Shown here: positions 1-64,000 of the stretch, piece after piece | Numbering within the stretch: the stretch's first letter is position 1 | Layout: every line of letters begins with the position of its first letter | IMG/VR virus record: IMGVR_UViG_3300020057_001228 | Span: 64,001-128,000 of that record | Length of the DNA: 64,000 bases | DNA from: a virus | Lineage: Duplodnaviria; Heunggongvirae; Uroviricota; Caudoviricetes | Direction: 5' to 3' (one strand) | The notes under the pieces: generated by a model | Told to the model about the DNA's origin: nothing | Seen by the model: only the letters and a program-made list of their open reading frames with translations | Database searches by the model: none | Program-made: the position numbers and the translations under genes

Positions 1-1
1 G

Positions 2-1045
2 TTGTTTGGTGTCGAGCCTGTATACTCTGGCCTCACTAACGAAGGACCTCACTCCGTAATCATCGACCTGACTACGGGTGAACGTACATCACAGTTACAG
101 ACTACTAACAACAACGATGCCACCCTCTCAGATACATTCTACTTTGAGTTAACTACAGCAGGTGATACAGCACAGGGTCAGGTAGAAGTACTTGGGACCG
201 TCACTGTTGGTGACCAGTTCAGCATCGTTATCAATGGCTCTACCTACACGTACACAGCCATACTGGGTGATACACCTATCACTGTAGCCGCTGCCCTAGC
301 TCCTTTAGTAGACGCTGATGCTAACGTTGTAGCCTTCACTGATGCTTCACCGAATGACGACATCGTTATCATCCAGGCTAACGCTATAGGTTCAGCTGGT
401 AATGCTATTACTCTAACTGCACCATTCGTTGCTGGTAGCGCCTCTCTAGTAGCCTCGGGTGCAACTCTAACTGGTGGTAGGAACGTCAACACACTATCTC
501 AGAACGGTGTTGTTACATTTAGATCGCAAGAGATGGTAGATGTACTGAACCCAGTCCCATTGACTGTGAATAGGCTACGTTCTGTAAACGTGACCACAGG
601 AATGACTGTTTTGGATGTAGTGTTAGCGTTGGCTAACGATATCGCTACCTTCTCTGCTACCAGTAGGATCCTAGGAGCCGTCAGAGCCCCTACAAGGTTC
701 GTCATTGAGGGTACACCATACAATGCACCTGGTCTAACGATCGTGCCTTATACGCGGGACACAGTGCATTACAACATTGTGTTTGATATGCTAACAGTAC
801 CTAGCGAATTGAAGTTCGCTGCGTTGCCTAGAATATTGATTGCTGATCCAATCCCTGTGTTCGATAATCTAGCTAAGTCTCTAGTACTTCCAGCTAAGAT
901 GCTAAACCCATCTGGTGGTGGTTCTACAACAGATGATACTCCTATCAGCCAGACCAACCAGGGACGTGTGTTCCTATCTGAACCAGCTCCTTCTGCTCGT
1001 TTCAAGAAGGCATTTGAAGCAATCCGTAGGTTAAACAACGAATGA
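2..1045 (+). CDS. 5'-truncated virion structural protein (probable neck/head-tail joining) with a sheath-like beta insertion domain
   Basis: ORF runs off the window start and overlaps the next ORF (ATGA). It sits two genes upstream of the sheath. Segment 'PITVAAALAPLVDADANVVAF...IVIIQANAIG...ATLTGG' resembles the sheath segment 'AAAIANAAVTAINADSGVNTF...TVTIQADTK...ATFLTGG'. Confidence 0.4.
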   Translation: MFGVEPVYSGLTNEGPHSVIIDLTTGERTSQLQTTNNNDATLSDTFYFELTTAGDTAQGQVEVLGTVTVGDQFSIVINGSTYTYTAILGDTPITVAAALAPLVDADANVVAFTDASPNDDIVIIQANAIGSAGNAITLTAPFVAGSASLVASGATLTGGRNVNTLSQNGVVTFRSQEMVDVLNPVPLTVNRLRSVNVTTGMTVLDVVLALANDIATFSATSRILGAVRAPTRFVIEGTPYNAPGLTIVPYTRDTVHYNIVFDMLTVPSELKFAALPRILIADPIPVFDNLAKSLVLPAKMLNPSGGGSTTDDTPISQTNQGRVFLSEPAPSARFKKAFEAIRRLNNE

Positions 1046-1980
1046 CAGATTACGTAGGTAATGCAGCGATCAATAATCGTACTGGAACTCATATCCAGGA
1101 GATTATTGAAGCTATCTTCATCAACCTAGCGGCACACCCGCTGATCAATAGCCCTCCGGTGTTTGATAAAGATAACAACCGTGTACGCATTACGTTGTTC
1201 AGGGACTATGATGGTATTGATCTTGAGAACACTGGTGGTGCTGGTGTAACTCTATCTATATTCCCGTATAGCTTCAGTAACAACCAGGATAACAACCTAA
1301 CAGTAAACAGCAGCAATGCCTCTATTGTGTTTAAGCCACATACTATCGGTAGGCTTGGCACACCTCAGGGTCCACTAGATGAAGCTAGGGCCCACATCAC
1401 ATTTAAGCTGCATGTCTTTGGGTACGATACACCTACTACAATGGATACCAACTTCATCGAGAACCAGGTAACCAAGTTCCAGCTCAACAAGAATCAGCAG
1501 ATCCTTAGGGTATGGGCTGAGACTTTGAGAATGGTACTTGTTAGCGATCTACAGAAGTTACCATCGGTGAATTACCCGATAAGAAACCTGCTGTCTAATA
1601 GCTTCTTAAACCAGATTAACTACGGCTCATCCAAGTGGGATGACGGTCCTAATCTGATCTTCCAAACAGCTACGATGCTGTGGGAGACTACGTATTATGC
1701 CAAGCGTAGTTTGGAGGACTGGAACCCTGTTGAGGTTATTGGTGGGAATGTTGGATCAGTCCCTGACCCAAACCCCTTAAATAATCCAATACCAGTCTGC
1801 TATAACCTGGCTCAGGACAGGTATTTTAACTGCAGTACCAACGATACCCTTACGAGGGATCAGTTGATTGACCCAGCTACGGGGACGTTCTATACTACTC
1901 TGGCGACTAACGTCATCAAGGTAGTAGATACAATCAACCCACAGCGGCAGAACTTTGTGACATTTAGTGATCAAGGGTAG
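1042..1980 (+). CDS. putative tail terminator/neck protein
   Basis: 312-aa ORF immediately upstream of the sheath; function inferred from position only. Confidence 0.4.
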   Translation: MTDYVGNAAINNRTGTHIQEIIEAIFINLAAHPLINSPPVFDKDNNRVRITLFRDYDGIDLENTGGAGVTLSIFPYSFSNNQDNNLTVNSSNASIVFKPHTIGRLGTPQGPLDEARAHITFKLHVFGYDTPTTMDTNFIENQVTKFQLNKNQQILRVWAETLRMVLVSDLQKLPSVNYPIRNLLSNSFLNQINYGSSKWDDGPNLIFQTATMLWETTYYAKRSLEDWNPVEVIGGNVGSVPDPNPLNNPIPVCYNLAQDRYFNCSTNDTLTRDQLIDPATGTFYTTLATNVIKVVDTINPQRQNFVTFSDQG

Positions 1981-1991
1981 GAGAGGGCACC

Positions 1992-3836
1992 ATGGCTCTA
2001 GAAAATAACCTATATCCTGATATCCAGTTTGAGGAGATCAACGACAGTCCTCGGCCTACCCAAGTTGGATCTACCAACCGTATTGGCCTAGTTGGAGTGT
2101 TTCGTAAGGGTCCAAACGGGACGTTCAGGTTGCGCAGCACGTTTGAAGAGTTTGCCAAGATGTATAGCGACACCACACATGCTGGTTCCGTTGCTGTACA
2201 AGAGGCCATGGACCAGGGTGCCGATGACTTCGGTATCATCCGTGTCATGGGTTCTGCCAAGGCAGCCTCTGGTAACATCATCTTCTCTACAGCTGTAGTA
2301 ACAGCCGGTAGTGTTGAGTTCACCTTCCAGAGATTCCAGGTAGACGGCGTCACCCAGATTGGTGCTGACGTTGTTGTAGCCATTGGCGTAACTGGTGGTA
2401 TGTCTGCTGCAGCTATTGCCAACGCAGCTGTAACCGCTATCAACGCTGACTCTGGTGTGAACACGTTCATCACTGCTGTCTACGACACTGGTGGTACTGT
2501 AACCATCCAGGCCGATACCAAGGCTGCTATCACCAACTACTACAAAGTTAAGTTGGAGATCCCTGGCGTTGGTGGTGCTGGTGGCGTAACCGTATCCCCA
2601 CTCGTAGCTACTTTTTTAACTGGCGGTGCCGATGGACCAGCGCGTTCCACAGCAATCGTTCAGGACCGTCAGGTTGTACCAGTTGACCTATTCAGGATTG
2701 ACGCAGCATTCGATGGTACCTGGGGCGACTTCGTTCAGTTCACTATCACGAATGGTTCTGTATCTGGTAAGTTCAACCTTATCGTTACTGACACGTTCAA
2801 TAGCCACCAGGAGTCTTACTTCGATCTAGACATCAGCAACCCACTAAACCTGGACGCTGACACCAATGAAGTTCTAGCCACTCGTGGCTCTAACCTCGCT
2901 CGTGTGTTCTACATTGGAGCTGGTACCTTCTCTGCTGAGCTTCCTGCTATTAGCACGGATGTTCCGCTAGTTGGTGGATCTGATGGTCCAGCGATCGAGC
3001 TAGATGACTATATTGATGCACTAACCACTCTGAAGATGAATGTCGCCAACATCATCCTATCCGCTGGTAGTGTAGACAACACGATTCGCGCTGCTCTAAT
3101 CGCACAGGCTGAAACGTCGGAGGCTATCTCAGGGTTCCGTCTAGCCGTTCTAAACGCTGGCAAGAACATGCCTATCGAGACTCTGGATACAGTGAGCTCT
3201 CCATTCAACACTACGACTGGCTCTGCCGTCATGGTTGCTGGTTGGGCTACTTACGCTGGTCAGCCACGTCTATCTAGGTTCGGTGGTTCTCCAGATGGTC
3301 TGTACGCAGGACACTTGGTAGCTACACCAATCCAGGTATCGCCTGCAGCTCGTAGCAGCTCTCCGTTCATCCAGAACATCGTAGAAGTTGATACCGTCAT
3401 GACAGGGCAGGCCTTCAACAACTACACCAAGGCTCGTATGGAAGCTCTTGTTCTTGATATTGCAACCGGTGGATTCCACTGCCTAAACGGCCGTACACTG
3501 TCTTCTGATGGTGCATGGTACTGGGTATCTGTCCGCAGGGTGTATAATCAGATCAAGTCCGACCTGTTCCGTGCAATCCAGTGGGTCAAGTCTCAGCCGA
3601 ACACTACGGCTATGCGTAACCAGCTCAAGCAGCAGCTAGATACCTACATGGGTCTACTGCTAGCCAGAGGGGTTATTGCTGCTACCAAGCCTTCGCTTGT
3701 TGACAGTACCAACAACCCACCTGATCGTGTGGCAAGCGGCTATCTCCGTGCAGAAGTTTACTTCGTGCCTGTATTCCCTGCAGACCACGTGATAATCGGA
3801 GTACGTAGGTTCCTAGCGGCTGATGTACTAGCGTAA
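1992..3836 (+). CDS. contractile tail sheath protein
   Basis: N-terminal 'YPDIQFEEINDSPRP...IGLVGVFRKGP' and C-terminal 'WYWVSVRRVYNQIK...LLARGVI...NNPPDRVASGYLRAEVYFVPVFPADHVII' are typical sheath motifs. AGGAGAGG SD upstream. Confidence 0.92.
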   Translation: MALENNLYPDIQFEEINDSPRPTQVGSTNRIGLVGVFRKGPNGTFRLRSTFEEFAKMYSDTTHAGSVAVQEAMDQGADDFGIIRVMGSAKAASGNIIFSTAVVTAGSVEFTFQRFQVDGVTQIGADVVVAIGVTGGMSAAAIANAAVTAINADSGVNTFITAVYDTGGTVTIQADTKAAITNYYKVKLEIPGVGGAGGVTVSPLVATFLTGGADGPARSTAIVQDRQVVPVDLFRIDAAFDGTWGDFVQFTITNGSVSGKFNLIVTDTFNSHQESYFDLDISNPLNLDADTNEVLATRGSNLARVFYIGAGTFSAELPAISTDVPLVGGSDGPAIELDDYIDALTTLKMNVANIILSAGSVDNTIRAALIAQAETSEAISGFRLAVLNAGKNMPIETLDTVSSPFNTTTGSAVMVAGWATYAGQPRLSRFGGSPDGLYAGHLVATPIQVSPAARSSSPFIQNIVEVDTVMTGQAFNNYTKARMEALVLDIATGGFHCLNGRTLSSDGAWYWVSVRRVYNQIKSDLFRAIQWVKSQPNTTAMRNQLKQQLDTYMGLLLARGVIAATKPSLVDSTNNPPDRVASGYLRAEVYFVPVFPADHVIIGVRRFLAADVLA

Positions 3837-3845
3837 GGGTAATTA

Positions 3846-4130
3846 ATGTTAGCGGTATCTGATTTCTGTTATAGGTGCGGGGACTGCATTACAGCGTGCC
3901 CCGTACCTGGGACTATCACAAACATTCTCCCTGGCAAGGTCAGGATCAACTCCTTTTCATGTATTGATTGTAACCAGTGCATACCTGTATGCCGCTTTGG
4001 CCTCATTACAAAAGAGAAGGAAGCTGTGACTGAAGTGGAGTCTATTGATATTCTCGCTATGGCAGCACCAGATACCGTTGACGTACCTGCTGAAAAGAAG
4101 CCAGTACTTAAGAGGAAGCGAGCTAAGTAA
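3846..4130 (+). CDS. 2x[4Fe-4S] dicluster ferredoxin-like protein
   Basis: Two CxxCxxCxxxC motifs (CYRCGDCITACP; CIDCNQCIPVCR) at canonical spacing. Stop overlaps the next start (TAATG). Basic tail KKPVLKRKRAK. Confidence 0.88.
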   Translation: MLAVSDFCYRCGDCITACPVPGTITNILPGKVRINSFSCIDCNQCIPVCRFGLITKEKEAVTEVESIDILAMAAPDTVDVPAEKKPVLKRKRAK

Positions 4131-5338
4131 TGGCTGACCAGGAACTACCGCCAATCCCACCCTTTGTTAATGACAGGGTGTACATTGACCTTCTTCCTAA
4201 AGAAGAGCAGAACCAGGTTGCTATCCTTAATGCTCGTCACGGTGGGCCTCTTGCTGACCCAAGCAAGCTTTTTAGCGAGGCGTTTCCATCATTGGGTGGT
4301 CTGCCTGCTGCCACATTGCCTACACCTGGTACCTCTTCTGAGGTAGCTCCCACATCTACTGAACGTCCTCTGCTTGATAGGATTATCAACCCGCCTGCTG
4401 AGCCACCTAGACCTGGTAGCATTCGCAACGTAACAGACCACGCTGGTCCAGATCCCTTCCAGGGCTTTGACGTTGACGTATGGATCCAGCGTATAGATCT
4501 CGTAGACAAGATGAAGGATTCCCTGCTTAAGAGTCCTCTAGCAGATAGTCATCATCATGGTGGTATGGTTCTGCTAGGTCAGTTCCAATCTGTCAGTATT
4601 GGTATCAAAACCACAGCTGAGGCATATCTAGAGTTTGATTCCCGCACTCCAATTTATATGGACGGAGAAGTACAAATAGTCTTCAGACTTGATAAGGGTC
4701 TGGTGGATATGGGTGTTCTTCAAGAAACATTTGGAGTAAACGTACTTGGTCGTAGGACCAGCTACAACGTTCTTCCAAGGTTCAACATTACTTTCAACAT
4801 CAATACGACTAGCTACAACTACATTGATGATAAGTGGGAGTCTGAGCTCAATGGGGTCGTCTCGTACGGTCAGAGGCCCTACAGTGACCTACCACCAGAG
4901 AATCAGTCACTCAGTAGAGCAGGTGGTTTGCTAGATGTTCTTACGAATGCAACAGGGTTATCACCAACTAGAGCTCTTGCTCCGATCAATGGTGAACCAC
5001 TACCAACATTCCAAAGACATGTGAACGGACGCTTTGTGCTCAAAAGCTGTAAGGTAAACTCGTTCAATATTGATGCAGGTGCTGGTAAGCAGGTTGTTGC
5101 CACACAGTGGTTAGGAGTAGCCGAGGAGATTGTATCTCTAGCAGGCGATCCACCTAACGTTGTGCATTCCAACAAAGGCGAACGGGGAGACTCAAACGCC
5201 GCGTTGGATACGTGGCCTGTAGGACAGGCTAATACACGGCTACCTTTGGAGAGCATCAAACGGGAAGAACGTGCAGGTGCGGCCAAGGATTTAGCCGGTA
5301 AAGCGTTTAGCGCAGGTCTAAGGGCATTGTTAGGATAA
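4130..5338 (+). CDS. tail tube paralogue with N-terminal extension and internal insertion (tube/tube-initiator-like)
   Basis: Shares blocks with the 5350 ORF: TDHAGPDPxQGFDVDxW, EAYL..YxDGEVQI, PRFxITFNxNT, GKQVVATQWxGVxE. Lies downstream of the sheath. Confidence 0.65.
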   Translation: MADQELPPIPPFVNDRVYIDLLPKEEQNQVAILNARHGGPLADPSKLFSEAFPSLGGLPAATLPTPGTSSEVAPTSTERPLLDRIINPPAEPPRPGSIRNVTDHAGPDPFQGFDVDVWIQRIDLVDKMKDSLLKSPLADSHHHGGMVLLGQFQSVSIGIKTTAEAYLEFDSRTPIYMDGEVQIVFRLDKGLVDMGVLQETFGVNVLGRRTSYNVLPRFNITFNINTTSYNYIDDKWESELNGVVSYGQRPYSDLPPENQSLSRAGGLLDVLTNATGLSPTRALAPINGEPLPTFQRHVNGRFVLKSCKVNSFNIDAGAGKQVVATQWLGVAEEIVSLAGDPPNVVHSNKGERGDSNAALDTWPVGQANTRLPLESIKREERAGAAKDLAGKAFSAGLRALLG

Positions 5339-5349
5339 GGAGTTCAATC

Positions 5350-5955
5350 GTGGCTGGTACTATCAAATCGATTACAGATCACGCAGGCCCGGATCCCATT
5401 CAGGGATTTGACGTAGACTGCTGGGTAAGCGACGCATCTGACGGTACAATGATCCTGTTTGGTTCATTCACGTCTATCGTTGTAACTATTAGAAACGCTA
5501 CTGAGGCGTATCTAGGACTGAACGAGCGTATCCCCCGTTACCTTGATGGTGAGGTACAGATCGCTTGGGTTATGGAAAAGGGAATGCTCGACGTCAACGT
5601 ACTCAAGCAGAGCTTCGGCTTCTCTGAGATGACTCGTATGATTCGTTTCAACCGTAGTCCTAGGTTCCAGATTACCTTCAACACAAACACATACGGTGAG
5701 CTGAACAAGAAGGTAACCCTTCTATCAGCACTACAGCCTATTACTGATCCAATGCGTGACCCAGATGGTCGTATCGAACTCGTGCGTGCTAAGCTAGACT
5801 CATTCCACTTTGCTGCTACTTCTGGTAAACAGGTTGTAGCTACCCAGTGGCAGGGTGTTTGCGAAGGTATTCGTGTATACGCTGATCACGTTGTTGGTCA
5901 GTACGAGAATGTACCTGGTGCAAGTACTGCACTACCTGGTATTACTGATACATAA
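5350..5955 (+). CDS. tail tube protein
   Basis: 201 aa, compact paralogue of the previous ORF, positioned between sheath and baseplate hub. Confidence 0.65.
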   Translation: MAGTIKSITDHAGPDPIQGFDVDCWVSDASDGTMILFGSFTSIVVTIRNATEAYLGLNERIPRYLDGEVQIAWVMEKGMLDVNVLKQSFGFSEMTRMIRFNRSPRFQITFNTNTYGELNKKVTLLSALQPITDPMRDPDGRIELVRAKLDSFHFAATSGKQVVATQWQGVCEGIRVYADHVVGQYENVPGASTALPGITDT

Positions 5956-5967
5956 TCTGGGGGTAAA

Positions 5968-7449
5968 ATGGCAGACCGCGTACCTGCGGCTATTGTCTTT
6001 GGCTTCAAGAATGGGCGTGCGCTAGAGGGTATGTTCCCTCTGTTCACAAGGGTACCTATAGCAGAATCGACCTATCCGACTGAGTTCACGAAGATCCTCG
6101 GAACTGTACCTGCACTTACGGGTGGAGCAACTTCCGGAACCTTCTTCTCAGACGGGTGGGTCCTTACTGCTATTAAGGTGAACCAAACTCGCTTCTGGGC
6201 CTGTGACACAGCTGTAATAACTATCTCTTTAGATCTCAGTGATCCTACTGAGCCTTTCCTACCTGCGCCAACACATCCTGAGCAGCCTCTCACGATCACC
6301 ATGGGGTGGACAGAGGACCTGTATGGGGTACCAGACCTAGCCCACCTAACAAGGGTCTTTACGGGCTACGTAGACACTGTGAGCTACAAGCTAACTCCTA
6401 CGAGAGTTATCGCTACGATTGCACTGAGAGACCCTATTAGGTTTCTAGTCGACAACAAGCTTACAGAACTGTTCACCGATACGTACGTGGCTGGACAGAA
6501 GCAGACAGAAGGCTCTGGTACTCCATTCCTACAGGGTGGTAGACAAGCTTTGATTCGTGCCCTGATCCGAGATGGTTCTGGTACTTTCTACGATGGTGCA
6601 CCAGCTATCCCAGACGAGCGTATCTACACACATGAATCTGGTAGACAGGCTATTGGTACCACGGTGGGTTCTGCACAGCAGGATGGTGTAAACGGTACTG
6701 GGAGTAAGGTGGGTCAGCAGCTCTTCGTGCACAACAGGTTCCCTATGGAGCTGATCAAGCATCTGTCTACAGTTGAGCCAACACCTATGGAGATCTATGC
6801 CGACGCCAGTGGTTATGTCTATTGGGATACACGTCGTACTCTCTTGGGTGATATAGAACTTCTTAGCGGCGAGAAGATCAGCTACAAACCAAAGGACTAC
6901 TACTTCAGGAACCCAGTCACGATAGATGCTTCTCATACAGATGGTGAACCACAGCCAATTCTATCTGGAACTATGGAGTGGTCGACCATTGGTACGATTA
7001 CCAAGTTCGTAGTATCTAACAGTGGCCCTGAGGGTGATAACAGTGTTGCCAACATAGGCTACATAGATCCTACTAAGGTACATGGCTTCGACATGGCACA
7101 GAAGACCAGGTTCATCTTTGATGACACGTCTGATAAGTCTGTGATGGAAACTGCTGCCTTCTTAGATGCTATGCTGCAGCTATGGGGTAAGGATGTCAGA
7201 GCTGGCGCCATCGAAGTAGAAGGCGACGCTACTATGACTCCCGCTAGGGCAGTACGGCTGTGGAGAGTAGGTCTCTATCCACCACCTGATAACATGTTTA
7301 GGGTTGAGTCTGTAGTACATCTGTTCAGTGGTTCAGGTGCTAAGAAAGGCTTCAGAACCAGCATGATGATTAGTGCTACTGAAGAGAGCCTTAGAGAGTT
7401 TACTACATACACCACCAAGGAGCCTTCTACAGTTAAACAGGAGTCCTAA
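5968..7449 (+). CDS. baseplate hub protein (T4 gp27 / Mu gp44 / P2 gpD-like)
   Basis: 'VFTGYVDTVSY...IALRD' at the N-terminus and 'GAIEVEGDATMTPARAVRL...FRVESVVHLFSG...GFRTSM' at the C-terminus fit the hub fold. Lies directly before the spike OB gene. Confidence 0.75.
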   Translation: MADRVPAAIVFGFKNGRALEGMFPLFTRVPIAESTYPTEFTKILGTVPALTGGATSGTFFSDGWVLTAIKVNQTRFWACDTAVITISLDLSDPTEPFLPAPTHPEQPLTITMGWTEDLYGVPDLAHLTRVFTGYVDTVSYKLTPTRVIATIALRDPIRFLVDNKLTELFTDTYVAGQKQTEGSGTPFLQGGRQALIRALIRDGSGTFYDGAPAIPDERIYTHESGRQAIGTTVGSAQQDGVNGTGSKVGQQLFVHNRFPMELIKHLSTVEPTPMEIYADASGYVYWDTRRTLLGDIELLSGEKISYKPKDYYFRNPVTIDASHTDGEPQPILSGTMEWSTIGTITKFVVSNSGPEGDNSVANIGYIDPTKVHGFDMAQKTRFIFDDTSDKSVMETAAFLDAMLQLWGKDVRAGAIEVEGDATMTPARAVRLWRVGLYPPPDNMFRVESVVHLFSGSGAKKGFRTSMMISATEESLREFTTYTTKEPSTVKQES

Positions 7450-8453
7450 TGTATAACTTCTCCCTAGAGCATATTCGTGACCCCAACTTCATGCACGTTG
7501 GTGATAATACGATCACTAAGCATGCCTCTCATACACCTAGGCAGATTGGCTACATACTCAACGTTAACCCTGTAGACTATACAGCTGACGTTCAGCTAAG
7601 TGGAATCAACGGTAACAACGGACAGGCCATGGTTCTTAGGAACATCAAGGTGTCTGTCACGGATGGTGGATCAGGATGGGGTAAACACAACCTACCTCAC
7701 ATAGGACAGTTGGTAGAAGTTACGTTTGAGAACGGTCTTGTAACCAACTACACGAAGGCTACTATTGGTAACCGTTTCTATACAGCAGCACAGAAGGTTC
7801 CATTTCATCCTATGTTGCTAGAGGACAGAGCTTATCATAAGTCTCAGTTCGAGATGGCTGAGGGTGGTAGCTTTAAGTTCAAGTGCCACGATGGTTCTAT
7901 AACTGAGTTCAAGGCTAAGCCCCATACAGCAGAAGGCTCTAAGACCAACGCTAGGTCTACTGGTGTAGCACAGACAGCATCTGAAGCACGTATGGATAAG
8001 TCTCACGCCCAGCTGGACAGTATGAAGACCAAGCTGAAAGATGTTCAGAACAAGGCTTCCCAGGTGAAGGATCTAGCTGTGAAGGCTAAGAAGCTAAACC
8101 AGCTGAAGTCTTATATTGCTGATCTGCAACAGCGTGGTTATCAATCACCAGCTGGAACCACTAAGCCTTATGACCCATCTGCAAGCACTGCTGATTATCT
8201 ACATATCCTCAACTATAGAGATCCTGCACAGCTATCCACCATCATGACCGCTTTAGCACCGCTAGCTAAACTGAGTACCATCTCAGCTGGTGCTGGTACA
8301 TCTTACATAGCTCTATCCAATAACAACAACGATGCGTCCTTTATGACCGCTATCAAGTTGGCTTTGGGTGGTGCTGGTGTAAGATATAAGAGCGTGACAG
8401 GTGATTGGTACCTCACGTCTGATAAGACTACATATATTGTGGTGCAGCTATAA
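7449..8453 (+). CDS. baseplate spike N-terminal OB-fold protein (gp5/gpV/VgrG-like) with a non-beta-helical C-terminal half
   Basis: 'GYILNVNPVDYTADVQL...VSVTDGGSGWGKHNLPHIGQLVEVTFENG' matches the gp5/gpV OB-domain pattern (LP..G..V.V.F..G). Confidence 0.75.
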   Translation: MYNFSLEHIRDPNFMHVGDNTITKHASHTPRQIGYILNVNPVDYTADVQLSGINGNNGQAMVLRNIKVSVTDGGSGWGKHNLPHIGQLVEVTFENGLVTNYTKATIGNRFYTAAQKVPFHPMLLEDRAYHKSQFEMAEGGSFKFKCHDGSITEFKAKPHTAEGSKTNARSTGVAQTASEARMDKSHAQLDSMKTKLKDVQNKASQVKDLAVKAKKLNQLKSYIADLQQRGYQSPAGTTKPYDPSASTADYLHILNYRDPAQLSTIMTALAPLAKLSTISAGAGTSYIALSNNNNDASFMTAIKLALGGAGVRYKSVTGDWYLTSDKTTYIVVQL

Positions 8454-8737
8454 TGGCAAACATTCCTCTAGACGGTCAGATCCCATTCGAAGTCCTGAAG
8501 TACATGCGTGACCCAGGGCTTATTGCTATTGACGTAGAAGCCCTTACCAAACAGTCCACTACGACTGCTGGTGAATCAGCTAAGTTGGCTAAGGCTGCTG
8601 CGGATGATGCAGTTAAGTCAGCTGAGAACATGACATCAGCGGCTATCCAGACTGCTAACGCAACAAAGATACGCATTGAAGCTGTGCTATCTGCGATCTT
8701 GTCTGGTAGTCTCACTAACCCTCTGGCAGGTATCTAA
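8453..8737 (+). CDS. hypothetical Ala-rich helical protein
   Basis: 94-aa ORF coupled to both neighbours by TAATG overlaps. Confidence 0.6.
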   Translation: MANIPLDGQIPFEVLKYMRDPGLIAIDVEALTKQSTTTAGESAKLAKAAADDAVKSAENMTSAAIQTANATKIRIEAVLSAILSGSLTNPLAGI

Positions 8738-10851
8738 TGGCTGAAGCTGAAACCGTAGACGAGTGTGGACCAGCCTTTACTGCCGCTGCCGCTTCTAAAC
8801 GTGCGAGAGCTGCTTTAGCTACCGATCCTGATGTTGCTAAGAAGCTCATCAAGGAAGCCGAGGGCCTGGAGCAGATCGTCTCCAACCTACAGGTCATCAA
8901 AGACTCTCCTGGAATTCCTAGCAAGCAGGATATGATTGAGGCTAGCCTTCCTGGTAAGGGACCTGGTGATGTAGAGCAGGCGATGACCTTCTCTGACGTT
9001 GATGACGTTAAGCTACCTGTTGAAGGCTTACCGGATAGACAAGCTGTAAGTATGGAGACGGCTAAGTACTCTCAGGGTATGACTGATATCATGGCTATGC
9101 TTCTACCTCTACTGGCGTTAGCTGGTAGTGTATGGCAGACTCTCGGTGGCTTTGGCCAGATCATATCTATGTTCGATAGTATGACTGCTGCGTCTACTCC
9201 ACCAACCGGTCCTCTTACAGGTGATGCTAAGAAGGCAGAGGATGCTAAGTTCGCTATCAAGGTGGCTATCGAGGATGCTGGCTATACTATGGAGGATCTT
9301 AACGACCCTCTGAAGTCCAAGGAGATCGCTAAGAATGTAGAGATCCCTCCTACCCCAGGACTGTCCAGTAGCGCTATGTCTATAGATAACTTCATGGATA
9401 GGGTTATGCCTGTTATGCCCTGTGTAGCTGTTCCTAATGATCCTAATGTCAAATCAGATCTACCTAAAGGCTCAGGTGTTAAACAAGTCATTGAGACGGT
9501 ACCCAAGCAGATCCCTGGGTTGGTAGATTCATCTGCCGACAGCCCACCAGACTGCACGTTGGTTAACACCAACCAGTTTAGAAGTGACTCCAATATCTTC
9601 AAGGCTATTGGTAACCCTGCTGCTGCACTACAGGAAGACATCAGTCTCGCACAGGATCTGAACAACGTAGCTGGTCAACATCAAAACCTAGCAGCTGCTA
9701 TGACTAACATCAGTGACGCTGCAAAGAAGTTCGCTGAGGATGAGTTTACTGAGAGCCTAAGACTATCTATCAGAGCTCTTATCAAAGGACTCTGCACATA
9801 TAACTTCCAGACTGATGAAACTGGTAGCTTTGCTTCGAGTACAGCTCGTTCGTTGAAGTGGTGGAATGCCTTTACTCCGCCTCCTCAAACGTTAGATCCA
9901 ACTATCATGGAGAAGATCAACAACGGTGAGACTCTGCTACCTGGGGACATTACAGCGTACAACAACGCTATTGTAGATCTAGTTACTGCATCAGACATAG
10001 CAGCTTCGCCAGAGACTAGGTTTGGTTCTATGCCAGGCACACTGGTCCATGCAGCTATAGGTAACGATCCTTATGCTGGTACGCTGGATGAGTTAGTAGA
10101 CGATATCCCAGCACTCGTTGCAACCCGTGAGGGTATCGGCGGTGGTGGTGTAGCAACTATCCAAGCTGTGATCTTTGACCTAGGTCAGATCGACGCTAGA
10201 GTTCTTGAGATCCCTATCATCATCATGGGAGCAGACCCTAGGATCCAGACGTACACTACACCTGTTCAGCGTTGGATCCTCAGTATGAAGTATATCCTTG
10301 CACTAACCCCTGCAGAGAGAATTGCACTCCAGCTTGTTGAGACAGACATCTCTACGACATCACTCTTGTTCATCGAGCAGGTACGTGCGTCTACTGTAGA
10401 CTTCGATACTCTTTACCTAGCACTACTCCAACATAAGGTCCCCTTTGAACAAAAGCAGGATCTAGACGCACTAACAGCTGCTTGGGATATCCTCAATAGT
10501 GTTCTCGTAATCGAACCCCTACAGCAGTCTCCTGAAGCTGTCATGTTTTTAACTGAGCTGCTTGCCACGAGACCTTTGTTACCTGGTAGTGAGTCTCTAA
10601 CTTATGCTATTGAGCAGCTGGTAGAGTCTACACTAGCTATTGGTGGGCCTCTTGGTAGTGATCTAGCACAGCTATGTGGCGTCGTTGGTGCTCTACTCCG
10701 TTGTGACATGGTTCTTAAGTCTCTCACCATAGTAGATGAGGATAAGGAGGAGCGTGTTAAGGAGCTACTTGAGCATGCTGACGAGATGGCGAAGCCTGTA
10801 GAAATCCTACCTAACCGTGAGATCTTCCTGAACATCAGCGAGGTTATCTAA
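8737..10851 (+). CDS. hypothetical 704-aa acidic, largely helical protein inside the spike locus
   Basis: Long ORF with TAATG overlaps on both sides. One hydrophobic stretch (IMAMLLPLLALAGSVWQTLGGF). No motif recognised. Confidence 0.7.
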   Translation: MAEAETVDECGPAFTAAAASKRARAALATDPDVAKKLIKEAEGLEQIVSNLQVIKDSPGIPSKQDMIEASLPGKGPGDVEQAMTFSDVDDVKLPVEGLPDRQAVSMETAKYSQGMTDIMAMLLPLLALAGSVWQTLGGFGQIISMFDSMTAASTPPTGPLTGDAKKAEDAKFAIKVAIEDAGYTMEDLNDPLKSKEIAKNVEIPPTPGLSSSAMSIDNFMDRVMPVMPCVAVPNDPNVKSDLPKGSGVKQVIETVPKQIPGLVDSSADSPPDCTLVNTNQFRSDSNIFKAIGNPAAALQEDISLAQDLNNVAGQHQNLAAAMTNISDAAKKFAEDEFTESLRLSIRALIKGLCTYNFQTDETGSFASSTARSLKWWNAFTPPPQTLDPTIMEKINNGETLLPGDITAYNNAIVDLVTASDIAASPETRFGSMPGTLVHAAIGNDPYAGTLDELVDDIPALVATREGIGGGGVATIQAVIFDLGQIDARVLEIPIIIMGADPRIQTYTTPVQRWILSMKYILALTPAERIALQLVETDISTTSLLFIEQVRASTVDFDTLYLALLQHKVPFEQKQDLDALTAAWDILNSVLVIEPLQQSPEAVMFLTELLATRPLLPGSESLTYAIEQLVESTLAIGGPLGSDLAQLCGVVGALLRCDMVLKSLTIVDEDKEERVKELLEHADEMAKPVEILPNREIFLNISEVI

Positions 10852-11966
10852 TGTCATTCCAAACAGCAGCAGCGGTAGCCTTAGGGGAAGTCTCAAAGGC
10901 CGCGTCATCTGTAACTAACCAGGTACAAACCAACACCAAGGCAGCACAGTGTCTGTTGTCTCAGTCTCAGACTGGTAAGAACCCAGCATCAAAGATCAAT
11001 CCACCAACCAAGAACAACCCAGCTAAGTACGAAGAAGACGACGAGGCTATCGTACGCGGGTCTGCTATGTGGTTGGCTAAAGTCATGAACAGGGCCAAAG
11101 CGTCCATCGAAGACGTACACAAGTACACCAGTAAGAAGGTTGGAGAATCTAACGTTGACGGGGATTTTAATTCTAATACTGCTCCTGGGTTCTCTGACAG
11201 GCTGGCAAAGATATTCAAAGACATTTCCAGAATCGCCACCGCCGTTACAGCCAATAAGGATCAAGGACATACAGTACAGAAGAATGCTGAGATCCTGGTC
11301 AACGTATCAAAAGTAACCCATAATCAAGCTGGTTCTGCCATCTACAACGAGGCGCCCATACTAATCAACGCTGCCCGTATCTTAGTCACCAGAGGTGTGC
11401 TACAGATCACTGAAGTGGCTGATAGGATGACTAAAGCAGATACAGATCAGTATCGGGTTAACCACCAGGTTATCTCTGCTAACCGTATCTCTAGGTTGAT
11501 CACGGGAAGTGACACAACAGCAGTAGATGGTGACTACAAAGTCATCCAAAAGAACTCTGCCAAAGATATAGTATTCCAGGCAGGCCGAGACTTCATCGCT
11601 AAGACCCTTAACGGGGCCATAAAGCTCTTGTCTAAGACTCTTGTAACCATAGAGGCACAACAAGGGATAGACATCGCTGCTGGGGGTGCTATGACCCTTA
11701 GCTCAGCTGCGTCAGTTACAATGAAAGGCTCAGCTATCGATATAACTGCAGCTGGTATTATTAACTTAGGTGGTGGTTCCCCAGGTAGTACACCATCGGT
11801 GCCATCTGCGGATTCTATCGAACCTCAGAACCTAACAGCTATTCCTAAAATCACAGCGGAAGCTACTGACAAGAAACCAGGAATGCTGTTTGAGACTAGA
11901 CCAGGGTTAAACCCACCTGGAGCAGTACTACCGCGGGTTAATAAGAACGACGAGCCGAATAGGTAA
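10851..11966 (+). CDS. spike beta-helix (gp5/VgrG C-terminal-like) protein
   Basis: Periodic beta-strand repeats 'DIVFQAGRDFIAKT.NGAIKLLSKTLVTIEAQQGIDIAAGGAMTLSSAASVTMKGSAIDITAAGIINLG' are typical of spike beta-helices. Confidence 0.65.
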   Translation: MSFQTAAAVALGEVSKAASSVTNQVQTNTKAAQCLLSQSQTGKNPASKINPPTKNNPAKYEEDDEAIVRGSAMWLAKVMNRAKASIEDVHKYTSKKVGESNVDGDFNSNTAPGFSDRLAKIFKDISRIATAVTANKDQGHTVQKNAEILVNVSKVTHNQAGSAIYNEAPILINAARILVTRGVLQITEVADRMTKADTDQYRVNHQVISANRISRLITGSDTTAVDGDYKVIQKNSAKDIVFQAGRDFIAKTLNGAIKLLSKTLVTIEAQQGIDIAAGGAMTLSSAASVTMKGSAIDITAAGIINLGGGSPGSTPSVPSADSIEPQNLTAIPKITAEATDKKPGMLFETRPGLNPPGAVLPRVNKNDEPNR

Positions 11967-11971
11967 CAGCT

Positions 11972-12445
11972 ATGGCAAATCCTTTTGTTATTGATGCCTT
12001 CGACCCAGCAATACTGGGTGCTGATTTAGCGTGGACTGCTGCGTCAAATAGAGCTAAGGATCTACGTTCTGGTGATCTTATGATGACCTCAACTGGAGAT
12101 ATAGCTTTAGTGGAGGGTGTTCAGCTCGTCGTTCAGTTGCGTATCAGAGAGCTAACTACACCTCTTGGCTACTTTGCTCAGGTAGTAGAGGACATCAATG
12201 GTGTGACTATCCTTGATGCTGACTACGGTAATCCAACGTACACATATCTGTCAGAGCCAGCTAACACACTACCCCTGGAGCTGATTGCAGAGATGTGTAG
12301 GGATATTATGCTCAAAGATGCACGTATCAAAGATGCCAGAGTTAAACCAAACATCGACCCTGGAACAGGTAACCTAGTCATCCAGGTGGACTTCAGTCTC
12401 ATCGACGGAACACAAGCCGAGCTGGCTCTATCCCTAAATCTGTAG
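11972..12445 (+). CDS. baseplate wedge / sheath initiator (gp25/gpW-like)
   Basis: 'GDIALVEGVQLVVQLRIREL.TPLG...DYGNP...DARIKDARV' fits the gp25-like pattern. Lies directly before baseplate J. Confidence 0.8.
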   Translation: MANPFVIDAFDPAILGADLAWTAASNRAKDLRSGDLMMTSTGDIALVEGVQLVVQLRIRELTTPLGYFAQVVEDINGVTILDADYGNPTYTYLSEPANTLPLELIAEMCRDIMLKDARIKDARVKPNIDPGTGNLVIQVDFSLIDGTQAELALSLNL

Positions 12446-12460
12446 TAATGGAGAACCAGT

Positions 12461-13561
12461 ATGGCACTGCAACTTAAAGACACTCAGCAGCTAATCGATG
12501 AGTTGACCCTAGCTATCCTCCAGCAGGGTGGACCTATCGTTGACTTTAGCCAGGGGTCTAACGCGTATACGTTGACTCGCGCTGTAGCTATTGTCTTAGG
12601 CTTAACCTACAAGAACATCGATGAAGCTGTAACCAACGCATTCATCTCTACTGCCTCTGGTGATGCGCTAGAAGCCCATACGGCTTCCTTTGGTGTGTCC
12701 AAGAAACAAGGTACTCTATCTCAGGGTAACCTTATCGCTATACCTAAGGTAGTTGGTGCGCAGGGTATTCTTTCACCTACGAGTAAGTTTGCTACTCTAG
12801 ACGGCAAGTATGAGTTCGTGGTTGATCAATCAACCATCCTAGCTGTGCCTTCTACATTGGTACCAATCACTGCTGTATCTATTGGTTCTGAATACGATCT
12901 AGCTCCCGGTACTCCATTGATCGATGTCTCAGGTTCTCTGAATAACTCGTGGACCTTTATGGTTTGTACAGATGGTCTAGATACTCTAGGTAATCCAACA
13001 GGCTTCCTCCGTGGTGGTTCATCTGAGGAGACTGATGACGAACTGAGGACCAGGTTTGTTGAGTTCATCAACTCTCTATCTAGGTCTACCTTTAGGGCTG
13101 TTCGTACAGCGGTAGCCAGTGTGCCTGACGTTGAGTCCTTTGTTCTGAAGGAGCATGACCCCGGTGTAGGTTGGTTTACTGTCTATCTTGACGATGGTAC
13201 AGACGCTCTACCACAGTCTCTGATTGATGCTGTTACAGCTACCCTGGATGCTACTAAGGCTCTAGGCATCGCGTATGAGATCAAGCAGATGCCTAAGATC
13301 ATTACCAACATTACGCTTCAGGTGAAGATAGACCCAGGCTTTGCACCTGCTGCTGTTGAGTCAGCTGTTAAAGATCAGATTACTGATTACCTAAAGACTC
13401 TACAGTTTGGCCAGTCTCTATACCTACCTAAGATTGCAGACCTAGCGTACAACGTTCCAGGTGTACTCAGACCTACCGTATTCCAACCTCTCACAGATGT
13501 TCTCGTAGAACCTGAAGAGGTAGTAAGGGCTGGCGTCATCACAGTAACATCGGTGCTATAA
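12461..13561 (+). CDS. baseplate J-like protein
   Basis: 'FISTASGDALEAH', 'GGSSEETDDELRTRF', 'VASVPDVES' and 'GWFTVYLDDG' are baseplate-J motifs. Confidence 0.9.
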   Translation: MALQLKDTQQLIDELTLAILQQGGPIVDFSQGSNAYTLTRAVAIVLGLTYKNIDEAVTNAFISTASGDALEAHTASFGVSKKQGTLSQGNLIAIPKVVGAQGILSPTSKFATLDGKYEFVVDQSTILAVPSTLVPITAVSIGSEYDLAPGTPLIDVSGSLNNSWTFMVCTDGLDTLGNPTGFLRGGSSEETDDELRTRFVEFINSLSRSTFRAVRTAVASVPDVESFVLKEHDPGVGWFTVYLDDGTDALPQSLIDAVTATLDATKALGIAYEIKQMPKIITNITLQVKIDPGFAPAAVESAVKDQITDYLKTLQFGQSLYLPKIADLAYNVPGVLRPTVFQPLTDVLVEPEEVVRAGVITVTSVL

Positions 13562-13562
13562 G

Positions 13563-14756
13563 ATGCCTTTACAGAGACAAGTAGTAACGCCAGCCATTGA
13601 GTTGGTTAAGGCTCTAACTACCAGCAAAGTGTTGAACTCTGTTCCCACTGGGTTTAGATGGTTCCACGAAGATAGCCTAGCTCCTACCAAGGAACTTGGT
13701 CAGCTTCTCCATGGTATGGCAGATGTCCTCTCACCCCTCGTACACACGTCTGAGGAGTTGAAGTACGCTGCTGCCCTTAGGTCTGCTACAGGTGTCCTGC
13801 TGGACCTCCTAGGACAGGGCTACGGCATTCTACGTAACCCGCTTGAGATAGATGATGACTACGCTATTCGTATCCAGCAAGAGCTGTTGATCGAACGCGT
13901 AACTGGTCCTGCTATCCTAGCTGGTTTAACCGCTCTGATGCCCGGAGCTGTTCTGTTTGAACCATGGAGGTTCTTACCCAAGCCTTCAGAGAACTGGATT
14001 CCTTCAGACGATCAGCCTCTTGAGAGTGCTGACTACTGGCGTACAGCTGTATTTGACCTATTCCTATACCCAGATCGTGGTGATGTACCTGGCATTGAAT
14101 CCTTCATTCAGTTCATGAAGGCGTATGGTGTTAAGCATTGGTTCACCGTAGTACAACCTGACGCACACATTGATACCAATGATGATCCTCTTATCCCTGA
14201 TGCTACGTATCTACTGCTACCTAACGGATTGCAGGACCCTCGTACACCACGTAAAGCGAACAACGTAGTCGTATCAAATACAATCCTACAGACAGATGAT
14301 GTCGCTGGACCTTGGGAAGGTTGGCTTCCATCAGCTTATGGTGGTGAACCTTCAGGTGATCTAACACCATCAGGTTTCGAAGAGACTTACTTCGTTCTAG
14401 ACCTTATCCAAGATTTCTACACGGAGATGGGTAAGAATCTTTTAGCTGGAGATCCTATCCCAACAGTTGGTTTTGATAGACAGTCAGCCAATTACGCCGC
14501 TGCCCTACTCGCTGGGTTTAGCTTTCCAGACATCCCTGTGGACGATTTGAGTAAAAATGTAGTTATCTCCGTAGATATATTTGCGTCTGAAGCTATAGGC
14601 TCAAACGTATACAACATCATAAGAGAGCCATTCACACCAGACACCACCCTATCGGATATTCAGGCCAAGTGTGTTATAAGACAGATGACATCCTTAGGAG
14701 ATCCTGATACATTAGGAAGTGGTACTTTCTTGGGTGGCGAGTTGGTCAGTAGCTAG
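13563..14756 (+). CDS. baseplate wedge protein (gpI-like)
   Basis: 'ATGVLLDLLGQGYGILRNPLEIDDDYAIRI' pattern. Follows baseplate J. Confidence 0.65.
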   Translation: MPLQRQVVTPAIELVKALTTSKVLNSVPTGFRWFHEDSLAPTKELGQLLHGMADVLSPLVHTSEELKYAAALRSATGVLLDLLGQGYGILRNPLEIDDDYAIRIQQELLIERVTGPAILAGLTALMPGAVLFEPWRFLPKPSENWIPSDDQPLESADYWRTAVFDLFLYPDRGDVPGIESFIQFMKAYGVKHWFTVVQPDAHIDTNDDPLIPDATYLLLPNGLQDPRTPRKANNVVVSNTILQTDDVAGPWEGWLPSAYGGEPSGDLTPSGFEETYFVLDLIQDFYTEMGKNLLAGDPIPTVGFDRQSANYAAALLAGFSFPDIPVDDLSKNVVISVDIFASEAIGSNVYNIIREPFTPDTTLSDIQAKCVIRQMTSLGDPDTLGSGTFLGGELVSS

Positions 14757-14768
14757 GGAGTTGTTTGG

Positions 14769-15314
14769 ATGCCGTTTGTTATAACTCCACAGTTTGTGGG
14801 CGTGGGTACGATTAGATCTCACGTTAGGCGTGCTCTAGAGTTCACCCAAAAGACTGATGTCTATGTGTCCTTTGGTAAGACTACAAGCTGGCCTGATGAC
14901 GCTATTCCACCAGACCCAGATCCTCTAGCGATCTTAATAGCTGAACCTGTCGGCTATAAGAAGGTAACTAAGAACGTGCTCGTGGTTCCAGATGTTGCTG
15001 GACCGATCGAGATCTACGGGCTTAACTGGAGAGAAGTAGCTGGTGTTGATGCTTATACAGAGTCTGCACGTCACGTGTGGATCCAAGGGCAGCTCAACTA
15101 TGATGAGTTCCCTACAAACATCAGCTACCGCCAGCTAGGGATCTTCACGGGTCTAGTAAGAGAAGCTGCTGATGAACTAGCTAATCCTGGTAAGACAGCT
15201 TTACTTCCAGCAGTCGTTGACGATCCTGGTATCCTAGAATATATCTACAATGACAGGCCCATACCAAGGGCTGTGAACCGTAGAGATTTCATTAATGTGA
15301 TTCTGACTTTCTAA
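14769..15314 (+). CDS. baseplate wedge subunit (T4 gp8-like / Herelleviridae-type)
   Basis: 'VYVSFGKTTSWPDDAIPPDP...VGYKKV...YRQLGIFTGL...R.INVILTF' pattern. Directly precedes the DUF4815-type gene. Confidence 0.6.
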   Translation: MPFVITPQFVGVGTIRSHVRRALEFTQKTDVYVSFGKTTSWPDDAIPPDPDPLAILIAEPVGYKKVTKNVLVVPDVAGPIEIYGLNWREVAGVDAYTESARHVWIQGQLNYDEFPTNISYRQLGIFTGLVREAADELANPGKTALLPAVVDDPGILEYIYNDRPIPRAVNRRDFINVILTF

Positions 15315-15325
15315 GGGACTAACTA

Positions 15326-18300
15326 ATGACAATTTACTACGATAGGTACAACCGTTCTACCAAGAAGTGGAAGGGTTTGAAGTTCGTCCCAGGTCGTGTT
15401 GTTCAGCTACCAGAGCTCAACGAGATGCAGTCTGTAGCACATGACAACTTCAAACAGATCAGTGACGTTCTGTTTAAGGATGGAAGTATCGTTGCTGGAC
15501 TACAGCTAATCCCCGACGCGAACAATGTGAACAACAGGATCGTAACAGCTGGGCAGGTGTACGCTTACGGCTACATCATCGATGCCCCTCAGGGCACTGT
15601 TACCATTGCTAACCTCTCTGAGGAAAAGATCGGTATCAAGCTAACCGAAACAGTAGTCACCGAGAACGAAGACGTTGAGCAGAACGACCCAGTAGAGGGT
15701 GCTAAGAACCAGGGTAGACCTGGTGCCCATCGTCTCACATACGTTCCTACCTACACGGTTAACGATGACGATGCGTTTACCCTCCACATCCTGCGCTTTG
15801 GTGAACTTGTAACCAACAACATCCCACCGCAGTTTGACGAGCTAAACAAGACTCTGGCTATCAGGACCTATGATGAGTCAGGTTCATACCTAGTTAATGG
15901 GATGAACGCACGTGTAGAGGACTCTACGCTAGACTACGTTCTTCAGTTCCGCTCTACGCAGCTTGACGACCTAGCTCTTACAGTAGGTATCCTTCGGGAG
16001 CCGTTGGAGGATGACGTTACTCTTGCAGGGCGTGTAGTAGCAGAGTCTATGCTTACCGTTGTGGAAGCTGGTCTGGCGTATGTATCTGGCTTCCGCATCG
16101 AGAAGCCATCTCCTACACGTGTACTGATCCCTAAATCTAAGACTGAGCGCTTCGTCAACGGGGAGATTAAGAGCTTACCCGCAGTCCATGTAGCGGGTAC
16201 AGCTGTAGACTTGTTTGTATCAGACCTACCTGTAAGCAGACTTGGGGAGGTAACAGCATCCATCAGGAAGACCTTCGCTAACGTTGTTCGTTCTAACGTA
16301 ACGTCCGGCGACTTCTTACCTACTGCTGGGCCTGTCATTGGTGCACCTGCGTCAGTTACATACACAGATATCAGCTCAGTGGTACATACGTATTCACTAG
16401 GCACCCACTACACATTCGCGAGCAATACTATCACCTGGATTGACCCAGATAACATTGATCCTAACGTTACTGTTCCTCGTGGCGCTAGTTACATTGTGGT
16501 CCTTGACTATAACGCCACCCTTACGGTTGGAGATGACAACACGGCTGATGTGTATCTGTTCGACGGTCCTACAGGCACTGTGAGGCTCACAGGTAAGATC
16601 GCTGGGTATAACGTACAGTACACACCTAATGGCTTCTCTAGCATCGACTACTACTGGTACCTAAATCGTTCTGATCTTATCTACATGGATAAGGACGGTA
16701 AGATCGATGTGATCCTAGGACAGTCTGATCGCAACCCTGTTGTTAAAGGGGTGCCTTCTGGTGCCTTTGGTATCGCTCAGGTAGCCCTTGTTGCTAACCA
16801 GAACGCCGCAGCTACTCAGGTTACGGACGTTAAGATCAGACGTTTAACCATGACAGATCTGAATGATCTAGTTAAGCGTCTAGAGCGTGCTGAGTATAAC
16901 CAGGCTATTACGAATCTAAATGTAACTGCTCGGCTCGGCGTTGCTAACAACATCAACCTAAAGGGTATCTTTACTGATGCCTTTAGTAACGTTGATAAGT
17001 TGGACACCAACCATGCAGACTACATCGCTAACAAGATCGGATTCAACTTCACAGAAGGATTCATTACCCCAGGTGAGGATCGTACCGAAGCTATCCCAGC
17101 GTTCACTACTGTTGGCAGCACTGGCTACAAAGAGGGACCTAGGTTCCTAACCAGTGCTACAGCCGGCGGTATCTATGACACTAGCCGTATGAGTCAGCTA
17201 GATGCTACAAGTACTGTACAGATCAATCAGTACAGCGCCTTCAGTATGGGTGCCACTATGACAGTGAGCCCTGATGCTGACATCGCTACATCTAACAACA
17301 GTGTAGTCTTAGGTAGCGCTGGTAGCGGTTCTATTACGGTGACTACAGGTAGCCTGAGCGCCGACGAGATCAACAGGCAACGGTTCAGCGCAGCTCAGAA
17401 CATCACTATGTCCGATTCCACACGCTTTGCGCGTAGCCGCGTTGTGACTATCAGTGCTGCTGGTTTCCCAGCCTTTGCAGATAACCTGGCTGTTACTATG
17501 GACCAGATTGCTATAAGTGCTACACCTACAGGAACAACCACTGTTGGTGCACAGCCGTTCAATGGTAAGACCACAGTCAAAGCCGACTCCACCGGTAAGG
17601 TAACTGCTACGTTCACAATCCCTGCTAACACTATCATCTCAGGTGTTAGAACGGTAAGGTTGTCCAACGGGACTGTGACAGCAGAGACAACTTACACAGC
17701 TACGAACGTAGTGAACACTTCTCTGACATTCTTGCCTGCGGTTACCTTCGTAAACCCTGTACCTAGGAACGCTGACCCAGTGGCACAGACGTTCTCCTTT
17801 GGTACTGCTAATGGTGGTGCTGCTCTAGTAGCTGGTATCGATCTATACTTCTCAGCAAAGCCTACAACGGGTGATACGCAGGCTAACAGGCTGATCGTAC
17901 AGATACGTAGGACTACAGCTGGTATCCCTGATAGTGAGAAGGTTCTCGCCAGCAAAGATGTGATGCCTAGCGATGTAAATATCTCTAACAACGGTACAGT
18001 TGCTACTCGTGTGATCTTTGACGACTCTGTTCTTTGCGAGAAGGACGTAGAGTACTCTGTAGTATTGCTATCAATCAGCAATCAGTACTATGTCTACAAG
18101 GCTACTCTTGGTGAGTCCACGATTGGTGCAAACCCTCGTGTCATCTCCGAGCAGGCTCATGGAGGCGTACTACTGACATCTGCCAACGGTTCCACGTGGA
18201 CACCTGATCAGTTCTCCGATCTAAAGTTCGCTCTGTTGTGCACAAACACACCAAGTACGACAATCCTTCGGTTTGATAACGTTACGTTCCCCTATACAGT

Positions 18301-18874
18301 TAATCAGCTACAGTTGCTAGCTAGGCAGCTAGAGGTACCTGGGTCCACTGTTGTATGGCAGTACTCTACAGATGCATTTGCAACTGATATCAATAGCATT
18401 GATCACACAGGTGTTGTTAACATCATGCGTGCATCAGCCTCTGTAATCTCCCTGCGGGCTGTTATCAGTAACTCAGGAACGTTTGTATCCAGCCAAATCG
18501 AGAAGCTAAGTGTCACTCTCCTTGGTATCAGGAATAAGCCAACTGGTGTATACGTATCCAAAGCAATCCAGTTGTTACAGACTCCTGCGAACATCAAGAT
18601 CCAGTTGGATGTAAAAGTACCAGCAGGTACCACCTTCCAGCTAGAGTACGGTCTACAGGACGGCTTCGGTGCGATAACTTGGTATCCGACCAGCATCTCT
18701 GGTAGCCCTGCAGTTACTAATGAACCAGGTTACTCTACGTACACGTATGACTCTGGAGTCATCAGTACAGCGCACACTATCGTTAGGGTAAGAACAACAC
18801 TTACCTCAAATGTAAGTGGAGCGGATATCATATCCTCACCAAGAGCTCGTAGGCTTGTAGCCATCGTTTCATAA
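15326..18874 (+). CDS. DUF4815-family baseplate/adsorption-associated tail protein
   Basis: N-terminus 'YYDRYN...LKFVPGRVVQLPELNEMQS...LFKDG', 'LAIRTYDESGSYLVNG', 'GIFTDAFS', 'DPVAQTF', 'WTPDQFSDLKF'. Confidence 0.8.
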   Translation: MTIYYDRYNRSTKKWKGLKFVPGRVVQLPELNEMQSVAHDNFKQISDVLFKDGSIVAGLQLIPDANNVNNRIVTAGQVYAYGYIIDAPQGTVTIANLSEEKIGIKLTETVVTENEDVEQNDPVEGAKNQGRPGAHRLTYVPTYTVNDDDAFTLHILRFGELVTNNIPPQFDELNKTLAIRTYDESGSYLVNGMNARVEDSTLDYVLQFRSTQLDDLALTVGILREPLEDDVTLAGRVVAESMLTVVEAGLAYVSGFRIEKPSPTRVLIPKSKTERFVNGEIKSLPAVHVAGTAVDLFVSDLPVSRLGEVTASIRKTFANVVRSNVTSGDFLPTAGPVIGAPASVTYTDISSVVHTYSLGTHYTFASNTITWIDPDNIDPNVTVPRGASYIVVLDYNATLTVGDDNTADVYLFDGPTGTVRLTGKIAGYNVQYTPNGFSSIDYYWYLNRSDLIYMDKDGKIDVILGQSDRNPVVKGVPSGAFGIAQVALVANQNAAATQVTDVKIRRLTMTDLNDLVKRLERAEYNQAITNLNVTARLGVANNINLKGIFTDAFSNVDKLDTNHADYIANKIGFNFTEGFITPGEDRTEAIPAFTTVGSTGYKEGPRFLTSATAGGIYDTSRMSQLDATSTVQINQYSAFSMGATMTVSPDADIATSNNSVVLGSAGSGSITVTTGSLSADEINRQRFSAAQNITMSDSTRFARSRVVTISAAGFPAFADNLAVTMDQIAISATPTGTTTVGAQPFNGKTTVKADSTGKVTATFTIPANTIISGVRTVRLSNGTVTAETTYTATNVVNTSLTFLPAVTFVNPVPRNADPVAQTFSFGTANGGAALVAGIDLYFSAKPTTGDTQANRLIVQIRRTTAGIPDSEKVLASKDVMPSDVNISNNGTVATRVIFDDSVLCEKDVEYSVVLLSISNQYYVYKATLGESTIGANPRVISEQAHGGVLLTSANGSTWTPDQFSDLKFALLCTNTPSTTILRFDNVTFPYTVNQLQLLARQLEVPGSTVVWQYSTDAFATDINSIDHTGVVNIMRASASVISLRAVISNSGTFVSSQIEKLSVTLLGIRNKPTGVYVSKAIQLLQTPANIKIQLDVKVPAGTTFQLEYGLQDGFGAITWYPTSISGSPAVTNEPGYSTYTYDSGVISTAHTIVRVRTTLTSNVSGADIISSPRARRLVAIVS

Positions 18875-18883
18875 GAGGTAGCC

Positions 18884-19072
18884 ATGCAAGACTATTTAGA
18901 AGATTCCTCTGGGGCATGGGTGTTCCCACCTAGTGCTGGCCAGACTCTAGCAGAAGAGAACGCTAAGCTGAAGACTTTGCTAGCGTCTATCCTGGCTGCT
19001 CTCCCAGCTGATGTTACCAGGAAGATTCCTGATGAGCACATGAAGGCGGTTACTGGCGATGGCTCTAACTAA
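18884..19072 (+). CDS. small hypothetical protein (possible fibre chaperone)
   Basis: 62 aa, AGAGG SD, short coiled coil 'LAEENAKLKTLL'. Confidence 0.55.
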   Translation: MQDYLEDSSGAWVFPPSAGQTLAEENAKLKTLLASILAALPADVTRKIPDEHMKAVTGDGSN

Positions 19073-20741
19073 CGTCAACTTTGGCGACAATATGGCCATC
19101 GCCTTAGACAAAGTGAACAAGAACTTCCAGTTCGTTGGTAGCTTGAGTCTTGGTCAACCAACAGACGTATGGGCTAACTTGTCTTGGGGACTATCCCCAG
19201 GCCAGTTAGTCGATAACGGTGGAGTTGGTGCATCTTCGTACAGTAGAGCTGATTCTGCTTTAGCATTTGATCGTACTGGTTATGTCACACAGTTTGGTAG
19301 TGGTACTCTCAGATTAGTCCCTGGTAAGTTTGGTGGCAAAGCTGCCATGAAGACCGAAGGGATCTCTACCAACCTGTTTACACAATCGACGATCAAAGAC
19401 CTCGATAGTAATGGTATTGCGGATGGTTGGACTTTCATTGGGAATATCAATGACGCTCTGGCAACTGTAGAGGGAGCAGACATCGGGTTTGGTTCCGAGC
19501 AGGTGATCCTTACTCAGGACTCCCTCCAAGTCACAGGAGTAGAACATACTACTACAGCTTCTGTGAACCACCTTGGTAAGAGCTATATTGCCTCCGCAAT
19601 CCTCAAGTTGACCAACGGGACACCTACCAACTTTGAAGTGGTTGTACAGGGCTACAACAACGCCTCAACGCTTATCTTTGAAGAAGCATTCCCTCTTACC
19701 AAGTGGACAGATGTTGGTACCAACTCTAACTACGAGATCCACACTGCCAAGGTATCAACGCCAACCGTGTTGGACTTTGGTAACCTGACAGGTTTCGAAG
19801 GTGACACGATCTCCACGGTAGCAGTTGTTATTAGGTTTGCTTCTACAACAGAGTTCACTTCACACATCTGGTATGTAGCCCTTCAAGAGGGACCTGTAAC
19901 CACACCTATCTTCACAGATGGTACTGAGGTTACAACTGTACCGGATCTACTCACTTGGACATGGCCAACAGATGTTAAACAATCTGGTGGTGTGTCGTTC
20001 TGGATGCGTGCTCCGATTCATTCGGATGGATCTTCGTTCCTGCTTTTTGGCTCGGCGGCTGGTCTACGTATTGAAGCCGTAGATAGAGACGTTCACTTCA
20101 AGATCCCTTACAACTCTGGAACTGTCACAGTGGTTAGTAAGAACTCCGTTAATGTGTTTGATGGGGAACTCCACCACGTGAACATTGGATGGGATAACTA
20201 CCAGGCTGGTGGTCTTCTACACATGCCTGCATTCCTAGCAATTGATGGTGTTGACCAACCTACCAATGGTGATGCTGGAGTATCTATTGATCTAAAGACT
20301 CAGAGACCCTGTGTAGACGCCTCAAGTGATGTCGCAGCAGCGAGTTGGCAGCTACCAGTATCTACGTATTTTGGTACGAACACGACCTTCGTAAACATCG
20401 AGAATCCGTTCATTTCCAATCAGCCTACATTATCACCCACGTTAGCTGAGAACATGTTTAGTGTCGGTGGTCCATTACTATGTAGTGGAACAATGACTTC
20501 TCTTTCTCCAACGGCTACGGCTACTAACAGAAGAGTCGGAGCTTTTGCATTATCAGGTCAGACGTTGGTATCACTAGAGCCCAATGTCATTCCTGAATCC
20601 GAGCTAGTGGTTATGGATGGCGTCTCGCAAGACAAAACCGCTGGTGACTATACCGTTGATTACGGTGCAGGTGAGGTCACCCTGAGCACCCCAATGACGG
20701 TAGGTATCAAGTATTTCGTGATGTATCAAATAGCCGTGTAG
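19059..20741 (+). CDS. tail fibre/receptor-binding protein with a putative carbohydrate-binding (CBM/LamG-like) core
   Basis: Beta-rich sequence. 'GGVSFWMR...FDGELHHVNIGW...LAIDG' is a LamG-like pattern. Its C-terminal 'VMDGV.Q..GDYTV' module is shared with the next gene. Confidence 0.6.
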   Translation: MALTNVNFGDNMAIALDKVNKNFQFVGSLSLGQPTDVWANLSWGLSPGQLVDNGGVGASSYSRADSALAFDRTGYVTQFGSGTLRLVPGKFGGKAAMKTEGISTNLFTQSTIKDLDSNGIADGWTFIGNINDALATVEGADIGFGSEQVILTQDSLQVTGVEHTTTASVNHLGKSYIASAILKLTNGTPTNFEVVVQGYNNASTLIFEEAFPLTKWTDVGTNSNYEIHTAKVSTPTVLDFGNLTGFEGDTISTVAVVIRFASTTEFTSHIWYVALQEGPVTTPIFTDGTEVTTVPDLLTWTWPTDVKQSGGVSFWMRAPIHSDGSSFLLFGSAAGLRIEAVDRDVHFKIPYNSGTVTVVSKNSVNVFDGELHHVNIGWDNYQAGGLLHMPAFLAIDGVDQPTNGDAGVSIDLKTQRPCVDASSDVAAASWQLPVSTYFGTNTTFVNIENPFISNQPTLSPTLAENMFSVGGPLLCSGTMTSLSPTATATNRRVGAFALSGQTLVSLEPNVIPESELVVMDGVSQDKTAGDYTVDYGAGEVTLSTPMTVGIKYFVMYQIAV

Positions 20742-20751
20742 GAGACATCCA

Positions 20752-21861
20752 ATGTCAGTACGTGAAGTTACAACAAGGTTTATTAAAGACGCAGCGGTCA
20801 CTGGTGCTAAGGTAGCATCCGATACGCTGACAAACGCAAACATCAACTCAGCTGCTGCTATCGTTTACAGCAAGCTGTCTCTAACTGGTGGTATTACCAA
20901 TGCTGATATCAACGCCTCAGCAGCGATTGCTTACAGCAAACTAGCTCTAACTGGCACAATCGTAGTTGCTGACGTAGCCGCTGCTGCCAAGGCTACTGCT
21001 GCTACTGCTGACACATTTGTTCTTCGTGATGCTAACGGTCGCGCACAGTTCGCAACCCCTTCTGCTTCAGCGGATGCTGCTACCAAGGGTTACGTTGACT
21101 CTGTAGCCACTGGTCTAGATGTTAAGGCATCTGTCCGTGCTGTTACTGCCGCTGCTCTTCCTGCTTATACCAGGACCGCCAACGTCATTACAGCTGATGC
21201 TAACGGCGCTCTTGCAGCAGTTGATGGTGTAACCCTAATCGCTTCTGACCGTCTTCTCCTGAAGAATGGTGCAGACGGCTCAGACAACGGTATCTATACT
21301 GTAACTACAGTAGGCGACGGTGGCACCGCGTTTGTTCTAACTCGTGCTACTGATGCTGATACGTCCGGTGAAGTAACTGCAGGCATGTTCACGTTCTCTG
21401 AAGAGGGTACTGCTAACGCTGATACTGGTTGGGTGCTGTCTACCAACAACCCAATCACCCTGAACACAACTGCCCTCGCCTTCTCTCAGTTCTCAGCAGC
21501 TGGTGTTATCACCGCTTCTGGTGTACTGACGAAGACTGGTAACGATATCACACACAACACCTCTGGTGTTGGTGCTGGTACCTATACATCCGTCACAGTT
21601 AATACCTACGGCCACGTAACCGCTGGTACTAACCCAACCGTTTACACCTCTCGCAAGTACTCCGGAACTGCGACAGCTGCCCAGACTGTGATCACCGTTG
21701 GTCTAACCAACCTGATCACAGATTCAACTCTGGTCATTGTTGAGGGTGTTGTAATGGATGAAGCTGCTGGTGACTACTCTGTTGTTCACTCAACAGGTGT
21801 TATCACTTTGTCCACAGGTATGACGTTGAGTGAGCGTTTCTTCGTCTACTATATGGCATAA
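20752..21861 (+). CDS. virion fibre/decoration structural protein
   Basis: Ala/Thr-rich repeats 'ANINSAAAIVYSKL' / 'ADINASAAIAYSKL'. 'DAATKGYVD...LDVKASVR...VDGVTL...RLLLKN...NGIY...LTRATDAD' is a common phage structural module. Confidence 0.7.
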   Translation: MSVREVTTRFIKDAAVTGAKVASDTLTNANINSAAAIVYSKLSLTGGITNADINASAAIAYSKLALTGTIVVADVAAAAKATAATADTFVLRDANGRAQFATPSASADAATKGYVDSVATGLDVKASVRAVTAAALPAYTRTANVITADANGALAAVDGVTLIASDRLLLKNGADGSDNGIYTVTTVGDGGTAFVLTRATDADTSGEVTAGMFTFSEEGTANADTGWVLSTNNPITLNTTALAFSQFSAAGVITASGVLTKTGNDITHNTSGVGAGTYTSVTVNTYGHVTAGTNPTVYTSRKYSGTATAAQTVITVGLTNLITDSTLVIVEGVVMDEAAGDYSVVHSTGVITLSTGMTLSERFFVYYMA

Positions 21862-21877
21862 TAGGGAAGTAGTTAGG

Positions 21878-21915
21878 GGTGCCACTCAGTTAGAACTTTT
21901 TAGCTGAGTGGCACC
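21878..21915 (+). terminator. strong stem-loop, putative terminator or processing site
   Basis: Perfect 12-bp inverted repeat GGTGCCACTCAG ... CTGAGTGGCACC in the largest + strand intergenic gap. No U-tract follows the stem. Confidence 0.55.
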
Positions 21916-21939
21916 TATCCATAGTAGCTGGAGGATTGT

Positions 21940-22296
21940 ATGAGTCGCAGAGGACAGGAGTTCGTAAAAGATCTAGCCGAACGCGCTTCTGCTCATACAG
22001 GTTTGAACTACGGTTACTTTGGGGGTAGGGTTCGTAGTGATAATGTCATTACGCTTGTTAGTCCGGGTACTGTACTACTGGCGGCTAATTCGACTAACTA
22101 CATAGAAGCTGGTATAGATGGTAATGTGAGTGCTAATACAACGAGCTTTACTTCAGGTAAGGTACCTATGGCCGTTGTTGTAACCGGTGAGTCATCGTTC
22201 TTATCCACCAACGTAGCAGAGAAGAGAACGATGGTTAGTACGGGCGGAGGATCAACGAATGTGTTTGCAGATCCGGCGTACTGGATGGGAGTCTAG
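21940..22296 (+). CDS. tail-fibre module protein
   Basis: GGAGG SD. Beta-rich 'GLNYGYFGGRV...NYIEA...VSANTTSFT' and C-terminal 'FADPAYWMGV'. Confidence 0.6.
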   Translation: MSRRGQEFVKDLAERASAHTGLNYGYFGGRVRSDNVITLVSPGTVLLAANSTNYIEAGIDGNVSANTTSFTSGKVPMAVVVTGESSFLSTNVAEKRTMVSTGGGSTNVFADPAYWMGV

Positions 22297-22298
22297 TT

Positions 22299-22811
22299 GT
22301 GGCTTATTCAGCTGAACAGTTAGCTAAGATAAACGAGCTTGAGGCATCTGTAGACGGAACCCCCATTGATATTGGGGACTTCGTTAACGGAGAGCCGGTA
22401 GACGAAACAACGTGGGATACTAGACAGACTTTAATCAATGGACTACTCACCAGACTTTGGTACCGTATTACTCAGAGGTACATCAAGCCAGCAGGTGGTA
22501 TTCCTAGTTCAGATCTAGCTAACCCAGTACAAGTAACTCTAGCCAACGCATATGTTCTCCCTGTAGGTGGTGTTCCAGAGGGCGATCTAAGCTCTGCTGT
22601 ACAGACCAAACTAAACAGGGTCTACGGTGATAGCTGGCAGGACCCAGTTGCTGATATTGTGGATCTTCCCCTAGTTGGGAACACATTAGGTGATGTTAGG
22701 GTTGTAACGAATACAGAAGAAACGTACACTTGGAATGGAGCTGCCTGGGTAGTCTCTTCAGGTTCTGGTGGCGGTGGGTTCTTCGACCCTGCTACCTGGA
22801 TGATGGTATAG
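22299..22811 (+). CDS. tail-fibre module protein
   Basis: 'YIKPAGGIPSSDL' / 'YVLPVGGVPEGDL' repeats, 'WQDPVA...LP..GN..GDVRVV...YTWNGAAWV' fibre module, C-terminal 'FFDPATWMMV'. Confidence 0.65.
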   Translation: MAYSAEQLAKINELEASVDGTPIDIGDFVNGEPVDETTWDTRQTLINGLLTRLWYRITQRYIKPAGGIPSSDLANPVQVTLANAYVLPVGGVPEGDLSSAVQTKLNRVYGDSWQDPVADIVDLPLVGNTLGDVRVVTNTEETYTWNGAAWVVSSGSGGGGFFDPATWMMV

Positions 22812-22864
22812 CGCTTAGATAAGCGTTCGGGTCGATATGTATCTTAGGTTGTGGAGATGGTAAC

Positions 22865-23209
22865 GTGGCAACAACAACAGTAAAGTCGTTAGGGCAGTCT
22901 AAGCCTGCCTATAACACACCCACCACCCTATATACAGCACCTAACGTTTCTGGTGCGGGAGCTATCCTAAAGGAGCTCCTAGTGTGCAACACGACAGCTA
23001 ACGATGGTACCTTCAGTGCCTACAAGGTAGCTACCGGTGGATCACCTACAACCAGCAACGCTATCGTATCTACCCTCTTAGTGAAGGCAGGAGATACTTT
23101 TGTATTCTCCTCTAGCACTGTTCTAGGGCAGAACGAAACCATTAGGGTAATCTCGCTAACCACTGGTGCGGATCTAACCTTTACTGCAAGTGGAGTGGAG
23201 TTCCAGTAA
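22865..23209 (+). CDS. small beta-sandwich tail-fibre-associated protein
   Basis: GTG start with GGAG SD. Pattern 'TTLYTAP...ILKELLVCN...GGSPTTSNAIV...TFTASGVE'. Confidence 0.65.
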   Translation: MATTTVKSLGQSKPAYNTPTTLYTAPNVSGAGAILKELLVCNTTANDGTFSAYKVATGGSPTTSNAIVSTLLVKAGDTFVFSSSTVLGQNETIRVISLTTGADLTFTASGVEFQ

Positions 23210-24051
23210 TGTCTAGCACCTTCCATACACTTAAGGCTGCTGCCTCAGGCGGTGGGACAGCTGGTGCTGCAGCTGCGGCTACTTCAGGTCTGAAGATTGA
23301 TAACTTCACTGCCACGGCTAGCCAGACAGCTTTTGTGTTGTCGTGGTCTCCACCTACAGTTGGCGAACTTCTAGTACTTGTGGATGGTACTAGAATCAAC
23401 ATGGGTTACACGGTTACTGTAACTGGCTCCACGCTGAACATATCCCCAGGGCTAGATGCCGATATGGTCCTCACGGTAGTTGGTGCCACAGGGGTAACCA
23501 CACGTAACGATCTATCTGGCGCGATGACCCACCCTACTCTTCTAGGTACTGGAGATGGAGTCACTGTTGACTTCCCTATACCTACGCAGGGTGACGAAGA
23601 GATTATCTGGCTTGGTGGTGCACTCCAAATCCGTGGTACAGATTACACTGTAGTAACCGCAAGCGGTGTAAAGAACGCCAGGTTCACCGTAGCTCCTGAT
23701 ACAGGGATTAAGGTGCACGGTAGTTCTGCTATAACTCTACTACCCGGTACCGATGCCCTAACCCTAAATGGTTACGGTTCTGCGCGGTACAATGATGCTA
23801 ACCTAGGTACGGGCTCTCTTGGTGAGAAGTATGTTACGGTAGACCCAGCGACAGGACAATTTCCCCAAGCTGTTGACCCAGCCGCCCAAAGGTTAGATAC
23901 TACAGGAGCAGCAGTAGACATATCTGCCGCAGCTCCTCCCACTACTGGGCAGCTCTTGACAGCTACTGGGGCTACGACTGCTACATGGCAGACACCCGCA
24001 GCAGCAGATCTTCTCAATAGTTCCTTATTCTGGTATTTAGGAGGATCATAA
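23209..24051 (+). CDS. tail-fibre protein with two Ig-like 'DG..Q..DYT'-type modules
   Basis: 'FTATASQTAF...LVLVDG' and 'GDGVTVDF...WLGGALQIRGTDYTV' repeats. Confidence 0.6.
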   Translation: MSSTFHTLKAAASGGGTAGAAAAATSGLKIDNFTATASQTAFVLSWSPPTVGELLVLVDGTRINMGYTVTVTGSTLNISPGLDADMVLTVVGATGVTTRNDLSGAMTHPTLLGTGDGVTVDFPIPTQGDEEIIWLGGALQIRGTDYTVVTASGVKNARFTVAPDTGIKVHGSSAITLLPGTDALTLNGYGSARYNDANLGTGSLGEKYVTVDPATGQFPQAVDPAAQRLDTTGAAVDISAAAPPTTGQLLTATGATTATWQTPAAADLLNSSLFWYLGGS

Positions 24052-24052
24052 G

Positions 24053-25462
24053 ATGCCTGGAACACTTCAACAGTTTGCAGCGGCTCAGTTGTCGCCAGGC
24101 TATGGTTCCCTGCTTGGCACAGTCGGGGCCAACGGGTTGAGCACACTTCATGTGGAGATGAACAACATCGTTAACATGACACCGAAGTCTACTACAGCCG
24201 GTATCCAAGCTCTAGCCGGCTTCAACGTAGCCCAAATTGCCGGGACTACTTACTTTCTGGATGGCGCCAAACTACGACGGATTAGTCCTTTGGGGTACTG
24301 TGACATCGTAGCAGGTACGAATACCAACACAGATGCCCAGGGTACTGGAAGTGCTGCTGGGTTTAACAGCCCGACTGGCTTGTGCACAGATGGTACAAAC
24401 TTGTACGTAGCTACTTCTAGTCACCGCATTATGAAGGTGGTTCCTGGACCTGGTAATACGTCCGTTGTTACATTCTTCGCTGGTACAGGTAGTACAGGTG
24501 CTACCGATAACACTACTGGTACGAGTGCGACTCTGAATGCCCCTAAAGCTATCTGCTGTAATGCAGCTGGTACATTCCTATTCTTTACAGACGCAGGTAA
24601 CACACTTCGGCGTGTCTCTCTGTCAGGTCTCAACCCAGTGGTCACCCTAGCTGGTAATGCTGTTGCAGCGGATGCTCAAGGCACGGGCGCTAGTGGTGGG
24701 TTTAACGTACCTAAAGGCATCTGCATCACCAGTGATTCCACAGCAATCTATATTGCTACTGGGACAGGCAACCGTATTATGAAGGTAACTCCAGGGTCTA
24801 ACTTCACAACGGATGCAGCTAACACCGGTGTTGTTACGTTCTTCGCTGGTTCTGGTTCTGCAGGTAGTCTGGATGCTACAGGCACGGCAGCTACATTCCA
24901 GAGTCTAACAGGGCTAACGATCGATACTACTAACACATTCCTGTACGTCGGCCAGGGGCAAGGATCAGGTAACTCCCTACGAAAGATTTCTATTCCAGGG
25001 GCGGTAGTTACCACCATCGCTAACACTACCTCAGCCGTTACCACAACAGATGCCTCTCTGGACAACTATGGTAGTGATCTGGAAATGGGTACTGTCTATG
25101 GGTTATCTGTCAGTCTAGATGGAACAACCCTGATTGTGCTGGCTTCTGGTGGTGGTGCTGTTGGTGGTGGGTATCATATTACCTTCGTTGATATTGCCAC
25201 TCTCAAGGGAACGAACCTAATTACCTTCGTTGCTGGCAATGGTAGTGGTAGTGTAGCCCGCAACCTGGATGCTGAAGTGGTTATCCATGCTGTTCCTTCT
25301 GGTGGGACTTTAGGTCCAGATAACATTCGGTTCCGCCAAGGTGTTCCTATGTCTGGGGCTACGGTGTTTATCAACAGCGATATGGTGTTCCCAACCGGTA
25401 CTAAGATCTATGCCATCACTAAGCACTACACAGTTAATCTGATTGCAACAGGGGTGTTCTAA
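24053..25462 (+). CDS. NHL-repeat beta-propeller inserted in a small beta-sandwich domain (putative receptor-binding protein)
   Basis: Repeats 'DAQGTGSAAGFNSPTGLCTDG..LYVA...HRIMKV', 'TGTSATLNAPKAI', 'DAQGTGASGGFNVPKGI', 'DATGTAATFQSLTGL'. The flanks resemble the 22865 protein. Confidence 0.75.
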   Translation: MPGTLQQFAAAQLSPGYGSLLGTVGANGLSTLHVEMNNIVNMTPKSTTAGIQALAGFNVAQIAGTTYFLDGAKLRRISPLGYCDIVAGTNTNTDAQGTGSAAGFNSPTGLCTDGTNLYVATSSHRIMKVVPGPGNTSVVTFFAGTGSTGATDNTTGTSATLNAPKAICCNAAGTFLFFTDAGNTLRRVSLSGLNPVVTLAGNAVAADAQGTGASGGFNVPKGICITSDSTAIYIATGTGNRIMKVTPGSNFTTDAANTGVVTFFAGSGSAGSLDATGTAATFQSLTGLTIDTTNTFLYVGQGQGSGNSLRKISIPGAVVTTIANTTSAVTTTDASLDNYGSDLEMGTVYGLSVSLDGTTLIVLASGGGAVGGGYHITFVDIATLKGTNLITFVAGNGSGSVARNLDAEVVIHAVPSGGTLGPDNIRFRQGVPMSGATVFINSDMVFPTGTKIYAITKHYTVNLIATGVF

Positions 25463-25896
25463 TGGGAAGTATTAACACGAGTGCCGACGCACCTCTATCT
25501 AACACTATTGCTGGAGCAACTCTTACACTGATTACACTCCCGGTTAGCGGAGTATACACAGTGCCTGCAGGAAAGCTCGCCAAGCTGATCGGTTACTATA
25601 CTAACTGTAATGCCACTGCTGCTTTTACAGCCAACGGGATAAATGTCCTAGGTCCAAACGGAGCTCCTCAACTCGGAGCGTGCTCTAGGAGAATGGTGCC
25701 TCAGTCTGCTGCTCCTGGCGCATCAATAGGTTTTATGTTAGGTATTAACAGTGGTGCTTTATCTACTGCTCCGAATATTGTGTCGGCATCGATCTTCATC
25801 GATGGGGATTACATTCTTATCTTAAAGTCTGGTCAGACCCTGGTCCAGAACTCAGGTGGCACTGGTGGATACCTATTCGAAATCATTGACTTGTAA
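25462..25896 (+). CDS. tail-fibre tip/accessory protein
   Basis: TAATG coupling; 'VYTVPAGKLAKL...LILKSGQTL' pattern. Confidence 0.55.
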   Translation: MGSINTSADAPLSNTIAGATLTLITLPVSGVYTVPAGKLAKLIGYYTNCNATAAFTANGINVLGPNGAPQLGACSRRMVPQSAAPGASIGFMLGINSGALSTAPNIVSASIFIDGDYILILKSGQTLVQNSGGTGGYLFEIIDL

Positions 25897-25908
25897 TAGG
25901 GGTAACCA

Positions 25909-26043
25909 ATGAGTACCCAACCTGAAGTCCTTGACGCCATCCCTCAGAGTAAGGTGACTGGTCTAGTAGCAGCTGGTGGTGTCATTGGTGCAACAGCGGG
26001 TACCGCATACATCTTTGCCACACTCCACGACGTAGTAGCTTAA
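25909..26043 (+). CDS. 44-aa small protein below the ORF-track cutoff
   Basis: AGGGG SD, then MSTQPEVLDAIPQSKVTGLVAAGGVIGATAGTAYIFATLHDVVA*. It fills the gap between flanking genes. Confidence 0.6.
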   Translation: MSTQPEVLDAIPQSKVTGLVAAGGVIGATAGTAYIFATLHDVVA

Positions 26044-26056
26044 TCGGAGACTGATC

Positions 26057-26803
26057 ATGCCAGGACGTGAGAAATATACTAACGAGTGGATGACAGTAGA
26101 CTTCAATAGCTACTGGCTGAACTCCGTAGGTGAGACTTATCACCCTATGATCCTGTCAGATTGGATGACTGAGATCTATTACAGCTACAGTCACAACTGG
26201 ATGGCGTTTGATAAGCTCCGAGAGATCAATGTATGGAGTCCCTATAGAACTGATTGCCCTGAGATCAAGAACTATGCTGGCCTAACCTACTATGATGGTC
26301 ACATCGACATCAACCAGAACTACATTAACAAGGGTACTCTATCTCACGAGTTCGGACACTTCGTTGCCTTCGCTAATGACATGGGAGACTGGGCAGACCA
26401 ATATGGTCAGAAGATGTGGAAGCTCTATACAGATTTACGTGGCAGAGACTTTACTGCTAATACTAATGCAGGCGAGCGTTGGGCTGAAGACTTCAAGTTC
26501 TTCTTTGGTTGCATTGGTGTTAAGGGTGTTGTAGAACGTAACGACGATTCTAACACCTATGGCAGCTCCGTAAGGAAGCCTAATAACGTCGAAGGCCTAG
26601 AGAACTTCATCAGATACTTCTGTGCCGTCCTGCCCTACTGGAGACGTATCAAGAGTATTACTCTTGCCAATGTATCCTATAACCCTAATACTAGAGTTTG
26701 GATGTGGAGCAGACCTACCTACTGGTTCCAGCAATGGGAATGTTTCCAGGATGGTAAGTTCTACGTCTGGCAGAACAATACGTGGGTGGAGATGAAGGCA
26801 TGA
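26057..26803 (+). CDS. zinc metallopeptidase (HExxH...E, gluzincin-like)
   Basis: 'AGLTY...HIDIN...TLSHEFGHFV' with downstream 'ERWAEDF' as the third ligand. GGAG SD. Confidence 0.75.
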   Translation: MPGREKYTNEWMTVDFNSYWLNSVGETYHPMILSDWMTEIYYSYSHNWMAFDKLREINVWSPYRTDCPEIKNYAGLTYYDGHIDINQNYINKGTLSHEFGHFVAFANDMGDWADQYGQKMWKLYTDLRGRDFTANTNAGERWAEDFKFFFGCIGVKGVVERNDDSNTYGSSVRKPNNVEGLENFIRYFCAVLPYWRRIKSITLANVSYNPNTRVWMWSRPTYWFQQWECFQDGKFYVWQNNTWVEMKA

Positions 26804-27357
26804 AGCTACTAATCCGGCTACGCCCATTGAAGTTAACGATACGTCTTAGTGAACGAGGTCGAGCAACTATGCCTGAGGTTATTTCTGTATACAGAAACGA
26901 TACGCTACCAGACATGTTGGTGGACATCGTTGATTACGATCCAATTACTGGGAGTGAGACTCCGTCAGACTTGAGTGCTGATGGTATCATTGCTCACTTT
27001 AAGACCGTCCCTAAGGAGGGAGGTACTATCAAGGTGAACTCTACACTCACAGCCATTGATGCATCTATAGGCCAGTACAAGTACTCATGGGCTACGTTGG
27101 ACAACGATACAGCTGTCGTGTACAAAGCTGAGATTAGTCTTGAGTATCCACCTGTAGCAATCGTTGATCTAGGAGCCTGGAGTAACCTTACAGCTTATGT
27201 AGCTGGAGATATGGTTACGAACCTAGGTCTCAAATGGAGAGCCATTGCTCCTAACACTGGTGTCACTCCTGTAGAGGGTGCCAACTGGACTGCCTACATT
27301 CCTAAAACGAGAACCATTCTCCAATTTGAACTTAACGTTTGGGAGGACGTCCAGTAA
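26800..27357 (+). CDS. BppU-like baseplate upper domain with an inserted CBM5/12-like module (alternative start at 26869)
   Basis: 'YRNDTLPD...DLS...F...IDASIGQYKYSW...D...YKAEI' is BppU-like. 'WSNLTAYVAGDMVTNLGLKWRA..NTGVTPVEGANW' is ChtBD/CBM5-12-like. Confidence 0.6.
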   Translation: MKLLIRLRPLKLTIRLSERGRATMPEVISVYRNDTLPDMLVDIVDYDPITGSETPSDLSADGIIAHFKTVPKEGGTIKVNSTLTAIDASIGQYKYSWATLDNDTAVVYKAEISLEYPPVAIVDLGAWSNLTAYVAGDMVTNLGLKWRAIAPNTGVTPVEGANWTAYIPKTRTILQFELNVWEDVQ

Positions 27358-27743
27358 TGTTTATAACAGACGCATACACACTACGAGCTCTAAAGACTTA
27401 TAGCTACGAGTTTACAACCACACAAACTGGTACCATCTTATTCGCTGCTCAAGATGCCAGTAGTCGCTTTGTGATTACTGATTGGGAGATCAATGTAGGT
27501 GGTGCTACGAATGGCACGGTTACCCTCTTTGATGAAACTAACGCTGCTGCTAGCTTGATGTTCAAGCATGATGTAGTAGCTCCCAATAGGTTCCAAAGCA
27601 ACTACTCCAACCCATTTGTATCAGCAATTAAGGGAAACAACCTGAGACTCACTACGAGCGCCGGTATCACCCTAAGGATCTTGGTTCGTGGTTACCACGT
27701 AGGTATCGATCCTAATACTGCTCTACCTAACATTCCGGTCTAA
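27357..27743 (+). CDS. hypothetical beta-rich virion protein
   Basis: TAATG-coupled start; 128 aa. Confidence 0.6.
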   Translation: MFITDAYTLRALKTYSYEFTTTQTGTILFAAQDASSRFVITDWEINVGGATNGTVTLFDETNAAASLMFKHDVVAPNRFQSNYSNPFVSAIKGNNLRLTTSAGITLRILVRGYHVGIDPNTALPNIPV

Positions 27744-27747
27744 TAAC

Positions 27748-28500
27748 ATGTACACACCATTCCCTCTCAACCTTGGTTTACGCAAAGACGTTCTTGATGA
27801 ACGTGACTTCTTGTACAAAGACGACAGGAAGATGAGAGGGTATTTGCCTCCTAGGTTTACAGTACGAGATAAGATGTCTCGTGTGTATAACCAGGGGGCT
27901 CTTGGTTCGTGTACAGCTTTCTCAACAGCTAAGGGAGCTCGTGAAGCTCTAGACCTCAGGGATGATAACCAGTTCACTCCACTGTCAGCTCTGTATCTCT
28001 ATTACCATACAAGAGCTGCCGAAGGTAACATCCAATCTGATTGTGGTGCTACTCTACGTAACGCTGTAAAGATCCTAAGTACCCGTGGGTGTGCTACGCA
28101 TGATGACTGGTTATACGACCAGAATGCGTTCCATACTCTACCAAACCAGAATGCAGAGTCTAGTGCTCCTAGGTTCAAGATCGTAGAGTATCACCGCCTT
28201 ACTACTCTAGAAGAGATGCTGCGCTGCCTTGCAGATGGCTACCCATTCGTTGGTGGTGTGTCAGCCTACTCTCACTGGTATAGTAAGGAAGTAGTTGCTG
28301 GTGGTAAGATCTGCTACCCACGTGATGGGGACTCTGATCTAGGCGGACATGCTATCTGCTTTACGGGTTATGACGTTGGTGAGAGCATACTTCAGTTCAA
28401 GAACTCTTGGGGTGAGGACTGGGGTGATAAGGGTTATGGCTATCTCCCACTGAACTATGTTGAGAAGTACGGGTGGGACTTCTGGACTATGACTAAGTAA
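27748..28500 (+). CDS. papain-family (C1A) cysteine protease
   Basis: Oxyanion Gln and catalytic Cys in 'NQGALGSCTAFS', His in 'GGHAICFTGYD', Asn in 'FKNSWGEDWGDKGYGY'. Confidence 0.93.
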   Translation: MYTPFPLNLGLRKDVLDERDFLYKDDRKMRGYLPPRFTVRDKMSRVYNQGALGSCTAFSTAKGAREALDLRDDNQFTPLSALYLYYHTRAAEGNIQSDCGATLRNAVKILSTRGCATHDDWLYDQNAFHTLPNQNAESSAPRFKIVEYHRLTTLEEMLRCLADGYPFVGGVSAYSHWYSKEVVAGGKICYPRDGDSDLGGHAICFTGYDVGESILQFKNSWGEDWGDKGYGYLPLNYVEKYGWDFWTMTK

Positions 28501-28503
28501 CGG

Positions 28504-28530
28504 TGCTTAAGCAAACACTAGGTACCTAGT
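28504..28530. repeat. two adjacent perfect palindromes upstream of the holin
   Basis: TGCTTAAGCA (28504-28513) and ACTAGGTACCTAGT (28517-28530). Confidence 0.8.
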
Positions 28531-28554
28531 TCATCATTGATTGGGAGAATAGTG

Positions 28555-29028
28555 ATGAAGCGAGGTAAGTCTATCATGCAAGATGTTTACGCTTTCTTCC
28601 GTGAGAACTTTAAGGGTATTCTAGATCATCCTATCGTAGCCACCCTTGGCGCCTTCACGGGAGTTATGCTCCCAATAGTTATCGAACCTGGTCTTGGTTT
28701 AACCCTACTCGTAGCTGTAGATACCTTCACAGGTAGGCAGGCCGCTTACAAGCGTGGTGAAGCTGTGCTCTCTGGTAAGATGCGTCAGATGACCATCAGT
28801 AAAGTGAACGGCTACTTGGTGTTTATTACGATGGCTGCAGTTGCTAGCTTCGTGATGAAATCTGACGTAATGCTTAGAGGTGCCTTCGGTCTAGCTGCTG
28901 CTGTAGAGTTCTTCTCCATTACTGAGAACCTCTACGACATGGGCCTCATTAGATTTGACCCTAGACGTGTACCCCTGTTTAAGGGTATTGTCGATGCTAT
29001 AAAGCATAAGGGTAAGAAGGACGAGTAA
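28555..29028 (+). CDS. holin (Phage_holin_4-like)
   Basis: Hydrophobic segments plus 'VDTFTG..AA...S.KMR...K...Y...EFFSITENL' pattern. Directly upstream of the endolysin. GGGAG SD. Confidence 0.8.
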   Translation: MKRGKSIMQDVYAFFRENFKGILDHPIVATLGAFTGVMLPIVIEPGLGLTLLVAVDTFTGRQAAYKRGEAVLSGKMRQMTISKVNGYLVFITMAAVASFVMKSDVMLRGAFGLAAAVEFFSITENLYDMGLIRFDPRRVPLFKGIVDAIKHKGKKDE

Positions 29029-29032
29029 GACC

Positions 29033-29707
29033 ATGGGTTACTTAAACGCAACAAAGTTGTACGGTAAACAAGATAGCGCGCTGATAGACGAATTCAATCT
29101 CTATCTGTTTGGTGAGAACACACAAGCAAGCCGCCCACTTGGTAAGCCCCAGGGTGTAGTCTTCCACCACACAGCGGGCACGTACAACCAATGCTTCAAT
29201 GGCTATCACTTCAACGTCGTGTATGATGTTAAGACACAAAAAGCACACATCGTGAAGAACCTAACCATCAAGCAGCTTGGACAGCACCTCTGGGGCAGGA
29301 ACACTGGCATGCTAGCCATCTCCTTCTCATCTATGCGTGGTGCTGTGAATATGACCAATCATCCTGGTCCGTATCCAATCAACGCAGCCATGCTACAGGT
29401 AGCTACCATCTTTACAGCTGAGTTGTGTGCTTGGACTTCACTCAACCCTAAAGGTAACCTGGTTCTGCCTAAGAAGCGTATTAGTGGTAATAGCTTAATT
29501 ACAGTACCCGGTGCGTCTATCACAGTACCTGTATTGGGCGACCACGCTATCTATGCTAGGCACGATGGGTACTTCCCTAGTCGTTGGGACGTAGGGGGTC
29601 CTGAGGGTGAAATCATGAAGGCTCTTGCGCCCGCCATTGCTACACATCATGATAGGTTGAAGTCTGGTAAGGCAACGTTCGAGTATCTAGGACTGTTGAA
29701 GGAGTAG
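29033..29707 (+). CDS. endolysin, N-acetylmuramoyl-L-alanine amidase (Amidase_2-like)
   Basis: 'VVFHHTAG', 'GYHFNV', 'HLWGRNTGMLAISF', 'VLGDH' and 'RWD' fit the Amidase_2 Zn-ligand layout. Follows the holin. Confidence 0.85.
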   Translation: MGYLNATKLYGKQDSALIDEFNLYLFGENTQASRPLGKPQGVVFHHTAGTYNQCFNGYHFNVVYDVKTQKAHIVKNLTIKQLGQHLWGRNTGMLAISFSSMRGAVNMTNHPGPYPINAAMLQVATIFTAELCAWTSLNPKGNLVLPKKRISGNSLITVPGASITVPVLGDHAIYARHDGYFPSRWDVGGPEGEIMKALAPAIATHHDRLKSGKATFEYLGLLKE

Positions 29708-29711
29708 GAAG

Positions 29712-30023
29712 ATGGATTTCTTCGTATTACTACAGGAACATAGTGGGCTGATTCAGATGATCATAGCCACTGTACTTGGTGGTTTGGTTGGTGGTGTTAC
29801 AACTAAGAAGGCTCTAGCTATTGCAGCTACTATCGTAGCTATGGTTGCTAAGGAGTCTTTAAACAACCAGGAGAAGCGTGACAAGGCTGTAGAGATGTTC
29901 TACCAGGCTCTGCCTCAGGTAGCTAACCGTATACCTCGCTTTTTAGCTGTGTGGATCATTGAAGTAACCTGGCAGGGTTTGGTCAAAGCGGTTGTAGAAG
30001 CCCCCAAGAGTCCTGAGGGTTAA
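29712..30023 (+). CDS. second holin-like/antiholin membrane protein
   Basis: N-terminal hydrophobic segment 'LIQMIIATVLGGLVGG', then 'K..KAVEMFY'. No lipobox. Follows the lysin. Confidence 0.5.
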   Translation: MDFFVLLQEHSGLIQMIIATVLGGLVGGVTTKKALAIAATIVAMVAKESLNNQEKRDKAVEMFYQALPQVANRIPRFLAVWIIEVTWQGLVKAVVEAPKSPEG

Positions 30024-30035
30024 GAGGGTGTTGAG

Positions 30036-30308
30036 ATGCAAGCTCCTGATCAGAACTACTACCTCAGTAGGCCAGAGGGAATGGCTGATGAAGACATACT
30101 TAAAGCCTGTCTTACTACCGACTCTCTCGGCTATGCTCTGAAGCTTGCATCTTTCGTCTTTGAAAATGGACTCCAAGTGACTGTGGATGATAGTGTCACT
30201 GGGATCTTCAATCTCTACATCGTCTGTATCGCTAAAGACTTGGACAAGGTAAACTTTTCAACCTATCTAGCGGAAAAGTGGGAGTTAAAATTCAGTGGCC
30301 CAGTTTGA
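30036..30308 (+). CDS. hypothetical protein
   Basis: 90-aa ORF in the gene-dense operon. Confidence 0.55.
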   Translation: MQAPDQNYYLSRPEGMADEDILKACLTTDSLGYALKLASFVFENGLQVTVDDSVTGIFNLYIVCIAKDLDKVNFSTYLAEKWELKFSGPV

Positions 30309-33300
30309 TCCATCGATCCTAGGGTCTGGGGATATTACGTTATCAACGTTCTCCGACCAGGAACTAAGTATACTGAACCAACATGTCATAGCCAATTACA
30401 GCTTGACTATGTTCTCTCCGTTCGCCATGCAATCAATTACGCTACAGCGTCAGAGCTACTTAACTGTACTTAGGGCACAAGGTCCAGCATCTGCTGAAGC
30501 AACGTTTAGGTCCGCTACTAACATCATCCATCAGGCCTTCACAGATAACGGGTTCGGTATCTCCCTAAAGGAAGCTGAAGAGCTATGGGCTGAGATCCCA
30601 GCCGCTGTTGGTACTTACACTGCTACGCCTATCAACAAGGACAACTTCAACCTACAGATGCAGAATCAGATGATGTCTGACCTGACTACCATGTTTAGTC
30701 GTACACCAGATGCTAAGGACAAGGCTCTAATCGGTATCAAGAACTCGACGTTGCCTGACTCTAATCTGGTCACACTCGTTAAGAAGGCTCTACTGATCCC
30801 TGACGCGAGTAAGTTACACGAAGATCCTAAGTTCGCTAACGTTGTACTAACTCCTCTTATGGAGTTGAGACGTACTGCTCCTGCAGACATTGCTACGAGG
30901 ATCAGCAATGCATTCAACCAGATGAACCCGACACGAAGGATCAACATGTCCCATATGATGGGGCTGGATACCTACTGGGCAGATTCAGCTGGGGACCCTA
31001 CTGTCTTTGGTAACCTGATCAAAGCAGATTTAACCAGCAGTGCGCAGTCACAGTTTCCAAACCAAGAGTCTTCAGCTAGCAAGACCTTCCAGAAGATCAT
31101 AGCTGGGCTGTTTAGGAACTTCGAACTCGCTGATCCTGATCCTGATAAGACGCGGCTAGACATAGCCGCAGTCCTTCTTAACGGTATCGCTGACATCCGT
31201 GATACTGAACCTACCAGTACGACCCATGCTTTCGTTCAGATCATCAACAAGGGCTTCGTTGAGAAAGTAACCAACGAGCTGGTTGCTATGACACGTACTG
31301 CGGTTGCTACTCAGAACCAGACCACCATGGATGCTGTATCCAAGCCTATCCTAGAAGCAGCCTATGGCCCAGGAGCCGCTGCTAACTATCGTAACGTAAA
31401 CCTAAAGCAGCAGGACTCTGCACTAGGCTCTACAGTAGCTACAAGGGACAGAAGGATCACTAAGGACGCCAAGACTCTAGATGTAGAGAAGAACGCAAAG
31501 AAGGCCTCTGACGCACTTGGTAATGCTATGCAAGCTGCAGCAGTAGCTGCTGGTATTGCTACCTTTACCACTAACGTTGTAGGCATTGGTCCCATTGATG
31601 CCACAGCTGCTACTCTCAAGGCTTACACAGACCTAGCTGTCATTTCAGGTAGAGATGCTATCTTCAACAACCCTGCTTCCAAACTGCTAGGGTTAAATCG
31701 CTTCTCCCCTATCTACGACCTGGTAGCACAAGACCTAATCCAGCAGCCAGCTAAAGGCGCTATAGCAGCTGTCCAGAAAGAAGTGAACCAGTTGTTCGGT
31801 GGGGTTATGGACTCTATCTTAACCGGTCAGCCTATCAGAGCGTTCGAAGGGGCTAAGAGCCCAGCTGACATGTTAGGTATGCTTGGTAAGACAGCATTGG
31901 GTGGGGCGTTCCCTTGGCTCCTACCACCAGATTCCAAGCTCTCTTCTCCTCTAAGGAAGTATCTAGTTGGCACTGGGGCTCTAGATAACTTCCTTGGTAT
32001 CTCTGCCTTCAATGTCTACGACAAAGGTGGAATGAAGATTGAGCAGGATGGTAGAGCCCCTAAGATCGACAACAGCTTTATAGACGCTGTGCCATCTAAC
32101 CCTATTGGAGCACTGCCTAAACCACAGATCGTCTTTGCAGATGACAACGGTGTCATTAGGTATGAGTTCAAGCTGCTACCAGCTATGAAGTCCAACACTC
32201 AGCTTGGCCACGGGCAGGATGGACAGGACGTTCCATTCCCTAGCTATGGTATCTCCTATAGCCATGTACAGAACATCGCAAGCATTGACGTACCTGGTGG
32301 TACTCCACTGTTCCAATCTCTAGGTATCTCTGCAGACATCATCGAGATTGTAGGAGAAGTAGTCAGCTACGGCTTCCGTGCTGTTGGTGGTACTAAAGAC
32401 TTCAGTCAATCCATGTTCCCCTTTGGTCCAGACTTGAATGCGGAGGGATCAGGCAACAAGAAGATCGCTGGAGCTCTAAGTAACAATGCTACTGAGCGTA
32501 CCAGCTATAGAGCCTATGGTGCCTGGAACGATGTTGAAGAAGGATTAATGAAGCTTACTAAAGAAGGTAAGCCTATCCACTTCAAGATTATGTATAGCTA
32601 CCTCAATGCTGCTGATACTAGCTTCGCTGCCATCGACTACAAGGTCTATATCGCTCGCGTGCAACGTATCCATGCTCGTAGGGATAAGGTGTACTACAAG
32701 ATCACAATGATCCGTACCGAGTGGAAGGGTTTCAACAACGGTAGTACAGATATGAGTGACACAGCAGCAAAGGCTGAGGAGTTGTTCAACAAGAAGAAGG
32801 CAGCTCAGCTTATTGCACCACCTGTATCACAAGACCCCGTACTACCAGGTGGTGTAGACAACCCAGCTCTATCTGACGTGGGTAAGAAGGTCACAGAGGA
32901 CACACTCACCAAGTTAGGTATTGAACCTACGGGCAATTCTCTAAGTGATACTGCCAAACTTGTTGTTGCGGATCAGATCAAGAACCGTAAGCTAACCGTA
33001 AATAACATCACTGGCTTCAACCTAAAGCTTCCTGATAAGCCAGTACACATCATCTCTGATCAAACCTTCAATGGTGTAACAGAGGCTGAGAGAAAGACCA
33101 ATCGGGCTAACCGTAAAGTGAACAAGATTGGTGATAATCTCTATGAGACTGTAGTCTTCGTTAAGACCGAAGGTGGTCAGGGTAGAACTGTAAACGTCCA
33201 GGTAGGTGGTACCGGTACCTTCAAGTCTAATAAACAAGGGGAACTAACACAAACTGGTAAGTTCTTAACAGAAGCTGATGTACGTAACATCGCTATCGCT

Positions 33301-33363
33301 CTAGAAGACAAGAGTCAAACTTCGTTCACTAGCCGTCTCAAGGAAGTGAAGGCTACACCGTAA
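30295..33363 (+). CDS. 1022-aa hypothetical virion protein, possibly containing a tube-initiator-like domain
   Basis: Helical N-terminal half. The beta domain 'ISYSHVQNIASIDVPGGTPLFQSLG...IEIVGEV...YKVYIARV..IH..DKVYYKITM' resembles a tube-fold module. Confidence 0.55.
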   Translation: MAQFDPSILGSGDITLSTFSDQELSILNQHVIANYSLTMFSPFAMQSITLQRQSYLTVLRAQGPASAEATFRSATNIIHQAFTDNGFGISLKEAEELWAEIPAAVGTYTATPINKDNFNLQMQNQMMSDLTTMFSRTPDAKDKALIGIKNSTLPDSNLVTLVKKALLIPDASKLHEDPKFANVVLTPLMELRRTAPADIATRISNAFNQMNPTRRINMSHMMGLDTYWADSAGDPTVFGNLIKADLTSSAQSQFPNQESSASKTFQKIIAGLFRNFELADPDPDKTRLDIAAVLLNGIADIRDTEPTSTTHAFVQIINKGFVEKVTNELVAMTRTAVATQNQTTMDAVSKPILEAAYGPGAAANYRNVNLKQQDSALGSTVATRDRRITKDAKTLDVEKNAKKASDALGNAMQAAAVAAGIATFTTNVVGIGPIDATAATLKAYTDLAVISGRDAIFNNPASKLLGLNRFSPIYDLVAQDLIQQPAKGAIAAVQKEVNQLFGGVMDSILTGQPIRAFEGAKSPADMLGMLGKTALGGAFPWLLPPDSKLSSPLRKYLVGTGALDNFLGISAFNVYDKGGMKIEQDGRAPKIDNSFIDAVPSNPIGALPKPQIVFADDNGVIRYEFKLLPAMKSNTQLGHGQDGQDVPFPSYGISYSHVQNIASIDVPGGTPLFQSLGISADIIEIVGEVVSYGFRAVGGTKDFSQSMFPFGPDLNAEGSGNKKIAGALSNNATERTSYRAYGAWNDVEEGLMKLTKEGKPIHFKIMYSYLNAADTSFAAIDYKVYIARVQRIHARRDKVYYKITMIRTEWKGFNNGSTDMSDTAAKAEELFNKKKAAQLIAPPVSQDPVLPGGVDNPALSDVGKKVTEDTLTKLGIEPTGNSLSDTAKLVVADQIKNRKLTVNNITGFNLKLPDKPVHIISDQTFNGVTEAERKTNRANRKVNKIGDNLYETVVFVKTEGGQGRTVNVQVGGTGTFKSNKQGELTQTGKFLTEADVRNIAIALEDKSQTSFTSRLKEVKATP

Positions 33364-33845
33364 TGGCAGACATCAAGCTAGAGATCGCACTATCGAAAGT
33401 ACTCCCTAGGTTGGGAGGAGTTCAGGGTGCTCGTAAGCTGGAGACTAAGTGTGTAGAGAAGATCGTCAGCCACCCTGGTGACGTCGTTATCATCACTAGC
33501 TATGACTTCACACTACGTCTGCCTAACTGCAAGTTTGGTTACAGGGTGTTTGATGAACGGATGCAGCTACGTTACGCAGTAGCTTTTGATCTATCTCAAG
33601 CTGACCTGTATGAGACGTATGGTGCTGATGTACGTGTGCCTGAGTTCAACTTTGGCTATAATAGTCTAGATGAACTATGGTTATCTTCTGTGACTAAGGG
33701 TGATTTCTTCTACATCATGTACACGTTCCAATCACCAGCAACACTAGATACTCACGAGAGAATCGTCCTCGTTGTTAAAACTGCTGCAGAGAACCAGGAT
33801 CAGTTGCCTGCAAATACCAGCAGAAACATCTTGAAAGGCTTCTAA
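33363..33845 (+). CDS. hypothetical protein
   Basis: 160-aa ORF, TAATG-coupled on both sides. Confidence 0.65.
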   Translation: MADIKLEIALSKVLPRLGGVQGARKLETKCVEKIVSHPGDVVIITSYDFTLRLPNCKFGYRVFDERMQLRYAVAFDLSQADLYETYGADVRVPEFNFGYNSLDELWLSSVTKGDFFYIMYTFQSPATLDTHERIVLVVKTAAENQDQLPANTSRNILKGF

Positions 33846-35566
33846 TGGCTAAGGGTAACTTTAAATCCTTCGGATTGCTTGATGACCTCATCAGTGGGGC
33901 ACAGGAAGGTGGCAGTAGCGACCTTAACATCATCGAGTTCTCTGAACAGGTACTTGAGATCACAACGCTCTACACGCCTCAGAGAGCTGTGCTTAAAGCG
34001 TTCTACAACCTACCACTCGACCCAGATGAAGAAGCCTGGCTAGAGCAGATGGTAGCAGACGACAAGTCTACTTGGGTTAAGGGTAGGAAGTACAAAGAGC
34101 TAGCCCTAGAAGTGGGCATGCGTGCTGGTAAGACTCTGCTTGCATCTATCGTCGTTTGCTATGAGTTCTGGAAGCTCAGCAAGATGGCTGATCCTGCTAA
34201 GGCATTTGGCCTGATCAAGAACTCACCCATCTTCATCATCACAGTAGCTACCACAGGAGCTCAGTCCAAGGATACCGTCTTTGGCTACACCAAGGCTCGT
34301 ATGGAAGGCTCTACCTACTTCAAGGGACTGATGGACAACGGCAGGCTGGTCCTAAAGGATGACCGTATTGAGTTTCCATCGAAGCGCCTAACCATCATTG
34401 GTGGTCACAGCAACCAAGCGGGTATGGTAGGTAAGACAGCCAAGCTGTTCTGCATGGACGAGGCTGCTCGTTTCAAAGAGCAATCAGATGTAGACGCCAA
34501 GAGCATGTACTCTAACGTTGGTAGATCTACAGTTACCTTCAAGGATGAAGGATTTAAGATGGTGGTCTCCTCTGCTTGGGAAGAGGGTGACATCATGGAG
34601 TGGCTATATGAGAGAGGTGATCCACTTAAGGAAGATCAGACTCTGCTAGCCTTCCGGCTTACCACGTGGGATATGAACCCACAGCTCACACGTAACCAGC
34701 TACGCGACCAGTATGAAGCTGACGAAGTAGCAGCTAGACGTGACCATGAGGGTATCCGTCCTGGTACCGTAGAGAACTTCTTCACTAAGAAAGCCATCCT
34801 CGCGTGTATTGAGGATAAGCGTAAGTCAGCTATCACGTTCAACCAGATCACACGGAAGGTAGAAGACAGGACCTACGTTGAGGTTATGCTCAATGAGATC
34901 ACTCGTGTCGACTTCCCTGTGTACTCATACGCACACTCTGACCCTGGTCTTAAGCGAGATAGCTTTGCCTTCGCTTCTGGTAGGCCTGTAAAGACTCCTG
35001 ATGGCATCAAGGTTTACATCGATGTCGTGATTGAGTGGACTCCTCAAGATAGGGGTAAGGGTGTTGTGTACCCTGTAAGCTACGAGAACGTAGAGAAGAT
35101 CATTATGGAAGTACACAAGGCTCGTAACCTTCGTAGGTTAACGTTCGACCACTGGCAGAACGCCAGCCTGGTTCAGAAGCTATACACCAAAGGTATCCTT
35201 ACTAAAGAAGTACAGTTCTCCCGTGGTCACCAGTTAGACATCTATCAAGTTGCTCGACGTAAATTCAACACTGGTATGGTGGTGCTACCTGACGATTGTC
35301 CTAAGCTGATTAGGGAGCTCATCCACATCCAGTTAAAAAACGGATCAAAGATAGATCACCCTGTTAAGAACCCTGACGAGAGTATGGGGTCTAAAGACTT
35401 AGCAGACGCTGTTGTTTCTGTAATCGCACAGTGTGTAGATGAAGAACGCTCAATGATTACAGGTGGAAGGAGTTATGCTCCTATACAGACGTTAGGTAAA
35501 ACACACGTTGCTGATCTCACTACAACTAGGCAGAATTTGCCAAACATTAGTCAACAGATCAAGTAA
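33845..35566 (+). CDS. terL: terminase large subunit
   Basis: Walker A 'VGMRAGKT', Walker B 'LFCMDEAA', nuclease motifs 'HSDPGLKRDSF', 'LTFDHWQ' and 'KIDHP...SKDLADAV'. Confidence 0.9.
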   Translation: MAKGNFKSFGLLDDLISGAQEGGSSDLNIIEFSEQVLEITTLYTPQRAVLKAFYNLPLDPDEEAWLEQMVADDKSTWVKGRKYKELALEVGMRAGKTLLASIVVCYEFWKLSKMADPAKAFGLIKNSPIFIITVATTGAQSKDTVFGYTKARMEGSTYFKGLMDNGRLVLKDDRIEFPSKRLTIIGGHSNQAGMVGKTAKLFCMDEAARFKEQSDVDAKSMYSNVGRSTVTFKDEGFKMVVSSAWEEGDIMEWLYERGDPLKEDQTLLAFRLTTWDMNPQLTRNQLRDQYEADEVAARRDHEGIRPGTVENFFTKKAILACIEDKRKSAITFNQITRKVEDRTYVEVMLNEITRVDFPVYSYAHSDPGLKRDSFAFASGRPVKTPDGIKVYIDVVIEWTPQDRGKGVVYPVSYENVEKIIMEVHKARNLRRLTFDHWQNASLVQKLYTKGILTKEVQFSRGHQLDIYQVARRKFNTGMVVLPDDCPKLIRELIHIQLKNGSKIDHPVKNPDESMGSKDLADAVVSVIAQCVDEERSMITGGRSYAPIQTLGKTHVADLTTTRQNLPNISQQIK

Positions 35567-35608
35567 CCACGCCTACGTGCTATCCTAGATACCTAGGAGT
35601 GATCTATA

Positions 35609-38600
35609 GTGGCCGAGAGCAACTTATTTGAAGACCAGGGTCAATTACTATCTGGTATGGGTGCCAGACAGCAAGCGACACCTAATTCTTCGCTGTTCGT
35701 AACCTCCTACGAGGGTGAACCTAAATATATTAGTACCTTGAATCTACAAGGTGCTAATATCCTCATGTCTCAACCACAGACAGCGTTTGACTCTGCTCGT
35801 CAGGCGAAGCTGTTTGAGACTCATAAGAACATACATCCGTTTAAACAGGATATTCTGTTCCACGCTAAAGCAGCTGTAAGGACAGTATCTGGTATCCCAC
35901 AAGAAGCAGCGATGCTTACTTCTAACTTGACTCCCTCAGGACATGGTAAGAACACAGACTTCTGGGGTAACCCTTATCACAACCAGCTGAACCTGGGTTA
36001 CAACATTACTGATAAGAAGGTAATGTCCGAGCTGAACAGCAAGCTAGCCGTCTTACGTAGTGGTAACCTACCAGCCGCTCATAAGGGCGATAGTATCTTG
36101 GTAGGTGGGCCTGGTACTACAACGCTAGGTAGTCAGGTAGCAGATCTCATCAAGCAGAGTCGTGGCACTATGACCATGACATCAGCTACGATATCTACGA
36201 ATTCAGAAGCTGTAACTGGTGCTATCCGTGACAAGCTGACCCGTGGCGATACTGTAAACCTGTACGTTGGTGGTGTATCAGAACAGGATCGTAAGTCTGG
36301 CGCAGCTAGCGTTAAGGCTTTAATGCCATTCGCCACAAAGAACAACCTGAAGGTTTTCAACCTACCACCAGGCGCCTCATCCCACGCTAACGTCTATGCG
36401 TTCCAGAATGGTTTGATGCTCATCGGTTCTGCTCGTGACTCCGATCAAGCTATGGGCGGCAACAACGTTGAGATGCTCCTAAAGGTTGTGGACAAGGGAG
36501 CTGGTGTTCAGCTCAAGAAGATCCTAGACCAGCACTTCACTGAGTCTCTAGATCCCTATAAGATGTACCAGGCTAGCGCAAAGCTAAGCACAGATACTGT
36601 CTTTCGTTCTGATGAAATCTGGAAGTCTGTTAGACAGGTAACTGGTCTCTCTGAGCAGCGCTATCGTGTCGATCCGTTTATCCCTACAGATGTACGTAGG
36701 GGACTCAAGAATGAGATCGGAGCTGAGCTAGCTCGTAAGGGTATCACTGACCCCAGTGTGATAGCTGAAGAGTACAGCAAGCGGGTACGTGGGTACTCAC
36801 AGCGTGGTGTCTATAGCTACATGTACTCTAGTGCTTACCAAGAGGTGAATGGTAGGACTGGACGTAACCTAGTACCAATGGGTCCACCAGAGATCCCGTA
36901 CGCTATCCGTATTGCGGATGAGAAGGCTATGGCTCTCACACAGGGAGACAAGTGGGCCTCTCACTGGGCTGTACAGAACTACGCTAAGGTCGCTGGTGAC
37001 CTAGGTGTGGGTATTGACCTATCAGAGTTTGCTCAGCGTGAAGGCCGTGGTATGGCAGCATCGCTGATCTTAAGCCACGTCCACCAGTACGAGAAGAGCT
37101 CCTACCTCAAAGAGGTCGATGAGCGCTCTCATAGTGAGTACAGGCCTAACCTAGCAGGGTTCCAAAAAGGATTCCTTGAGTCTGGCTTAGAGTCAATCTT
37201 CGATGGTACTAACTCGCTAATCATGATGGGTGCTATGTACACCTATGGTATGCGTTGGGTAGCTAGAGACCTGGCTGACATCCAAGGCCAGTTCATGACA
37301 GCGATGGCCCATAAGATCGATGGAGATCTGTATGCTAATAAGCTAAAGGCTAACAACCATGCTGGCCGATGGGCTGTTCGTGGCGCAGCTAAGATGCTAA
37401 ACGTCATGGGTAGTTTTACCCACGGTATGATGGCTGGTCTATCTCTTGGTTCTCTTAACACCTACAACGAGACTATGCGTGCCATCTTCCCTTCAACCGT
37501 AAACCCTATGGAAAAGACTATGCAGTCTGTTGTATCCAAAGGTGGAACTCATGCTGACGTAGTAGCCGCGGTTAACAAGGTCTGGATCGGTGCTGCCAAC
37601 ACTGTAGAGAGGGCTATTGATAAGACTATGCTAGAACACATTGGTAGTGTTCTCCGCAACTTTATCAAGAAGCAGACGCCAGTAGGCCTTCAGAAGGCTA
37701 TGCACAACGCTCTCAGAGGCGCAGGAGCAATGAAGGGCATGGGGGCTGCTCTCCTAATGGCAGCCAAGAGTAACGTAGGGGTTCGTGGGGCTCTGGGAGC
37801 TGCTGCGTTTAGTATCGCTACAGGTATCACAGCATGGAACTCTCTCTATGCTTCTCAGTCTGCAGCTACCCAGTTAACCACAGGGGAACAGATCACAGCG
37901 CAGAAGACCATCGAGACAATCTTTGGTGATCAAATTCGTGTGCCTCTTACCATGTACAGAGCTGGGTATAACCCGACTGCAGTCTCTACATCTGTAGACA
38001 CAATGATCGCAGCCTCTCTAGGAGCTGCTGTCGGCGCAAAGATAGGTGGACCTAGAGGCGCTCTTGCTGGCGGTATTATCGGTGCTGCCGGTGTCCTAGC
38101 TGGCGGCCTTAGTCCTGGCTTTGCATACGAGAACTACATTAGGGTACCACTACTCAATAACTATGAGATGGGTACGTACGACTTCCTAAACCACGGAGCC
38201 TACAGGGCGGGTGGTGCAGTAGCTGGATTCGGGGCAGGTGTAGCCTATGGCACCCTGTACGCACGTAGGTTTAGCACACCTCGCCACATCGTAAGTGGCA
38301 CGGTTGTATCCACTGTAGCTGGTATCATCGGTGGAGTCGTTGGTGCTAACCTGAACCACGTCATTGCTGGTCTAGCCGGCACTCAGTGGAAAGCTCACCA
38401 TATGGAAGGTGCTGAGCACAGCTGGGTAGTCCTTGGTAACAAGTTCAACCAGGCTGCTGGTTACCTTATGGCTGCTAAAGAAGCTAAGGATCGCTACCTG
38501 AAGAAGGGCAATCCTGACGACATGAAGCTATGGTATCAGCTGAACCAGAAGGCCCTTGCCTACAACCACATGCGTGGTGATGGCACAGCCGGTAACATGG

Positions 38601-41600
38601 TTGGTATCGTTAACCAAATCGGTCACCCAATGCTAGGTGTGTTGGCCATGGGTGAGGTCATTAAGACTGACCAGGCTAACCGTGTTAAGACCACATACTT
38701 CGTAGGTATCCAGGGCCCATTCCACGTTCAGATGGGTATTGGTTTGGTTGCCCCTTACCAGAAGGTAGAAACACGTAACGAGCACGGAGCAATACAAACC
38801 CAGTGGGAGTACGCTCCTGATACTGTAGCTGGTGGTTTAATCAGCGCAGCTGCCTTCCCAGTCGTAGGTTTAATATCTGCTGGAGCTATCCTTGGTTCTG
38901 CCTATGGTTGGAAACCAACTGGTAAGCTCGGTCTGGCTGTAGGTGTAGCTAAGTACAACATTGCTGTAAACCCTCTAGGCCTGGCAGCTAAGCTAACCTC
39001 TGGTGCATGGAACATCATCTCCTCTGCTGCTGAAGCTACCCGTAATGCTGGTAAGCCTATGGGCAGAGCAGCTTTACCAAGGTACCGCGTAACACCAGGT
39101 GTCATCGGTTCCATCGGTCTAGCATCTGCCTTCGCTACTGCTATTGGTATGCAGTGGGCAGGAGCCAGGGCTGCTCTTATCGCGCACAGTGGTGACAATA
39201 TCGGTGGGCGTATGCGCGAGATGACCAACGTTAGCCAAGACATAGAAGCTAATGGTGGTAGGAACCTTACCAACCTAGCGTTCGTATCTGGTGCTCTAGT
39301 TGGTGGAGCTTCCGGTTTAGGTGGCTACAGACATGACACCTTAGTCAAACACCCAGGTATGAGTAAGACTCAAATGGCTAGAGGTATGGGTCTAGCTGGT
39401 GCCTACCGTGGCGCCGTCGTAGCCTTTGCTATGGCAGGACTAGCAGAGCTAGCGAGTGCTTACGGTGCTCCTACCTTCATGAACAACATCTGGCTACAGG
39501 TAACAGGGTTCGGTCAGAAGGTTAATAAGGTAGATGGTGGACTTAGCACTAAGATGCGTAGGGCTAACCATACTACGGATGGCTTCCTCGGCAGCTATGA
39601 TGTCATTGCATCACAGATGTCTGCTAACGAGAACGCTCCACCAACTGGTGCAAACTGGTGGGCAATAACGCTTCGTAACATATCTACTCTTCCCAAGGCT
39701 ATTTACCTAGGTATCTCTGCACCGTTTGTAGGAGCTGGTGGTGCAGCAGGTGTCAAGTTTGGTGACCAGACAGGTGACGGTGCGTTATCCTACCCAACGT
39801 CATTCACGCAGGCGCAGTACCCAGGTCAGGACTTCACGATGTCTACCACCACATGGGGTAGCAAGACGATCAAGCCTGACGACATAGCTATGTACATGGA
39901 TGTCTTAAGTAAGTCCCCTGAGTGGCTACGTACGCATAGGCATACCCGTAACCCTCGTGTATCTGGGACCATGTTCTACCAGAGTGGTGCTCTACAGGAT
40001 GCATCTCCATCTGTACGTATGGCTGTTACCCAAAGGCTCAACATCCACAAGTGGGCACTAGGCGCATGGGGTGACGAAGTAGCTAACTACATGGGTATCG
40101 ACCCTGTAACTACTAAAGGCCAGATGTCTTACCTCACTTCCAAGGGTAGTGGGTTCCAGATGAAGCGCTTCGAAGTAAAGCTAGGCTCGCTGAGCAACGT
40201 CATCAAAGACCAATTCAGGAACATTGAGAAGTACATTACGACCAAAGGAGAGTACGTAGAAGTAGACGGTGTAAACCAAGCCGAGTTCCAGGCTCGTAGT
40301 GAAGAGCTATGGACTAAGCTACAACGCTATAGAAGCAAACTAGGTTCGCCTGGTGCTGCTACCTTTAACGCGTTTGCTAAGAGTGATAGCGATGACATGG
40401 TTAACATGCTCGTTGTTACAGCCGGTGCCGCATCTCTTGGTATGTACGCTGTACGACAGCTGTTCATCAATGGTAGTACTGACAAGAGTGGCCTGCTGCA
40501 GAGGATCACACGCTCTTGGCAAGGTGCTATGACTAACTTGGCTACTGCTCTTGGTGGTAGTGAAGCTCTACAGAACCAGAAACTAGGTACCCATATTCAG
40601 ATGGTCAGGCCTCTAGGTCAACCTATGCGTTGGGACCCAGTAGCAGAAGCTATGAAGGTAACTCAGCAGAGTCTTGTGGACACACTTAAGGTAAGTGCTG
40701 AGCCATACTACCTAGACTCCAGGGTAAAGCTGCATTATGTAGTCACCGGCCACCACTACTTTGCACCTGGTGGTGTATCGATGGTAGATGAGATGACTAG
40801 ACGTCTAGTTAACAACCAGGTTGGTAGGTTCGAGGTAGCGTTCCTACAGGGTAAGATAGCCGCTGGGTTCACCAATGCGTTCGACACACCTCTAACCTAC
40901 AATATGATTGAGCATGGTCTTGTACAAAACATCCAGCTCATGTCCCAACACATCACTGACTCGCGTACAGCTCTTATCAACTTGCTAAACCACGCAGGTG
41001 GGAGCGAGGCTGGTATCATGCCTCAGTTCCAGAACTACGTAGACAGAAGTGACGCTTTGCTCGCTAGGGCTAATAACCTATTGGCTATTCATGTACCAGG
41101 ACATGTTGAGGTAACTGATAAGGAGCTTCTAGCTCTTACCAGGGGTATCGCTGAAGATGTTGAAAAGCTAATGGTAGAGGCCCAGGACCAGCACGGATTC
41201 GTCCGGTTTGGTCTAGGTGCTGAAGCTAGTGACGTTACCTTTAAACAGGTGCACATCGACGCAAAGACCATGTCCAAGTCAGCTACAGCTTGGCAGTGGA
41301 CCAGGAAGATACTTAGCGGTGCCTTTGGTGCTGATCACCACAAGAGAGTAGCAGTACAGTTAGAGGCTGAAAGAGTAAGGGCAGCTAGCGTACAGTCATC
41401 CAGAGGAACATCCCAGACCTTTGAAGGAGCTCGCTACAAGAGGACCACTGGCCCACAGGCTAGATCTGTAGCAATGTGGACTCGTAGTCTGCTTGGTGGC
41501 AGCATGGGTGATGAACTCCATGAGATGACCACTGGTGAGCTAGCAGCGAAGAACGTTGGTTTAGCAGCCGCTAAGGGTGGTAGTAGTATTCTAGCCATAC

Positions 41601-44485
41601 TTAAGTTTGGTGGTTCATCTCTGATGATCATCAATAACCTTGGCTATATGGCATCGTTCCCCATCATGACTATGGCTGCTACAAGCAAGTACAGTACCAA
41701 GGAAGTAAGAGAAGCTGCTGCTGTTGGTATGCTATCTATGCCTGGTGTTATCGCTGTAGACGTCCTGATTGGTAGACAGATCAACGCCCATGCTATAGCC
41801 GCTGGTGGCTCGTCTCCACTCTTCGCTAGCTTCATTGGTAAGCAGTTCGATAGGCTTGGTGGCGCAGCTACCATGAAGAAGCTGTTCCCATGGGCAGGAT
41901 CAGTTGCAGGGTTTGCTGAGTCTAGTAAGATAGCCCAAGCTGTTGGTTGGCTTAAGGTAGGTGCTACTGATGGCTTCGTAAAGACCGAAGGCAAGCACGC
42001 TGTTGCTAATATCATCAGAGCTACAGTAGGTGCTGCTGCTGGGTACGCAATAGGTGGTAGTACGACCGGAGCTGTAATTGGTGGTGCCGTTGGTACAGCA
42101 GCTCTACGAGGAGCTGTTCTACAGTCTCTACGTGGTGGTATACAACTAGGAGCTTTCGTTGTAGTAGGTGGTGCTGCTGATCACTTCTTCACAGGCGGTG
42201 CGCTTGTTAAGGGCATGGGTGAAACCATGGAGAAGCAACGTAAGTTCCAGCGCAGCGAAGACACATGGGCCCGTATAACCTCTGGTGCATCTAGCATGGC
42301 TGCTGAGTGGATGCAGTGGGGTACTCTCATTGGTTCTGCTATTGAACCTGGTGGAGGTACTGTAGTAGGTGCTGTCGCTGGTGCTGGACTTGGTCTACTT
42401 GCTGGTGGCTTCATGGGTCTATTCGATGGCTTCCGTGGCCTAGATGACATCGGTTCTAAGATAGCTCACTCTATTGCTTTGGGAACTCAAGAGTACAACG
42501 TTAAGTGGAGAGTAGCTCTCGATAGGCGTGGAGCTAGACCGGCTACCGGTGTCTGGGATTGGATGGGTCGTGGTATCTCACGGGGTAGCCTGGGTATGTC
42601 TGACATTGTCTGGCAGACTATCTTTGGTAGGAGCTACGGAACGATCATAGCCAAGGAGATGAACAAGAATGGTGTAGAAGGTACAAGTCTATCTCTATAC
42701 AACCAGGTCCTCAAATCCTTCTCTCCAATCTGGCATGGTAATGCCAACGACTACATCAAGAATGTAGCTATCCCTGAGCAGGAGGCTATGAGGCTAGGTG
42801 TAGCTGGTAACTCCATGTACAAGCTATTCGCTGGTGCTACGTTCAACGAGTTCAAGAATGGCATTGGCTACGATATGGTTCAGGGTGCAGACCTACCAGG
42901 TAGGTACTACGCTAACCCTAATGGTATTGGGCTTGCTTCTGTTACCGAGCGTAGGATTGGTGCTGACTTCATGCCTAGTCAGACATTCGGTGACCCTGTA
43001 GCTTCCGCTATGAAGACTCGTGCCATGATCACTGACACATGGGCACTAGGTCAGGTACTCAATCGTGAGAACACAAACGTCGATAAGCTGCTCCGTCCCG
43101 ATAAGGTCAAGGGTGGCTACCTAGACTCAATAGCTAGCGGTATAGGTTCAGCATGGGGCTGGTCCAAATCTACTGTCGGTGGTGGGCTTAGTGGTGTTGG
43201 TTCAGCGTTAGGTTACGTGGCTAATGCCTGGAAAAGCGCTGTAGGTTACTGGAGTAACGGTGCTGGTCCTGGTAATGGCGTAGGCGGTGTAAGTGACGGT
43301 GTAGCAATGGCTCATCGTATTATCACAAGTGACTTCAAAGGACTACACTTCAGTGGTGGTGGTAGAAGTGCTGCTCGTAACGCTGCAGTTGGTGGTGTGG
43401 TAGGAAGTAGACACATCGAGAACGCTGCTGGTATCAGAGACGCTAACGACTACGTGGGTTCTATAACCGATATGAACAAGGCTGCGGCCCGTATCAACGG
43501 TATCAGAGGTATGTCCGCCATAGTCCACAATGCTGGATCAGGACTCCATCTACACGTACAAACCGCTGCAGGTACACAGAGAGGCGTTGTTACTCATGAG
43601 TCCCACGAGCACCCTCATGAACATGAAGGCGAACACAAGGAAGTAAAGACACCTGTTGGTAGTATTAGTTCCAGTCCTATGGGTGGTTGGAACACCACTG
43701 TACTCAAGAGCATGACTTCACTAGCCAAAGGTAATACTCAACGGTTTGCTGGGTATATAGAAAGAGCTGCTGCTAAATACGGAGTAGATAAGAACCTGAT
43801 CGCGTTGATCGCATCGCAGGAGTCTAACTTCAACGTACAGTCTACATCTCACTCCGGTGCTATTGGTCTAATGCAGACTATGCCATTCCACTGGACTAAG
43901 TCACAGGTAGCTTCTGGTATAGCTAGAGATCCTCTGAACAACATCATGAAGGGTACCAGTATCTTCTCTGGTTACTACAACAGGCTGTCAGGTATCAAAG
44001 ATAAGGTCGAACGTGTGAAGTTCGCTCTAGCTTCTTACAACGCTGGTCCTGGCCATGTAGACAACGCAATGGCAGAAGCACGTAGGCGTGGACTCAACCC
44101 ACATAAGTACGAGAACGTTGTTGGACTGCTACCTGCTCAAGAGAACAGGGAGTACGCTGCCAGAGTTCTCGCATGGGGAGGTGGTAAAGCACCTACAGGT
44201 ACCACTGGTAAAGCACCTACAGGTACCACTGGTAAGAACACAGGTGGTTCTGTACAGATTGATATCCCATCAAAGACTATGATGGCAGCAATCGATACAA
44301 CACGCCAGAATGCCTCTGAAAGAGTACCGGGCATACGTTACGCAGTAATGCAGGGTAACGTGGCTTACACGGCACGTGGTGAGGTTGTAGATAGAACAGA
44401 AGCTATGAGTGCAGATGCCTCAGACAATACTCAGTACGTATCGATGGCTAAGTACATGCAGGACACTACATTCAGGATGGGATAA
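35609..44485 (+). CDS. giant tape-measure-like protein: degenerate PLD domain + Gly/Ala-rich hydrophobic core + M15A peptidase + lytic transglycosylase (SLT)
   Basis: PLD-like 'SHANVYAFQNGLMLIGSARD...NNVE'. M15A-like 'RSAARNAAVGGVVGSRH...D...HLHV'. SLT 'AAKYGVD...SQESNFN...SGAIGLMQ...NIMKG...ALASYNAGPG'. Many GAAxGA hydrophobic repeats. Confidence 0.8.
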   Translation: MAESNLFEDQGQLLSGMGARQQATPNSSLFVTSYEGEPKYISTLNLQGANILMSQPQTAFDSARQAKLFETHKNIHPFKQDILFHAKAAVRTVSGIPQEAAMLTSNLTPSGHGKNTDFWGNPYHNQLNLGYNITDKKVMSELNSKLAVLRSGNLPAAHKGDSILVGGPGTTTLGSQVADLIKQSRGTMTMTSATISTNSEAVTGAIRDKLTRGDTVNLYVGGVSEQDRKSGAASVKALMPFATKNNLKVFNLPPGASSHANVYAFQNGLMLIGSARDSDQAMGGNNVEMLLKVVDKGAGVQLKKILDQHFTESLDPYKMYQASAKLSTDTVFRSDEIWKSVRQVTGLSEQRYRVDPFIPTDVRRGLKNEIGAELARKGITDPSVIAEEYSKRVRGYSQRGVYSYMYSSAYQEVNGRTGRNLVPMGPPEIPYAIRIADEKAMALTQGDKWASHWAVQNYAKVAGDLGVGIDLSEFAQREGRGMAASLILSHVHQYEKSSYLKEVDERSHSEYRPNLAGFQKGFLESGLESIFDGTNSLIMMGAMYTYGMRWVARDLADIQGQFMTAMAHKIDGDLYANKLKANNHAGRWAVRGAAKMLNVMGSFTHGMMAGLSLGSLNTYNETMRAIFPSTVNPMEKTMQSVVSKGGTHADVVAAVNKVWIGAANTVERAIDKTMLEHIGSVLRNFIKKQTPVGLQKAMHNALRGAGAMKGMGAALLMAAKSNVGVRGALGAAAFSIATGITAWNSLYASQSAATQLTTGEQITAQKTIETIFGDQIRVPLTMYRAGYNPTAVSTSVDTMIAASLGAAVGAKIGGPRGALAGGIIGAAGVLAGGLSPGFAYENYIRVPLLNNYEMGTYDFLNHGAYRAGGAVAGFGAGVAYGTLYARRFSTPRHIVSGTVVSTVAGIIGGVVGANLNHVIAGLAGTQWKAHHMEGAEHSWVVLGNKFNQAAGYLMAAKEAKDRYLKKGNPDDMKLWYQLNQKALAYNHMRGDGTAGNMVGIVNQIGHPMLGVLAMGEVIKTDQANRVKTTYFVGIQGPFHVQMGIGLVAPYQKVETRNEHGAIQTQWEYAPDTVAGGLISAAAFPVVGLISAGAILGSAYGWKPTGKLGLAVGVAKYNIAVNPLGLAAKLTSGAWNIISSAAEATRNAGKPMGRAALPRYRVTPGVIGSIGLASAFATAIGMQWAGARAALIAHSGDNIGGRMREMTNVSQDIEANGGRNLTNLAFVSGALVGGASGLGGYRHDTLVKHPGMSKTQMARGMGLAGAYRGAVVAFAMAGLAELASAYGAPTFMNNIWLQVTGFGQKVNKVDGGLSTKMRRANHTTDGFLGSYDVIASQMSANENAPPTGANWWAITLRNISTLPKAIYLGISAPFVGAGGAAGVKFGDQTGDGALSYPTSFTQAQYPGQDFTMSTTTWGSKTIKPDDIAMYMDVLSKSPEWLRTHRHTRNPRVSGTMFYQSGALQDASPSVRMAVTQRLNIHKWALGAWGDEVANYMGIDPVTTKGQMSYLTSKGSGFQMKRFEVKLGSLSNVIKDQFRNIEKYITTKGEYVEVDGVNQAEFQARSEELWTKLQRYRSKLGSPGAATFNAFAKSDSDDMVNMLVVTAGAASLGMYAVRQLFINGSTDKSGLLQRITRSWQGAMTNLATALGGSEALQNQKLGTHIQMVRPLGQPMRWDPVAEAMKVTQQSLVDTLKVSAEPYYLDSRVKLHYVVTGHHYFAPGGVSMVDEMTRRLVNNQVGRFEVAFLQGKIAAGFTNAFDTPLTYNMIEHGLVQNIQLMSQHITDSRTALINLLNHAGGSEAGIMPQFQNYVDRSDALLARANNLLAIHVPGHVEVTDKELLALTRGIAEDVEKLMVEAQDQHGFVRFGLGAEASDVTFKQVHIDAKTMSKSATAWQWTRKILSGAFGADHHKRVAVQLEAERVRAASVQSSRGTSQTFEGARYKRTTGPQARSVAMWTRSLLGGSMGDELHEMTTGELAAKNVGLAAAKGGSSILAILKFGGSSLMIINNLGYMASFPIMTMAATSKYSTKEVREAAAVGMLSMPGVIAVDVLIGRQINAHAIAAGGSSPLFASFIGKQFDRLGGAATMKKLFPWAGSVAGFAESSKIAQAVGWLKVGATDGFVKTEGKHAVANIIRATVGAAAGYAIGGSTTGAVIGGAVGTAALRGAVLQSLRGGIQLGAFVVVGGAADHFFTGGALVKGMGETMEKQRKFQRSEDTWARITSGASSMAAEWMQWGTLIGSAIEPGGGTVVGAVAGAGLGLLAGGFMGLFDGFRGLDDIGSKIAHSIALGTQEYNVKWRVALDRRGARPATGVWDWMGRGISRGSLGMSDIVWQTIFGRSYGTIIAKEMNKNGVEGTSLSLYNQVLKSFSPIWHGNANDYIKNVAIPEQEAMRLGVAGNSMYKLFAGATFNEFKNGIGYDMVQGADLPGRYYANPNGIGLASVTERRIGADFMPSQTFGDPVASAMKTRAMITDTWALGQVLNRENTNVDKLLRPDKVKGGYLDSIASGIGSAWGWSKSTVGGGLSGVGSALGYVANAWKSAVGYWSNGAGPGNGVGGVSDGVAMAHRIITSDFKGLHFSGGGRSAARNAAVGGVVGSRHIENAAGIRDANDYVGSITDMNKAAARINGIRGMSAIVHNAGSGLHLHVQTAAGTQRGVVTHESHEHPHEHEGEHKEVKTPVGSISSSPMGGWNTTVLKSMTSLAKGNTQRFAGYIERAAAKYGVDKNLIALIASQESNFNVQSTSHSGAIGLMQTMPFHWTKSQVASGIARDPLNNIMKGTSIFSGYYNRLSGIKDKVERVKFALASYNAGPGHVDNAMAEARRRGLNPHKYENVVGLLPAQENREYAARVLAWGGGKAPTGTTGKAPTGTTGKNTGGSVQIDIPSKTMMAAIDTTRQNASERVPGIRYAVMQGNVAYTARGEVVDRTEAMSADASDNTQYVSMAKYMQDTTFRMG
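44183..44230 (+). repeat. 24-bp perfect tandem repeat x2 (GKAPTGTT linker)
   Basis: GGTAAAGCACCTACAGGTACCACT twice, just after the SLT domain. Confidence 0.95.
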
Positions 44486-44654
44486 TAGAGTCTATAGCAT
44501 CCAGAATAACTTGTGGATCTGCAGAGCTCTTAACCAATTCACGTACGTACTCTAGACACGCCTTATAGCGGTGTGCTTCCGTCTGAGCACCATAGGCTTC
44601 TGCTAGAGCTTTACCTAGTGGACTGTTGATAGGTACGTTTGGGCTTAACTGCAT
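44472..44654 (-). CDS. hypothetical protein
   Basis: 60 aa, TAATG-coupled to the upstream ORF. Its 3' end overlaps the end of the giant + strand gene. Confidence 0.55.
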   Translation of the reverse strand: MQLSPNVPINSPLGKALAEAYGAQTEAHRYKACLEYVRELVKSSADPQVILDAIDSIIPS

Positions 44655-45046
44655 TAGATGTTAATCGAGGGGCCGGACTCATTCAGTCTGGTTCCACGCC
44701 ACTTACCAATACAGGTAAAGAAGATCTCCATCTCGCCACCTGGAGTGTCGTTGACTCTCGACGGGTGGTCTGGATTCCAATCTTCCATAATCATTACTCT
44801 ATCTCCAGGCATGTATAGAGCAGCTGGGTCTAGATCGTTGTAAGCTAGAGTGTTTGGTTTGATGAAGTCACGGCTGATCTTCACCAGCTTCTTGTAGTTC
44901 CGCTGATCGATGAAGAAGGGCTTATCGAATGGACCTTTGATATCGCTCTTCTCAAACTCAACGAAGATGCTATCCGTACCAAGGGTATAGAGGACACGGG
45001 CAATATAGTAGTGACCTCTACCGTACATACTCGTGTTATACATCAC
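44654..45046 (-). CDS. hypothetical protein
   Basis: 130-aa ORF in the - strand operon. Confidence 0.6.
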   Translation of the reverse strand: MMYNTSMYGRGHYYIARVLYTLGTDSIFVEFEKSDIKGPFDKPFFIDQRNYKKLVKISRDFIKPNTLAYNDLDPAALYMPGDRVMIMEDWNPDHPSRVNDTPGGEMEIFFTCIGKWRGTRLNESGPSINI

Positions 45047-45206
45047 AGCTCTCCAGTGTCTCTAACATAAGCGTAATGAGATCTAGAAGCTGATTCCTTA
45101 TAGACTCAATGATCGCTAACCTAAACGGTCTGTGCCGATGGACAAGATCTAGTTTGGTCAGTAGCCCATCAACTAAGAGTGCATACTCCTCTAGTTTACT
45201 TTCCAT
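45036..45206 (-). CDS. 56-aa small protein below the ORF-track cutoff
   Basis: MESKLEEYALLVDGLLTKLDLVHRHRPFRLAIIESIRNQLLDLITLMLETLESCDV*. AGGT SD; overlaps both neighbours by 11 bp. Confidence 0.6.
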   Translation of the reverse strand: MESKLEEYALLVDGLLTKLDLVHRHRPFRLAIIESIRNQLLDLITLMLETLESCDV

Positions 45207-45678
45207 CACCTGGTAGTCTTACGCTAGACTTATTGTCTCTGAGTTCGGTTAGCCTAGCTATCACCTTAGCTCTAGCGATCTCACCACATTCCTCTTTGAG
45301 GATATCTAGGTAAGCTTCTTTGAATCTCTCGTTCTCTTCGTACAGAGCAACGGTCTCTAGAACTTCCTTAGCCAGCTTGAGTGACTGTCGGATCTCACCA
45401 AGGGCCTTACCACGACTCTCCATATCACCAGACTGTTTGGCTTCGTTCAGGAAGGCTACAACCTCTCCCAAGAGCTCAGGTAGTCTGCTGCTAAGATCAA
45501 AGATGTTGGAGTTGCCAGCAGCTAGTTTAGCTACGACAGCTTTCACTGGCATGTTCTTGGTACGCCATTTGGTTACAGCTTCTACTTCGAGGCCCATCTC
45601 GTCAGCAATCTCGGTGTCCTTCTGACCACGCTCAATGCGCTCTTTGACTTCATCGCCAAGCTTCAGCTTATCTATCAC
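45196..45678 (-). CDS. HTH + coiled-coil protein, possible terminase small subunit
   Basis: N-terminal HTH 'GQKDTEIADEMGLEVEAVTKWR' followed by amphipathic helices. Confidence 0.5.
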   Translation of the reverse strand: MIDKLKLGDEVKERIERGQKDTEIADEMGLEVEAVTKWRTKNMPVKAVVAKLAAGNSNIFDLSSRLPELLGEVVAFLNEAKQSGDMESRGKALGEIRQSLKLAKEVLETVALYEENERFKEAYLDILKEECGEIARAKVIARLTELRDNKSSVRLPGDGK

Positions 45679-46006
45679 GCTTGACCTCAGTCTTTACTAC
45701 AGTCTCTTCGAGATCTCTATTCGCCAGTCTATATAGTATACACTCTATAGCCTGATCCAGCTTACGCTTCACGGTACTGTAGTCATAGTTAACCCGAGCT
45801 GATATCAGATGTCTGGGCATTCGGCTCACTGTGTAGAGCTTAAGGACACTGTGGAGTACTTCATCAGTCTCCTGTAGTTCCTTGATGCACACCTTCACAT
45901 CTTCAGCACTATGGTACCCCCACCCATCAATCCAAGGTTCATGGTGAGAGTACCCATTACGTAGGTACTTTATGAAACTATCTCTGCGTGCGTTTGGACT
46001 GGGCAT
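45668..46006 (-). CDS. sigma-70 region-4-like HTH transcription regulator (RinA/ArpU-like)
   Basis: 'VLKLYTVSRMPRHLISARVNYDYSTVKRKLDQAIE' resembles a region-4 HTH. Confidence 0.5.
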   Translation of the reverse strand: MPSPNARRDSFIKYLRNGYSHHEPWIDGWGYHSAEDVKVCIKELQETDEVLHSVLKLYTVSRMPRHLISARVNYDYSTVKRKLDQAIECILYRLANRDLEETVVKTEVKRDR

Positions 46007-46047
46007 GGTTCACCAAGACTATAATACTGAGTACATTTAACAATAGT

Positions 46048-46368
46048 TTAGAGTGCGATGTCAACGGAGATAGGGCTGATGACAAACATCAGGTAGGACT
46101 GCTCCGTTACCACCTTGAAGTCCAACAGCCATCCGGTAAAAACTTTAGCCAATGACGAGGCTTGATCATCTACGAATACGCAGACTTGCTTCGTCACCGG
46201 CGAGCATAGTGCTTCGATCTGCTGCTTTGATAGGTTACCTATGGCCCCCGCTACGAGACATAGTTGGGTAGCTCCGTCCTTCTCAGAAGTCCAGAAACCC
46301 GGTGAGTCTATCGACATAACTAGTTTGAAATCTAGCACGTTCGTAGACAGGTAAATAGCGGAGACCAT
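46048..46368 (-). CDS. hypothetical protein
   Basis: 106-aa ORF. Confidence 0.55.
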   Translation of the reverse strand: MVSAIYLSTNVLDFKLVMSIDSPGFWTSEKDGATQLCLVAGAIGNLSKQQIEALCSPVTKQVCVFVDDQASSLAKVFTGWLLDFKVVTEQSYLMFVISPISVDIAL

Positions 46369-46379
46369 AGTTAAACACC

Positions 46380-46964
46380 TTAACAGCGCATAGTGTTGTG
46401 ATAGCGAGACGAACCCTCAATGAGAGTTACAATCTCTGTTGCTATCACAGAACACCTTGCGCTGTATGATTTCAAAGCCCCATTATTGAAGATGATCTGA
46501 TCCCATTTGACTGCTTGATCCAAGTCAGTCTCAGAGGGATCATTCTCAATAATACGGCCTCTTCGTGCACGCATCTCTGTCAATGCTTCAATCCTAACAA
46601 AGTATACATCCATCTTGTCGGACCGTAGTCCCTTCAGATAGTCATACTCGTTACGAAATCGCATATCAGTGATTACGACATTGCCCTCATCAGGGATAGC
46701 CTTCTTTACCCAGTAGAGTATATCTTCCAACCGACGCTTTGCTCCATGTACTATTAGTAGCTCACGCAGCTCGTCTTTACGGGCGGTCAATTCTTCTACT
46801 GTAATCCCAAGCTCCTCTGCCACTTCTATCTTCAGAGTGTCGGCAAAGCCTACTCTAGAATAGTCGTAGCCCATACCAGCAGCTGTAGGGATAAAGGAAT
46901 CTGCAAAGGTATCCTTACCGGATCTCATCTTACCTGAGATAGCTATGATCTTACGTGTATCCAT
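46380..46964 (-). CDS. deoxynucleoside monophosphate kinase
   Basis: P-loop 'IIAISGKMRSGKDT', 'FADTLKIEV', 'VVITDMRFRNE', 'SETDLD'. Confidence 0.88.
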   Translation of the reverse strand: MDTRKIIAISGKMRSGKDTFADSFIPTAAGMGYDYSRVGFADTLKIEVAEELGITVEELTARKDELRELLIVHGAKRRLEDILYWVKKAIPDEGNVVITDMRFRNEYDYLKGLRSDKMDVYFVRIEALTEMRARRGRIIENDPSETDLDQAVKWDQIIFNNGALKSYSARCSVIATEIVTLIEGSSRYHNTMRC

Positions 46965-46968
46965 TACC

Positions 46969-48042
46969 TTACCCCCTAAGGATCTTGTGTAGATCGGGGT
47001 GGCATACATCTAAGTACTTACATACTCTGGTAGCTTCAGCCATACTCTTAGCTCCACCTAGGCAAGGTGAACCAAACTCAGTTGGGCTACGCTTACAGTG
47101 GTTCCCACTCTTAGCACTCGTAATAGAGTCCTCAAAGCGGTTGACTGCATCTTTAACGATGTCCCAGTTGATAGGGGCAAGCGTTGTCTTACCAGACCTA
47201 AGGTGGTTGATACCAATGTAGTAAGGCTTCTCACCAAACACTGCTTCGTAAGCAAACGCGTAGAGTAAGAGCTGATCCCAGTACATGACCGTGAGAACGT
47301 CTGGTGCTTCCCCAGAGCTGGTCTTATGATCGATGATAGCAATCTGGTCGTTGACCACTGCTACAAGGTCAGCAAAGCCATTCAGGTAGTCTTTAGTTCT
47401 CGGTAGGATTACAGGGTTCCTGATCTCACCGTTCCAACGGTTAGAGTCTGGATCCTTTACCTTCTCTGAGAATGAGAGCTCTACGTTCTTGACTTCTGTA
47501 AGCCCAGGGATCTCTTCGTAGTTCTCAAGCAGTTGGTTTGTTTCTGCATAGCAATCTACCAGGCTGATGCCCTTTAGATCTTCAGTGCGTTTATCAACCT
47601 GCCTGTCGATGTAGGCTTTGCGTTCGTCTAAGCCAAGCTTCTCTGCCTCTTTCTTGTAGATTGAGGTCATAGAAGCATTCTTAGGGATGCTGCCATCCTT
47701 TGTTCTTATCTGTAGCTTTGGGTCTTGACACTTGGTCGAAGCTCTCCAAGCTAACTGAGAGAGGTCTGTACTAAGATCATTGATCCTACCAAAGACATCC
47801 CCAAGGTCCCGTTCTTCAAAGAACCTAGACCATGCCCCCTGAAGGGACTTGTGCGGGTGATCCGCTTTACCCTCGTAGAAATCTTCGAGGGCACTATGTA
47901 CCATAGTTCCGATAAGCGTATGTATGTTTGTATCGCTACGGTACATACTCATTGTGTAATGTAGATGATACATCTCTGTGCAACGCGCAAAGGTCTGTAC
48001 CTTGGAAACCGAATAGAAGCCTTTGTTATCAGCCACGAGCAT
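46969..48042 (-). CDS. PD-(D/E)xK exonuclease, Cas4/RecB/AddB-like
   Basis: 'YSVSKVQTFARC', 'GTMVHSALE', 'LNGFADLV', 'IIDHKTS', 'QLLLYA', and C-terminal cysteines 'PC...CKYLDVC'. Confidence 0.85.
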   Translation of the reverse strand: MLVADNKGFYSVSKVQTFARCTEMYHLHYTMSMYRSDTNIHTLIGTMVHSALEDFYEGKADHPHKSLQGAWSRFFEERDLGDVFGRINDLSTDLSQLAWRASTKCQDPKLQIRTKDGSIPKNASMTSIYKKEAEKLGLDERKAYIDRQVDKRTEDLKGISLVDCYAETNQLLENYEEIPGLTEVKNVELSFSEKVKDPDSNRWNGEIRNPVILPRTKDYLNGFADLVAVVNDQIAIIDHKTSSGEAPDVLTVMYWDQLLLYAFAYEAVFGEKPYYIGINHLRSGKTTLAPINWDIVKDAVNRFEDSITSAKSGNHCKRSPTEFGSPCLGGAKSMAEATRVCKYLDVCHPDLHKILRG

Positions 48043-48535
48043 TGTCCTCGCTAACGAAGATCAGACTGCAAGATTCACACTTGTATGAATACAAGTTTAG
48101 CACTGCATGGGGCTGCTTAACAACCTCGTGAGCACATCGTGGGCATGCCCACAGTGATGAATCCCTGGTCCTTAGGAATGCCTTAGCTAGAATAGCTAAC
48201 CATACCTCCAATGTGACTGTTACAAACGATCCACGCTCGTTCCCACTCTTTGTATGCATGACACCGAAGTTACCTTCAGTACCCTTTACATACCGTTCAT
48301 CTATTTCTTCTTTGAAAACAGTGTGATGCCCCCAGCCACCATGACGATACTTCATATCGAGCATCATGTTAGGGAGTTCAGGAACAGTGACATCAGGACG
48401 GGATGCCCCAAAGTCACTGCCCCTGGTAATTCTCTTTGCCTTTCCAAAGCCAGCTTTTCTATAAGCGCCTGCTATAGCACGCTCAAAGCCAGCCCAGGCC
48501 GTACTCTGTTTTCCAGAAGGGGTCTTGTGAGCCAT
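48029..48535 (-). CDS. Holliday junction resolvase-like nuclease with a C-terminal Zn ribbon
   Basis: 'FERAIA...RPDV...LDMKY' (E..PD..D/ExK) plus 'CPRC...CESC'. Confidence 0.7.
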   Translation of the reverse strand: MAHKTPSGKQSTAWAGFERAIAGAYRKAGFGKAKRITRGSDFGASRPDVTVPELPNMMLDMKYRHGGWGHHTVFKEEIDERYVKGTEGNFGVMHTKSGNERGSFVTVTLEVWLAILAKAFLRTRDSSLWACPRCAHEVVKQPHAVLNLYSYKCESCSLIFVSEDNARG

Positions 48536-48542
48536 ATATACC

Positions 48543-48592
48543 TGCTAGTGATGTGAACAATGTGGTATGTCTCACATCCTAAACAGCTAGCA
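48543..48592 (-). promoter_or_regulatory. intergenic compound stem-loop upstream of the resolvase
   Basis: Nested inverted repeats TGCTAG/CTAGCA, GATGTGA/TCACATC and ACA/TGT. An SD-like AGGTG follows the stem on the - strand. Confidence 0.5.
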
Positions 48593-48596
48593 CAAA

Positions 48597-48962
48597 TTAG
48601 TCAACCAACGGTGTCCATAATTCATCTCTGATCTCTTGGTACATGCCTAGGTAATCCCCAAACTCACCAGGACTCTGAGAGAAGAAGTCTAGCGCCTTAT
48701 TGAGCCGCTCATGACGTTTAAACTGAGAGAAGCCATTAAGCTCCAGCAGTTGATCCATAGCACCCATTAACTCTATGTAGTCTGTACATATCTCTTCTGG
48801 AGTAGCTACCTTCTCAGAGATGTTCAGCTCTGTAGCACGTTGAATCAGATCATCGATCCTCTTTAACCTGCTTGGCTGAGAAGCATCCTCGAATTCAGCT
48901 ACGTCCTTCTTGAGCATCTGACTGTAGATTTGTGTTAGCTTTAGCAACTTGTCGTCTACCAC
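48597..48962 (-). CDS. hypothetical helical protein
   Basis: GTG start with GAGG SD. Confidence 0.6.
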   Translation of the reverse strand: MVDDKLLKLTQIYSQMLKKDVAEFEDASQPSRLKRIDDLIQRATELNISEKVATPEEICTDYIELMGAMDQLLELNGFSQFKRHERLNKALDFFSQSPGEFGDYLGMYQEIRDELWTPLVD

Positions 48963-49161
48963 TGATCGTCCTCGCATACCTGTTTAACCAGGTTCCTTGT
49001 TCTATGATTCTGTCTGCAAATGTTTTTATTTCGGTTCTAAAGGTGGTGTTCGTGATTGGGTTCATAGAGTACGTAATGTGTAGGATCGTACTGTACGGTA
49101 ACTCCAACCGGTTGTAGGTGAGGTCATCTAATCCTTTAAGTTGGGATGTTAGATCGTGCAT
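48895..49161 (-). CDS. hypothetical protein
   Basis: 88-aa ORF overlapping its neighbours. Confidence 0.45.
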   Translation of the reverse strand: MHDLTSQLKGLDDLTYNRLELPYSTILHITYSMNPITNTTFRTEIKTFADRIIEQGTWLNRYARTISGRRQVAKANTNLQSDAQEGRS

Positions 49162-49339
49162 CTGCTATCTCATAAGCGCTACGTAGAAGGTGGCAGTAGG
49201 GTATCAGCAGTTCTGTGTATCCTACTGCCTCGTGTGGTAAGTATGTTTCTTCGTCTAGGAAGTGATCTAGGTCCAGTAACCTGTATCGTACTGGACCAGA
49301 GAGGCTACGCGCCTGGGTGGTGATAAGAGCCAGCCTCAT
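49136..49339 (-). CDS. hypothetical protein
   Basis: Fills the gap between neighbours; start uncertain. Confidence 0.4.
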   Translation of the reverse strand: MRLALITTQARSLSGPVRYRLLDLDHFLDEETYLPHEAVGYTELLIPYCHLLRSAYEIADARSNIPT

Positions 49340-49517
49340 GGATGTTCTCTTTCCACACAGACTCAAGGACCTCCTCTTGAGTCTTCGGCTGGGTTAGTTC
49401 TTGTGAAGGTTGGGTTCCTGAGGTTGAATGATACTGACAAGCTTGATGAACTGGAGGTGTCTCCCGCTTCTCATCGTCTTCATCCTTCTTACCAAGAATC
49501 CATTTTAGTATGTTCAT
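49305..49517 (-). CDS. hypothetical protein
   Basis: GGGAG SD; 70 aa. Confidence 0.55.
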   Translation of the reverse strand: MNILKWILGKKDEDDEKRETPPVHQACQYHSTSGTQPSQELTQPKTQEEVLESVWKENIHEAGSYHHPGA

Positions 49518-49526
49518 TAGTGCTCC

Positions 49527-51344
49527 CTATAATCCAAACAGCTCTGCTAGCTCTTGAGCCCCGTTAGGTGTCAACTCACCGAGAACACCAGCAGACTCAT
49601 CTCTATTAGAGGCGAATATGGATAGTGTGCCCATGGCCCGTGTGACAGCTACGTATAGCAGACGGTATTCTTCAGGCTGGTTATCTTTCAAAGGGAAGGT
49701 CTTCCTACCCACATTCCAGACACCAACGTGTGGCCACTCAAGTCCCTTTGACTTGTGAACAGTGATGATGGTAACACCTTCACCCTTGCTCTTGGGCCTG
49801 TTGTTGTAGAAGCTCCATAGCTCATCACCTGTTTTGAACTTATCCAACCAGTTCATTAGCGCGACCTGCATGCTTCGATATTCGAATTCTACATCAGGAT
49901 CACCACTACAATGGTCTAGCCACTTCTTCTTGAGAACGTGGCCGATAAGCTCGGAACAAATGACGTCAGGGCGTTCTGTCTTCATCCTAGGAACCATACG
50001 CTCCAAGAACTCTTTCATACGCCACCAGATGTTTCGTTGAGATTCTGCTTTGAGATACTTCGCGGGGAACTTACTCCACGGTGCTTCAGGATCAGTCTTG
50101 AAGGCTTGTTCGATAGACTCTACGCTTAGGTACTTATAGACCCTTCCCATCGAGACCCAGTCCTCAAGGTTACCCTCGTAAAGGAACCTATAGTAACTCA
50201 TGAAGTCATCGATAACTGGGTGGTCAAAGAAGGAGCCGTTAGTACAGTGATAGGGTATGCCAGCTGTAGAGAGTTGTATCTCAAGAGGTAAGATGTGGGA
50301 CCTAGCCCTATAGAGGATGGCTACATCGGTTAGAGGTACACCACTGTCGATCAGCCCCTGTAACCAGAACGAGACGTCGTCTTGGTTCTTGTACAAGGCT
50401 ACGGGATCTCCAGGCTGTTCACCATTAGGCTCTAACCTCATATCGGTTTCCATGATTGGGAGAGCTAAGATCTTGTTTGCTAACTCAAGGATAGGTTCTT
50501 TGGATCTATAGTTGATGTCTAGTACGTAGTCAGTAGCGTTGTAGTCTTCTGGGATAGATCTGAACCGTTCTGGGTTTGCTGCGCTAAATGCATAAATGCA
50601 TTGGCTCTCATCACCAACAATGGTGGTGCTCTCTGCATACTGGACGATTCTCTTTACGAAGGCATGCTGTGATGTAGATAGATCTTGTGCTTCGTCTACG
50701 AGAAGGTGTTTGTAGTAGAGCTCTTCATACGTCTCATTGGGTAGCTCTAGAGCTAGAGATATCATGTCCTGGAATAAGACTGTAGATGAGGCTCTGCGCG
50801 CTCTACGTAGGTGCATAGATAGAAGGACTAGTGCTTCGTTACCCTGTTGTTCCATCAGCTTTTCCATCGGCATAGTCCACGAAGGCATCTCTGCGAAGTT
50901 CGTAGACATAGCACTCTGGCGCCAACTATCAGCAGCAAGGAAAGCCTTCATTTGTGATTCCTGTAATTGGAATCCATTCTGCTTGGCTACGATGATGCTG
51001 TCTTTGATTACCTTCCACTCGGGAGGCATAGGCTTTGGTAGGGTGGGCATGCCTAAGAGCTTATGGTTTGCTTTGAGCAACCCGTTAGCCAGGCCGTAAC
51101 TAGTGAAGACAGATATGGCTGCTGATACCCACGGATCGGGTATTCTCTGCACCTTATCTCTAAACTCATCTGCTACTGTGTTGTTGAAGGCAATGCATAC
51201 AATGCGGCCTGGAGACTCCTTATGGAGGTGCTCAGAGCGCTTCAGTAGTACAGTTGACTTCCCAGACCCAGCGGTAGCACGGACGCGTATAACACCTGTA
51301 ACAGGTGCTTCAACTGCCGCCTTCTGCTTCGAATTGAGCTCCAA
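49527..51344 (-). CDS. UvrD/PcrA/Rep-family SF1 helicase
   Basis: 'LNSKQKAAV', 'ATAGSGKST', 'LLVDEAQD', 'VGDESQCIYAF', 'NYRS', 'TVHKSKGLEW', 'EEYRLLYVAVTRA'. Confidence 0.95.
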   Translation of the reverse strand: MELNSKQKAAVEAPVTGVIRVRATAGSGKSTVLLKRSEHLHKESPGRIVCIAFNNTVADEFRDKVQRIPDPWVSAAISVFTSYGLANGLLKANHKLLGMPTLPKPMPPEWKVIKDSIIVAKQNGFQLQESQMKAFLAADSWRQSAMSTNFAEMPSWTMPMEKLMEQQGNEALVLLSMHLRRARRASSTVLFQDMISLALELPNETYEELYYKHLLVDEAQDLSTSQHAFVKRIVQYAESTTIVGDESQCIYAFSAANPERFRSIPEDYNATDYVLDINYRSKEPILELANKILALPIMETDMRLEPNGEQPGDPVALYKNQDDVSFWLQGLIDSGVPLTDVAILYRARSHILPLEIQLSTAGIPYHCTNGSFFDHPVIDDFMSYYRFLYEGNLEDWVSMGRVYKYLSVESIEQAFKTDPEAPWSKFPAKYLKAESQRNIWWRMKEFLERMVPRMKTERPDVICSELIGHVLKKKWLDHCSGDPDVEFEYRSMQVALMNWLDKFKTGDELWSFYNNRPKSKGEGVTIITVHKSKGLEWPHVGVWNVGRKTFPLKDNQPEEYRLLYVAVTRAMGTLSIFASNRDESAGVLGELTPNGAQELAELFGL

Positions 51345-52047
51345 CGTTTTCCTCGTCGTCTAACCATACACCAGGTTCCAGCCAGGCTGGTTTAACCATA
51401 TCGGTGTACTTCATATATTTCTCGTAGTGTACTTGAAGCACACGTTTGAGATAATGCCTACGGTGAACTCCATAGATTGGCCCTAGCTTCAACAGCACTG
51501 TTAGATGCTCTAGAGTAGGGTAACCTTTGTTCCTATCAAAGCCAAAGATAGGGAACTCTTTGTTGATCTCTATCATGTAACTGTCACGAGTATGTTTTGC
51601 CATAACGCTAGCTACAGAGACCGGTAAATAGTTCAAGTCAGCTTTTGGTATAGCTATCTGTTCGACTTCAGATGGTAGGTTAGGCAGCACATGTACGCCA
51701 TCTACAATCACTGTTATCTCATCGAACCTAGCACCAAGCTGGTTAATGATAACCAGTATAGCTGTCCTAGCTGCTTTGAATTGCGCATCCAGAGGAGACA
51801 TACTATCGATCTCCTGAGGAGTGACAGAAGCGCAGGACCACTCTACACCGAGTTCGGTCCCACGTTTGTGTAACTCCTGATACAGGCGTCTTCGATCTGG
51901 CTCCTTGAGCTTCTTTGAATCGGTGAAGCCCCATGACTTCAACTCTTCCCATTGCTCAGGTGGTATGTAACAGGCACCTATAGTAACTGGACCTGATATA
52001 GCTCCAGTACCAACCTCGTCAGTACCAATGATATATTTCCTAGTCAT
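51310..52047 (-). CDS. type-2 ribonuclease H (RNase HII-like with an HIII-like DEVGTG motif)
   Basis: 'GTDEVGTGAISGPV', 'DSKKL', 'VIVDG', 'VASVMAKHTRD', 'NKGYPTLEH', 'HR'. Confidence 0.9.
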   Translation of the reverse strand: MTRKYIIGTDEVGTGAISGPVTIGACYIPPEQWEELKSWGFTDSKKLKEPDRRRLYQELHKRGTELGVEWSCASVTPQEIDSMSPLDAQFKAARTAILVIINQLGARFDEITVIVDGVHVLPNLPSEVEQIAIPKADLNYLPVSVASVMAKHTRDSYMIEINKEFPIFGFDRNKGYPTLEHLTVLLKLGPIYGVHRRHYLKRVLQVHYEKYMKYTDMVKPAWLEPGVWLDDEENVGAQFEAEGGS

Positions 52048-52444
52048 CAGAGAGCTGCCCTACCTGATAAGATACAGATGACGACTCTGGATCTCCTACA
52101 CCAAAGTTTGGTTCCTTGGCACCAAAGATCCTAAGGACGCTAGATCCATCAGGCTTGCGGAAGAACGTTTCCTCTGCGTTGTTAACTACATATCTACTAC
52201 CACTGACTACGATGTCGCCAGTAGGTAAGGTCTTCACCTTACTACCAAAGCCATCTTTTATCTCGATAGTCCCATCCCCAGAGAAGACTAGATACGCTCC
52301 TGTGCCTGTATGTACAAGGCATACTGAGTACGTACCATCATCCTCCTGCTTGACCATAGTCTTAAAGACTTGGCTAGGATCTACCTCAGGTGTTAGCGGT
52401 CTACCGTCCGGTCCAACTAATGCCACTGGACACACTCCTATCAT
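52040..52444 (-). CDS. hypothetical protein with spike-like beta repeats
   Basis: 'CLVHTGTGAYLVFSGDGTIEIKDGFGSKVKTLPTGDIVVSG' resembles the gp5/gpV beta-strand region. Start uncertain (52444 or 52495). Confidence 0.45.
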   Translation of the reverse strand: MIGVCPVALVGPDGRPLTPEVDPSQVFKTMVKQEDDGTYSVCLVHTGTGAYLVFSGDGTIEIKDGFGSKVKTLPTGDIVVSGSRYVVNNAEETFFRKPDGSSVLRIFGAKEPNFGVGDPESSSVSYQVGQLSDD

Positions 52445-53636
52445 TACCAGATACAACACTAAGCAGGTAATCGATTGACACTCTAGGCCAGCCAACCTTC
52501 TTACTGAAGTATTGTACCCAGCGTTCTGGGTCTGGTGTGGAGCTAAGAACTTCTGCTATCTGATAATGAGTATTGATTGAGGTGCTTAAGGAATCGATGA
52601 CGAGCTGAATGGCTGGTTTAGCGTTAGCTTTCACCATATCCATGAACTGCTCGCTAGATGGTTTGTGTTTCAGATACCATTCATTGGTATCCATCTTCTC
52701 TTCACCAGGCTCTTTGGGTAAGGTTACATTGTAGACTTCTGTGTTAGGTAGCTTCGACTGCATTCTAGCCAGCTCTTGGACTACCTTATCCTGCGATGCA
52801 GAATCATTGTCCATCATTATATATAGACGCTTGATCCTTTTTAGCTTGTAAGCATGGATATGGAATCCCTGATTACCGATGGTAGCGAAGGAAGTAAACC
52901 CAAGCTGCCTAACGATAAGGCTATCTGGAATGCCCTCGTTGATGAATGCTGTGTCGATGTCTCTGGTGAGTTGATCTTCACCATATAGATACTGAGAGAT
53001 CGGGAAGCTGCCCATGGTGGTGTCCTTAGGTAGCTGTATGTACTTTACATCACTACGAAAGTCTAACCCCAATGTCCTACCCTGAAGATGGATGATGTTA
53101 CAACTCTGGTCATGGATTGCAAACATGATCCGATTAGCGAAGTATGGATCTCCATTACTACATAGAAGACCGACGCTCTTTAGATCGTCAATACTTATAT
53201 CAGGCGGAGTACCCATAGAGAAACCAATGTTCGCTTTGAACCAGGTCTCCTCGTTAATACCTCTATCCAGTAAGAACTTAGTAGCCTTACTGGAATAGCG
53301 GAGATTCCCTCGGTAGTCTGCCATAGCTTTAGAGAGTATCTCTATTCTCTTACTAGGTGGCTTCGTAGGGATGTTACCAAGGTTGGCCAGATGTTTGACT
53401 ATGTCAGCAAAGGAGAACTCCGGTCTCTCCATCTTCATCCACTCAAAGATGTCCCCACCTTTACCACAACGCCCGAAACACCTCCAGGTGTCATTGTTAT
53501 GATTAAGAGATAGGTCTTTGTCTTTGCTGCTATGGAAGGGGCACTCAGTACGGGTACGTGTGGTATTCGCCAAACGTGAGATCGGTACTGCGCCCCTGAT
53601 CCTATCAAGGAATGACTGGTCCAGGTTGGACTTCAT
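52401..53636 (-). CDS. dnaG: DnaG-type DNA primase
   Basis: CHC2 zinc finger 'CPFH...WRCFGRCGKGGD', 'FANRIMF', 'GRTL', 'KYIQ', TOPRIM 'INEGIPD' and 'MMDND', 'DTNE'. Confidence 0.93.
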   Translation of the reverse strand: MKSNLDQSFLDRIRGAVPISRLANTTRTRTECPFHSSKDKDLSLNHNNDTWRCFGRCGKGGDIFEWMKMERPEFSFADIVKHLANLGNIPTKPPSKRIEILSKAMADYRGNLRYSSKATKFLLDRGINEETWFKANIGFSMGTPPDISIDDLKSVGLLCSNGDPYFANRIMFAIHDQSCNIIHLQGRTLGLDFRSDVKYIQLPKDTTMGSFPISQYLYGEDQLTRDIDTAFINEGIPDSLIVRQLGFTSFATIGNQGFHIHAYKLKRIKRLYIMMDNDSASQDKVVQELARMQSKLPNTEVYNVTLPKEPGEEKMDTNEWYLKHKPSSEQFMDMVKANAKPAIQLVIDSLSTSINTHYQIAEVLSSTPDPERWVQYFSKKVGWPRVSIDYLLSVVSGNDRSVSSGISWTGR

Positions 53637-55101
53637 ACACGTATCCTGGGTACTTTTCATTGTAGTGATATCGCCGTGCGTATACTTGATCCTGTAGGTA
53701 ACAAGATTCAAGATCGCAGATATCTATAATCAAAGCTTCATCCTTACCCTCGTAGGTTCTAAGGACTCTACCAGCTCTCTGTACAGTCTGGATACCAGAC
53801 CTACCAGCACCAGCTACTACAACGGTTCTCAAACGCTTGATGTTGATACCCGTCACCCAGATTACAGAGGCGACTACAATGTCGATCTCCCCAGTGGCTA
53901 CCTTGTCTTTGACCTCTTTACGCTTATCAGTCTTAGTATCACCATTGATAAGCACGCATGAATCAGAGACTGCCTTAAGAGCCAAGTAGAGTGACTTCCC
54001 ATGGTCTATCCGATCAAACAAAACTAGCACTGGGCCAGCCTCATTCTCTAGACACTTTTTTACCTGGAAGGCAATGTACTCGGTTCTTTCCGTGTTAGTC
54101 GTAACAGCCTGGTTGTACACTTCAGAGAAGGCAGGCTTAGCCCCTTTTACTCTATAGCTCTTGTGGTCGAACATGTGGAGTTCTACTCTAGGTTTGCACA
54201 AGAACCCATCGTCTATTAGACGTGATGGACTTATGCTAAGCCTACTAGGCCCAAGGATGCCCTCCATGACCATCTCTGCCCCATCCTCTCGTCTGAGAGT
54301 AGCAGTGAAGCCGTAACGCCTTACAGCATTAGGTACCATGTAGCTAACGATCTGATATGACTCAGCAGCAGCTCCATGGCATTCATCTACGATCCACATC
54401 TTTGTACCGTGTAGCCAAGCTAGTCTTTCGACTAGACCCTTATCTGCAACATCATATACGAGACGCTTTGATCGCTTCTCGATACCTATGTCGTGCACTA
54501 GGCTTTGTATCGTACACACTGTGATGCGGTTCGAGGTATCTTTTTCACCATCACCATAGATACCAACCTTCTCTCCAGTAAACCTAGAGAGTTCATCTCT
54601 AGTTTGGAAGAGTAGATCTAACGATGGAACAGTGATCAGAACCTTGAGGTCTTTGTTCCTCATACATACTTCAGATATGCAGACTGTCTTGCCACCACCG
54701 GTTGGTACTTCTACCATGCCATTGGAGTGAGCTAACAGAGACTTCACGACTTCCTTCTGATAATCATAGAGAGATTCAATCTGAATATCCTCTACCATCT
54801 CAGGTATGTTGAGTTCACACTGAAGAGTTGCATCAGGGTATAGGTTAGTAACAGCTGTCATGAGCCCTGCTGGGAACTCCTTAGAGCGCCTATCGTAGAG
54901 CCTGACCTTAGGATCCCACCCAGGGATGTATCGCTTGTTGTAGACCATCCTACCGAGTCCTGGAGAGTAGATAAACTTCTGACCAAACGCAGCGTACTTA
55001 GCTCCGTCAGGTTCATAAGACATCATCTCGGCTAACGCTAAATCCGTGGCCTGGTCTGTACCATAGATCTTGGCTCTATGCCCGTTGAATATGATATGCA
55101 C
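53605..55101 (-). CDS. SF2 DExH helicase (UvsW/XPB-like)
   Basis: 'LYDYQ', 'VPTGGGKT', 'IVDECH', 'GFTATL.R.DG', 'TGINI', 'QRAGRVLR'. Confidence 0.92.
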   Translation of the reverse strand: MHIIFNGHRAKIYGTDQATDLALAEMMSYEPDGAKYAAFGQKFIYSPGLGRMVYNKRYIPGWDPKVRLYDRRSKEFPAGLMTAVTNLYPDATLQCELNIPEMVEDIQIESLYDYQKEVVKSLLAHSNGMVEVPTGGGKTVCISEVCMRNKDLKVLITVPSLDLLFQTRDELSRFTGEKVGIYGDGEKDTSNRITVCTIQSLVHDIGIEKRSKRLVYDVADKGLVERLAWLHGTKMWIVDECHGAAAESYQIVSYMVPNAVRRYGFTATLRREDGAEMVMEGILGPSRLSISPSRLIDDGFLCKPRVELHMFDHKSYRVKGAKPAFSEVYNQAVTTNTERTEYIAFQVKKCLENEAGPVLVLFDRIDHGKSLYLALKAVSDSCVLINGDTKTDKRKEVKDKVATGEIDIVVASVIWVTGINIKRLRTVVVAGAGRSGIQTVQRAGRVLRTYEGKDEALIIDICDLESCYLQDQVYARRYHYNEKYPGYVYEVQPGPVIP

Positions 55102-55118
55102 TATCGAAACCTCTATAG

Positions 55119-55165
55119 GTTAACAGATAGGAAGAGCGGACGTACCACTCCTCTTATCTATCAAC
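55119..55165 (-). promoter_or_regulatory. ~20-bp intergenic RNA hairpin with a UACGU loop
   Basis: Minus strand GTTGATAGATA-A-GAGGAGTGG-TACGT-CCGCTCTTC-C-TATCTGTTAAC pairs throughout, with G-U wobbles and one A-C mismatch. Confidence 0.65.
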
Positions 55166-55168
55166 TAA

Positions 55169-56107
55169 CTAGAATGGACCTTTCTTGCCTTTGGGAGCAG
55201 GAGCTTCCTCAGTGGCCTCTGCTGGTGCAGCTGCCTCTGGATTACCCTGGTTCTTACCGGACTCCAGGGCACCGTAGCTGCTTGAAATCACAGCCTGTTG
55301 CTCTGGTGTAGTTGGGGCCACCTCTGCGAACTTGAGGACATAGTACGGGGTACCAGCCTTAGTCTCAAGCTGCTCGATCTCGATGTCAGTCACCACCTGG
55401 AACGGGGCACTGATCCGGTACTTGTTCTTGATACGATCAACGTACTCATGGTACCGCTGTGCAGTAGCCTTAGTAACATTGATATATCCGATGAAAGGCT
55501 CAGCAATCTTCGTGCCGTTCTTCTGGGTAACGAGTACCTCAACACGACCAGTCTGGTTGCACTTCTTGAACCATTCGTCTTCATTCTCGTTCATGCATGA
55601 AACGCAAGAGAACGGGGTAGAGGCAAAGCTCTCAGTCCCGTCAGGGTTAACCGCAGTACCATTTCTGACAGCTTGCAGGTTGTAGCCCTTGATGAAGTTC
55701 CACTTGTTGTTACTAGGCATCATAGGATCACCTTCCTTGGTGACTGGTGCCTTGGTTACAGGGTCTACCCCAAAGGAGTAAGCCACTGAGCTGCAAGCAG
55801 GCCTCTTAGAACCCGCTGGCCAGTTGAGCATCCTGAAGTTGGAGCTCATGATAAGTACTCTCAGTACTTTAGCTGTATCCAGTCCAGTCTGGTCTGCAGC
55901 CTTCACGTAAACCTCATCAGGCTTACAGTACTGGAATTTGCCGTTGCCCTTGGTCATATTGATATTGACCTTACCTAGATTCTCATCGGACCTCCGAGGA
56001 GCCTTAGGCTTAGTCGTTTCTTCGATTTGAGCAGCGAATTCACCGATATCAAACCGTATGACATCTGCTACTGTGTTATCGATGGTGACCAAAGATGTGT
56101 CGGACAT
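55169..56107 (-). CDS. putative single-stranded DNA-binding/annealing protein
   Basis: Cys cluster (C...CxxC...C), OB-like C-terminal half and a low-complexity tail 'EATEEAPAPKGKKGPF'. Lies among replication genes. Confidence 0.55.
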   Translation of the reverse strand: MSDTSLVTIDNTVADVIRFDIGEFAAQIEETTKPKAPRRSDENLGKVNINMTKGNGKFQYCKPDEVYVKAADQTGLDTAKVLRVLIMSSNFRMLNWPAGSKRPACSSVAYSFGVDPVTKAPVTKEGDPMMPSNNKWNFIKGYNLQAVRNGTAVNPDGTESFASTPFSCVSCMNENEDEWFKKCNQTGRVEVLVTQKNGTKIAEPFIGYINVTKATAQRYHEYVDRIKNKYRISAPFQVVTDIEIEQLETKAGTPYYVLKFAEVAPTTPEQQAVISSSYGALESGKNQGNPEAAAPAEATEEAPAPKGKKGPF

Positions 56108-56112
56108 GTGTG

Positions 56113-56574
56113 CTACCTTCTTTCGATGTAGATTGCTGTGTTGATAGATTGGGTGACGGAGCATTTCACTGCTTCGTATCTAGCTGGCTCGTCAACTTCC
56201 TTGATAGATGAGTTCATCATCCTTAGGTTGTCGACAGATAGATGGTAATCAGCAAATACCTTCCTGCTCTTCAGAGAGGTCTTCGATTTACCAGTCGAGG
56301 ATAGTAGCATACCACCAACGTCGTTGGTAACAAAGTACCTGTATAAACCTTTTGCAGGCGTTATAACACCAGGTGCTTCGTATCTATGCCAAACCAGTTC
56401 ACCATCGTGCATTGGGTACGCGTCGATTCTGAATAGTACTTTTAGAATGACGTCGTCACATCTCCAAAGCCCAATGAGGGGATACCTGAGAGTTGGTAAA
56501 GGTCCAACATCAGGTCTGTAGAAACCACTGAAGTGGATCTCTTCTTCCCCAATTGTGATGTTTGATAACTGCAT
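56113..56574 (-). CDS. hypothetical protein
   Basis: 153-aa ORF from the MQLSN start. Confidence 0.55.
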   Translation of the reverse strand: MQLSNITIGEEEIHFSGFYRPDVGPLPTLRYPLIGLWRCDDVILKVLFRIDAYPMHDGELVWHRYEAPGVITPAKGLYRYFVTNDVGGMLLSSTGKSKTSLKSRKVFADYHLSVDNLRMMNSSIKEVDEPARYEAVKCSVTQSINTAIYIERR

Positions 56575-57314
56575 AGCTTTAACACGCTCGCTATGAATAG
56601 GATGCACCCTACCTTATATTCATACCTCAAGTTGTCAGCTCCGTAGCGACAAGTCTTCAGTATCAATAACCAGGGCGAATTCCTATACCTTATTACTTTT
56701 TCGATATACACCATCAGCCTGATTGCATCGTTATCCGATGGTATCTTAGCTGCTAAAGATATGCTCTCAGGTTTGCCTAGAGCGTCTATAATCCTCGCTG
56801 CTAGCCTTAGCTCCTCACCACCCAACACTACAGCTACATCAACCGATGAGAGGCCGCGTGGTTGTGGGTATGTAAGTAGCAGTTGCGACATGAGATTATT
56901 TACCGCCCGCCTGGAGAGCCGCCCAGAAGACTTAGGATCCAGGGCTATAGAGATTGCTTCAACAGCAGTGTCTGTGAACTTCAAATGTTTGATCCCTCTA
57001 GTTAACGCCCTCTCTACAGAGTTCGTCGTTAAAGGGGCTATACGTTTGATCTGCAGTTCGTGCTTATTAGCCCAAGCAGTCCACGCCCTGGGTATATCTG
57101 TATCCCAGCCTAGATGCCTGTTCTTCTTAGGTGTAGCAGTTATGAAGAGCATCTTCTCAGACGGGTTGAGGAACAGAAGAGGACCACCATTGATCCTGGT
57201 CTGTGCCCACTGTAATCTGAACTGACCATTAGTTAGGTCAGCACAGTTGATGACTTCAATTCCCGGAACAGCGTCTATTACGTCTTCCCTGCTACCTACG
57301 TAGAGATCAGTCAT
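56442..57314 (-). CDS. putative clamp-loader delta-like subunit
   Basis: Adjacent to the dnaX-like gene. Degenerate AAA+ layout 'LKFTDTAVEAISIAL...NLMSQLLL' with no P-loop. Confidence 0.5.
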   Translation of the reverse strand: MTDLYVGSREDVIDAVPGIEVINCADLTNGQFRLQWAQTRINGGPLLFLNPSEKMLFITATPKKNRHLGWDTDIPRAWTAWANKHELQIKRIAPLTTNSVERALTRGIKHLKFTDTAVEAISIALDPKSSGRLSRRAVNNLMSQLLLTYPQPRGLSSVDVAVVLGGEELRLAARIIDALGKPESISLAAKIPSDNDAIRLMVYIEKVIRYRNSPWLLILKTCRYGADNLRYEYKVGCILFIASVLKLCSYQTSQLGKKRSTSVVSTDLMLDLYQLSGIPSLGFGDVTTSF

Positions 57315-58356
57315 ACAAGAACTTCTTTACACCTTTCAGGTTGGTCAAGTCTACTTCCTTAACAGAGAGACTATAGGGCTGTCCAGCAATCGTTAAGAGT
57401 GCAGCTAGCCATATGTCGGTGTTACCTTGTAGACGAGCTCCTGAGAGTATGACCAGAGGCTTCTGCCAATAGAGCTTCGTTGTATCCCTAGAAGCCATGA
57501 ACACCAGATCATCAATAAGCTGAGAACCCGCACGTGCAGGCTGAGCCCCAGAGGTTATCCAAGACTTCCATCGCTTGGCAACTGCAGCTATATCTGTACG
57601 TGCCAGATCAGTCCACATCTTATTCCTATCAGCAGTGGAGATTCCTCCAATAGCTTTATAGATAAGATCCTCAGTGATCGGTTGTCCAGATAGGGTCAAA
57701 GACTCAACGATAGACCAGGCTTCCCTAAATGAACCGTTAGCCTCTTTAGCTACCATGATGAATGGAGTTGGGTCTGCTACCTTGAGAGCCTCTGCTATAC
57801 GTACACCTACAAGCTCTGGATCCACTCCATTGAATCTTACTCTTCTACATCTACCTTGGATTTCAGGGAGTACCTTATCCGGTTCAGTAGTACAGAAGAT
57901 AGCAACTGTTGTCTTCGGCATATTCTCCAAGAGAGTTAAGAACGGACTTATCGAGTCCTTCTTAAACTGGTGAACCTCATCGATGATGAGTATCTTATAC
58001 TTGGAGTTGATTGGGGCAGACCTCACGAACGGTCTAATAGTCTCTCTAACGAAATCGATAGATCGATCATTAGTACCATCTACGTAGAGCAGGTTAGGGT
58101 TATCCCCTTTGTCTACCGTGAGGCATGCCTTACATTCGTTACACGGATCTTCTTCGTTTGGGCTTTGGCAGATCAGCCTCTTCGCTATCAGGAGTGCTCC
58201 CGACGTCTTGCCGCTGCCGCTCGTCCCCTCTAAAAGGAATGCAGGTGGGAGTTGGTTCAACCTTATTGACCCTGTCAAGATCGCTTTCGCGACTGGCTGG
58301 CCTAAAAGTTGGTTCCATGTCCTCGGCCTGTTCTGTAGTGCTAAGGTTGATATCAT
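57307..58356 (-). CDS. dnaX: DNA polymerase III clamp-loader gamma-like subunit
   Basis: 'LALQNRPRTWNQLLGQ', Walker A 'GTSGSGKT', Zn motif 'C..PCNECKAC', 'IIDEVH', 'GRC', 'GSFR'. At 349 aa it lacks the tau C-terminal domains. Confidence 0.9.
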   Translation of the reverse strand: MISTLALQNRPRTWNQLLGQPVAKAILTGSIRLNQLPPAFLLEGTSGSGKTSGALLIAKRLICQSPNEEDPCNECKACLTVDKGDNPNLLYVDGTNDRSIDFVRETIRPFVRSAPINSKYKILIIDEVHQFKKDSISPFLTLLENMPKTTVAIFCTTEPDKVLPEIQGRCRRVRFNGVDPELVGVRIAEALKVADPTPFIMVAKEANGSFREAWSIVESLTLSGQPITEDLIYKAIGGISTADRNKMWTDLARTDIAAVAKRWKSWITSGAQPARAGSQLIDDLVFMASRDTTKLYWQKPLVILSGARLQGNTDIWLAALLTIAGQPYSLSVKEVDLTNLKGVKKFLYD

Positions 58357-58606
58357 CTACTACCTGTCTAGTTTCTACGATGCTTGCTACTTCTACGGCT
58401 GAGCGTGAGTAGCCACGGTATGATGGACGACCATAAGGGTCAACAAAGCATGCTCTACAGCCAAGCGCAACGATAGCGTCTTTGGTCACGATAACCGTTT
58501 GGTTCATCGTAGAGAACAGGTTTGTGGGCTTGTGTGGCTTACCAGGGCGACCACTACATACCAGATTGACTTCCTGGTTCTTCGTTAGGTCTAATACTGT
58601 AGCCAT
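58139..58606 (-). CDS. hypothetical protein (3' part overlaps dnaX)
   Basis: The N-terminal ~84 aa fill an otherwise empty gap; contains Cys/His residues. Confidence 0.45.
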   Translation of the reverse strand: MATVLDLTKNQEVNLVCSGRPGKPHKPTNLFSTMNQTVIVTKDAIVALGCRACFVDPYGRPSYRGYSRSAVEVASIVETRQVVDDINLSTTEQAEDMEPTFRPASRESDLDRVNKVEPTPTCIPFRGDERQRQDVGSTPDSEEADLPKPKRRRSV

Positions 58607-58901
58607 CAGGTAGTGGTCCTCCTCTTGCGAGCTTGTCTAGTCTAGCTCTCGCGTTATCTTTTGCTAAGCACAGAAGCTCACCGACTGACGAGATTGGCAT
58701 ATGGATATGCCCGAAGGTGGGAGCCCCGTTAACAGGGTCTATTAGTTCAGCGTGGAAGAGCGTCTCGCCAACCTCGGTGATTCGAATGATGTACGACTGG
58801 TTGAGGCGTAGTATCTCTTTCGACACTTTGTATAGATCGAGAAGATACTTTAGCTCTTTGTGACTAGCTTCCACTATAAGCATATCGGCCCCCATACCCA
58901 T
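58554..58901 (-). CDS. hypothetical protein
   Basis: TAATG-coupled to spoVS. Confidence 0.6.
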   Translation of the reverse strand: MGMGADMLIVEASHKELKYLLDLYKVSKEILRLNQSYIIRITEVGETLFHAELIDPVNGAPTFGHIHMPISSVGELLCLAKDNARARLDKLARGGPLPDGYSIRPNEEPGSQSGM

Positions 58902-59179
58902 TACCTAGGCTCTACAATGTACTGCAGAGCCGTCTTAGTCTCACCAGAGATAAGCACCTCTACAAATCCAGGTATCATAATAACATCCACATGAGTGCTG
59001 GCTAGCTGCCCTCTAGAAATAGCGATTGCTTTATTAGCCTGGTTCACAGCATCGGATCCAATAGCTCGAACGTATGACCGTCCAAACTCCTTGATCTGAT
59101 TAGTGATCGCACCGGCTACACTATTTGGGTTGCTTTTCGCACCGACCGTTAAGATCGTTTCAGCACTCGTTGCGGGCAT
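58901..59179 (-). CDS. spoVS: SpoVS-family protein (stage V sporulation protein S, Alba-like fold)
   Basis: 'ILTVGAKSNPNSVAGAI...RAIGSDAVNQANKAIAISRG...IPGFVEVLISGETKTALQYIVEPR' aligns end to end with Bacillus SpoVS as I recall it ('ILKVSAKSSPNSVAGAL...QAIGAGALNQAVKAVAIARG...IPAF..I.I.GEERTAIKLIVEPR'). Confidence 0.93.
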   Translation of the reverse strand: MPATSAETILTVGAKSNPNSVAGAITNQIKEFGRSYVRAIGSDAVNQANKAIAISRGQLASTHVDVIMIPGFVEVLISGETKTALQYIVEPR

Positions 59180-59183
59180 GTTG

Positions 59184-60977
59184 TTAATCTCCGTGTATCA
59201 TCGTTCTGGCGACTTCGATAGGATCGATGTATGCAGCTTCACCGCTGTCAAACTCTCTATCAATAGTCTGTGATGTAGCGCGAGCCTTACGTATCATTGC
59301 ATCGTAGATGTATTTATCAACGGTGTTAGACATGATCAAGTCGTAAACTGGAACAGGATCGTAAAACTGTCCAGGTCTAACCACCCTGTTATTACCCTGT
59401 GACCAAGAGACTGATCTCCAGTCATGGTCATGGTGGATAACATAAGAGGCTTCGACAAGAGTCAGACCTTCTGACATCAAGTCTAAGTTACCTACGAGTA
59501 CATCAAGAGTCTCATCCTCTTGGAACCCCTCGATACGCATATCGCGATCTAGCTGCGTAAGCTTCTTGGGAGCTGCACTCTTATCTTGGTCATAGATACG
59601 GGTGGTTGTTAACCCACCACTCTTGAGTAAAGATACGAGCCTATTACCTACTGCTATGCGGTTGGTGTAGACAATGACCTTACGGTTCTCTGCCTTAGCT
59701 TCCTTACATATCTCTAGTACCTTCTGCATCTTAGCAGTGTACTGAGTGTCCAGTGGTGGTAACAGCCCTACTTCCCAGGGGTGATTAGCAGCAGCTCTAA
59801 GGATGTTCAGGTGTGTTAGAACATTCTGTCTAGCTTTCATCCTGGAGACGGTACCCTTGTCCATCTGAACAATGGCGTCCTCTATCAGGAGAAGCATCTG
59901 CTGATGAATCTTGTTGTAGTACTCTACATGATCATCGGAGGCCTGTATGAGACATAGCTGAGAGTTTACCTTAGGGAACTTAACGTGTGGAGATACTTCT
60001 CCGTCCTTGAAGGTTAATCTATGGACTAGGTGTTTGGTAGCGTTATGAAACGCTGGTACCTGATCCGCTGCTATACCTGGTGCAGGTCTCTTCTTGATTG
60101 ACTTGGTACCCTCTTCACCAGTTACGAAGTCACGTGTGTGAGCTTCTACTCTAGTGAACTTACGGGTAAAGCCAGCTACTGTGAATGGGAACTCTGGTGA
60201 CTTCTCTCTGTAGACGACAGCAAGGATAGAGGACAGGTGTTCTACCCAACCATCCATAGGAGTACCAGTGAGTCCTAGGACTCTCTTAGCCTTCTTACGA
60301 AGCTCCTTGACGGCATGAGTACGTTGAGTCCCTACCTTCAGTCTGTGGATCTCATCAATGATCAACAAGCTTGGTGGATATCTATGCCTGAATAACTTGT
60401 ACATAGGAATGCCAACCTTACGATCGGACTTACGTCCACGTTCAGTCTGCTTCTTCAGTAGGTCGTAATGATAGATCCAGATCGGAGCCTTTGAAAGCCT
60501 AGCTGATAGTTCACCATCAATGATCTGTGCATACTTATCCATACCAGCTTTACTAAGCTCACCCTTTAACCAAACGAGGTTGAGAGTATGTCTAGGAGCC
60601 ATGATATGAATAGAGCCAGGCTTCAAGTCTTTGAGCTGCTCTTTGTAGATACCCATGATCATCAGGATAGCTTCGTAGCTCTTACCAGTACCAGCCTCAT
60701 GGGCAAACAAGTTGTTCTGTCTGAGAGCACCTAGACAAGCGTAGCGTAGTTGGTAGGGCCGTGGTGGCCTCTCACGTAGCTTAGGTATGGTCGCTATCTT
60801 GTGCTCTAGGTATGTCTCAATGTTGTCATAGTCAGGGATACCTAACAGAGTTTCCTCTGGGGTTATCTTCAGACCTAGTTTAGCGAACTCCTCTGGGGAG
60901 TTAACAATCAATCTTTGATCCGTCATCGTTAGCATGTAACTTCGAGCTTCGGCCATATAGTTTGATTGGGTGTCCAA
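59184..60977 (-). CDS. SNF2-family helicase/translocase
   Basis: 'PRPYQ', 'HEAGTGKS', 'IIDEIH', 'LTGTPM', 'SEGLTL.EAS.VI...DW', 'Q..RV.RPGQ...V.VYDL'. Confidence 0.9.
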   Translation of the reverse strand: MDTQSNYMAEARSYMLTMTDQRLIVNSPEEFAKLGLKITPEETLLGIPDYDNIETYLEHKIATIPKLRERPPRPYQLRYACLGALRQNNLFAHEAGTGKSYEAILMIMGIYKEQLKDLKPGSIHIMAPRHTLNLVWLKGELSKAGMDKYAQIIDGELSARLSKAPIWIYHYDLLKKQTERGRKSDRKVGIPMYKLFRHRYPPSLLIIDEIHRLKVGTQRTHAVKELRKKAKRVLGLTGTPMDGWVEHLSSILAVVYREKSPEFPFTVAGFTRKFTRVEAHTRDFVTGEEGTKSIKKRPAPGIAADQVPAFHNATKHLVHRLTFKDGEVSPHVKFPKVNSQLCLIQASDDHVEYYNKIHQQMLLLIEDAIVQMDKGTVSRMKARQNVLTHLNILRAAANHPWEVGLLPPLDTQYTAKMQKVLEICKEAKAENRKVIVYTNRIAVGNRLVSLLKSGGLTTTRIYDQDKSAAPKKLTQLDRDMRIEGFQEDETLDVLVGNLDLMSEGLTLVEASYVIHHDHDWRSVSWSQGNNRVVRPGQFYDPVPVYDLIMSNTVDKYIYDAMIRKARATSQTIDREFDSGEAAYIDPIEVARTMIHGD

Positions 60978-61324
60978 CTAGCTATCTGATGAATCTTCTC
61001 CTGCACTTGCAGCTTAGCTACAGAGAACTGGTCACGTCTGTATACCTGTTCTGCTTCTAGTGAGGATACTTGCTGTACCAGCTCCTCTTCTCTAGCGAGG
61101 AAGGATAGGTACTCAGCATCCTGCTGTAGCTTTAGGACTAGTGCTGCTGCACGTTTGGTATCGTTAGACCCGTCAGCGTCAGTCATCCTCATACGTAGCA
61201 TGTAGGCCTTTTTATACTTGATGGCCTCTTGTACTACTTTGAGTTGACGTCGGCTTTCTGTTAAGGCTTCAGAGATTTCTTTAATTGCTTTTGGGTATGC
61301 TTCGATAGGCATGTAATCAGCCAT
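60929..61324 (-). CDS. coiled-coil hypothetical protein
   Basis: AGGAG SD; heptad-rich sequence. Confidence 0.65.
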   Translation of the reverse strand: MADYMPIEAYPKAIKEISEALTESRRQLKVVQEAIKYKKAYMLRMRMTDADGSNDTKRAAALVLKLQQDAEYLSFLAREEELVQQVSSLEAEQVYRRDQFSVAKLQVQEKIHQIASWTPNQTIWPKLEVTC

Positions 61325-61339
61325 AGTGTGTCTCCTGAT

Positions 61340-61371
61340 ACGGCTACCAACCACGTAGGTTGGCACACCGT
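61340..61371 (-). promoter_or_regulatory. intergenic RNA hairpin with a UACGU loop
   Basis: Minus strand ACGGT-G-TG-CCAACC-TACGT-GGTTGG-TAGCCGT, ending 3 nt before the SD of the next gene. Confidence 0.6.
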
Positions 61372-61378
61372 TTAGCTA

Positions 61379-61597
61379 CTAAATGAAATCTCCAAACATC
61401 TTCTTAAGTTCTCTGTTTGGTCTTGTATTCTCTAGTTCTTCTGCGGCTGCCTTAGCGATAGCCTTGTAGCTAAGCCTAAGTGCCTTTACCTTTCCTGGTA
61501 GACGTACAGCGATGCCATCCTTCTCAACGATGACTACAATCTCTGTACCCTCTACTTCAACCTTACGGCTCAGGGGACTGCGAAGTTCTACTGCCAT
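61379..61597 (-). CDS. small hypothetical protein
   Basis: GAGGAG SD before the MAVELR start. Confidence 0.6.
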   Translation of the reverse strand: MAVELRSPLSRKVEVEGTEIVVIVEKDGIAVRLPGKVKALRLSYKAIAKAAAEELENTRPNRELKKMFGDFI

Positions 61598-61751
61598 TGT
61601 TCTGCGACTCCTCACAACGAATCTGTTCTAAGTTCATTATAGCCTCATAGAGGCTACGATCCAACAGTTTTCGCCTGGGAAAGTACTTCCTTATGACATG
61701 TTTTTGCCATTCAGGAAGACGGGATATACGGACTAGATTAGGACGTTCCAT
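61563..61751 (-). CDS. small hypothetical protein
   Basis: GGAAGAG SD-like sequence; fills the gap between neighbours. Confidence 0.5.
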   Translation of the reverse strand: MERPNLVRISRLPEWQKHVIRKYFPRRKLLDRSLYEAIMNLEQIRCEESQNNGSRTSQSPEP

Positions 61752-62325
61752 ACGTCTCTTCCAAGAGCTGTTTCAGCTTATCTAAATCCTTGAGGAACAT
61801 CCAGGGTACTGAACCTGTTTTGAATTGTCTATCCCCATCTAAGTCGAACGAACTGAATTGCTCGATGGTGGCTGGATTCCAAGTAACTAAATACTTGTAG
61901 CCCTTTAGGGGGTCGGTGAATACTTTGCCATGGATCTTACCAATACCACTCTCCACGTGGGGGAGTAGAGAAGTCTTAGCACGTTCGCCACAGATCATGA
62001 TGATCTTACACTGAACCAGCTTGAACTCTTGGTTGATCCACTTACGACAGGCATTCAACTCTTTCTCGGTAACGTCAAGCTTCTTAGGTGGGCACTTGAT
62101 AACGTTAGTAATGAATACATCACGTTCCATATCCAGTCCTACATAGGACGCCAATGCCGATCTGAGAAGCTTACCGCTAGGGCCCATCATAGGCCTTCTT
62201 AGTTTGGTCTCCTGGTTACCAGGGTAGTCGGAGACAATGATCAGCTTAGGGTTAGTAGGGCCTTCACCTGGGACAGTAATACCCTCGCCAAGCTTGCAGG
62301 CCTTACAGGCTATATCAATTAGCAT
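61738..62325 (-). CDS. family-4 uracil-DNA glycosylase-like protein with altered active-site motifs
   Basis: 'CKAC...VPGEGP...LIIVSDYPGNQE...PMMGPSGKLL...FITNVIKCPP...C'. Motif B reads WNPA instead of HP(S/A). Confidence 0.85.
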   Translation of the reverse strand: MLIDIACKACKLGEGITVPGEGPTNPKLIIVSDYPGNQETKLRRPMMGPSGKLLRSALASYVGLDMERDVFITNVIKCPPKKLDVTEKELNACRKWINQEFKLVQCKIIMICGERAKTSLLPHVESGIGKIHGKVFTDPLKGYKYLVTWNPATIEQFSSFDLDGDRQFKTGSVPWMFLKDLDKLKQLLEETYGTS

Positions 62326-62599
62326 TCTTCATGTGCCTCCTCGCTTGGTGGTACCAGGTTCTAAGGACGATTAGGATACCATCATGGTCACCTCCTATGT
62401 CAGACTCAGCCCACATCATGTTGTCTTCTAGCTGAGTAAGGAAGCCAGGTGGCCACCATTGCCCAGCATTCTCAGCCTGGTCCCAACGATTAACAAACAT
62501 GTAGACCCAGTAGCGCTTATTCCGTTCTCCCAAGCGTGACCCGTGGGGGCTTATGAGTAACGATATCTGCTTCTGAGAAGAGGACTGTGTATTGCTCAT
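62315..62599 (-). CDS. hypothetical protein
   Basis: GAGGGG SD; Trp-rich. Confidence 0.55.
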   Translation of the reverse strand: MSNTQSSSQKQISLLISPHGSRLGERNKRYWVYMFVNRWDQAENAGQWWPPGFLTQLEDNMMWAESDIGGDHDGILIVLRTWYHQARRHMKNAN

Positions 62600-63758
62600 C
62601 CCCTCGTTCAACCTTTGCCCCTGGACCTAGAGCCCAGTAGGATCGTTCAATGTCTGAGTTGGTTGGGTACGCTAGCGATGCTCGCTTCTGACGCGTCTCG
62701 ACCTTATTCAGGAACTTAGTTAAATCCCTGGACTCTTTGATAGTGGTTGAATCTGAAAGCATCGTAATGTCCCACAGAGGCCGACCACTGTTCCGCAAGC
62801 GTAAGTAGTTGTTCAGCTCGAACCGCTCACTCACTCTAGCCTTAGCCCTGAACCAAGCTGGATCTGCATTCTCTTTCAGTACTGACCCAACCCAGGTTAG
62901 GGCTGACTCCATGTTACTGAACTTAAGAGCTACAGAGTCACCAGACTTAACCACTTGGTTCTCCGCTACGTAGGGCTCAGCTGGAACCAATCGTATATTC
63001 CACAGTATGGATTTGATCGGTCTAGGATCAGCTGTAGCAACCGGTACTCTCACAACTGAGGTGAAGGTAGATAGAAGCTCTGACAGCTTGCTTACAGTAC
63101 GCAGAGTAAGCACAGAGCTAGGTTTAGCCACTCTATATCCACCAATGATGGTGACGTCATACTCTGCTACATAGGTATACAGGAACGTCTGTACATTGGT
63201 CTGGATATACTCCTTGATGTTGTCAGGAAGCTCCATAGTACCTTTGTGTAGACCTATGAGGATGCCGTTCTCTACAAGAGACTTAGTAGCCACGTCTAGA
63301 CATATAGAGGTTTGTGAGGCTTGGCTGGTTGTGTTAACCAGACCTCTGTCTACACAGTTCGATGCATTCATTAAGAACCACTGCTGTTTCTGTGGATCCA
63401 AGTGGACGATAGCCAAACCAAAAGCTTTATTCGGTTCACCGATGGTGAGTAGGCTTGGACTCTTGGCTAAGAAGTTACCAGTTGGAAACACTTCTCTGTT
63501 CAAAGCCATCAGAGATTCATCTGTGTCTACACCTTGGTACAAGACACCACCACCCAGTGAAGATGTAATCAGTGCTTTGTCGCACATCATCTCCAGGATA
63601 GCTACGTTGTCCTGTACCCGTAGTAGATGGACTAGCTCTGCGTAGACCTTCTCATCGATCTTGTACTTATCCGCAGCGGCAATCCAGAGGGCTGTAGCAT
63701 GCTCCACAACCTTCTGACGGGGTTTCTTTTGTAGGTCTGACAGTGTTATCTGCTTCAT
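62517..63758 (-). CDS. hypothetical protein
   Basis: 413-aa ORF; no motif recognised. Confidence 0.7.
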   Translation of the reverse strand: MKQITLSDLQKKPRQKVVEHATALWIAAADKYKIDEKVYAELVHLLRVQDNVAILEMMCDKALITSSLGGGVLYQGVDTDESLMALNREVFPTGNFLAKSPSLLTIGEPNKAFGLAIVHLDPQKQQWFLMNASNCVDRGLVNTTSQASQTSICLDVATKSLVENGILIGLHKGTMELPDNIKEYIQTNVQTFLYTYVAEYDVTIIGGYRVAKPSSVLTLRTVSKLSELLSTFTSVVRVPVATADPRPIKSILWNIRLVPAEPYVAENQVVKSGDSVALKFSNMESALTWVGSVLKENADPAWFRAKARVSERFELNNYLRLRNSGRPLWDITMLSDSTTIKESRDLTKFLNKVETRQKRASLAYPTNSDIERSYWALGPGAKVERGDEQYTVLFSEADIVTHKPPRVTLGRTE

Positions 63759-63984
63759 TGATTAGCTTGTGCTCCCGAAGAACTCTATCCACAACAGCTT
63801 CTATATGCTGCTCTTTAGCGAAGTGCTGGTCTACCTGTTCCTCAACCCACTCAGCTATTTTCTGGGTAGGTCGTGAGGCAGTAAAAGCATGTAAGACACC
63901 AAGGCCACAGAGTGTAACACCAACACCCATAAGAACTAAGCTCGCCTGCCCAAAGACTATTGATAAGCCAATTGAATCTACCAT
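63667..63984 (-). CDS. hypothetical membrane protein
   Basis: AGGAG SD and an N-terminal hydrophobic helix. Confidence 0.55.
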   Translation of the reverse strand: MVDSIGLSIVFGQASLVLMGVGVTLCGLGVLHAFTASRPTQKIAEWVEEQVDQHFAKEQHIEAVVDRVLREHKLINEADNTVRPTKETPSEGCGACYSPLDCRCG

Positions 63985-64000
63985 CTGTACTACTCCTGGA

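Follow-up and report, generated by a model that had tools for sequence, protein, structure and literature searches.

What is the role of a ferredoxin gene that is flanked by the genes for the tail sheath and the tail tube of a contractile-tailed phage? The question is raised by a stretch of 64,000 nucleotides, hereafter the window, that spans bases 64001–128000 of a virus record of 166,577 bp. The record belongs to a myovirus that is distant kin of Ma-LMM01, and near-identical sequence is present in microbial-mat metagenomes. A sequence-only reading of the window had drawn attention to the arrangement and proposed that late, coupled expression of the gene could denote a virion-associated redox sensor or trigger, a tail-assembly factor or a late metabolic helper. 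Phage ferredoxins are usually scored as auxiliary metabolic genes, whereas the lineage described here behaves like a tail gene, judged by its fixed position, its co-inheritance with the sheath, the lack of any partner enzyme in our searches and the non-acidic surface of its product. Below we detail the evidence for this view and weigh it against the alternatives.

The genes in question are all encoded on the plus strand. The contractile tail sheath (1992–3836; 614 aa) matches PHROG 30392 (E 4e-51) and PHROG 23; it is 29% identical to gp091 of Ma-LMM01, and sheath identities to Microcystis phage Ma-LMM01 and Microcoleus phage My-WqHQDG range from 29 to 34%. Its TAA stop codon ends at 3836 and is followed after a gap of 9 nt by the gene for a 2x[4Fe-4S]-type dicluster ferredoxin (3846–4130; 94 aa), the last base of whose stop codon is at the same time the first base of the next ATG (TAATG). 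Both the 9-bp gap and the one-base overlap had been described from the sequence and are borne out. An assembly artefact is excluded, as contigs from other runs span the sheath–ferredoxin junction (X2 and X4) and the ferredoxin–tube junction (X3) at no less than 99% identity, these contigs sharing year and habitat and possibly stemming from one campaign. The two genes that follow are a long tail-tube paralogue (4130–5338; 402 aa) and a short one (5350–5955; 201 aa) that is the probable main tube; both belong to PHROG 34837 and are 36% identical to each other. Sequence searches with the tube genes returned no match to a curated family or solved structure, and the two are best read as tube proteins from ESM Atlas features and from synteny in small prophages. 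The Atlas clusters of the short paralogue (features 0.96) hold Phi812_tail_tube (28% of members) and DUF2001 (19%). The same protein is homologous to the product of a single 144-aa gene located between the sheath and tape measure genes of small prophages, and the synteny supporting this identity includes chaperone-sized and tape-measure genes. Ma-LMM01 (gp091–gp092) and My-WqHQDG have sheath and tube genes of homologous families, likewise in this order, but, unlike the window, nothing between them and only one tube gene. The tandem tube paralogues (4130–5955) are kept in the window's clade and some of its neighbours; cyanophage relatives and small prophages mostly have a single tube gene. A scan for sigma-70 promoters and terminators detected nothing above chance near the ferredoxin gene.

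The 94-aa ORF contains eight cysteines arranged in the two complete CxxCxxCxxxC motifs that had been claimed for it. Motif 1 reads C8-x2-C11-x2-C14-x3-C18-P, and motif 2 reads C39-x2-C42-x2-C45-x3-C49 followed by Arg, not Pro; the expectation of finding such a double motif by chance in the genome is about 1e-10. The protein passes the curated Pfam cut-offs of Fer4, Fer4_7, Fer4_9 and Fer4_10; it lacks the plant-type [2Fe-2S] motif, and only Fer4 families match. It falls short of the 65-bit cut-off of the NCBIfam family FdxA_fam (NF058577), the window copy scoring 30 bits and two copies from small phages 45 and 44 bits. An AlphaFold model built on a 49-row alignment (a 5-sequence input had given a pLDDT of 45) comprises a core of about residues 1–57 with a pLDDT of about 95, followed by a low-confidence tail. 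The model superimposes on the Clostridium acidurici ferredoxin 1FCA with an rmsd of 1.2 A over 56 columns and a TM score of 0.87 by target, and the modelled fold indicates that the protein probably carries two [4Fe-4S] clusters. Fold searches identified no viral structure resembling the ferredoxin model and no match to a tail-tip protein of the gpL type; the protein is a stand-alone dicluster fold.

The likeness to the clostridial 2[4Fe-4S] ferredoxins (1FCA/1FDN) thus extends to both cysteine motifs and to the same 55-residue fold. Unlike these, the phage proteins have a neutral or basic core and a charged tail of 15–55 residues, in the subgroup of the window protein the last Cys is followed by Arg in place of Pro, and the lineage is phage-specific and fixed in a tail operon. 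The net charge of the core averages +2.2 in large phages and +0.2 in small ones, compared with -5.0 in 17 stand-alone cellular ferredoxins (p about 1e-4), so that the acidic surface expected of soluble shuttles is not found. The folded core is followed by an acidic linker and then a basic tip, and the basic C-terminal end KKPVLKRKRAK is indeed present in the translation. A small gene that follows the capsid gene in the same operon has a product of similar build, in which a small domain is followed by an acidic linker and a tip rich in Lys. Basic tails are therefore common to small late proteins of the clade and provide no special evidence of a trigger; in the small prophages the C-terminal tails are only inconsistently basic.

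How widely is this arrangement conserved? We retrieved survey loci with sheath and tube queries, and the survey is therefore not biased towards the ferredoxin. In all, the analysis recovered 28 distinct homologues, every one of which reads in the sheath–ferredoxin–tube slot. They fall into two groups: large phages, in which the ferredoxin is present in 10 of the 11 members of the window's clade, and 18 Mu-like temperate myovirus prophages of 35–42 kb in Bacillota. The sheaths of the two groups are only about 31% identical. In prokaryote genomes with a match to the tube profile the ferredoxin was directly upstream in all cases (11/11), and named hosts include Pelotomaculum propionicicum, Desulfocucumis palustris, Clostridium lundense and the aerobe Paenibacillus naphthalenovorans. 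One homologue (L281, reverse strand 1185–1526) has a variant motif 1, CxxCxxCx5CP, with a two-residue insertion and still occupies the slot; in one prophage (L170:2587-3986) the sheath is called as two genes of 149 and 317 aa. Our searches turned up no carrier of the gene among cultured phages. The literature that we searched, with most subscription journals outside reach, gave no account of a sheath–ferredoxin–tube arrangement; the protein class has long been known, and its placement between sheath and tube is new relative to the papers searched.

The gene is not universal among phages with the same tail. It is missing from L089, which is nested in the window's clade as the sister of L002 and whose sheath is 72% identical in its C-terminal part, and from the L185/L186/L234 branch (Negativicutes; L234 is a Pelosinus locus). 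About 40 further relatives, including all cyanophage-like ones, have sheath and tube genes without a ferredoxin, and in the cyanophage relatives the junction holds other inserts, with gaps of 450–4400 nt. Since all of these do without it, the ferredoxin is not an essential structural part. The sequence-only reading had counted dispensability for tail assembly against its own proposal. On this point the evidence is divided: the gene can be lost in lineages with the same tail, while its position is kept across relatives. The Pelosinus locus (L234:2172-8441) is a sheath–tube–tail cluster without a ferredoxin that is accompanied by host genes, with no head genes in the 2.5 kb upstream, and possibly represents a tailocin or a prophage remnant.

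The homologues bear the marks of selection on the protein. All eight cysteines are invariant across 26 aligned phage homologues, and the dN/dS of the core is about 0.08–0.13 where dS could be estimated, near the value of the sheath and about 0.1 in both groups; the C-terminal tail evolves about three times faster than the core. Ferredoxin and sheath distances are correlated in the large phages (Mantel rho 0.83, p 0.0004) and in the small ones (0.44, p 0.004). A recent insertion, which absence from this position in close relatives was to have revealed, is ruled out by synteny, by the co-divergence with the sheath and by a GC3 of 0.46, similar to that of the neighbouring genes; with the slot occupied in 28 phages from two remote groups, the association with the tail is in fact far stronger than could be told from the one sequence, even though some lineages with the same tail dispense with the gene. 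In a tree with 44 cellular ferredoxin domains, which rests on 54 columns and leaves the deep forks unresolved, each phage group forms its own clade. When a prophage copy served as the query in five host genomes, other prophage copies outscored the chromosomal ferredoxins by a wide margin, and close kinship to host ferredoxins was not observed, the hosts compared perhaps not including that of the window phage. Selection, co-divergence and separation from the host sequences together argue that the gene travelled with the tail and was not repeatedly acquired from hosts. On the sheath tree, its presence and absence require 4 changes, as opposed to about 14 when the labels are shuffled. Neither the ferredoxin (p-AU 0.36) nor the sheath (p-AU 0.55) rejects a tree that keeps the two groups together, and the sequences are compatible with a single gain and then two losses in that clade or with two gains at the same slot. 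The gene is thus real and under selection; in two distant groups of phages it has a fixed place between sheath and tube, and it can be lost.

Within the coding sequence lies a further conserved element, an RNA hairpin on the plus strand (3872–3909) over motif 1 that consists of an 11-pair outer and a 3-pair inner stem and has no U-run. Its stability exceeds that of synonymous recodings in 8 of the 10 homologues from large phages (z -2 to -5); the mean z in large phages is -3.0 for the hairpin at motif 1 and -0.8 for motif 2. Four host ferredoxins tested against synonymous recodings gave no hairpin signal. In the small prophages, where the main tube follows directly, the signal is weak (mean z -0.9). 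Compensatory evidence consists of a single pair from related sequences, in which synonymous Arg (AGG/CGG) and Pro (CCT/CCG) codons form A-U in 4 and C-G in 5 sequences. The 54-kb late region contains only four strong sense-strand hairpins, and these include the one in the ferredoxin gene and one that follows the major capsid gene upstream of the window (genome 62078–62102); in related phages a hairpin is likewise found 3' of the capsid gene. Many relatives that lack the ferredoxin have an intergenic hairpin after the sheath. At the same junction L089 has a hairpin with a U-run (L089:6915-6945) that resembles the arms of the ferredoxin hairpin and is its best non-ferredoxin match among about 560 hairpins, by a margin of 1–2 score points; the resemblance is suggestive of a relic of the ferredoxin hairpin.

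The simplest inference from these sequences is a stem-loop that stabilises or terminates the transcript of a gene expressed in high copy, here placed inside ferredoxin codons. In the cellulosome operon of Clostridium cellulolyticum, 3' stem-loops after highly expressed genes set subunit ratios (PMC4423207). The phage arrangement resembles this selective RNA processing and stabilisation in placing a stem-loop after a highly expressed operon gene and differs in that the phage stem-loop, putative in its action, lies within the codons of the gene that follows. If the hairpin marks the end of a stabilised sheath message, the ferredoxin is predicted to be expressed below the level of the sheath, together with the long tube paralogue, and in the large phages this is probably the case. 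Of the late, coupled expression that had been proposed, coupling is suggested by the TAATG overlap with the tube gene; a high level of expression is doubtful because the conserved hairpin, 26 nt into the gene, probably ends the stabilised sheath message. The element would represent an example of a putative regulatory hairpin encoded in cysteine-motif codons.

Could the protein itself act on this hairpin? An Fe–S or redox-sensing protein, or its translation, might tune read-through past the post-sheath hairpin. In keeping with such a regulator, the selected hairpin lies inside the ferredoxin's own coding sequence, the large-phage proteins combine a basic core with a Lys/Arg tip, and in L089 a U-run hairpin is found in place of the lost gene. 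We regard it as improbable: in the small prophages the hairpin signal is weak and the tails are inconsistently basic, and a plain hairpin follows the sheath in many relatives without the ferredoxin, which implies that the RNA element works without the protein. Moreover, we know of no stand-alone dicluster ferredoxin that binds RNA. Conversely, the gene could be a passenger without protein function, retained solely because of its RNA hairpin or the translational coupling. The hairpin does constrain the codons over motif 1, and the junction in cyanophage relatives tolerates other inserts, but the protein keeps its full set of eight cysteines in both motifs, of which motif 2 lies outside the hairpin, and the low dN/dS holds in both groups; selection on the protein largely refutes this reading, to which we give hardly any credence. 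A sensor of oxygen or redox state, borne by the virion and gating the assembly or contraction of the tail, would account for the position between sheath and tube and for the coupling to the tube gene, and the oxygen sensitivity of [4Fe-4S] clusters, as reported for lambda gpL (PMC10721106), would provide the means. Against it, the gene is carried by prophages of the aerobic P. naphthalenovorans as well as by those of strict anaerobes, it is absent from the locus of the anaerobe Pelosinus, and relatives manage without it. Tail contraction, furthermore, normally begins at the baseplate. A link to anaerobic hosts is ruled out by the Paenibacillus carriers and the Pelosinus absence, and with an occurrence unrelated to the oxygen lifestyle of the host the proposed oxygen- or redox-gated trigger is left without support; we consider such a sensor very improbable. 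Only slightly less remote is the broader proposition that the protein is packaged on the contractile tail with its two clusters controlling sheath assembly or contraction readiness, either as a redox switch or as an oxygen sink; if true, it would be the first component of a contractile phage tail to respond to redox state.

A late metabolic helper is a more serious, if still unlikely, alternative. The protein would act as a soluble low-potential electron carrier or Fe–S store supporting host redox metabolism during particle production, and its gene would have its site in the tail operon only for the sake of late, strong expression. The canonical clostridial fold with all ligands present fits such a role, the named hosts are mostly ferredoxin-rich anaerobic Bacillota, and optional presence is usual for auxiliary genes. 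Profile searches of the window phage genome and the prophage records identified no radical SAM enzyme (PF04055), NrdD (PF13597), bilin reductase (PF05996) or Pyr_redox_2 (PF07992) protein, and the window phage genome has no NrdB (PF00268); the virus records are 56–89% complete and the list of partner families is not exhaustive. The sole ribonucleotide reductase of the genome looks like class II, given the absence of a small subunit and a zinc-ribbon-like motif at its end. Enzymes of this class use thiol carriers, not ferredoxin. In the small Mu-like prophages the ferredoxin is as constant as the core tail genes and there is no redox enzyme in common; a DUF5131 gene occurs in one of them only. 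Host enzymes may nevertheless be the partners, as with the cyanophage P-SSM2 ferredoxin, a [2Fe-2S] protein near host ferredoxins that serves PebS and the host sulfite reductase (bioRxiv 10.1101/2020.02.07.937771); as this ferredoxin feeds host enzymes, a phage-encoded partner is unnecessary. The window protein shares with P-SSM2 Fd that it is a small phage-encoded iron–sulfur protein of the ferredoxin class, but unlike it is of the 2x[4Fe-4S] type and distinct from host copies, in a genome without a bilin reductase. What speaks against the metabolic role is the single fixed position across groups whose sheaths are so divergent, the absence of any trace of re-sampling from hosts, the neutral to basic surface, and retention in temperate phages of only 35–42 kb that share no other metabolic gene.

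The explanation that we tentatively prefer, at not quite an even chance, is that this phage-specific, vertically inherited 2x[4Fe-4S] protein is an optional Fe–S accessory factor of tail morphogenesis. Host machinery would load the two [4Fe-4S] clusters, as the fold suggests. The protein would be made late from the tail operon, in large phages at a level below that of the sheath with the hairpin capping the sheath message, and the gene anatomy suggests that its translation would be coupled to that of the following tube gene. More speculatively, it might act on tail assembly or ride in the particle at a few copies, its clusters might serve as a structural core or local reductant as in the tail-tip proteins of the lambda gpL type, and it might raise yield or stability while being non-essential. 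Position, the lack of partners in the families searched and surface charge suggest action on the tail, and lambda gpL and the R4C hub offer precedents for Fe–S in tails. In lambda and in roseophage R4C the tail-tip proteins contain Fe–S clusters, and for lambda gpL, RcGTA gp13 and the R4C hub the role of the cluster is open (PMC10721106, PMC10276861). The window protein resembles these three as an Fe–S protein tied to a phage tail, here by gene position. In the gpL type a single cluster is bound by one domain of a siphophage tail-tip protein that is essential, unlike the free-standing, losable two-cluster ferredoxin fold encoded beside a contractile-tail sheath. In favour of the accessory factor, the acidic linker and basic tip copy the layout of the small post-capsid gene. 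Weighing against it, the modelled fold is the ordinary electron-transfer fold, unlike the gpL cluster site, and the fixed position could reflect just the need for a late promoter.

Should the protein act on the tail, it would extend to contractile tails the question posed by lambda gpL, namely why tails carry Fe–S clusters, and because the ferredoxin is small and losable it offers this question in a testable form. The prophages in cultured P. naphthalenovorans, C. lundense, P. propionicicum and D. palustris provide a route to induction and virion proteomics. For virome surveys the lineage is a caution that such genes should not be scored as metabolic.

Several other genes in these genomes deserve mention. 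A gene of the uracil-DNA glycosylase family (Pfam UDG; window 61738–62325, minus strand) has a CxxC and further Cys like the Fe–S-binding family 4 and thus probably encodes a second Fe–S protein of the phage. A SpoVS homologue (58901–59179, minus strand; Pfam E 2e-26) is a possible clue to the host phylum, and a papain-family cysteine protease (Pfam Peptidase_C1; 27748–28500) precedes putative lysis genes. Outside the window, a minus-strand cluster (G000:C1:159774-164329) looks by eye like a ubiquitin-like conjugation set with Ubl-like and ThiF/E1-like genes and neighbours. Two of the prophages (G207:C1:2081-5436 and G208:C1:2698-5750) have reverse-transcriptase-like, small accessory and fibre-like genes, in a layout that, read by eye, may represent a diversity-generating retroelement.

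Follow-up and report, generated by a model that had tools for sequence, protein, structure and literature searches.

Genomic setting of a cysteine-free giant gene

The window analyzed here (64,000 nt) belongs to a virus record of 166,577 nt from microbial-mat metagenomes, whose sheath, tube, baseplate, and terminase genes indicate a contractile-tailed myovirus. The terminase was nearest to those of the Fukuivirus phages (Ma-LMM01 and MaMV) and of the Microcoleus phage My-WqHQDG, and the structural block is syntenic with that of the Microcystis phage Ma-LMM01. Directly 3' of the terminase gene, a position shared by almost all relatives, lies a giant open reading frame (ORF) whose features are collected in table 1. 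The ORF is whole within one contig and near-identical pieces of it occur in three other microbial-mat runs, which supports its original reading as a real gene of 2,958 codons; an assembly chimera was ruled out because one contig spans the ORF and the same architecture recurs in independent genomes. The alignment of the orthologues to the giant begins at residue 5-7, and no promoter- or terminator-like site was found at the 3' end of the gene. About 23 Cys residues would be expected in a protein of this size, against none observed (P about 1e-10 from the genome frequency), and this absence is common to nearly all homologues.

Several neighboring genes deserve mention. Directly 5' of the terminase (33363-33845, +), a 160-aa gene kept in the closest relatives gave no family match. 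Ahead of it, a 1,022-aa Cys-free protein (30295-33363, +), conserved in relatives at 951-1,295 aa, matches Ma-LMM01 gp111 in its C-terminal part and is possibly a third internal or tail-lumen protein. A papain-like C1 peptidase, a holin (family 4_1), and an amidase-like gene follow one another at 27748-29707 (+), probably forming a lysis cassette within the late block, and 4130-5338 and 5350-5955 (+) encode a tandem pair of paralogues of gp092, the tube protein of Ma-LMM01.

Table 1. Features of the giant gene and its immediate upstream region (window coordinates)
Feature	Position	Strand	Evidence
Terminase large subunit	33845..35566	+	PHROG 17415, E 2e-23; 36% to Ma-LMM01/MaMV terminases; synteny
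Shine-Dalgarno-like AGGAG ahead of GTG start	35595..35599	+	sequence
Giant ORF, 2,958 aa, GTG start, no Cys	35609..44485	+	sequence
PLD lobe 1, half-site 1: H85-x-K87, T104-S-N106, Q126-x-N128	35696..36013	+	alignments; bilobed match
PLD lobe 2, half-site 2: H259-x-N261, G273-S-A-R276, N-V-E288	36143..36532	+	Pfam PLDc_2; fold; invariant residues; covariation
Core (about 2,200 aa) with conserved blocks, no known family; Gly/Ala-rich, moderately hydrophobic spacers	36626..43258	+	
M15_3-type zinc peptidase (R2586, H2602, D2614, H2647, H2649)	43331..43564	+	sequence
His/Glu-rich linker between peptidase and SLT	43595..43642	+	sequence
SLT lytic transglycosylase, catalytic Glu2738 (43820)	43754..44089	+	Pfam, alignment, fold
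Low-complexity linker, duplicated 8-residue unit	44175..44235	+	
C-terminal module, about 70 aa	44276..44482	+	conserved in five orthologues

The searches yielded four full-length orthologues (2,913-3,347 aa) plus a fragment, and all those with known context stand directly after the terminase. Searches of IMG/VR with the giant protein or its core blocks returned no close relatives; with the terminase alignment used as bait, 39 further viral loci were obtained, and a giant Cys-free ORF lies just downstream of the terminase in 24 of the 30 examined. The cores of these terminase-fetched giants and of Ma-LMM01 gp120 (YP_851134, 2,898 aa) form one BLAST-linked group. Both gp120 and WOL31340 of Microcoleus phage My-WqHQDG (4,151 aa), each annotated as hypothetical, resemble the window giant in following the terminase, lacking Cys, and carrying a tandem phospholipase D (PLD) domain, and the colinear profile matches of their cores (hhalign 93% and 77%) tie the gp120 group to the window giant by remote homology. 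With five targets searched, the core profile matched this group at E 5e-7. One core block compared with gp120 as a single sequence pair gave no significant match, and the profile-profile comparison was significant. Weaker ties, through position and PLD head, attach L033 and L015/L017 to the family, in which core length ranges over 2,150-2,900 aa. Among the relatives' terminases, inteins or insertions occur at different sites (L011:6925-9957, L016/L017, and L044), of LAGLIDADG type in L011 and as an HNH-like intein close to the C-terminus in L016/L017, and a terminase fragment of the clade (L056, LUGL01000161.1) was found in an assembly of the cyanobacterium Elainella saxicola.

Wall hydrolases and the core

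Two wall-cutting domains had been proposed near the C-terminus of the giant, and both were recovered. The SLT domain is supported by Pfam (PF01464, E 4e-23), by the invariance of its catalytic Glu2738, and by an MltF-like fold (Z 14); it shows the Glu within ES, the GLMQ and YNAG motifs, and the lysozyme-like fold. The M15 pattern, located as proposed at 43364-43555, is upheld at the level of sequence. Scored directly against Pfam, the region gave E 0.5; all four homologues found for it (4/4) are PF08291 proteins at 44-52% identity, with E down to 1e-7, and the five residues named in table 1 are invariant across the alignment, D2614 being the Asp ligand after a 5-residue insertion between His and Asp. 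In the model, the ligand loop has a pLDDT of about 30, and M15 structures were absent from the fold-search and PDB sequence-search listings, an absence that does not count as evidence. The peptidase slot of the orthologues holds an M23 domain in three cases and a CHAP domain in one, and this swapping of M15, M23, and CHAP supports a peptidoglycan peptidase in the window giant. The original proposal of one chain with a glycan-cutting and a peptide-cutting domain is supported, and the virion delivery that belongs to the same proposal is plausible.

The module is not general to the family. No recognizable wall hydrolase was detected with Pfam in gp120 or WOL31340, unlike in the window giant, so the hydrolases are an accessory of the family and the description of the giant as an envelope-breaching protein applies to an accessory feature. 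The His/Glu-rich linker occurs only together with the M15 domain and is possibly a zinc-binding tail that came with it. One 24-nt copy within the low-complexity linker is missing in frame in one population (one contig, depth 2.7), and in L015:11894-21760 the order is reversed, with SLT ahead of M23.

The core is rich in Gly and Ala (25% together), as had been described, and its conserved blocks are partly beta-like. The many hydrophobic helices attributed to it stood only in part: hydrophobic segments are present, and they exceed chance weakly when compared with same-composition shuffles, with 4 segments at a Kyte-Doolittle value of >=1.6 against 3.2 in the shuffles (126/300 reach the observed number) and 12 at >=1.3 against 8.6 (28/300). 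On sequence features of this kind, membrane insertion of the core would be plausible. A search of the Atlas with core residues 985-1520 gave no usable match, and an apparent internal repeat failed in hhalign, no internal repeats being detected.

The giant resembles typical tail tape measures in its near-C-terminal wall hydrolases, its hydrophobic segments, and the conserved tip at its C-terminus, and no long gene lies between tube and hub in this genome. The giant may accordingly be a displaced tape measure with its enzyme head at the capsid end, an arrangement compatible with an active nuclease and with precedent in P23-45 gp96, a tape measure fused to a virion RNA polymerase (PMC10770324). 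Against this, the gene follows the terminase both here and in relatives instead of lying between the tube/chaperone and hub genes, no chaperone genes are found upstream of it in the clade, and the protein has neither helical repeats nor a tape-measure profile match outside the SLT domain. By the rule of thumb of 0.15 nm per residue for tape measures, the approximately 2,450 post-PLD residues would span roughly 365 nm, compared with the 260-nm tail of MaMV-DH01, a tail shorter than expected from the homologue. Other candidates for the function also exist, namely Ma-LMM01 gp098 (1,177 aa) and, in the window, the 704-aa product of 8737-10851 (+). The latter is acidic and helical, its gene lies within the baseplate block roughly where gp098 does in Ma-LMM01, and it is an alternative tape-measure candidate by position. 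We regard a tape-measure role for the giant as possible and do not favor it.

The known proteins closest in layout differ in similar respects. The tape measures and virion lysins SPbeta YomI, gp41 of PDB 9B45, and PHROG 669 are likewise very long, contain hydrophobic segments, and combine SLT with a peptidase, but their sequence similarity to the window giant is confined to the SLT domain, and the giant is set apart by where its gene lies, by its lack of repeats, and by its putative nuclease head. P23-45 gp96 shares the placement of an N-terminal enzyme on a giant with membrane and metallopeptidase domains, and the window phage also has two RNA-polymerase-like genes; it differs in that the window giant lacks DxDGD, that the polymerase motif resides in a separate giant, and that the tail is contractile. 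In the Streptomyces davawensis contractile injection system, the effector Tme is related to tape measures, bears membrane helices, and is a proven nuclease (PMC11126660); it differs in its EndA-type C-terminal nuclease and its bacterial tailocin-like system. T7 gp16 carries an SLT domain on a large internal protein, and this SLT matched that of the window giant. In N4 and crAss-like phages, cargo proteins are paired with a giant virion polymerase. T7, N4, and crAss-like phages are short-tailed, and no core homology was found between them and the window giant.

A PLD head with a rearranged half-site

The N-terminal region models as a PLD-superfamily fold, as had been predicted, with agreement among Pfam, Foldseek, VIA-align, and the Atlas. 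Scanned alone, the domain matched Pfam PLDc_2 at residues 179-308 with 29.5 bits (cut-off 27); its model reached the PLD superfamily in Foldseek at E 6e-8; and VIA-align gave Z 13.2 over 243 residues in a bilobed match, all 23 matches with Z>=8 being PLD-fold. A PDB sequence search with the PLD profile produced no match. The original span of about 36150-36500 starts too late, as the bilobed domain begins at about residue 30, and the motifs HANVYAFQ and GSAR, confirmed at 36383 and 36425, describe the site incompletely because half-site 1 had been overlooked. This half-site, at 35861-35926, retains His, Lys, and Asn (H85, K87, and N106).

Neither half displays the canonical HxKxxxxD, half 1 having HxK without the Asp and half 2 HxN, nor is the Asn of GSxN present in both, since half 1 reads TSN and half 2 GSAR. 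Within half-site 2, the replacement of Lys by Asn is accompanied by that of Asn by Arg, and the conserved Glu288 is retained. H85 and H259 are conserved in all PLD-bearing homologues, HxK in 16/16 complete first half-sites, and the lobe-2 acid in 15/17 homologues, so that the conservation of these four positions spans sequences too distant for BLAST. The half-site 1 Asn is lost in Ma-LMM01 gp120, L050, L042, and L048. Lobe 1 was modeled with a pLDDT of 30-40, and the active site was not seen assembled in the model. In four relatives (L037:13529, L043:13821, L051:13551, and L003:22947) the PLD is internal, preceded by an N-terminal extension of 300-950 residues, and in L015 the conserved Glu apparently lies in lobe 1 instead of lobe 2.

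The exchange in half-site 2 follows a strict pattern. Among 17 homologues, HxN occurs with Arg at the GSxN position in 11/11 and HxK with Asn in 6/6, a pairing for which a naive Fisher test gives p 8e-5, overstated since the sequences are related; for L042 and L048 this count relies on a manual placement of the Arg, which lies beyond an insertion. The conservation of H-x-N across homologues, on which the original prediction had asked for an alignment, thus extends to 11/17, the other six having HxK. On the terminase tree, at least three changes of the HxN/HxK state are demanded, and recombination may make the number of origins uncertain. Both states accordingly exist in nature: gp120 has HxN...Arg...NxE as in the window giant, and WOL31340 differs in its canonical HxK...Asn state and in an N-terminal extension of 900 residues. 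Because HxN always pairs with Arg and HxK with Asn, the basic residue seems to have been relocated and not lost; half-site 1 offers Lys and Asn and half-site 2 Asn and Arg as phosphate ligands, the same chemistries in reversed order. On these patterns, the PLD domain is probably not dead and would perform the same chemistry with a relocated basic residue. The suggestion of a changed chemistry therefore came close, unchanged chemistry with the basic residue moved being likelier, and that of a degenerate binder that builds or guards the DNA channel is not favored, given the intact half-site 1, the reciprocal covariation in 17/17, and the nuclease swaps described below. A reciprocal exchange of Lys and Asn such as this would broaden what counts as an active PLD site, members without HKD being commonly filed as inactive.

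To our knowledge, no characterized PLD member has the HxN...Arg half-site arrangement, and it was not found in the literature searched. The fold is shared (Z 10-13) with Nuc, NucT, Zucchini, BfiI, Tdp1, PLD3/4, and poxvirus F13, and the head also has two His half-sites in one chain, with a cross-lobe His-Glu and His-Gln/Asn asymmetry like that of Tdp1. Compared with characterized PLDs, it lacks the HKD Asp, has Asn for Lys and Arg for Asn in half-site 2, and, unlike known members, forms part of a putative phage structural protein. The Tdp1 pairs are His263 with Glu538 and His493 with Gln294, the phosphate being bound by two Lys and two Asn (PMC5509001); the window PLD has a Tdp1-like asymmetry, with the amide in lobe 1 and the Glu in lobe 2.

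A further indication of function comes from homologues in which the head is replaced. In P0007, L035, and L041, the PLD has given way to a staphylococcal nuclease (SNase; Pfam E about 1e-12 to 1e-14) with intact catalytic motifs, and homology to the PLD-bearing sister resumes directly after the swap (L035 257 to Microcoleus protein 1215 at 71%; L041 238 to L043 768 at 40%; P0007 314 to window giant 351). Well-supported branches of the terminase tree force three separate PLD/SNase changes, and no lipase was seen in place of the PLD among the homologues. Since three lineages carry an intact SNase instead, nucleic acid is favored over lipid as the PLD substrate, and the sequences suggest that the PLD head probably functions as a nuclease whose active site has been rearranged; the replacement itself shows the capacity of the slot and not what the PLD cuts. 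L016/L017 and L044, sequences incomplete at the C-terminus, begin without an enzyme domain, and the head thus appears dispensable.

The head could instead be catalytically dead or lipid-acting, binding or remodeling the membrane around the DNA channel in the manner of poxvirus F13 or a true phospholipase D. Its best structural matches do include true PLDs, F13, and phosphatidylserine synthase, half-site 2 is without the canonical Lys, Asp, and Asn, and the protein has to cross membranes. Fold scores, however, track two-lobe size and give no substrate, and by rmsd the best matches of lobe 2 are Nuc, NucT, and Zucchini. A dead domain would make the strict covariation of two phosphate ligands hard to explain, and a lipid-acting one sits poorly with three nuclease replacements and no lipase replacement. 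We consider a dead or lipid-acting head improbable.

Proposed delivery and role

A second Cys-free giant of 2,933 aa is encoded in the same genome (G000:C1 44437-53238, -; L006:438-9239), before the portal gene and divergent from it, and bears an RNA-polymerase-like DWDGD motif together with two PLD half-sites of canonical form. Its counterpart is Ma-LMM01 gp080, which, judging by length, is the Ma-LMM01 entry labeled PLD-containing in UniProt. One giant stands at each end of the structural block, an arrangement suggestive of a common route of packaging and delivery. An RNA-polymerase identity for the 2,958-aa giant was ruled out, as DxDGD is absent from it and its orthologues and the motif lies in the other giant. 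Virion-type signs in the 2,958-aa giant comprise the lack of Cys, the location at the end of the structural block, the wall hydrolases, the absence of an evident signal peptide, and the existence of the second PLD-headed Cys-free giant. Virion proteomics for Ma-LMM01-type phages was not found in the literature, and mass spectrometry is noted as still needed in the MaMV-DH01 paper (PMC9927357).

From these sequence features, we lean, with slightly better than even confidence, toward a late structural protein that would be delivered by the virion, act in entry, and carry an active PLD nuclease head. The giant would be made beside the terminase, packaged unfolded or inside the head or tail, and released at infection, presumably on tail contraction. 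The SLT and M15 domains, recognized from sequence, would open a local hole in the peptidoglycan, an activity expected of their families, and hairpins of the Gly/Ala-rich core could conceivably insert into the membrane and contribute to forming or anchoring the route of delivery. The bilobed PLD would act as a metal-independent phosphodiesterase, most likely a non-specific nuclease. By analogy with Tdp1, the nucleophile of such a site would be H85, in a pair with E288, and the general acid would be H259, in a pair with Q126/N128; phosphate binding would fall to K87, N106, N261, and R276, the last of these standing in for the lost Lys. The residues themselves are present, their geometry and activity being putative.

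A non-virion role, in which the giant acts late inside the cell to break down host DNA or aid lysis, would suit a gene that follows the terminase downstream of the holin, amidase, and C1 peptidase genes. Separate lysis genes exist, however, the total absence of Cys noted above extends to the homologues, and entry proteins typically show such a fusion of hydrolases to a long body, here of 2,200 aa; such a role seems to us quite unlikely.

With regard to where a virion-delivered nuclease would act, nucleases of the SNase, Nuc, and NucT kinds are non-specific and as a rule exported, and the Ca2+ requirement of SNase is a poor fit to the cytoplasm. An enzyme that works outside the cytoplasm might clear extracellular DNA in mats and colony mucilage, or stay in the envelope and destroy the DNA of later phages, and the mat origin of this phage and an SNase domain noted on a virion hub protein, a partial precedent (PMC2147016), point in that direction. 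A Cys-free giant with membrane segments nevertheless looks internal and not surface-exposed, a periplasmic nuclease by the channel would endanger the phage's own DNA, and the RNA-polymerase-like giant, cytoplasm-bound by necessity, has the same kind of head. We hold an extracytoplasmic nuclease to be unlikely. Within the nuclease reading as a whole, host nucleic acid met just after entry has about an even chance of being the target, extracellular or periplasmic DNA is a lesser candidate, and processing of the phage's own DNA is the least expected of the three. In Ma-LMM01 infection, host transcripts barely change (PMC5780444), which counts against wholesale destruction of host DNA in that phage.

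More broadly, and only tentatively, Ma-LMM01-type myoviruses may inject two PLD-headed giants, one a virion RNA polymerase and the other a carrier that crosses wall and membrane with a pre-made nuclease acting on host nucleic acid before phage expression, in many lineages through an undescribed HxN...Arg site. A ready-made nuclease from a myovirus would be an unusual start of infection or an anti-defense measure, and raises the question of how the phage DNA is spared. Among the papers covered, which exclude most subscription journals, none dealt with gp120 or with phage virion proteins that bear a PLD. The present analysis worked out the Lys/Asn to Asn/Arg covariation, the number of SNase swaps on the tree, and the exchange of M15, M23, and CHAP in the peptidase slot, and the nuclease reading offers a testable function for gp120, one of the two largest unannotated genes of the cultured bloom-control phage Ma-LMM01.

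Follow-up and report, generated by a model that had tools for sequence, protein, structure and literature searches.

What does a tailed phage gain from a gene of the SpoVS (stage V sporulation protein S) family that lies in the middle of its replication genes? SpoVS occurs widely in bacteria and is very conserved, and to our knowledge its biochemical activity has never been determined. When spoVS is met in a phage, it is usually read, without test, as an auxiliary gene for the manipulation of sporulation. The window analyzed here is a stretch of 64,000 nucleotides covering bases 64001-128000 of a 166,577-bp IMG/VR record, which is 87% complete and labelled 'provirus'. The preliminary description of the window left two readings of the gene side by side: manipulation of host dormancy or division, and use of SpoVS as the phage's own RNA/DNA-binding regulator.

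The features on which the argument depends are listed below in the direction of transcription.

59184..60977, minus strand: SNF2-family helicase gene, directly upstream of SpoVS (SNF2-rel_dom 48.6 bits, Helicase_C, ResIII; PHROG 62 DNA helicase, E 3.5e-53)
59189..59192, minus strand: GGAG Shine-Dalgarno-like motif at the tail end of the SNF2 coding region, preceding the SpoVS start codon by 9 nt, as read from the sequence
58901..59179, minus strand: SpoVS-family (Alba-like fold) gene, intact, with an ATG start and 92 aa (PF04232, 2EH1, AF2 model, Foldseek)
58554..58901, minus strand: orf115, whose ATG overlaps the SpoVS stop and which is co-conserved with SpoVS
58139..58606, minus strand: orfZ, small and conserved, in another frame and with a CxxC Cys pair; a homologue is present in the related contig L168
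57307..58356, minus strand: DnaX/delta'-like clamp-loader ATPase gene (PF13177 DNA_pol3_delta2, 107 bits; PHROG 5846 clamp loader, E 2.3e-39)

Family, fold and divergence of the phage protein

The ORF in the window was matched by the Pfam SpoVS model PF04232 with an E-value of 1.7e-26 and 92.2 bits, covering model positions 2-82 of 83, when the curated cut-off is 24 bits; the search at the genome level gave 91.5 bits for the same gene. It was also matched by PHROG 35646 'sporulation protein' (E 1.7e-15) and by the Thermus thermophilus SpoVS-related protein 2EH1/2EK0 (E 7.4e-18). The AF2 model, which was made from a 21-sequence alignment, has a mean pLDDT of 90.8 and the succession strand-helix-strand-helix-strand-strand. 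In Foldseek, it agreed with the SpoVS structures 9a7h_B, 2eh1 and 2ek0 at TM 0.87-0.89 and rmsd 0.7-1.0 A, and with the Alba-fold structures 2z7c, 1h0x, 1y9x and 3u6y at E 6e-5 to 7e-4 and TM 0.58-0.64; over all Alba-type matches, the range was E 6e-5 to 1e-3 and TM about 0.55-0.65. (Entry 9A7H is an integrative YunD-SP5S model from in-cell cross-links, and its chain B is B. subtilis SpoVS.) The model thus has the Alba/IF3-C-like fold in the Foldseek comparison, and the protein is a single domain in the range of 85-95 aa with the Thermus-like SpoVS fold. Its membership of the SpoVS family and its fold are settled, and the HMM assignment upheld the preliminary description, which had announced a full-length SpoVS homologue on a phage. 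The background given there on the Alba-like fold, on the occurrence in non-sporulating phyla and on the septation and sporulation phenotypes also checks out (PMC2732212, PMC8510167; control genomes). The phrase 'high similarity' is fair, but the protein is not close to cellular SpoVS, since the identity over residues 9-92 is 52-56%.

When compared to cellular SpoVS (B. subtilis SpoVS/SP5S, B. thuringiensis SpoVS1/2 and Thermus 2EH1/2EK0), the phage copy is likewise a single domain of about 90 aa with the same beta-alpha-beta-alpha-beta-beta fold, and 10 invariant residues are common to both. It differs in its place among replication genes and in having GSDA for GAGA, Thr11 and Gln86. The family-invariant pattern is S-x-P...V-A-G-A; G-A-G-A-x-N-Q-x-x-K-A-x-A-I-x-R; P-x-F, and the residues kept in the phage protein are S16, P18, A22, G41, A44, N46, Q47, K50, R56, P70 and F72. 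In the GAGA loop, Gly43 is the consensus in 159 and Ala42 in 158 of 163 sequences, and the GSDA of the phage protein adds an acidic residue there. Position 11 is Thr, compared with Lys/Arg in 153 of the 163 sequences, and position 86 is Gln, compared with Lys/Arg in 124. Residues 26, 63, 66 and 68 also depart from a consensus held by at least 80% of the sequences. The nearest homologue, a 92-aa metagenome protein with 65% identity (P0044), has Thr11, Thr26, Gln58 and Gln86 as well, and the second Gly is missing from it too; these shared substitutions are traits of the lineage and not noise.

Cellular copies are 81% identical even across phyla, as seen for a Dictyoglomaceae copy and a Bacillaceae copy. 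The syntenic phage copies of the window and of L168 are 51% identical to each other, and each is about 55% identical to cellular copies, from which it follows that they diverged fast from a canonical-like ancestor.

The net charge of the phage protein is +1, which is equal to the SpoVS family median and unlike that of the strongly basic Alba. Fold topology and a nucleic-acid-handling gene context are shared with archaeal and eukaryotic Alba proteins (Sso10b, Ssh10b and Pyrococcus Alba; Rpp20/Rpp25 and Pop6/Pop7), while the phage protein has no detectable sequence similarity to them, is not basic and stands outside the Alba family proper. These observations bear on the idea that the protein forms a chromatin-like or protective coat, by which phage DNA or RNA would be compacted or shielded from host nucleases. 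Such a coat seems quite improbable to us: a charge of +1 is unlike that of chromatin proteins, the gene is missing from most relatives of the phage, and it lies outside the virion module, although the likeness in fold (TM about 0.6 to archaeal Alba chromatin proteins) speaks for it and expression with the early or replication module would suit the protection of the genome.

Gene order and the SpoVS-orf115-orfZ cassette

The statement that SpoVS is coupled into the replication genes was borne out at both ends of the gene. The SNF2 stop TAA occupies 59186-59184 and the spacer from SNF2 to SpoVS, as read from the sequence, is 4 nt, while in the TAATG at 58901 the SpoVS stop overlaps the ATG of orf115. 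The location 'between SNF2 and dnaX' is correct in so far as both genes flank SpoVS, but two small genes, orf115 and orfZ, intervene before the clamp-loader gene. The second of them occupies what appeared to be a 197-nt gap; it shares 53 nt with orf115 and 218 nt with the start of the clamp-loader gene. It has no Pfam family match and no similarity to the slot ORF of another relative, L006. Nevertheless, orfZ is a real gene, because the relative L168 has a counterpart of 43% identity over 100 aa (L168:7050-7397, E 2e-23), which overlaps the clamp-loader start likewise. Pfam, PHROG and NCBIfam returned nothing for orf115, a word-index search gave no homologue, nothing useful came from the Atlas, and the predicted structure model was poor. 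The sole homologue found is the gene right after SpoVS in L168 (37% identity, E 1e-19).

The wider minus-strand block contains a family-4-like UDG, a DEAD-type helicase, a DnaG-type primase and RNase HII, together with a second helicase, a PD-(D/E)XK nuclease and a dNMP kinase, and it is the replication arm of the phage. In the block 55000-62500, promoter-like and terminator-like matches were at the chance level and Rfam gave no family. This fits co-transcription of the block, with the reservation that the promoters of the phage's own RNA polymerases may differ. The best terminator-like match of the block is a 9-bp hairpin with a UACGU loop at 55131-55153 (minus strand), just 3' of a 331-aa gene; it has no clean U-tract, and the same loop was noted at 61340-61371. 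Between the clamp loader and the DEAD helicase there are three minus-strand genes with no family match (55169-56164, 56113-56607 and 56442-57314). Two of them, orf290 and orf164, are in conserved order in the related contigs L004, L169 and L170, and they may code for further clamp-loader or replisome subunits.

A search with the SNF2 protein returned six related phage contigs with identities of 37-63%. The closest relative is L168, a contig of 163-185 kb from the Hainich H41 groundwater assembly with a locus GC of 36.6%, and its identity to the window is 63% for SNF2, 54% for the clamp loader and 59% for UDG. Its gene order is the same as that of the window, namely orf413, UDG, orf145, SNF2, SpoVS, the orf115 homologue, the orfZ homologue and the clamp loader. 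The SNF2 gene of L168 (3690-6524) encodes 944 aa, compared with 597 aa in the window, where an intein-like insert of about 350 aa is lacking. This insert has a LAGLIDADG-type motif and splits the Walker A region, starting with Cys after GTGK and ending in HN.

The other relatives are organized differently at this point. In L004, L169 and L170 (SNF2 about 41%), the clamp loader is directly joined, 38-114 nt after SNF2, and L005 and L006 have about 1 kb between the two genes, occupied by other small ORFs. From this varied content, the SNF2/clamp-loader junction is seen to be a variable slot, and SpoVS-orf115-orfZ the cargo kept there by one sub-lineage. Among three complete IMG/VR relatives, SpoVS was found only in G001, elsewhere in the genome and very divergent (43% identity). 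This G001 copy (L007:1483-1767) lies 179.5 kb into the 194.6-kb genome, has the N-terminal motif HTEPAKLAG as against KSNPNSVAG, and is near an ORF that looks like a calcineurin-like phosphoesterase (2598-3236, minus strand).

Could the gene then be a dispensable passenger, picked up by chance in a variable slot and of no use to the phage? The variation of the junction among relatives would agree with this, as would the sporadic occurrence of SpoVS in the group and its other position in G001. However, the gene is intact with the composition of its flanks, the 10 invariant residues of the family have been kept, and a relative with only 54-63% identity in its other proteins has kept it along with both neighbours, so we regard a passenger as very improbable indeed. 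The GC of the SpoVS gene is 47.3% and that of its flanks 46-47%, with GC3 likewise equal. A recent horizontal import of SpoVS was rejected on account of this agreement.

The SpoVS tree, which was computed from 164 sequences and 91 columns, is little resolved. The window protein and P0044 are joined in it with an SH-aLRT of 97-98. When the window, P0044 and L168 copies were constrained together, lnL was higher by 22 than in the free search, with an AU p of 0.77. The three copies probably have a single origin, as the constrained tree fits better and is unrejected. Pattern scans of viral contigs with the window protein and P0044 gave no match, and neither did a metagenome scan with the alignment of the two.

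SpoVS in other phages and the signals of the host

Phage SpoVS is already known from PHROG 35646, annotated GenBank phages, IMG/VR contigs and virome papers, and our locus adds one case to a pattern that the databases already list. The survey of spoVS in phage genomes that the preliminary description had proposed was carried out. It returned 13 GenBank phage records, all with homologues at most 52% identical to the window protein, and a pattern scan of IMG/VR returned at least 512 viral contigs with a SpoVS relative, some of which are proviruses and may include host genes. The GenBank carriers include Bacillus phage BCD7, Lysinibacillus phages LysYB1/2, Bacillus phage KLEB27-3, Stenotrophomonas phage TS-12 and Streptomyces phages of the BRock group. 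Several of these copies are annotated as stage V sporulation protein S, and a SpoVS-named protein from an uncultured phage is present in BFVD (UniProt A0A6J5QJM8). The recorded phage copies are members of the same family on tailed phages, often beside replication or recombination genes; besides its low identity to them, the window copy differs in forming a separate long-branched lineage with P0044 and, probably, L168.

The SpoVS of TS-12 (L002, MW302330.1 10909-11184) is 73% identical to Bacillaceae SpoVS, and its recorded host is a gammaproteobacterium. It is far closer to cellular SpoVS than the other phage copies are, which indicates either a recent transfer or an odd host or record.

The neighbourhood of phage SpoVS was summarized for 31 dereplicated IMG/VR loci. 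Within two genes of SpoVS, we counted RecT four times, Gp157 twice and DnaG/Toprim about three times, as well as PolA, DnaA/IstB, PDDEXK, REP and two SMC-like ATPases, against two portal and two terminase genes. These are raw counts with no matched background and most neighbours are unannotated, and they are suggestive of annotated neighbours that belong mostly to replication and recombination. The complete arrangement SNF2-SpoVS-orf115-orfZ-clamp loader was absent from the other 160 loci examined.

As for the phage itself, the record contains a tail sheath and a large terminase and represents a 167-kb myovirus. It has three tRNA genes and a uniform GC of 47-50%. No tyrosine integrase, serine recombinase/resolvase, sigma-70 region 2, SpoVG or SpoVR was found in the 166.6-kb record, nor any other sporulation-named gene. 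The label 'provirus' is unsupported, as neither an integrase nor a resolvase is present and the composition is uniform. Identical proteins occur on a 198.8-kb contig, of which about 32 kb is absent from the record; this part may have been cut off as 'host' sequence on poor grounds.

The preliminary description also expected SpoVS to narrow the host range, an expectation that found no support. The protein is equally far (52-56% identity) from copies of Bacillota, Dictyoglomota, Thermotogota and Anaerolineae, it falls in no host clade of the tree, and homologues are also carried by phages recorded on Stenotrophomonas and Streptomyces. Apart from the SpoVS phylogeny, which gave no host signal, the RNase HII homologues are all metagenome proteins and no pointer to a host, the SNF2 gene has no close cultured relative, and 12 kb compared by megablast with GenBank phages matched none of them. 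For the large terminase, the best matches are those of the Microcystis phages Ma-LMM01/MaMV-DC (36%, E 2e-93), followed by a Microcoleus phage (32%), and further matches reach only 25%. The host is probably a non-Firmicute, and it may possess a SpoVS of its own. The host of L168 probably differs from that of the window phage, given the GC of 37%.

With these data, we can weigh the possibility of host takeover, in which the phage SpoVS would mimic, replace or titrate the host SpoVS and so alter septation, cell separation, dormancy or sigma-dependent transcription. An auxiliary gene of this kind should be close to the host's own copy, while the phage protein is at most 56% identical to any cellular SpoVS, compared with the 81% among cellular copies, and joins no host clade. 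Its near-invariant residues have been lost, the gene is coupled to an SNF2 helicase in the replication module, and a relative whose GC is very different has kept the cassette. Neither signs of lysogeny nor further developmental genes were seen in the record. Also, the nearest cultured relatives by terminase infect cyanobacteria, and the single cyanobacterial control genome has no SpoVS. What host takeover can draw on is the identity of the family itself and the filing of PHROG 35646 under 'moron, auxiliary metabolic gene and host takeover', together with the phenotypes of cellular SpoVS mutants, in which polar septation is delayed, a stage V block occurs, sigma-dependent expression is altered and spore release is affected (PMC2732212, PMC8510167). 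Virome papers on soil and an oxygen-minimum zone list viral spoVS as an auxiliary gene in this sense (PMC6172770, PMC8940887). On balance, we find host takeover unlikely, and the first of the two original readings was not borne out.

Candidate roles in phage nucleic-acid metabolism

The second reading, a regulator of the phage's own, fared better and is plausible, although it has to be kept conditional. In our version of it, to which we give a probability of roughly 0.55, phage SpoVS would be a nucleic-acid or replisome/recombination accessory protein made with the replication genes. We favor this for five reasons: the gene lies among the replication genes and is coupled to them in translation; the cassette is retained across hosts of different GC; the protein has diverged from every cellular copy; the family is present in Stenotrophomonas and Streptomyces phages, while SpoVS is missing from the control genomes of E. 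coli, Caulobacter, Corynebacterium and Synechococcus; and the record carries no other developmental or lysogeny gene.

The course of events may be pictured as follows. An ancestor of the sub-lineage would have gained a three-gene cassette, with SpoVS as its first gene followed by orf115 and orfZ, in the variable slot between SNF2 and the clamp loader, and the cassette would have been kept since. The product would be a diverged, phage-adapted small Alba-fold protein, probably dimeric like Alba, and it would be produced together with the SNF2 helicase, the clamp loader, helicases, primase and RNase HII. It would then act on phage nucleic acid or on replisome or recombination partners and not on the sporulation programme of the host.

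The binding of nucleic acid is the part of this picture that calls for the most care. DNA binding by SpoVS was predicted from its Alba-like fold (PMC2732212), a survey of 2024 still described the evidence for it as limited (PMC11621453), and in the literature we found no binding experiment for any SpoVS protein. The charge of +1, the acidic residue in GSDA and the loss of the basic positions 11 and 86 also count against a nucleic-acid role. Furthermore, 9A7H is the one solved-structure entry in which B. subtilis SpoVS is part of a complex, and by its title the partner is a protein, YunD; this is a hint that binding to proteins may be of greater importance than binding to nucleic acid.

Taken further, this hint leads to a protein-binding adaptor, in which the SpoVS fold would bind and regulate a protein, be it orf115, orfZ, the SNF2 helicase or an enzyme of the host, and would make no direct contact with nucleic acid. 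The tight coupling and co-conservation of SpoVS with orf115 and orfZ would be accounted for by an adaptor, and so would the near-neutral charge with its lost basic positions; the cross-link model of SpoVS with YunD supplies a cellular parallel. But the phage has no YunD-type metallophosphoesterase, and a partner such as orf115 offers neither a detectable family nor a good structure model. We hold an adaptor to be improbable. YunD itself was dropped as a lead, since the phage has no metallophosphoesterase and no paper linking YunD and SpoVS was found.

Under the accessory-protein reading, which we continue to prefer, the locus is a clean counter-example to the usual interpretation of phage spoVS: a lytic-looking phage of roughly 170-200 kb keeps a diverged SpoVS and two partner genes in its replication operon. 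It supports the view that phage SpoVS serves the nucleic-acid metabolism of the phage, and it calls for caution in inferring spore-forming hosts or dormancy control from spoVS in viromes. The addition to the existing catalogue is modest: in one lineage of large phages, for which nothing points to a spore-forming host, the SNF2-SpoVS-orf115-orfZ-clamp-loader cassette is conserved.

A broader and more tentative proposal, which we would not bet on at present, is that SpoVS is misnamed as a 'sporulation' protein and in general assists DNA replication, recombination or transcription as an Alba-like accessory factor, and that phage lineages such as this one recruited it with two dedicated partner genes to act alongside SNF2 and the clamp loader. 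If this were true, the phage cassette would disclose the biochemical activity of the whole SpoVS family.

The sequences collected for this work also included longer proteins. Four metagenome proteins of 426-494 aa (P0042, P0043, P0059 and P0191) contain four tandem SpoVS domains, and many metagenome proteins of 180-300 aa hold two; multi-domain architectures appear to be common.
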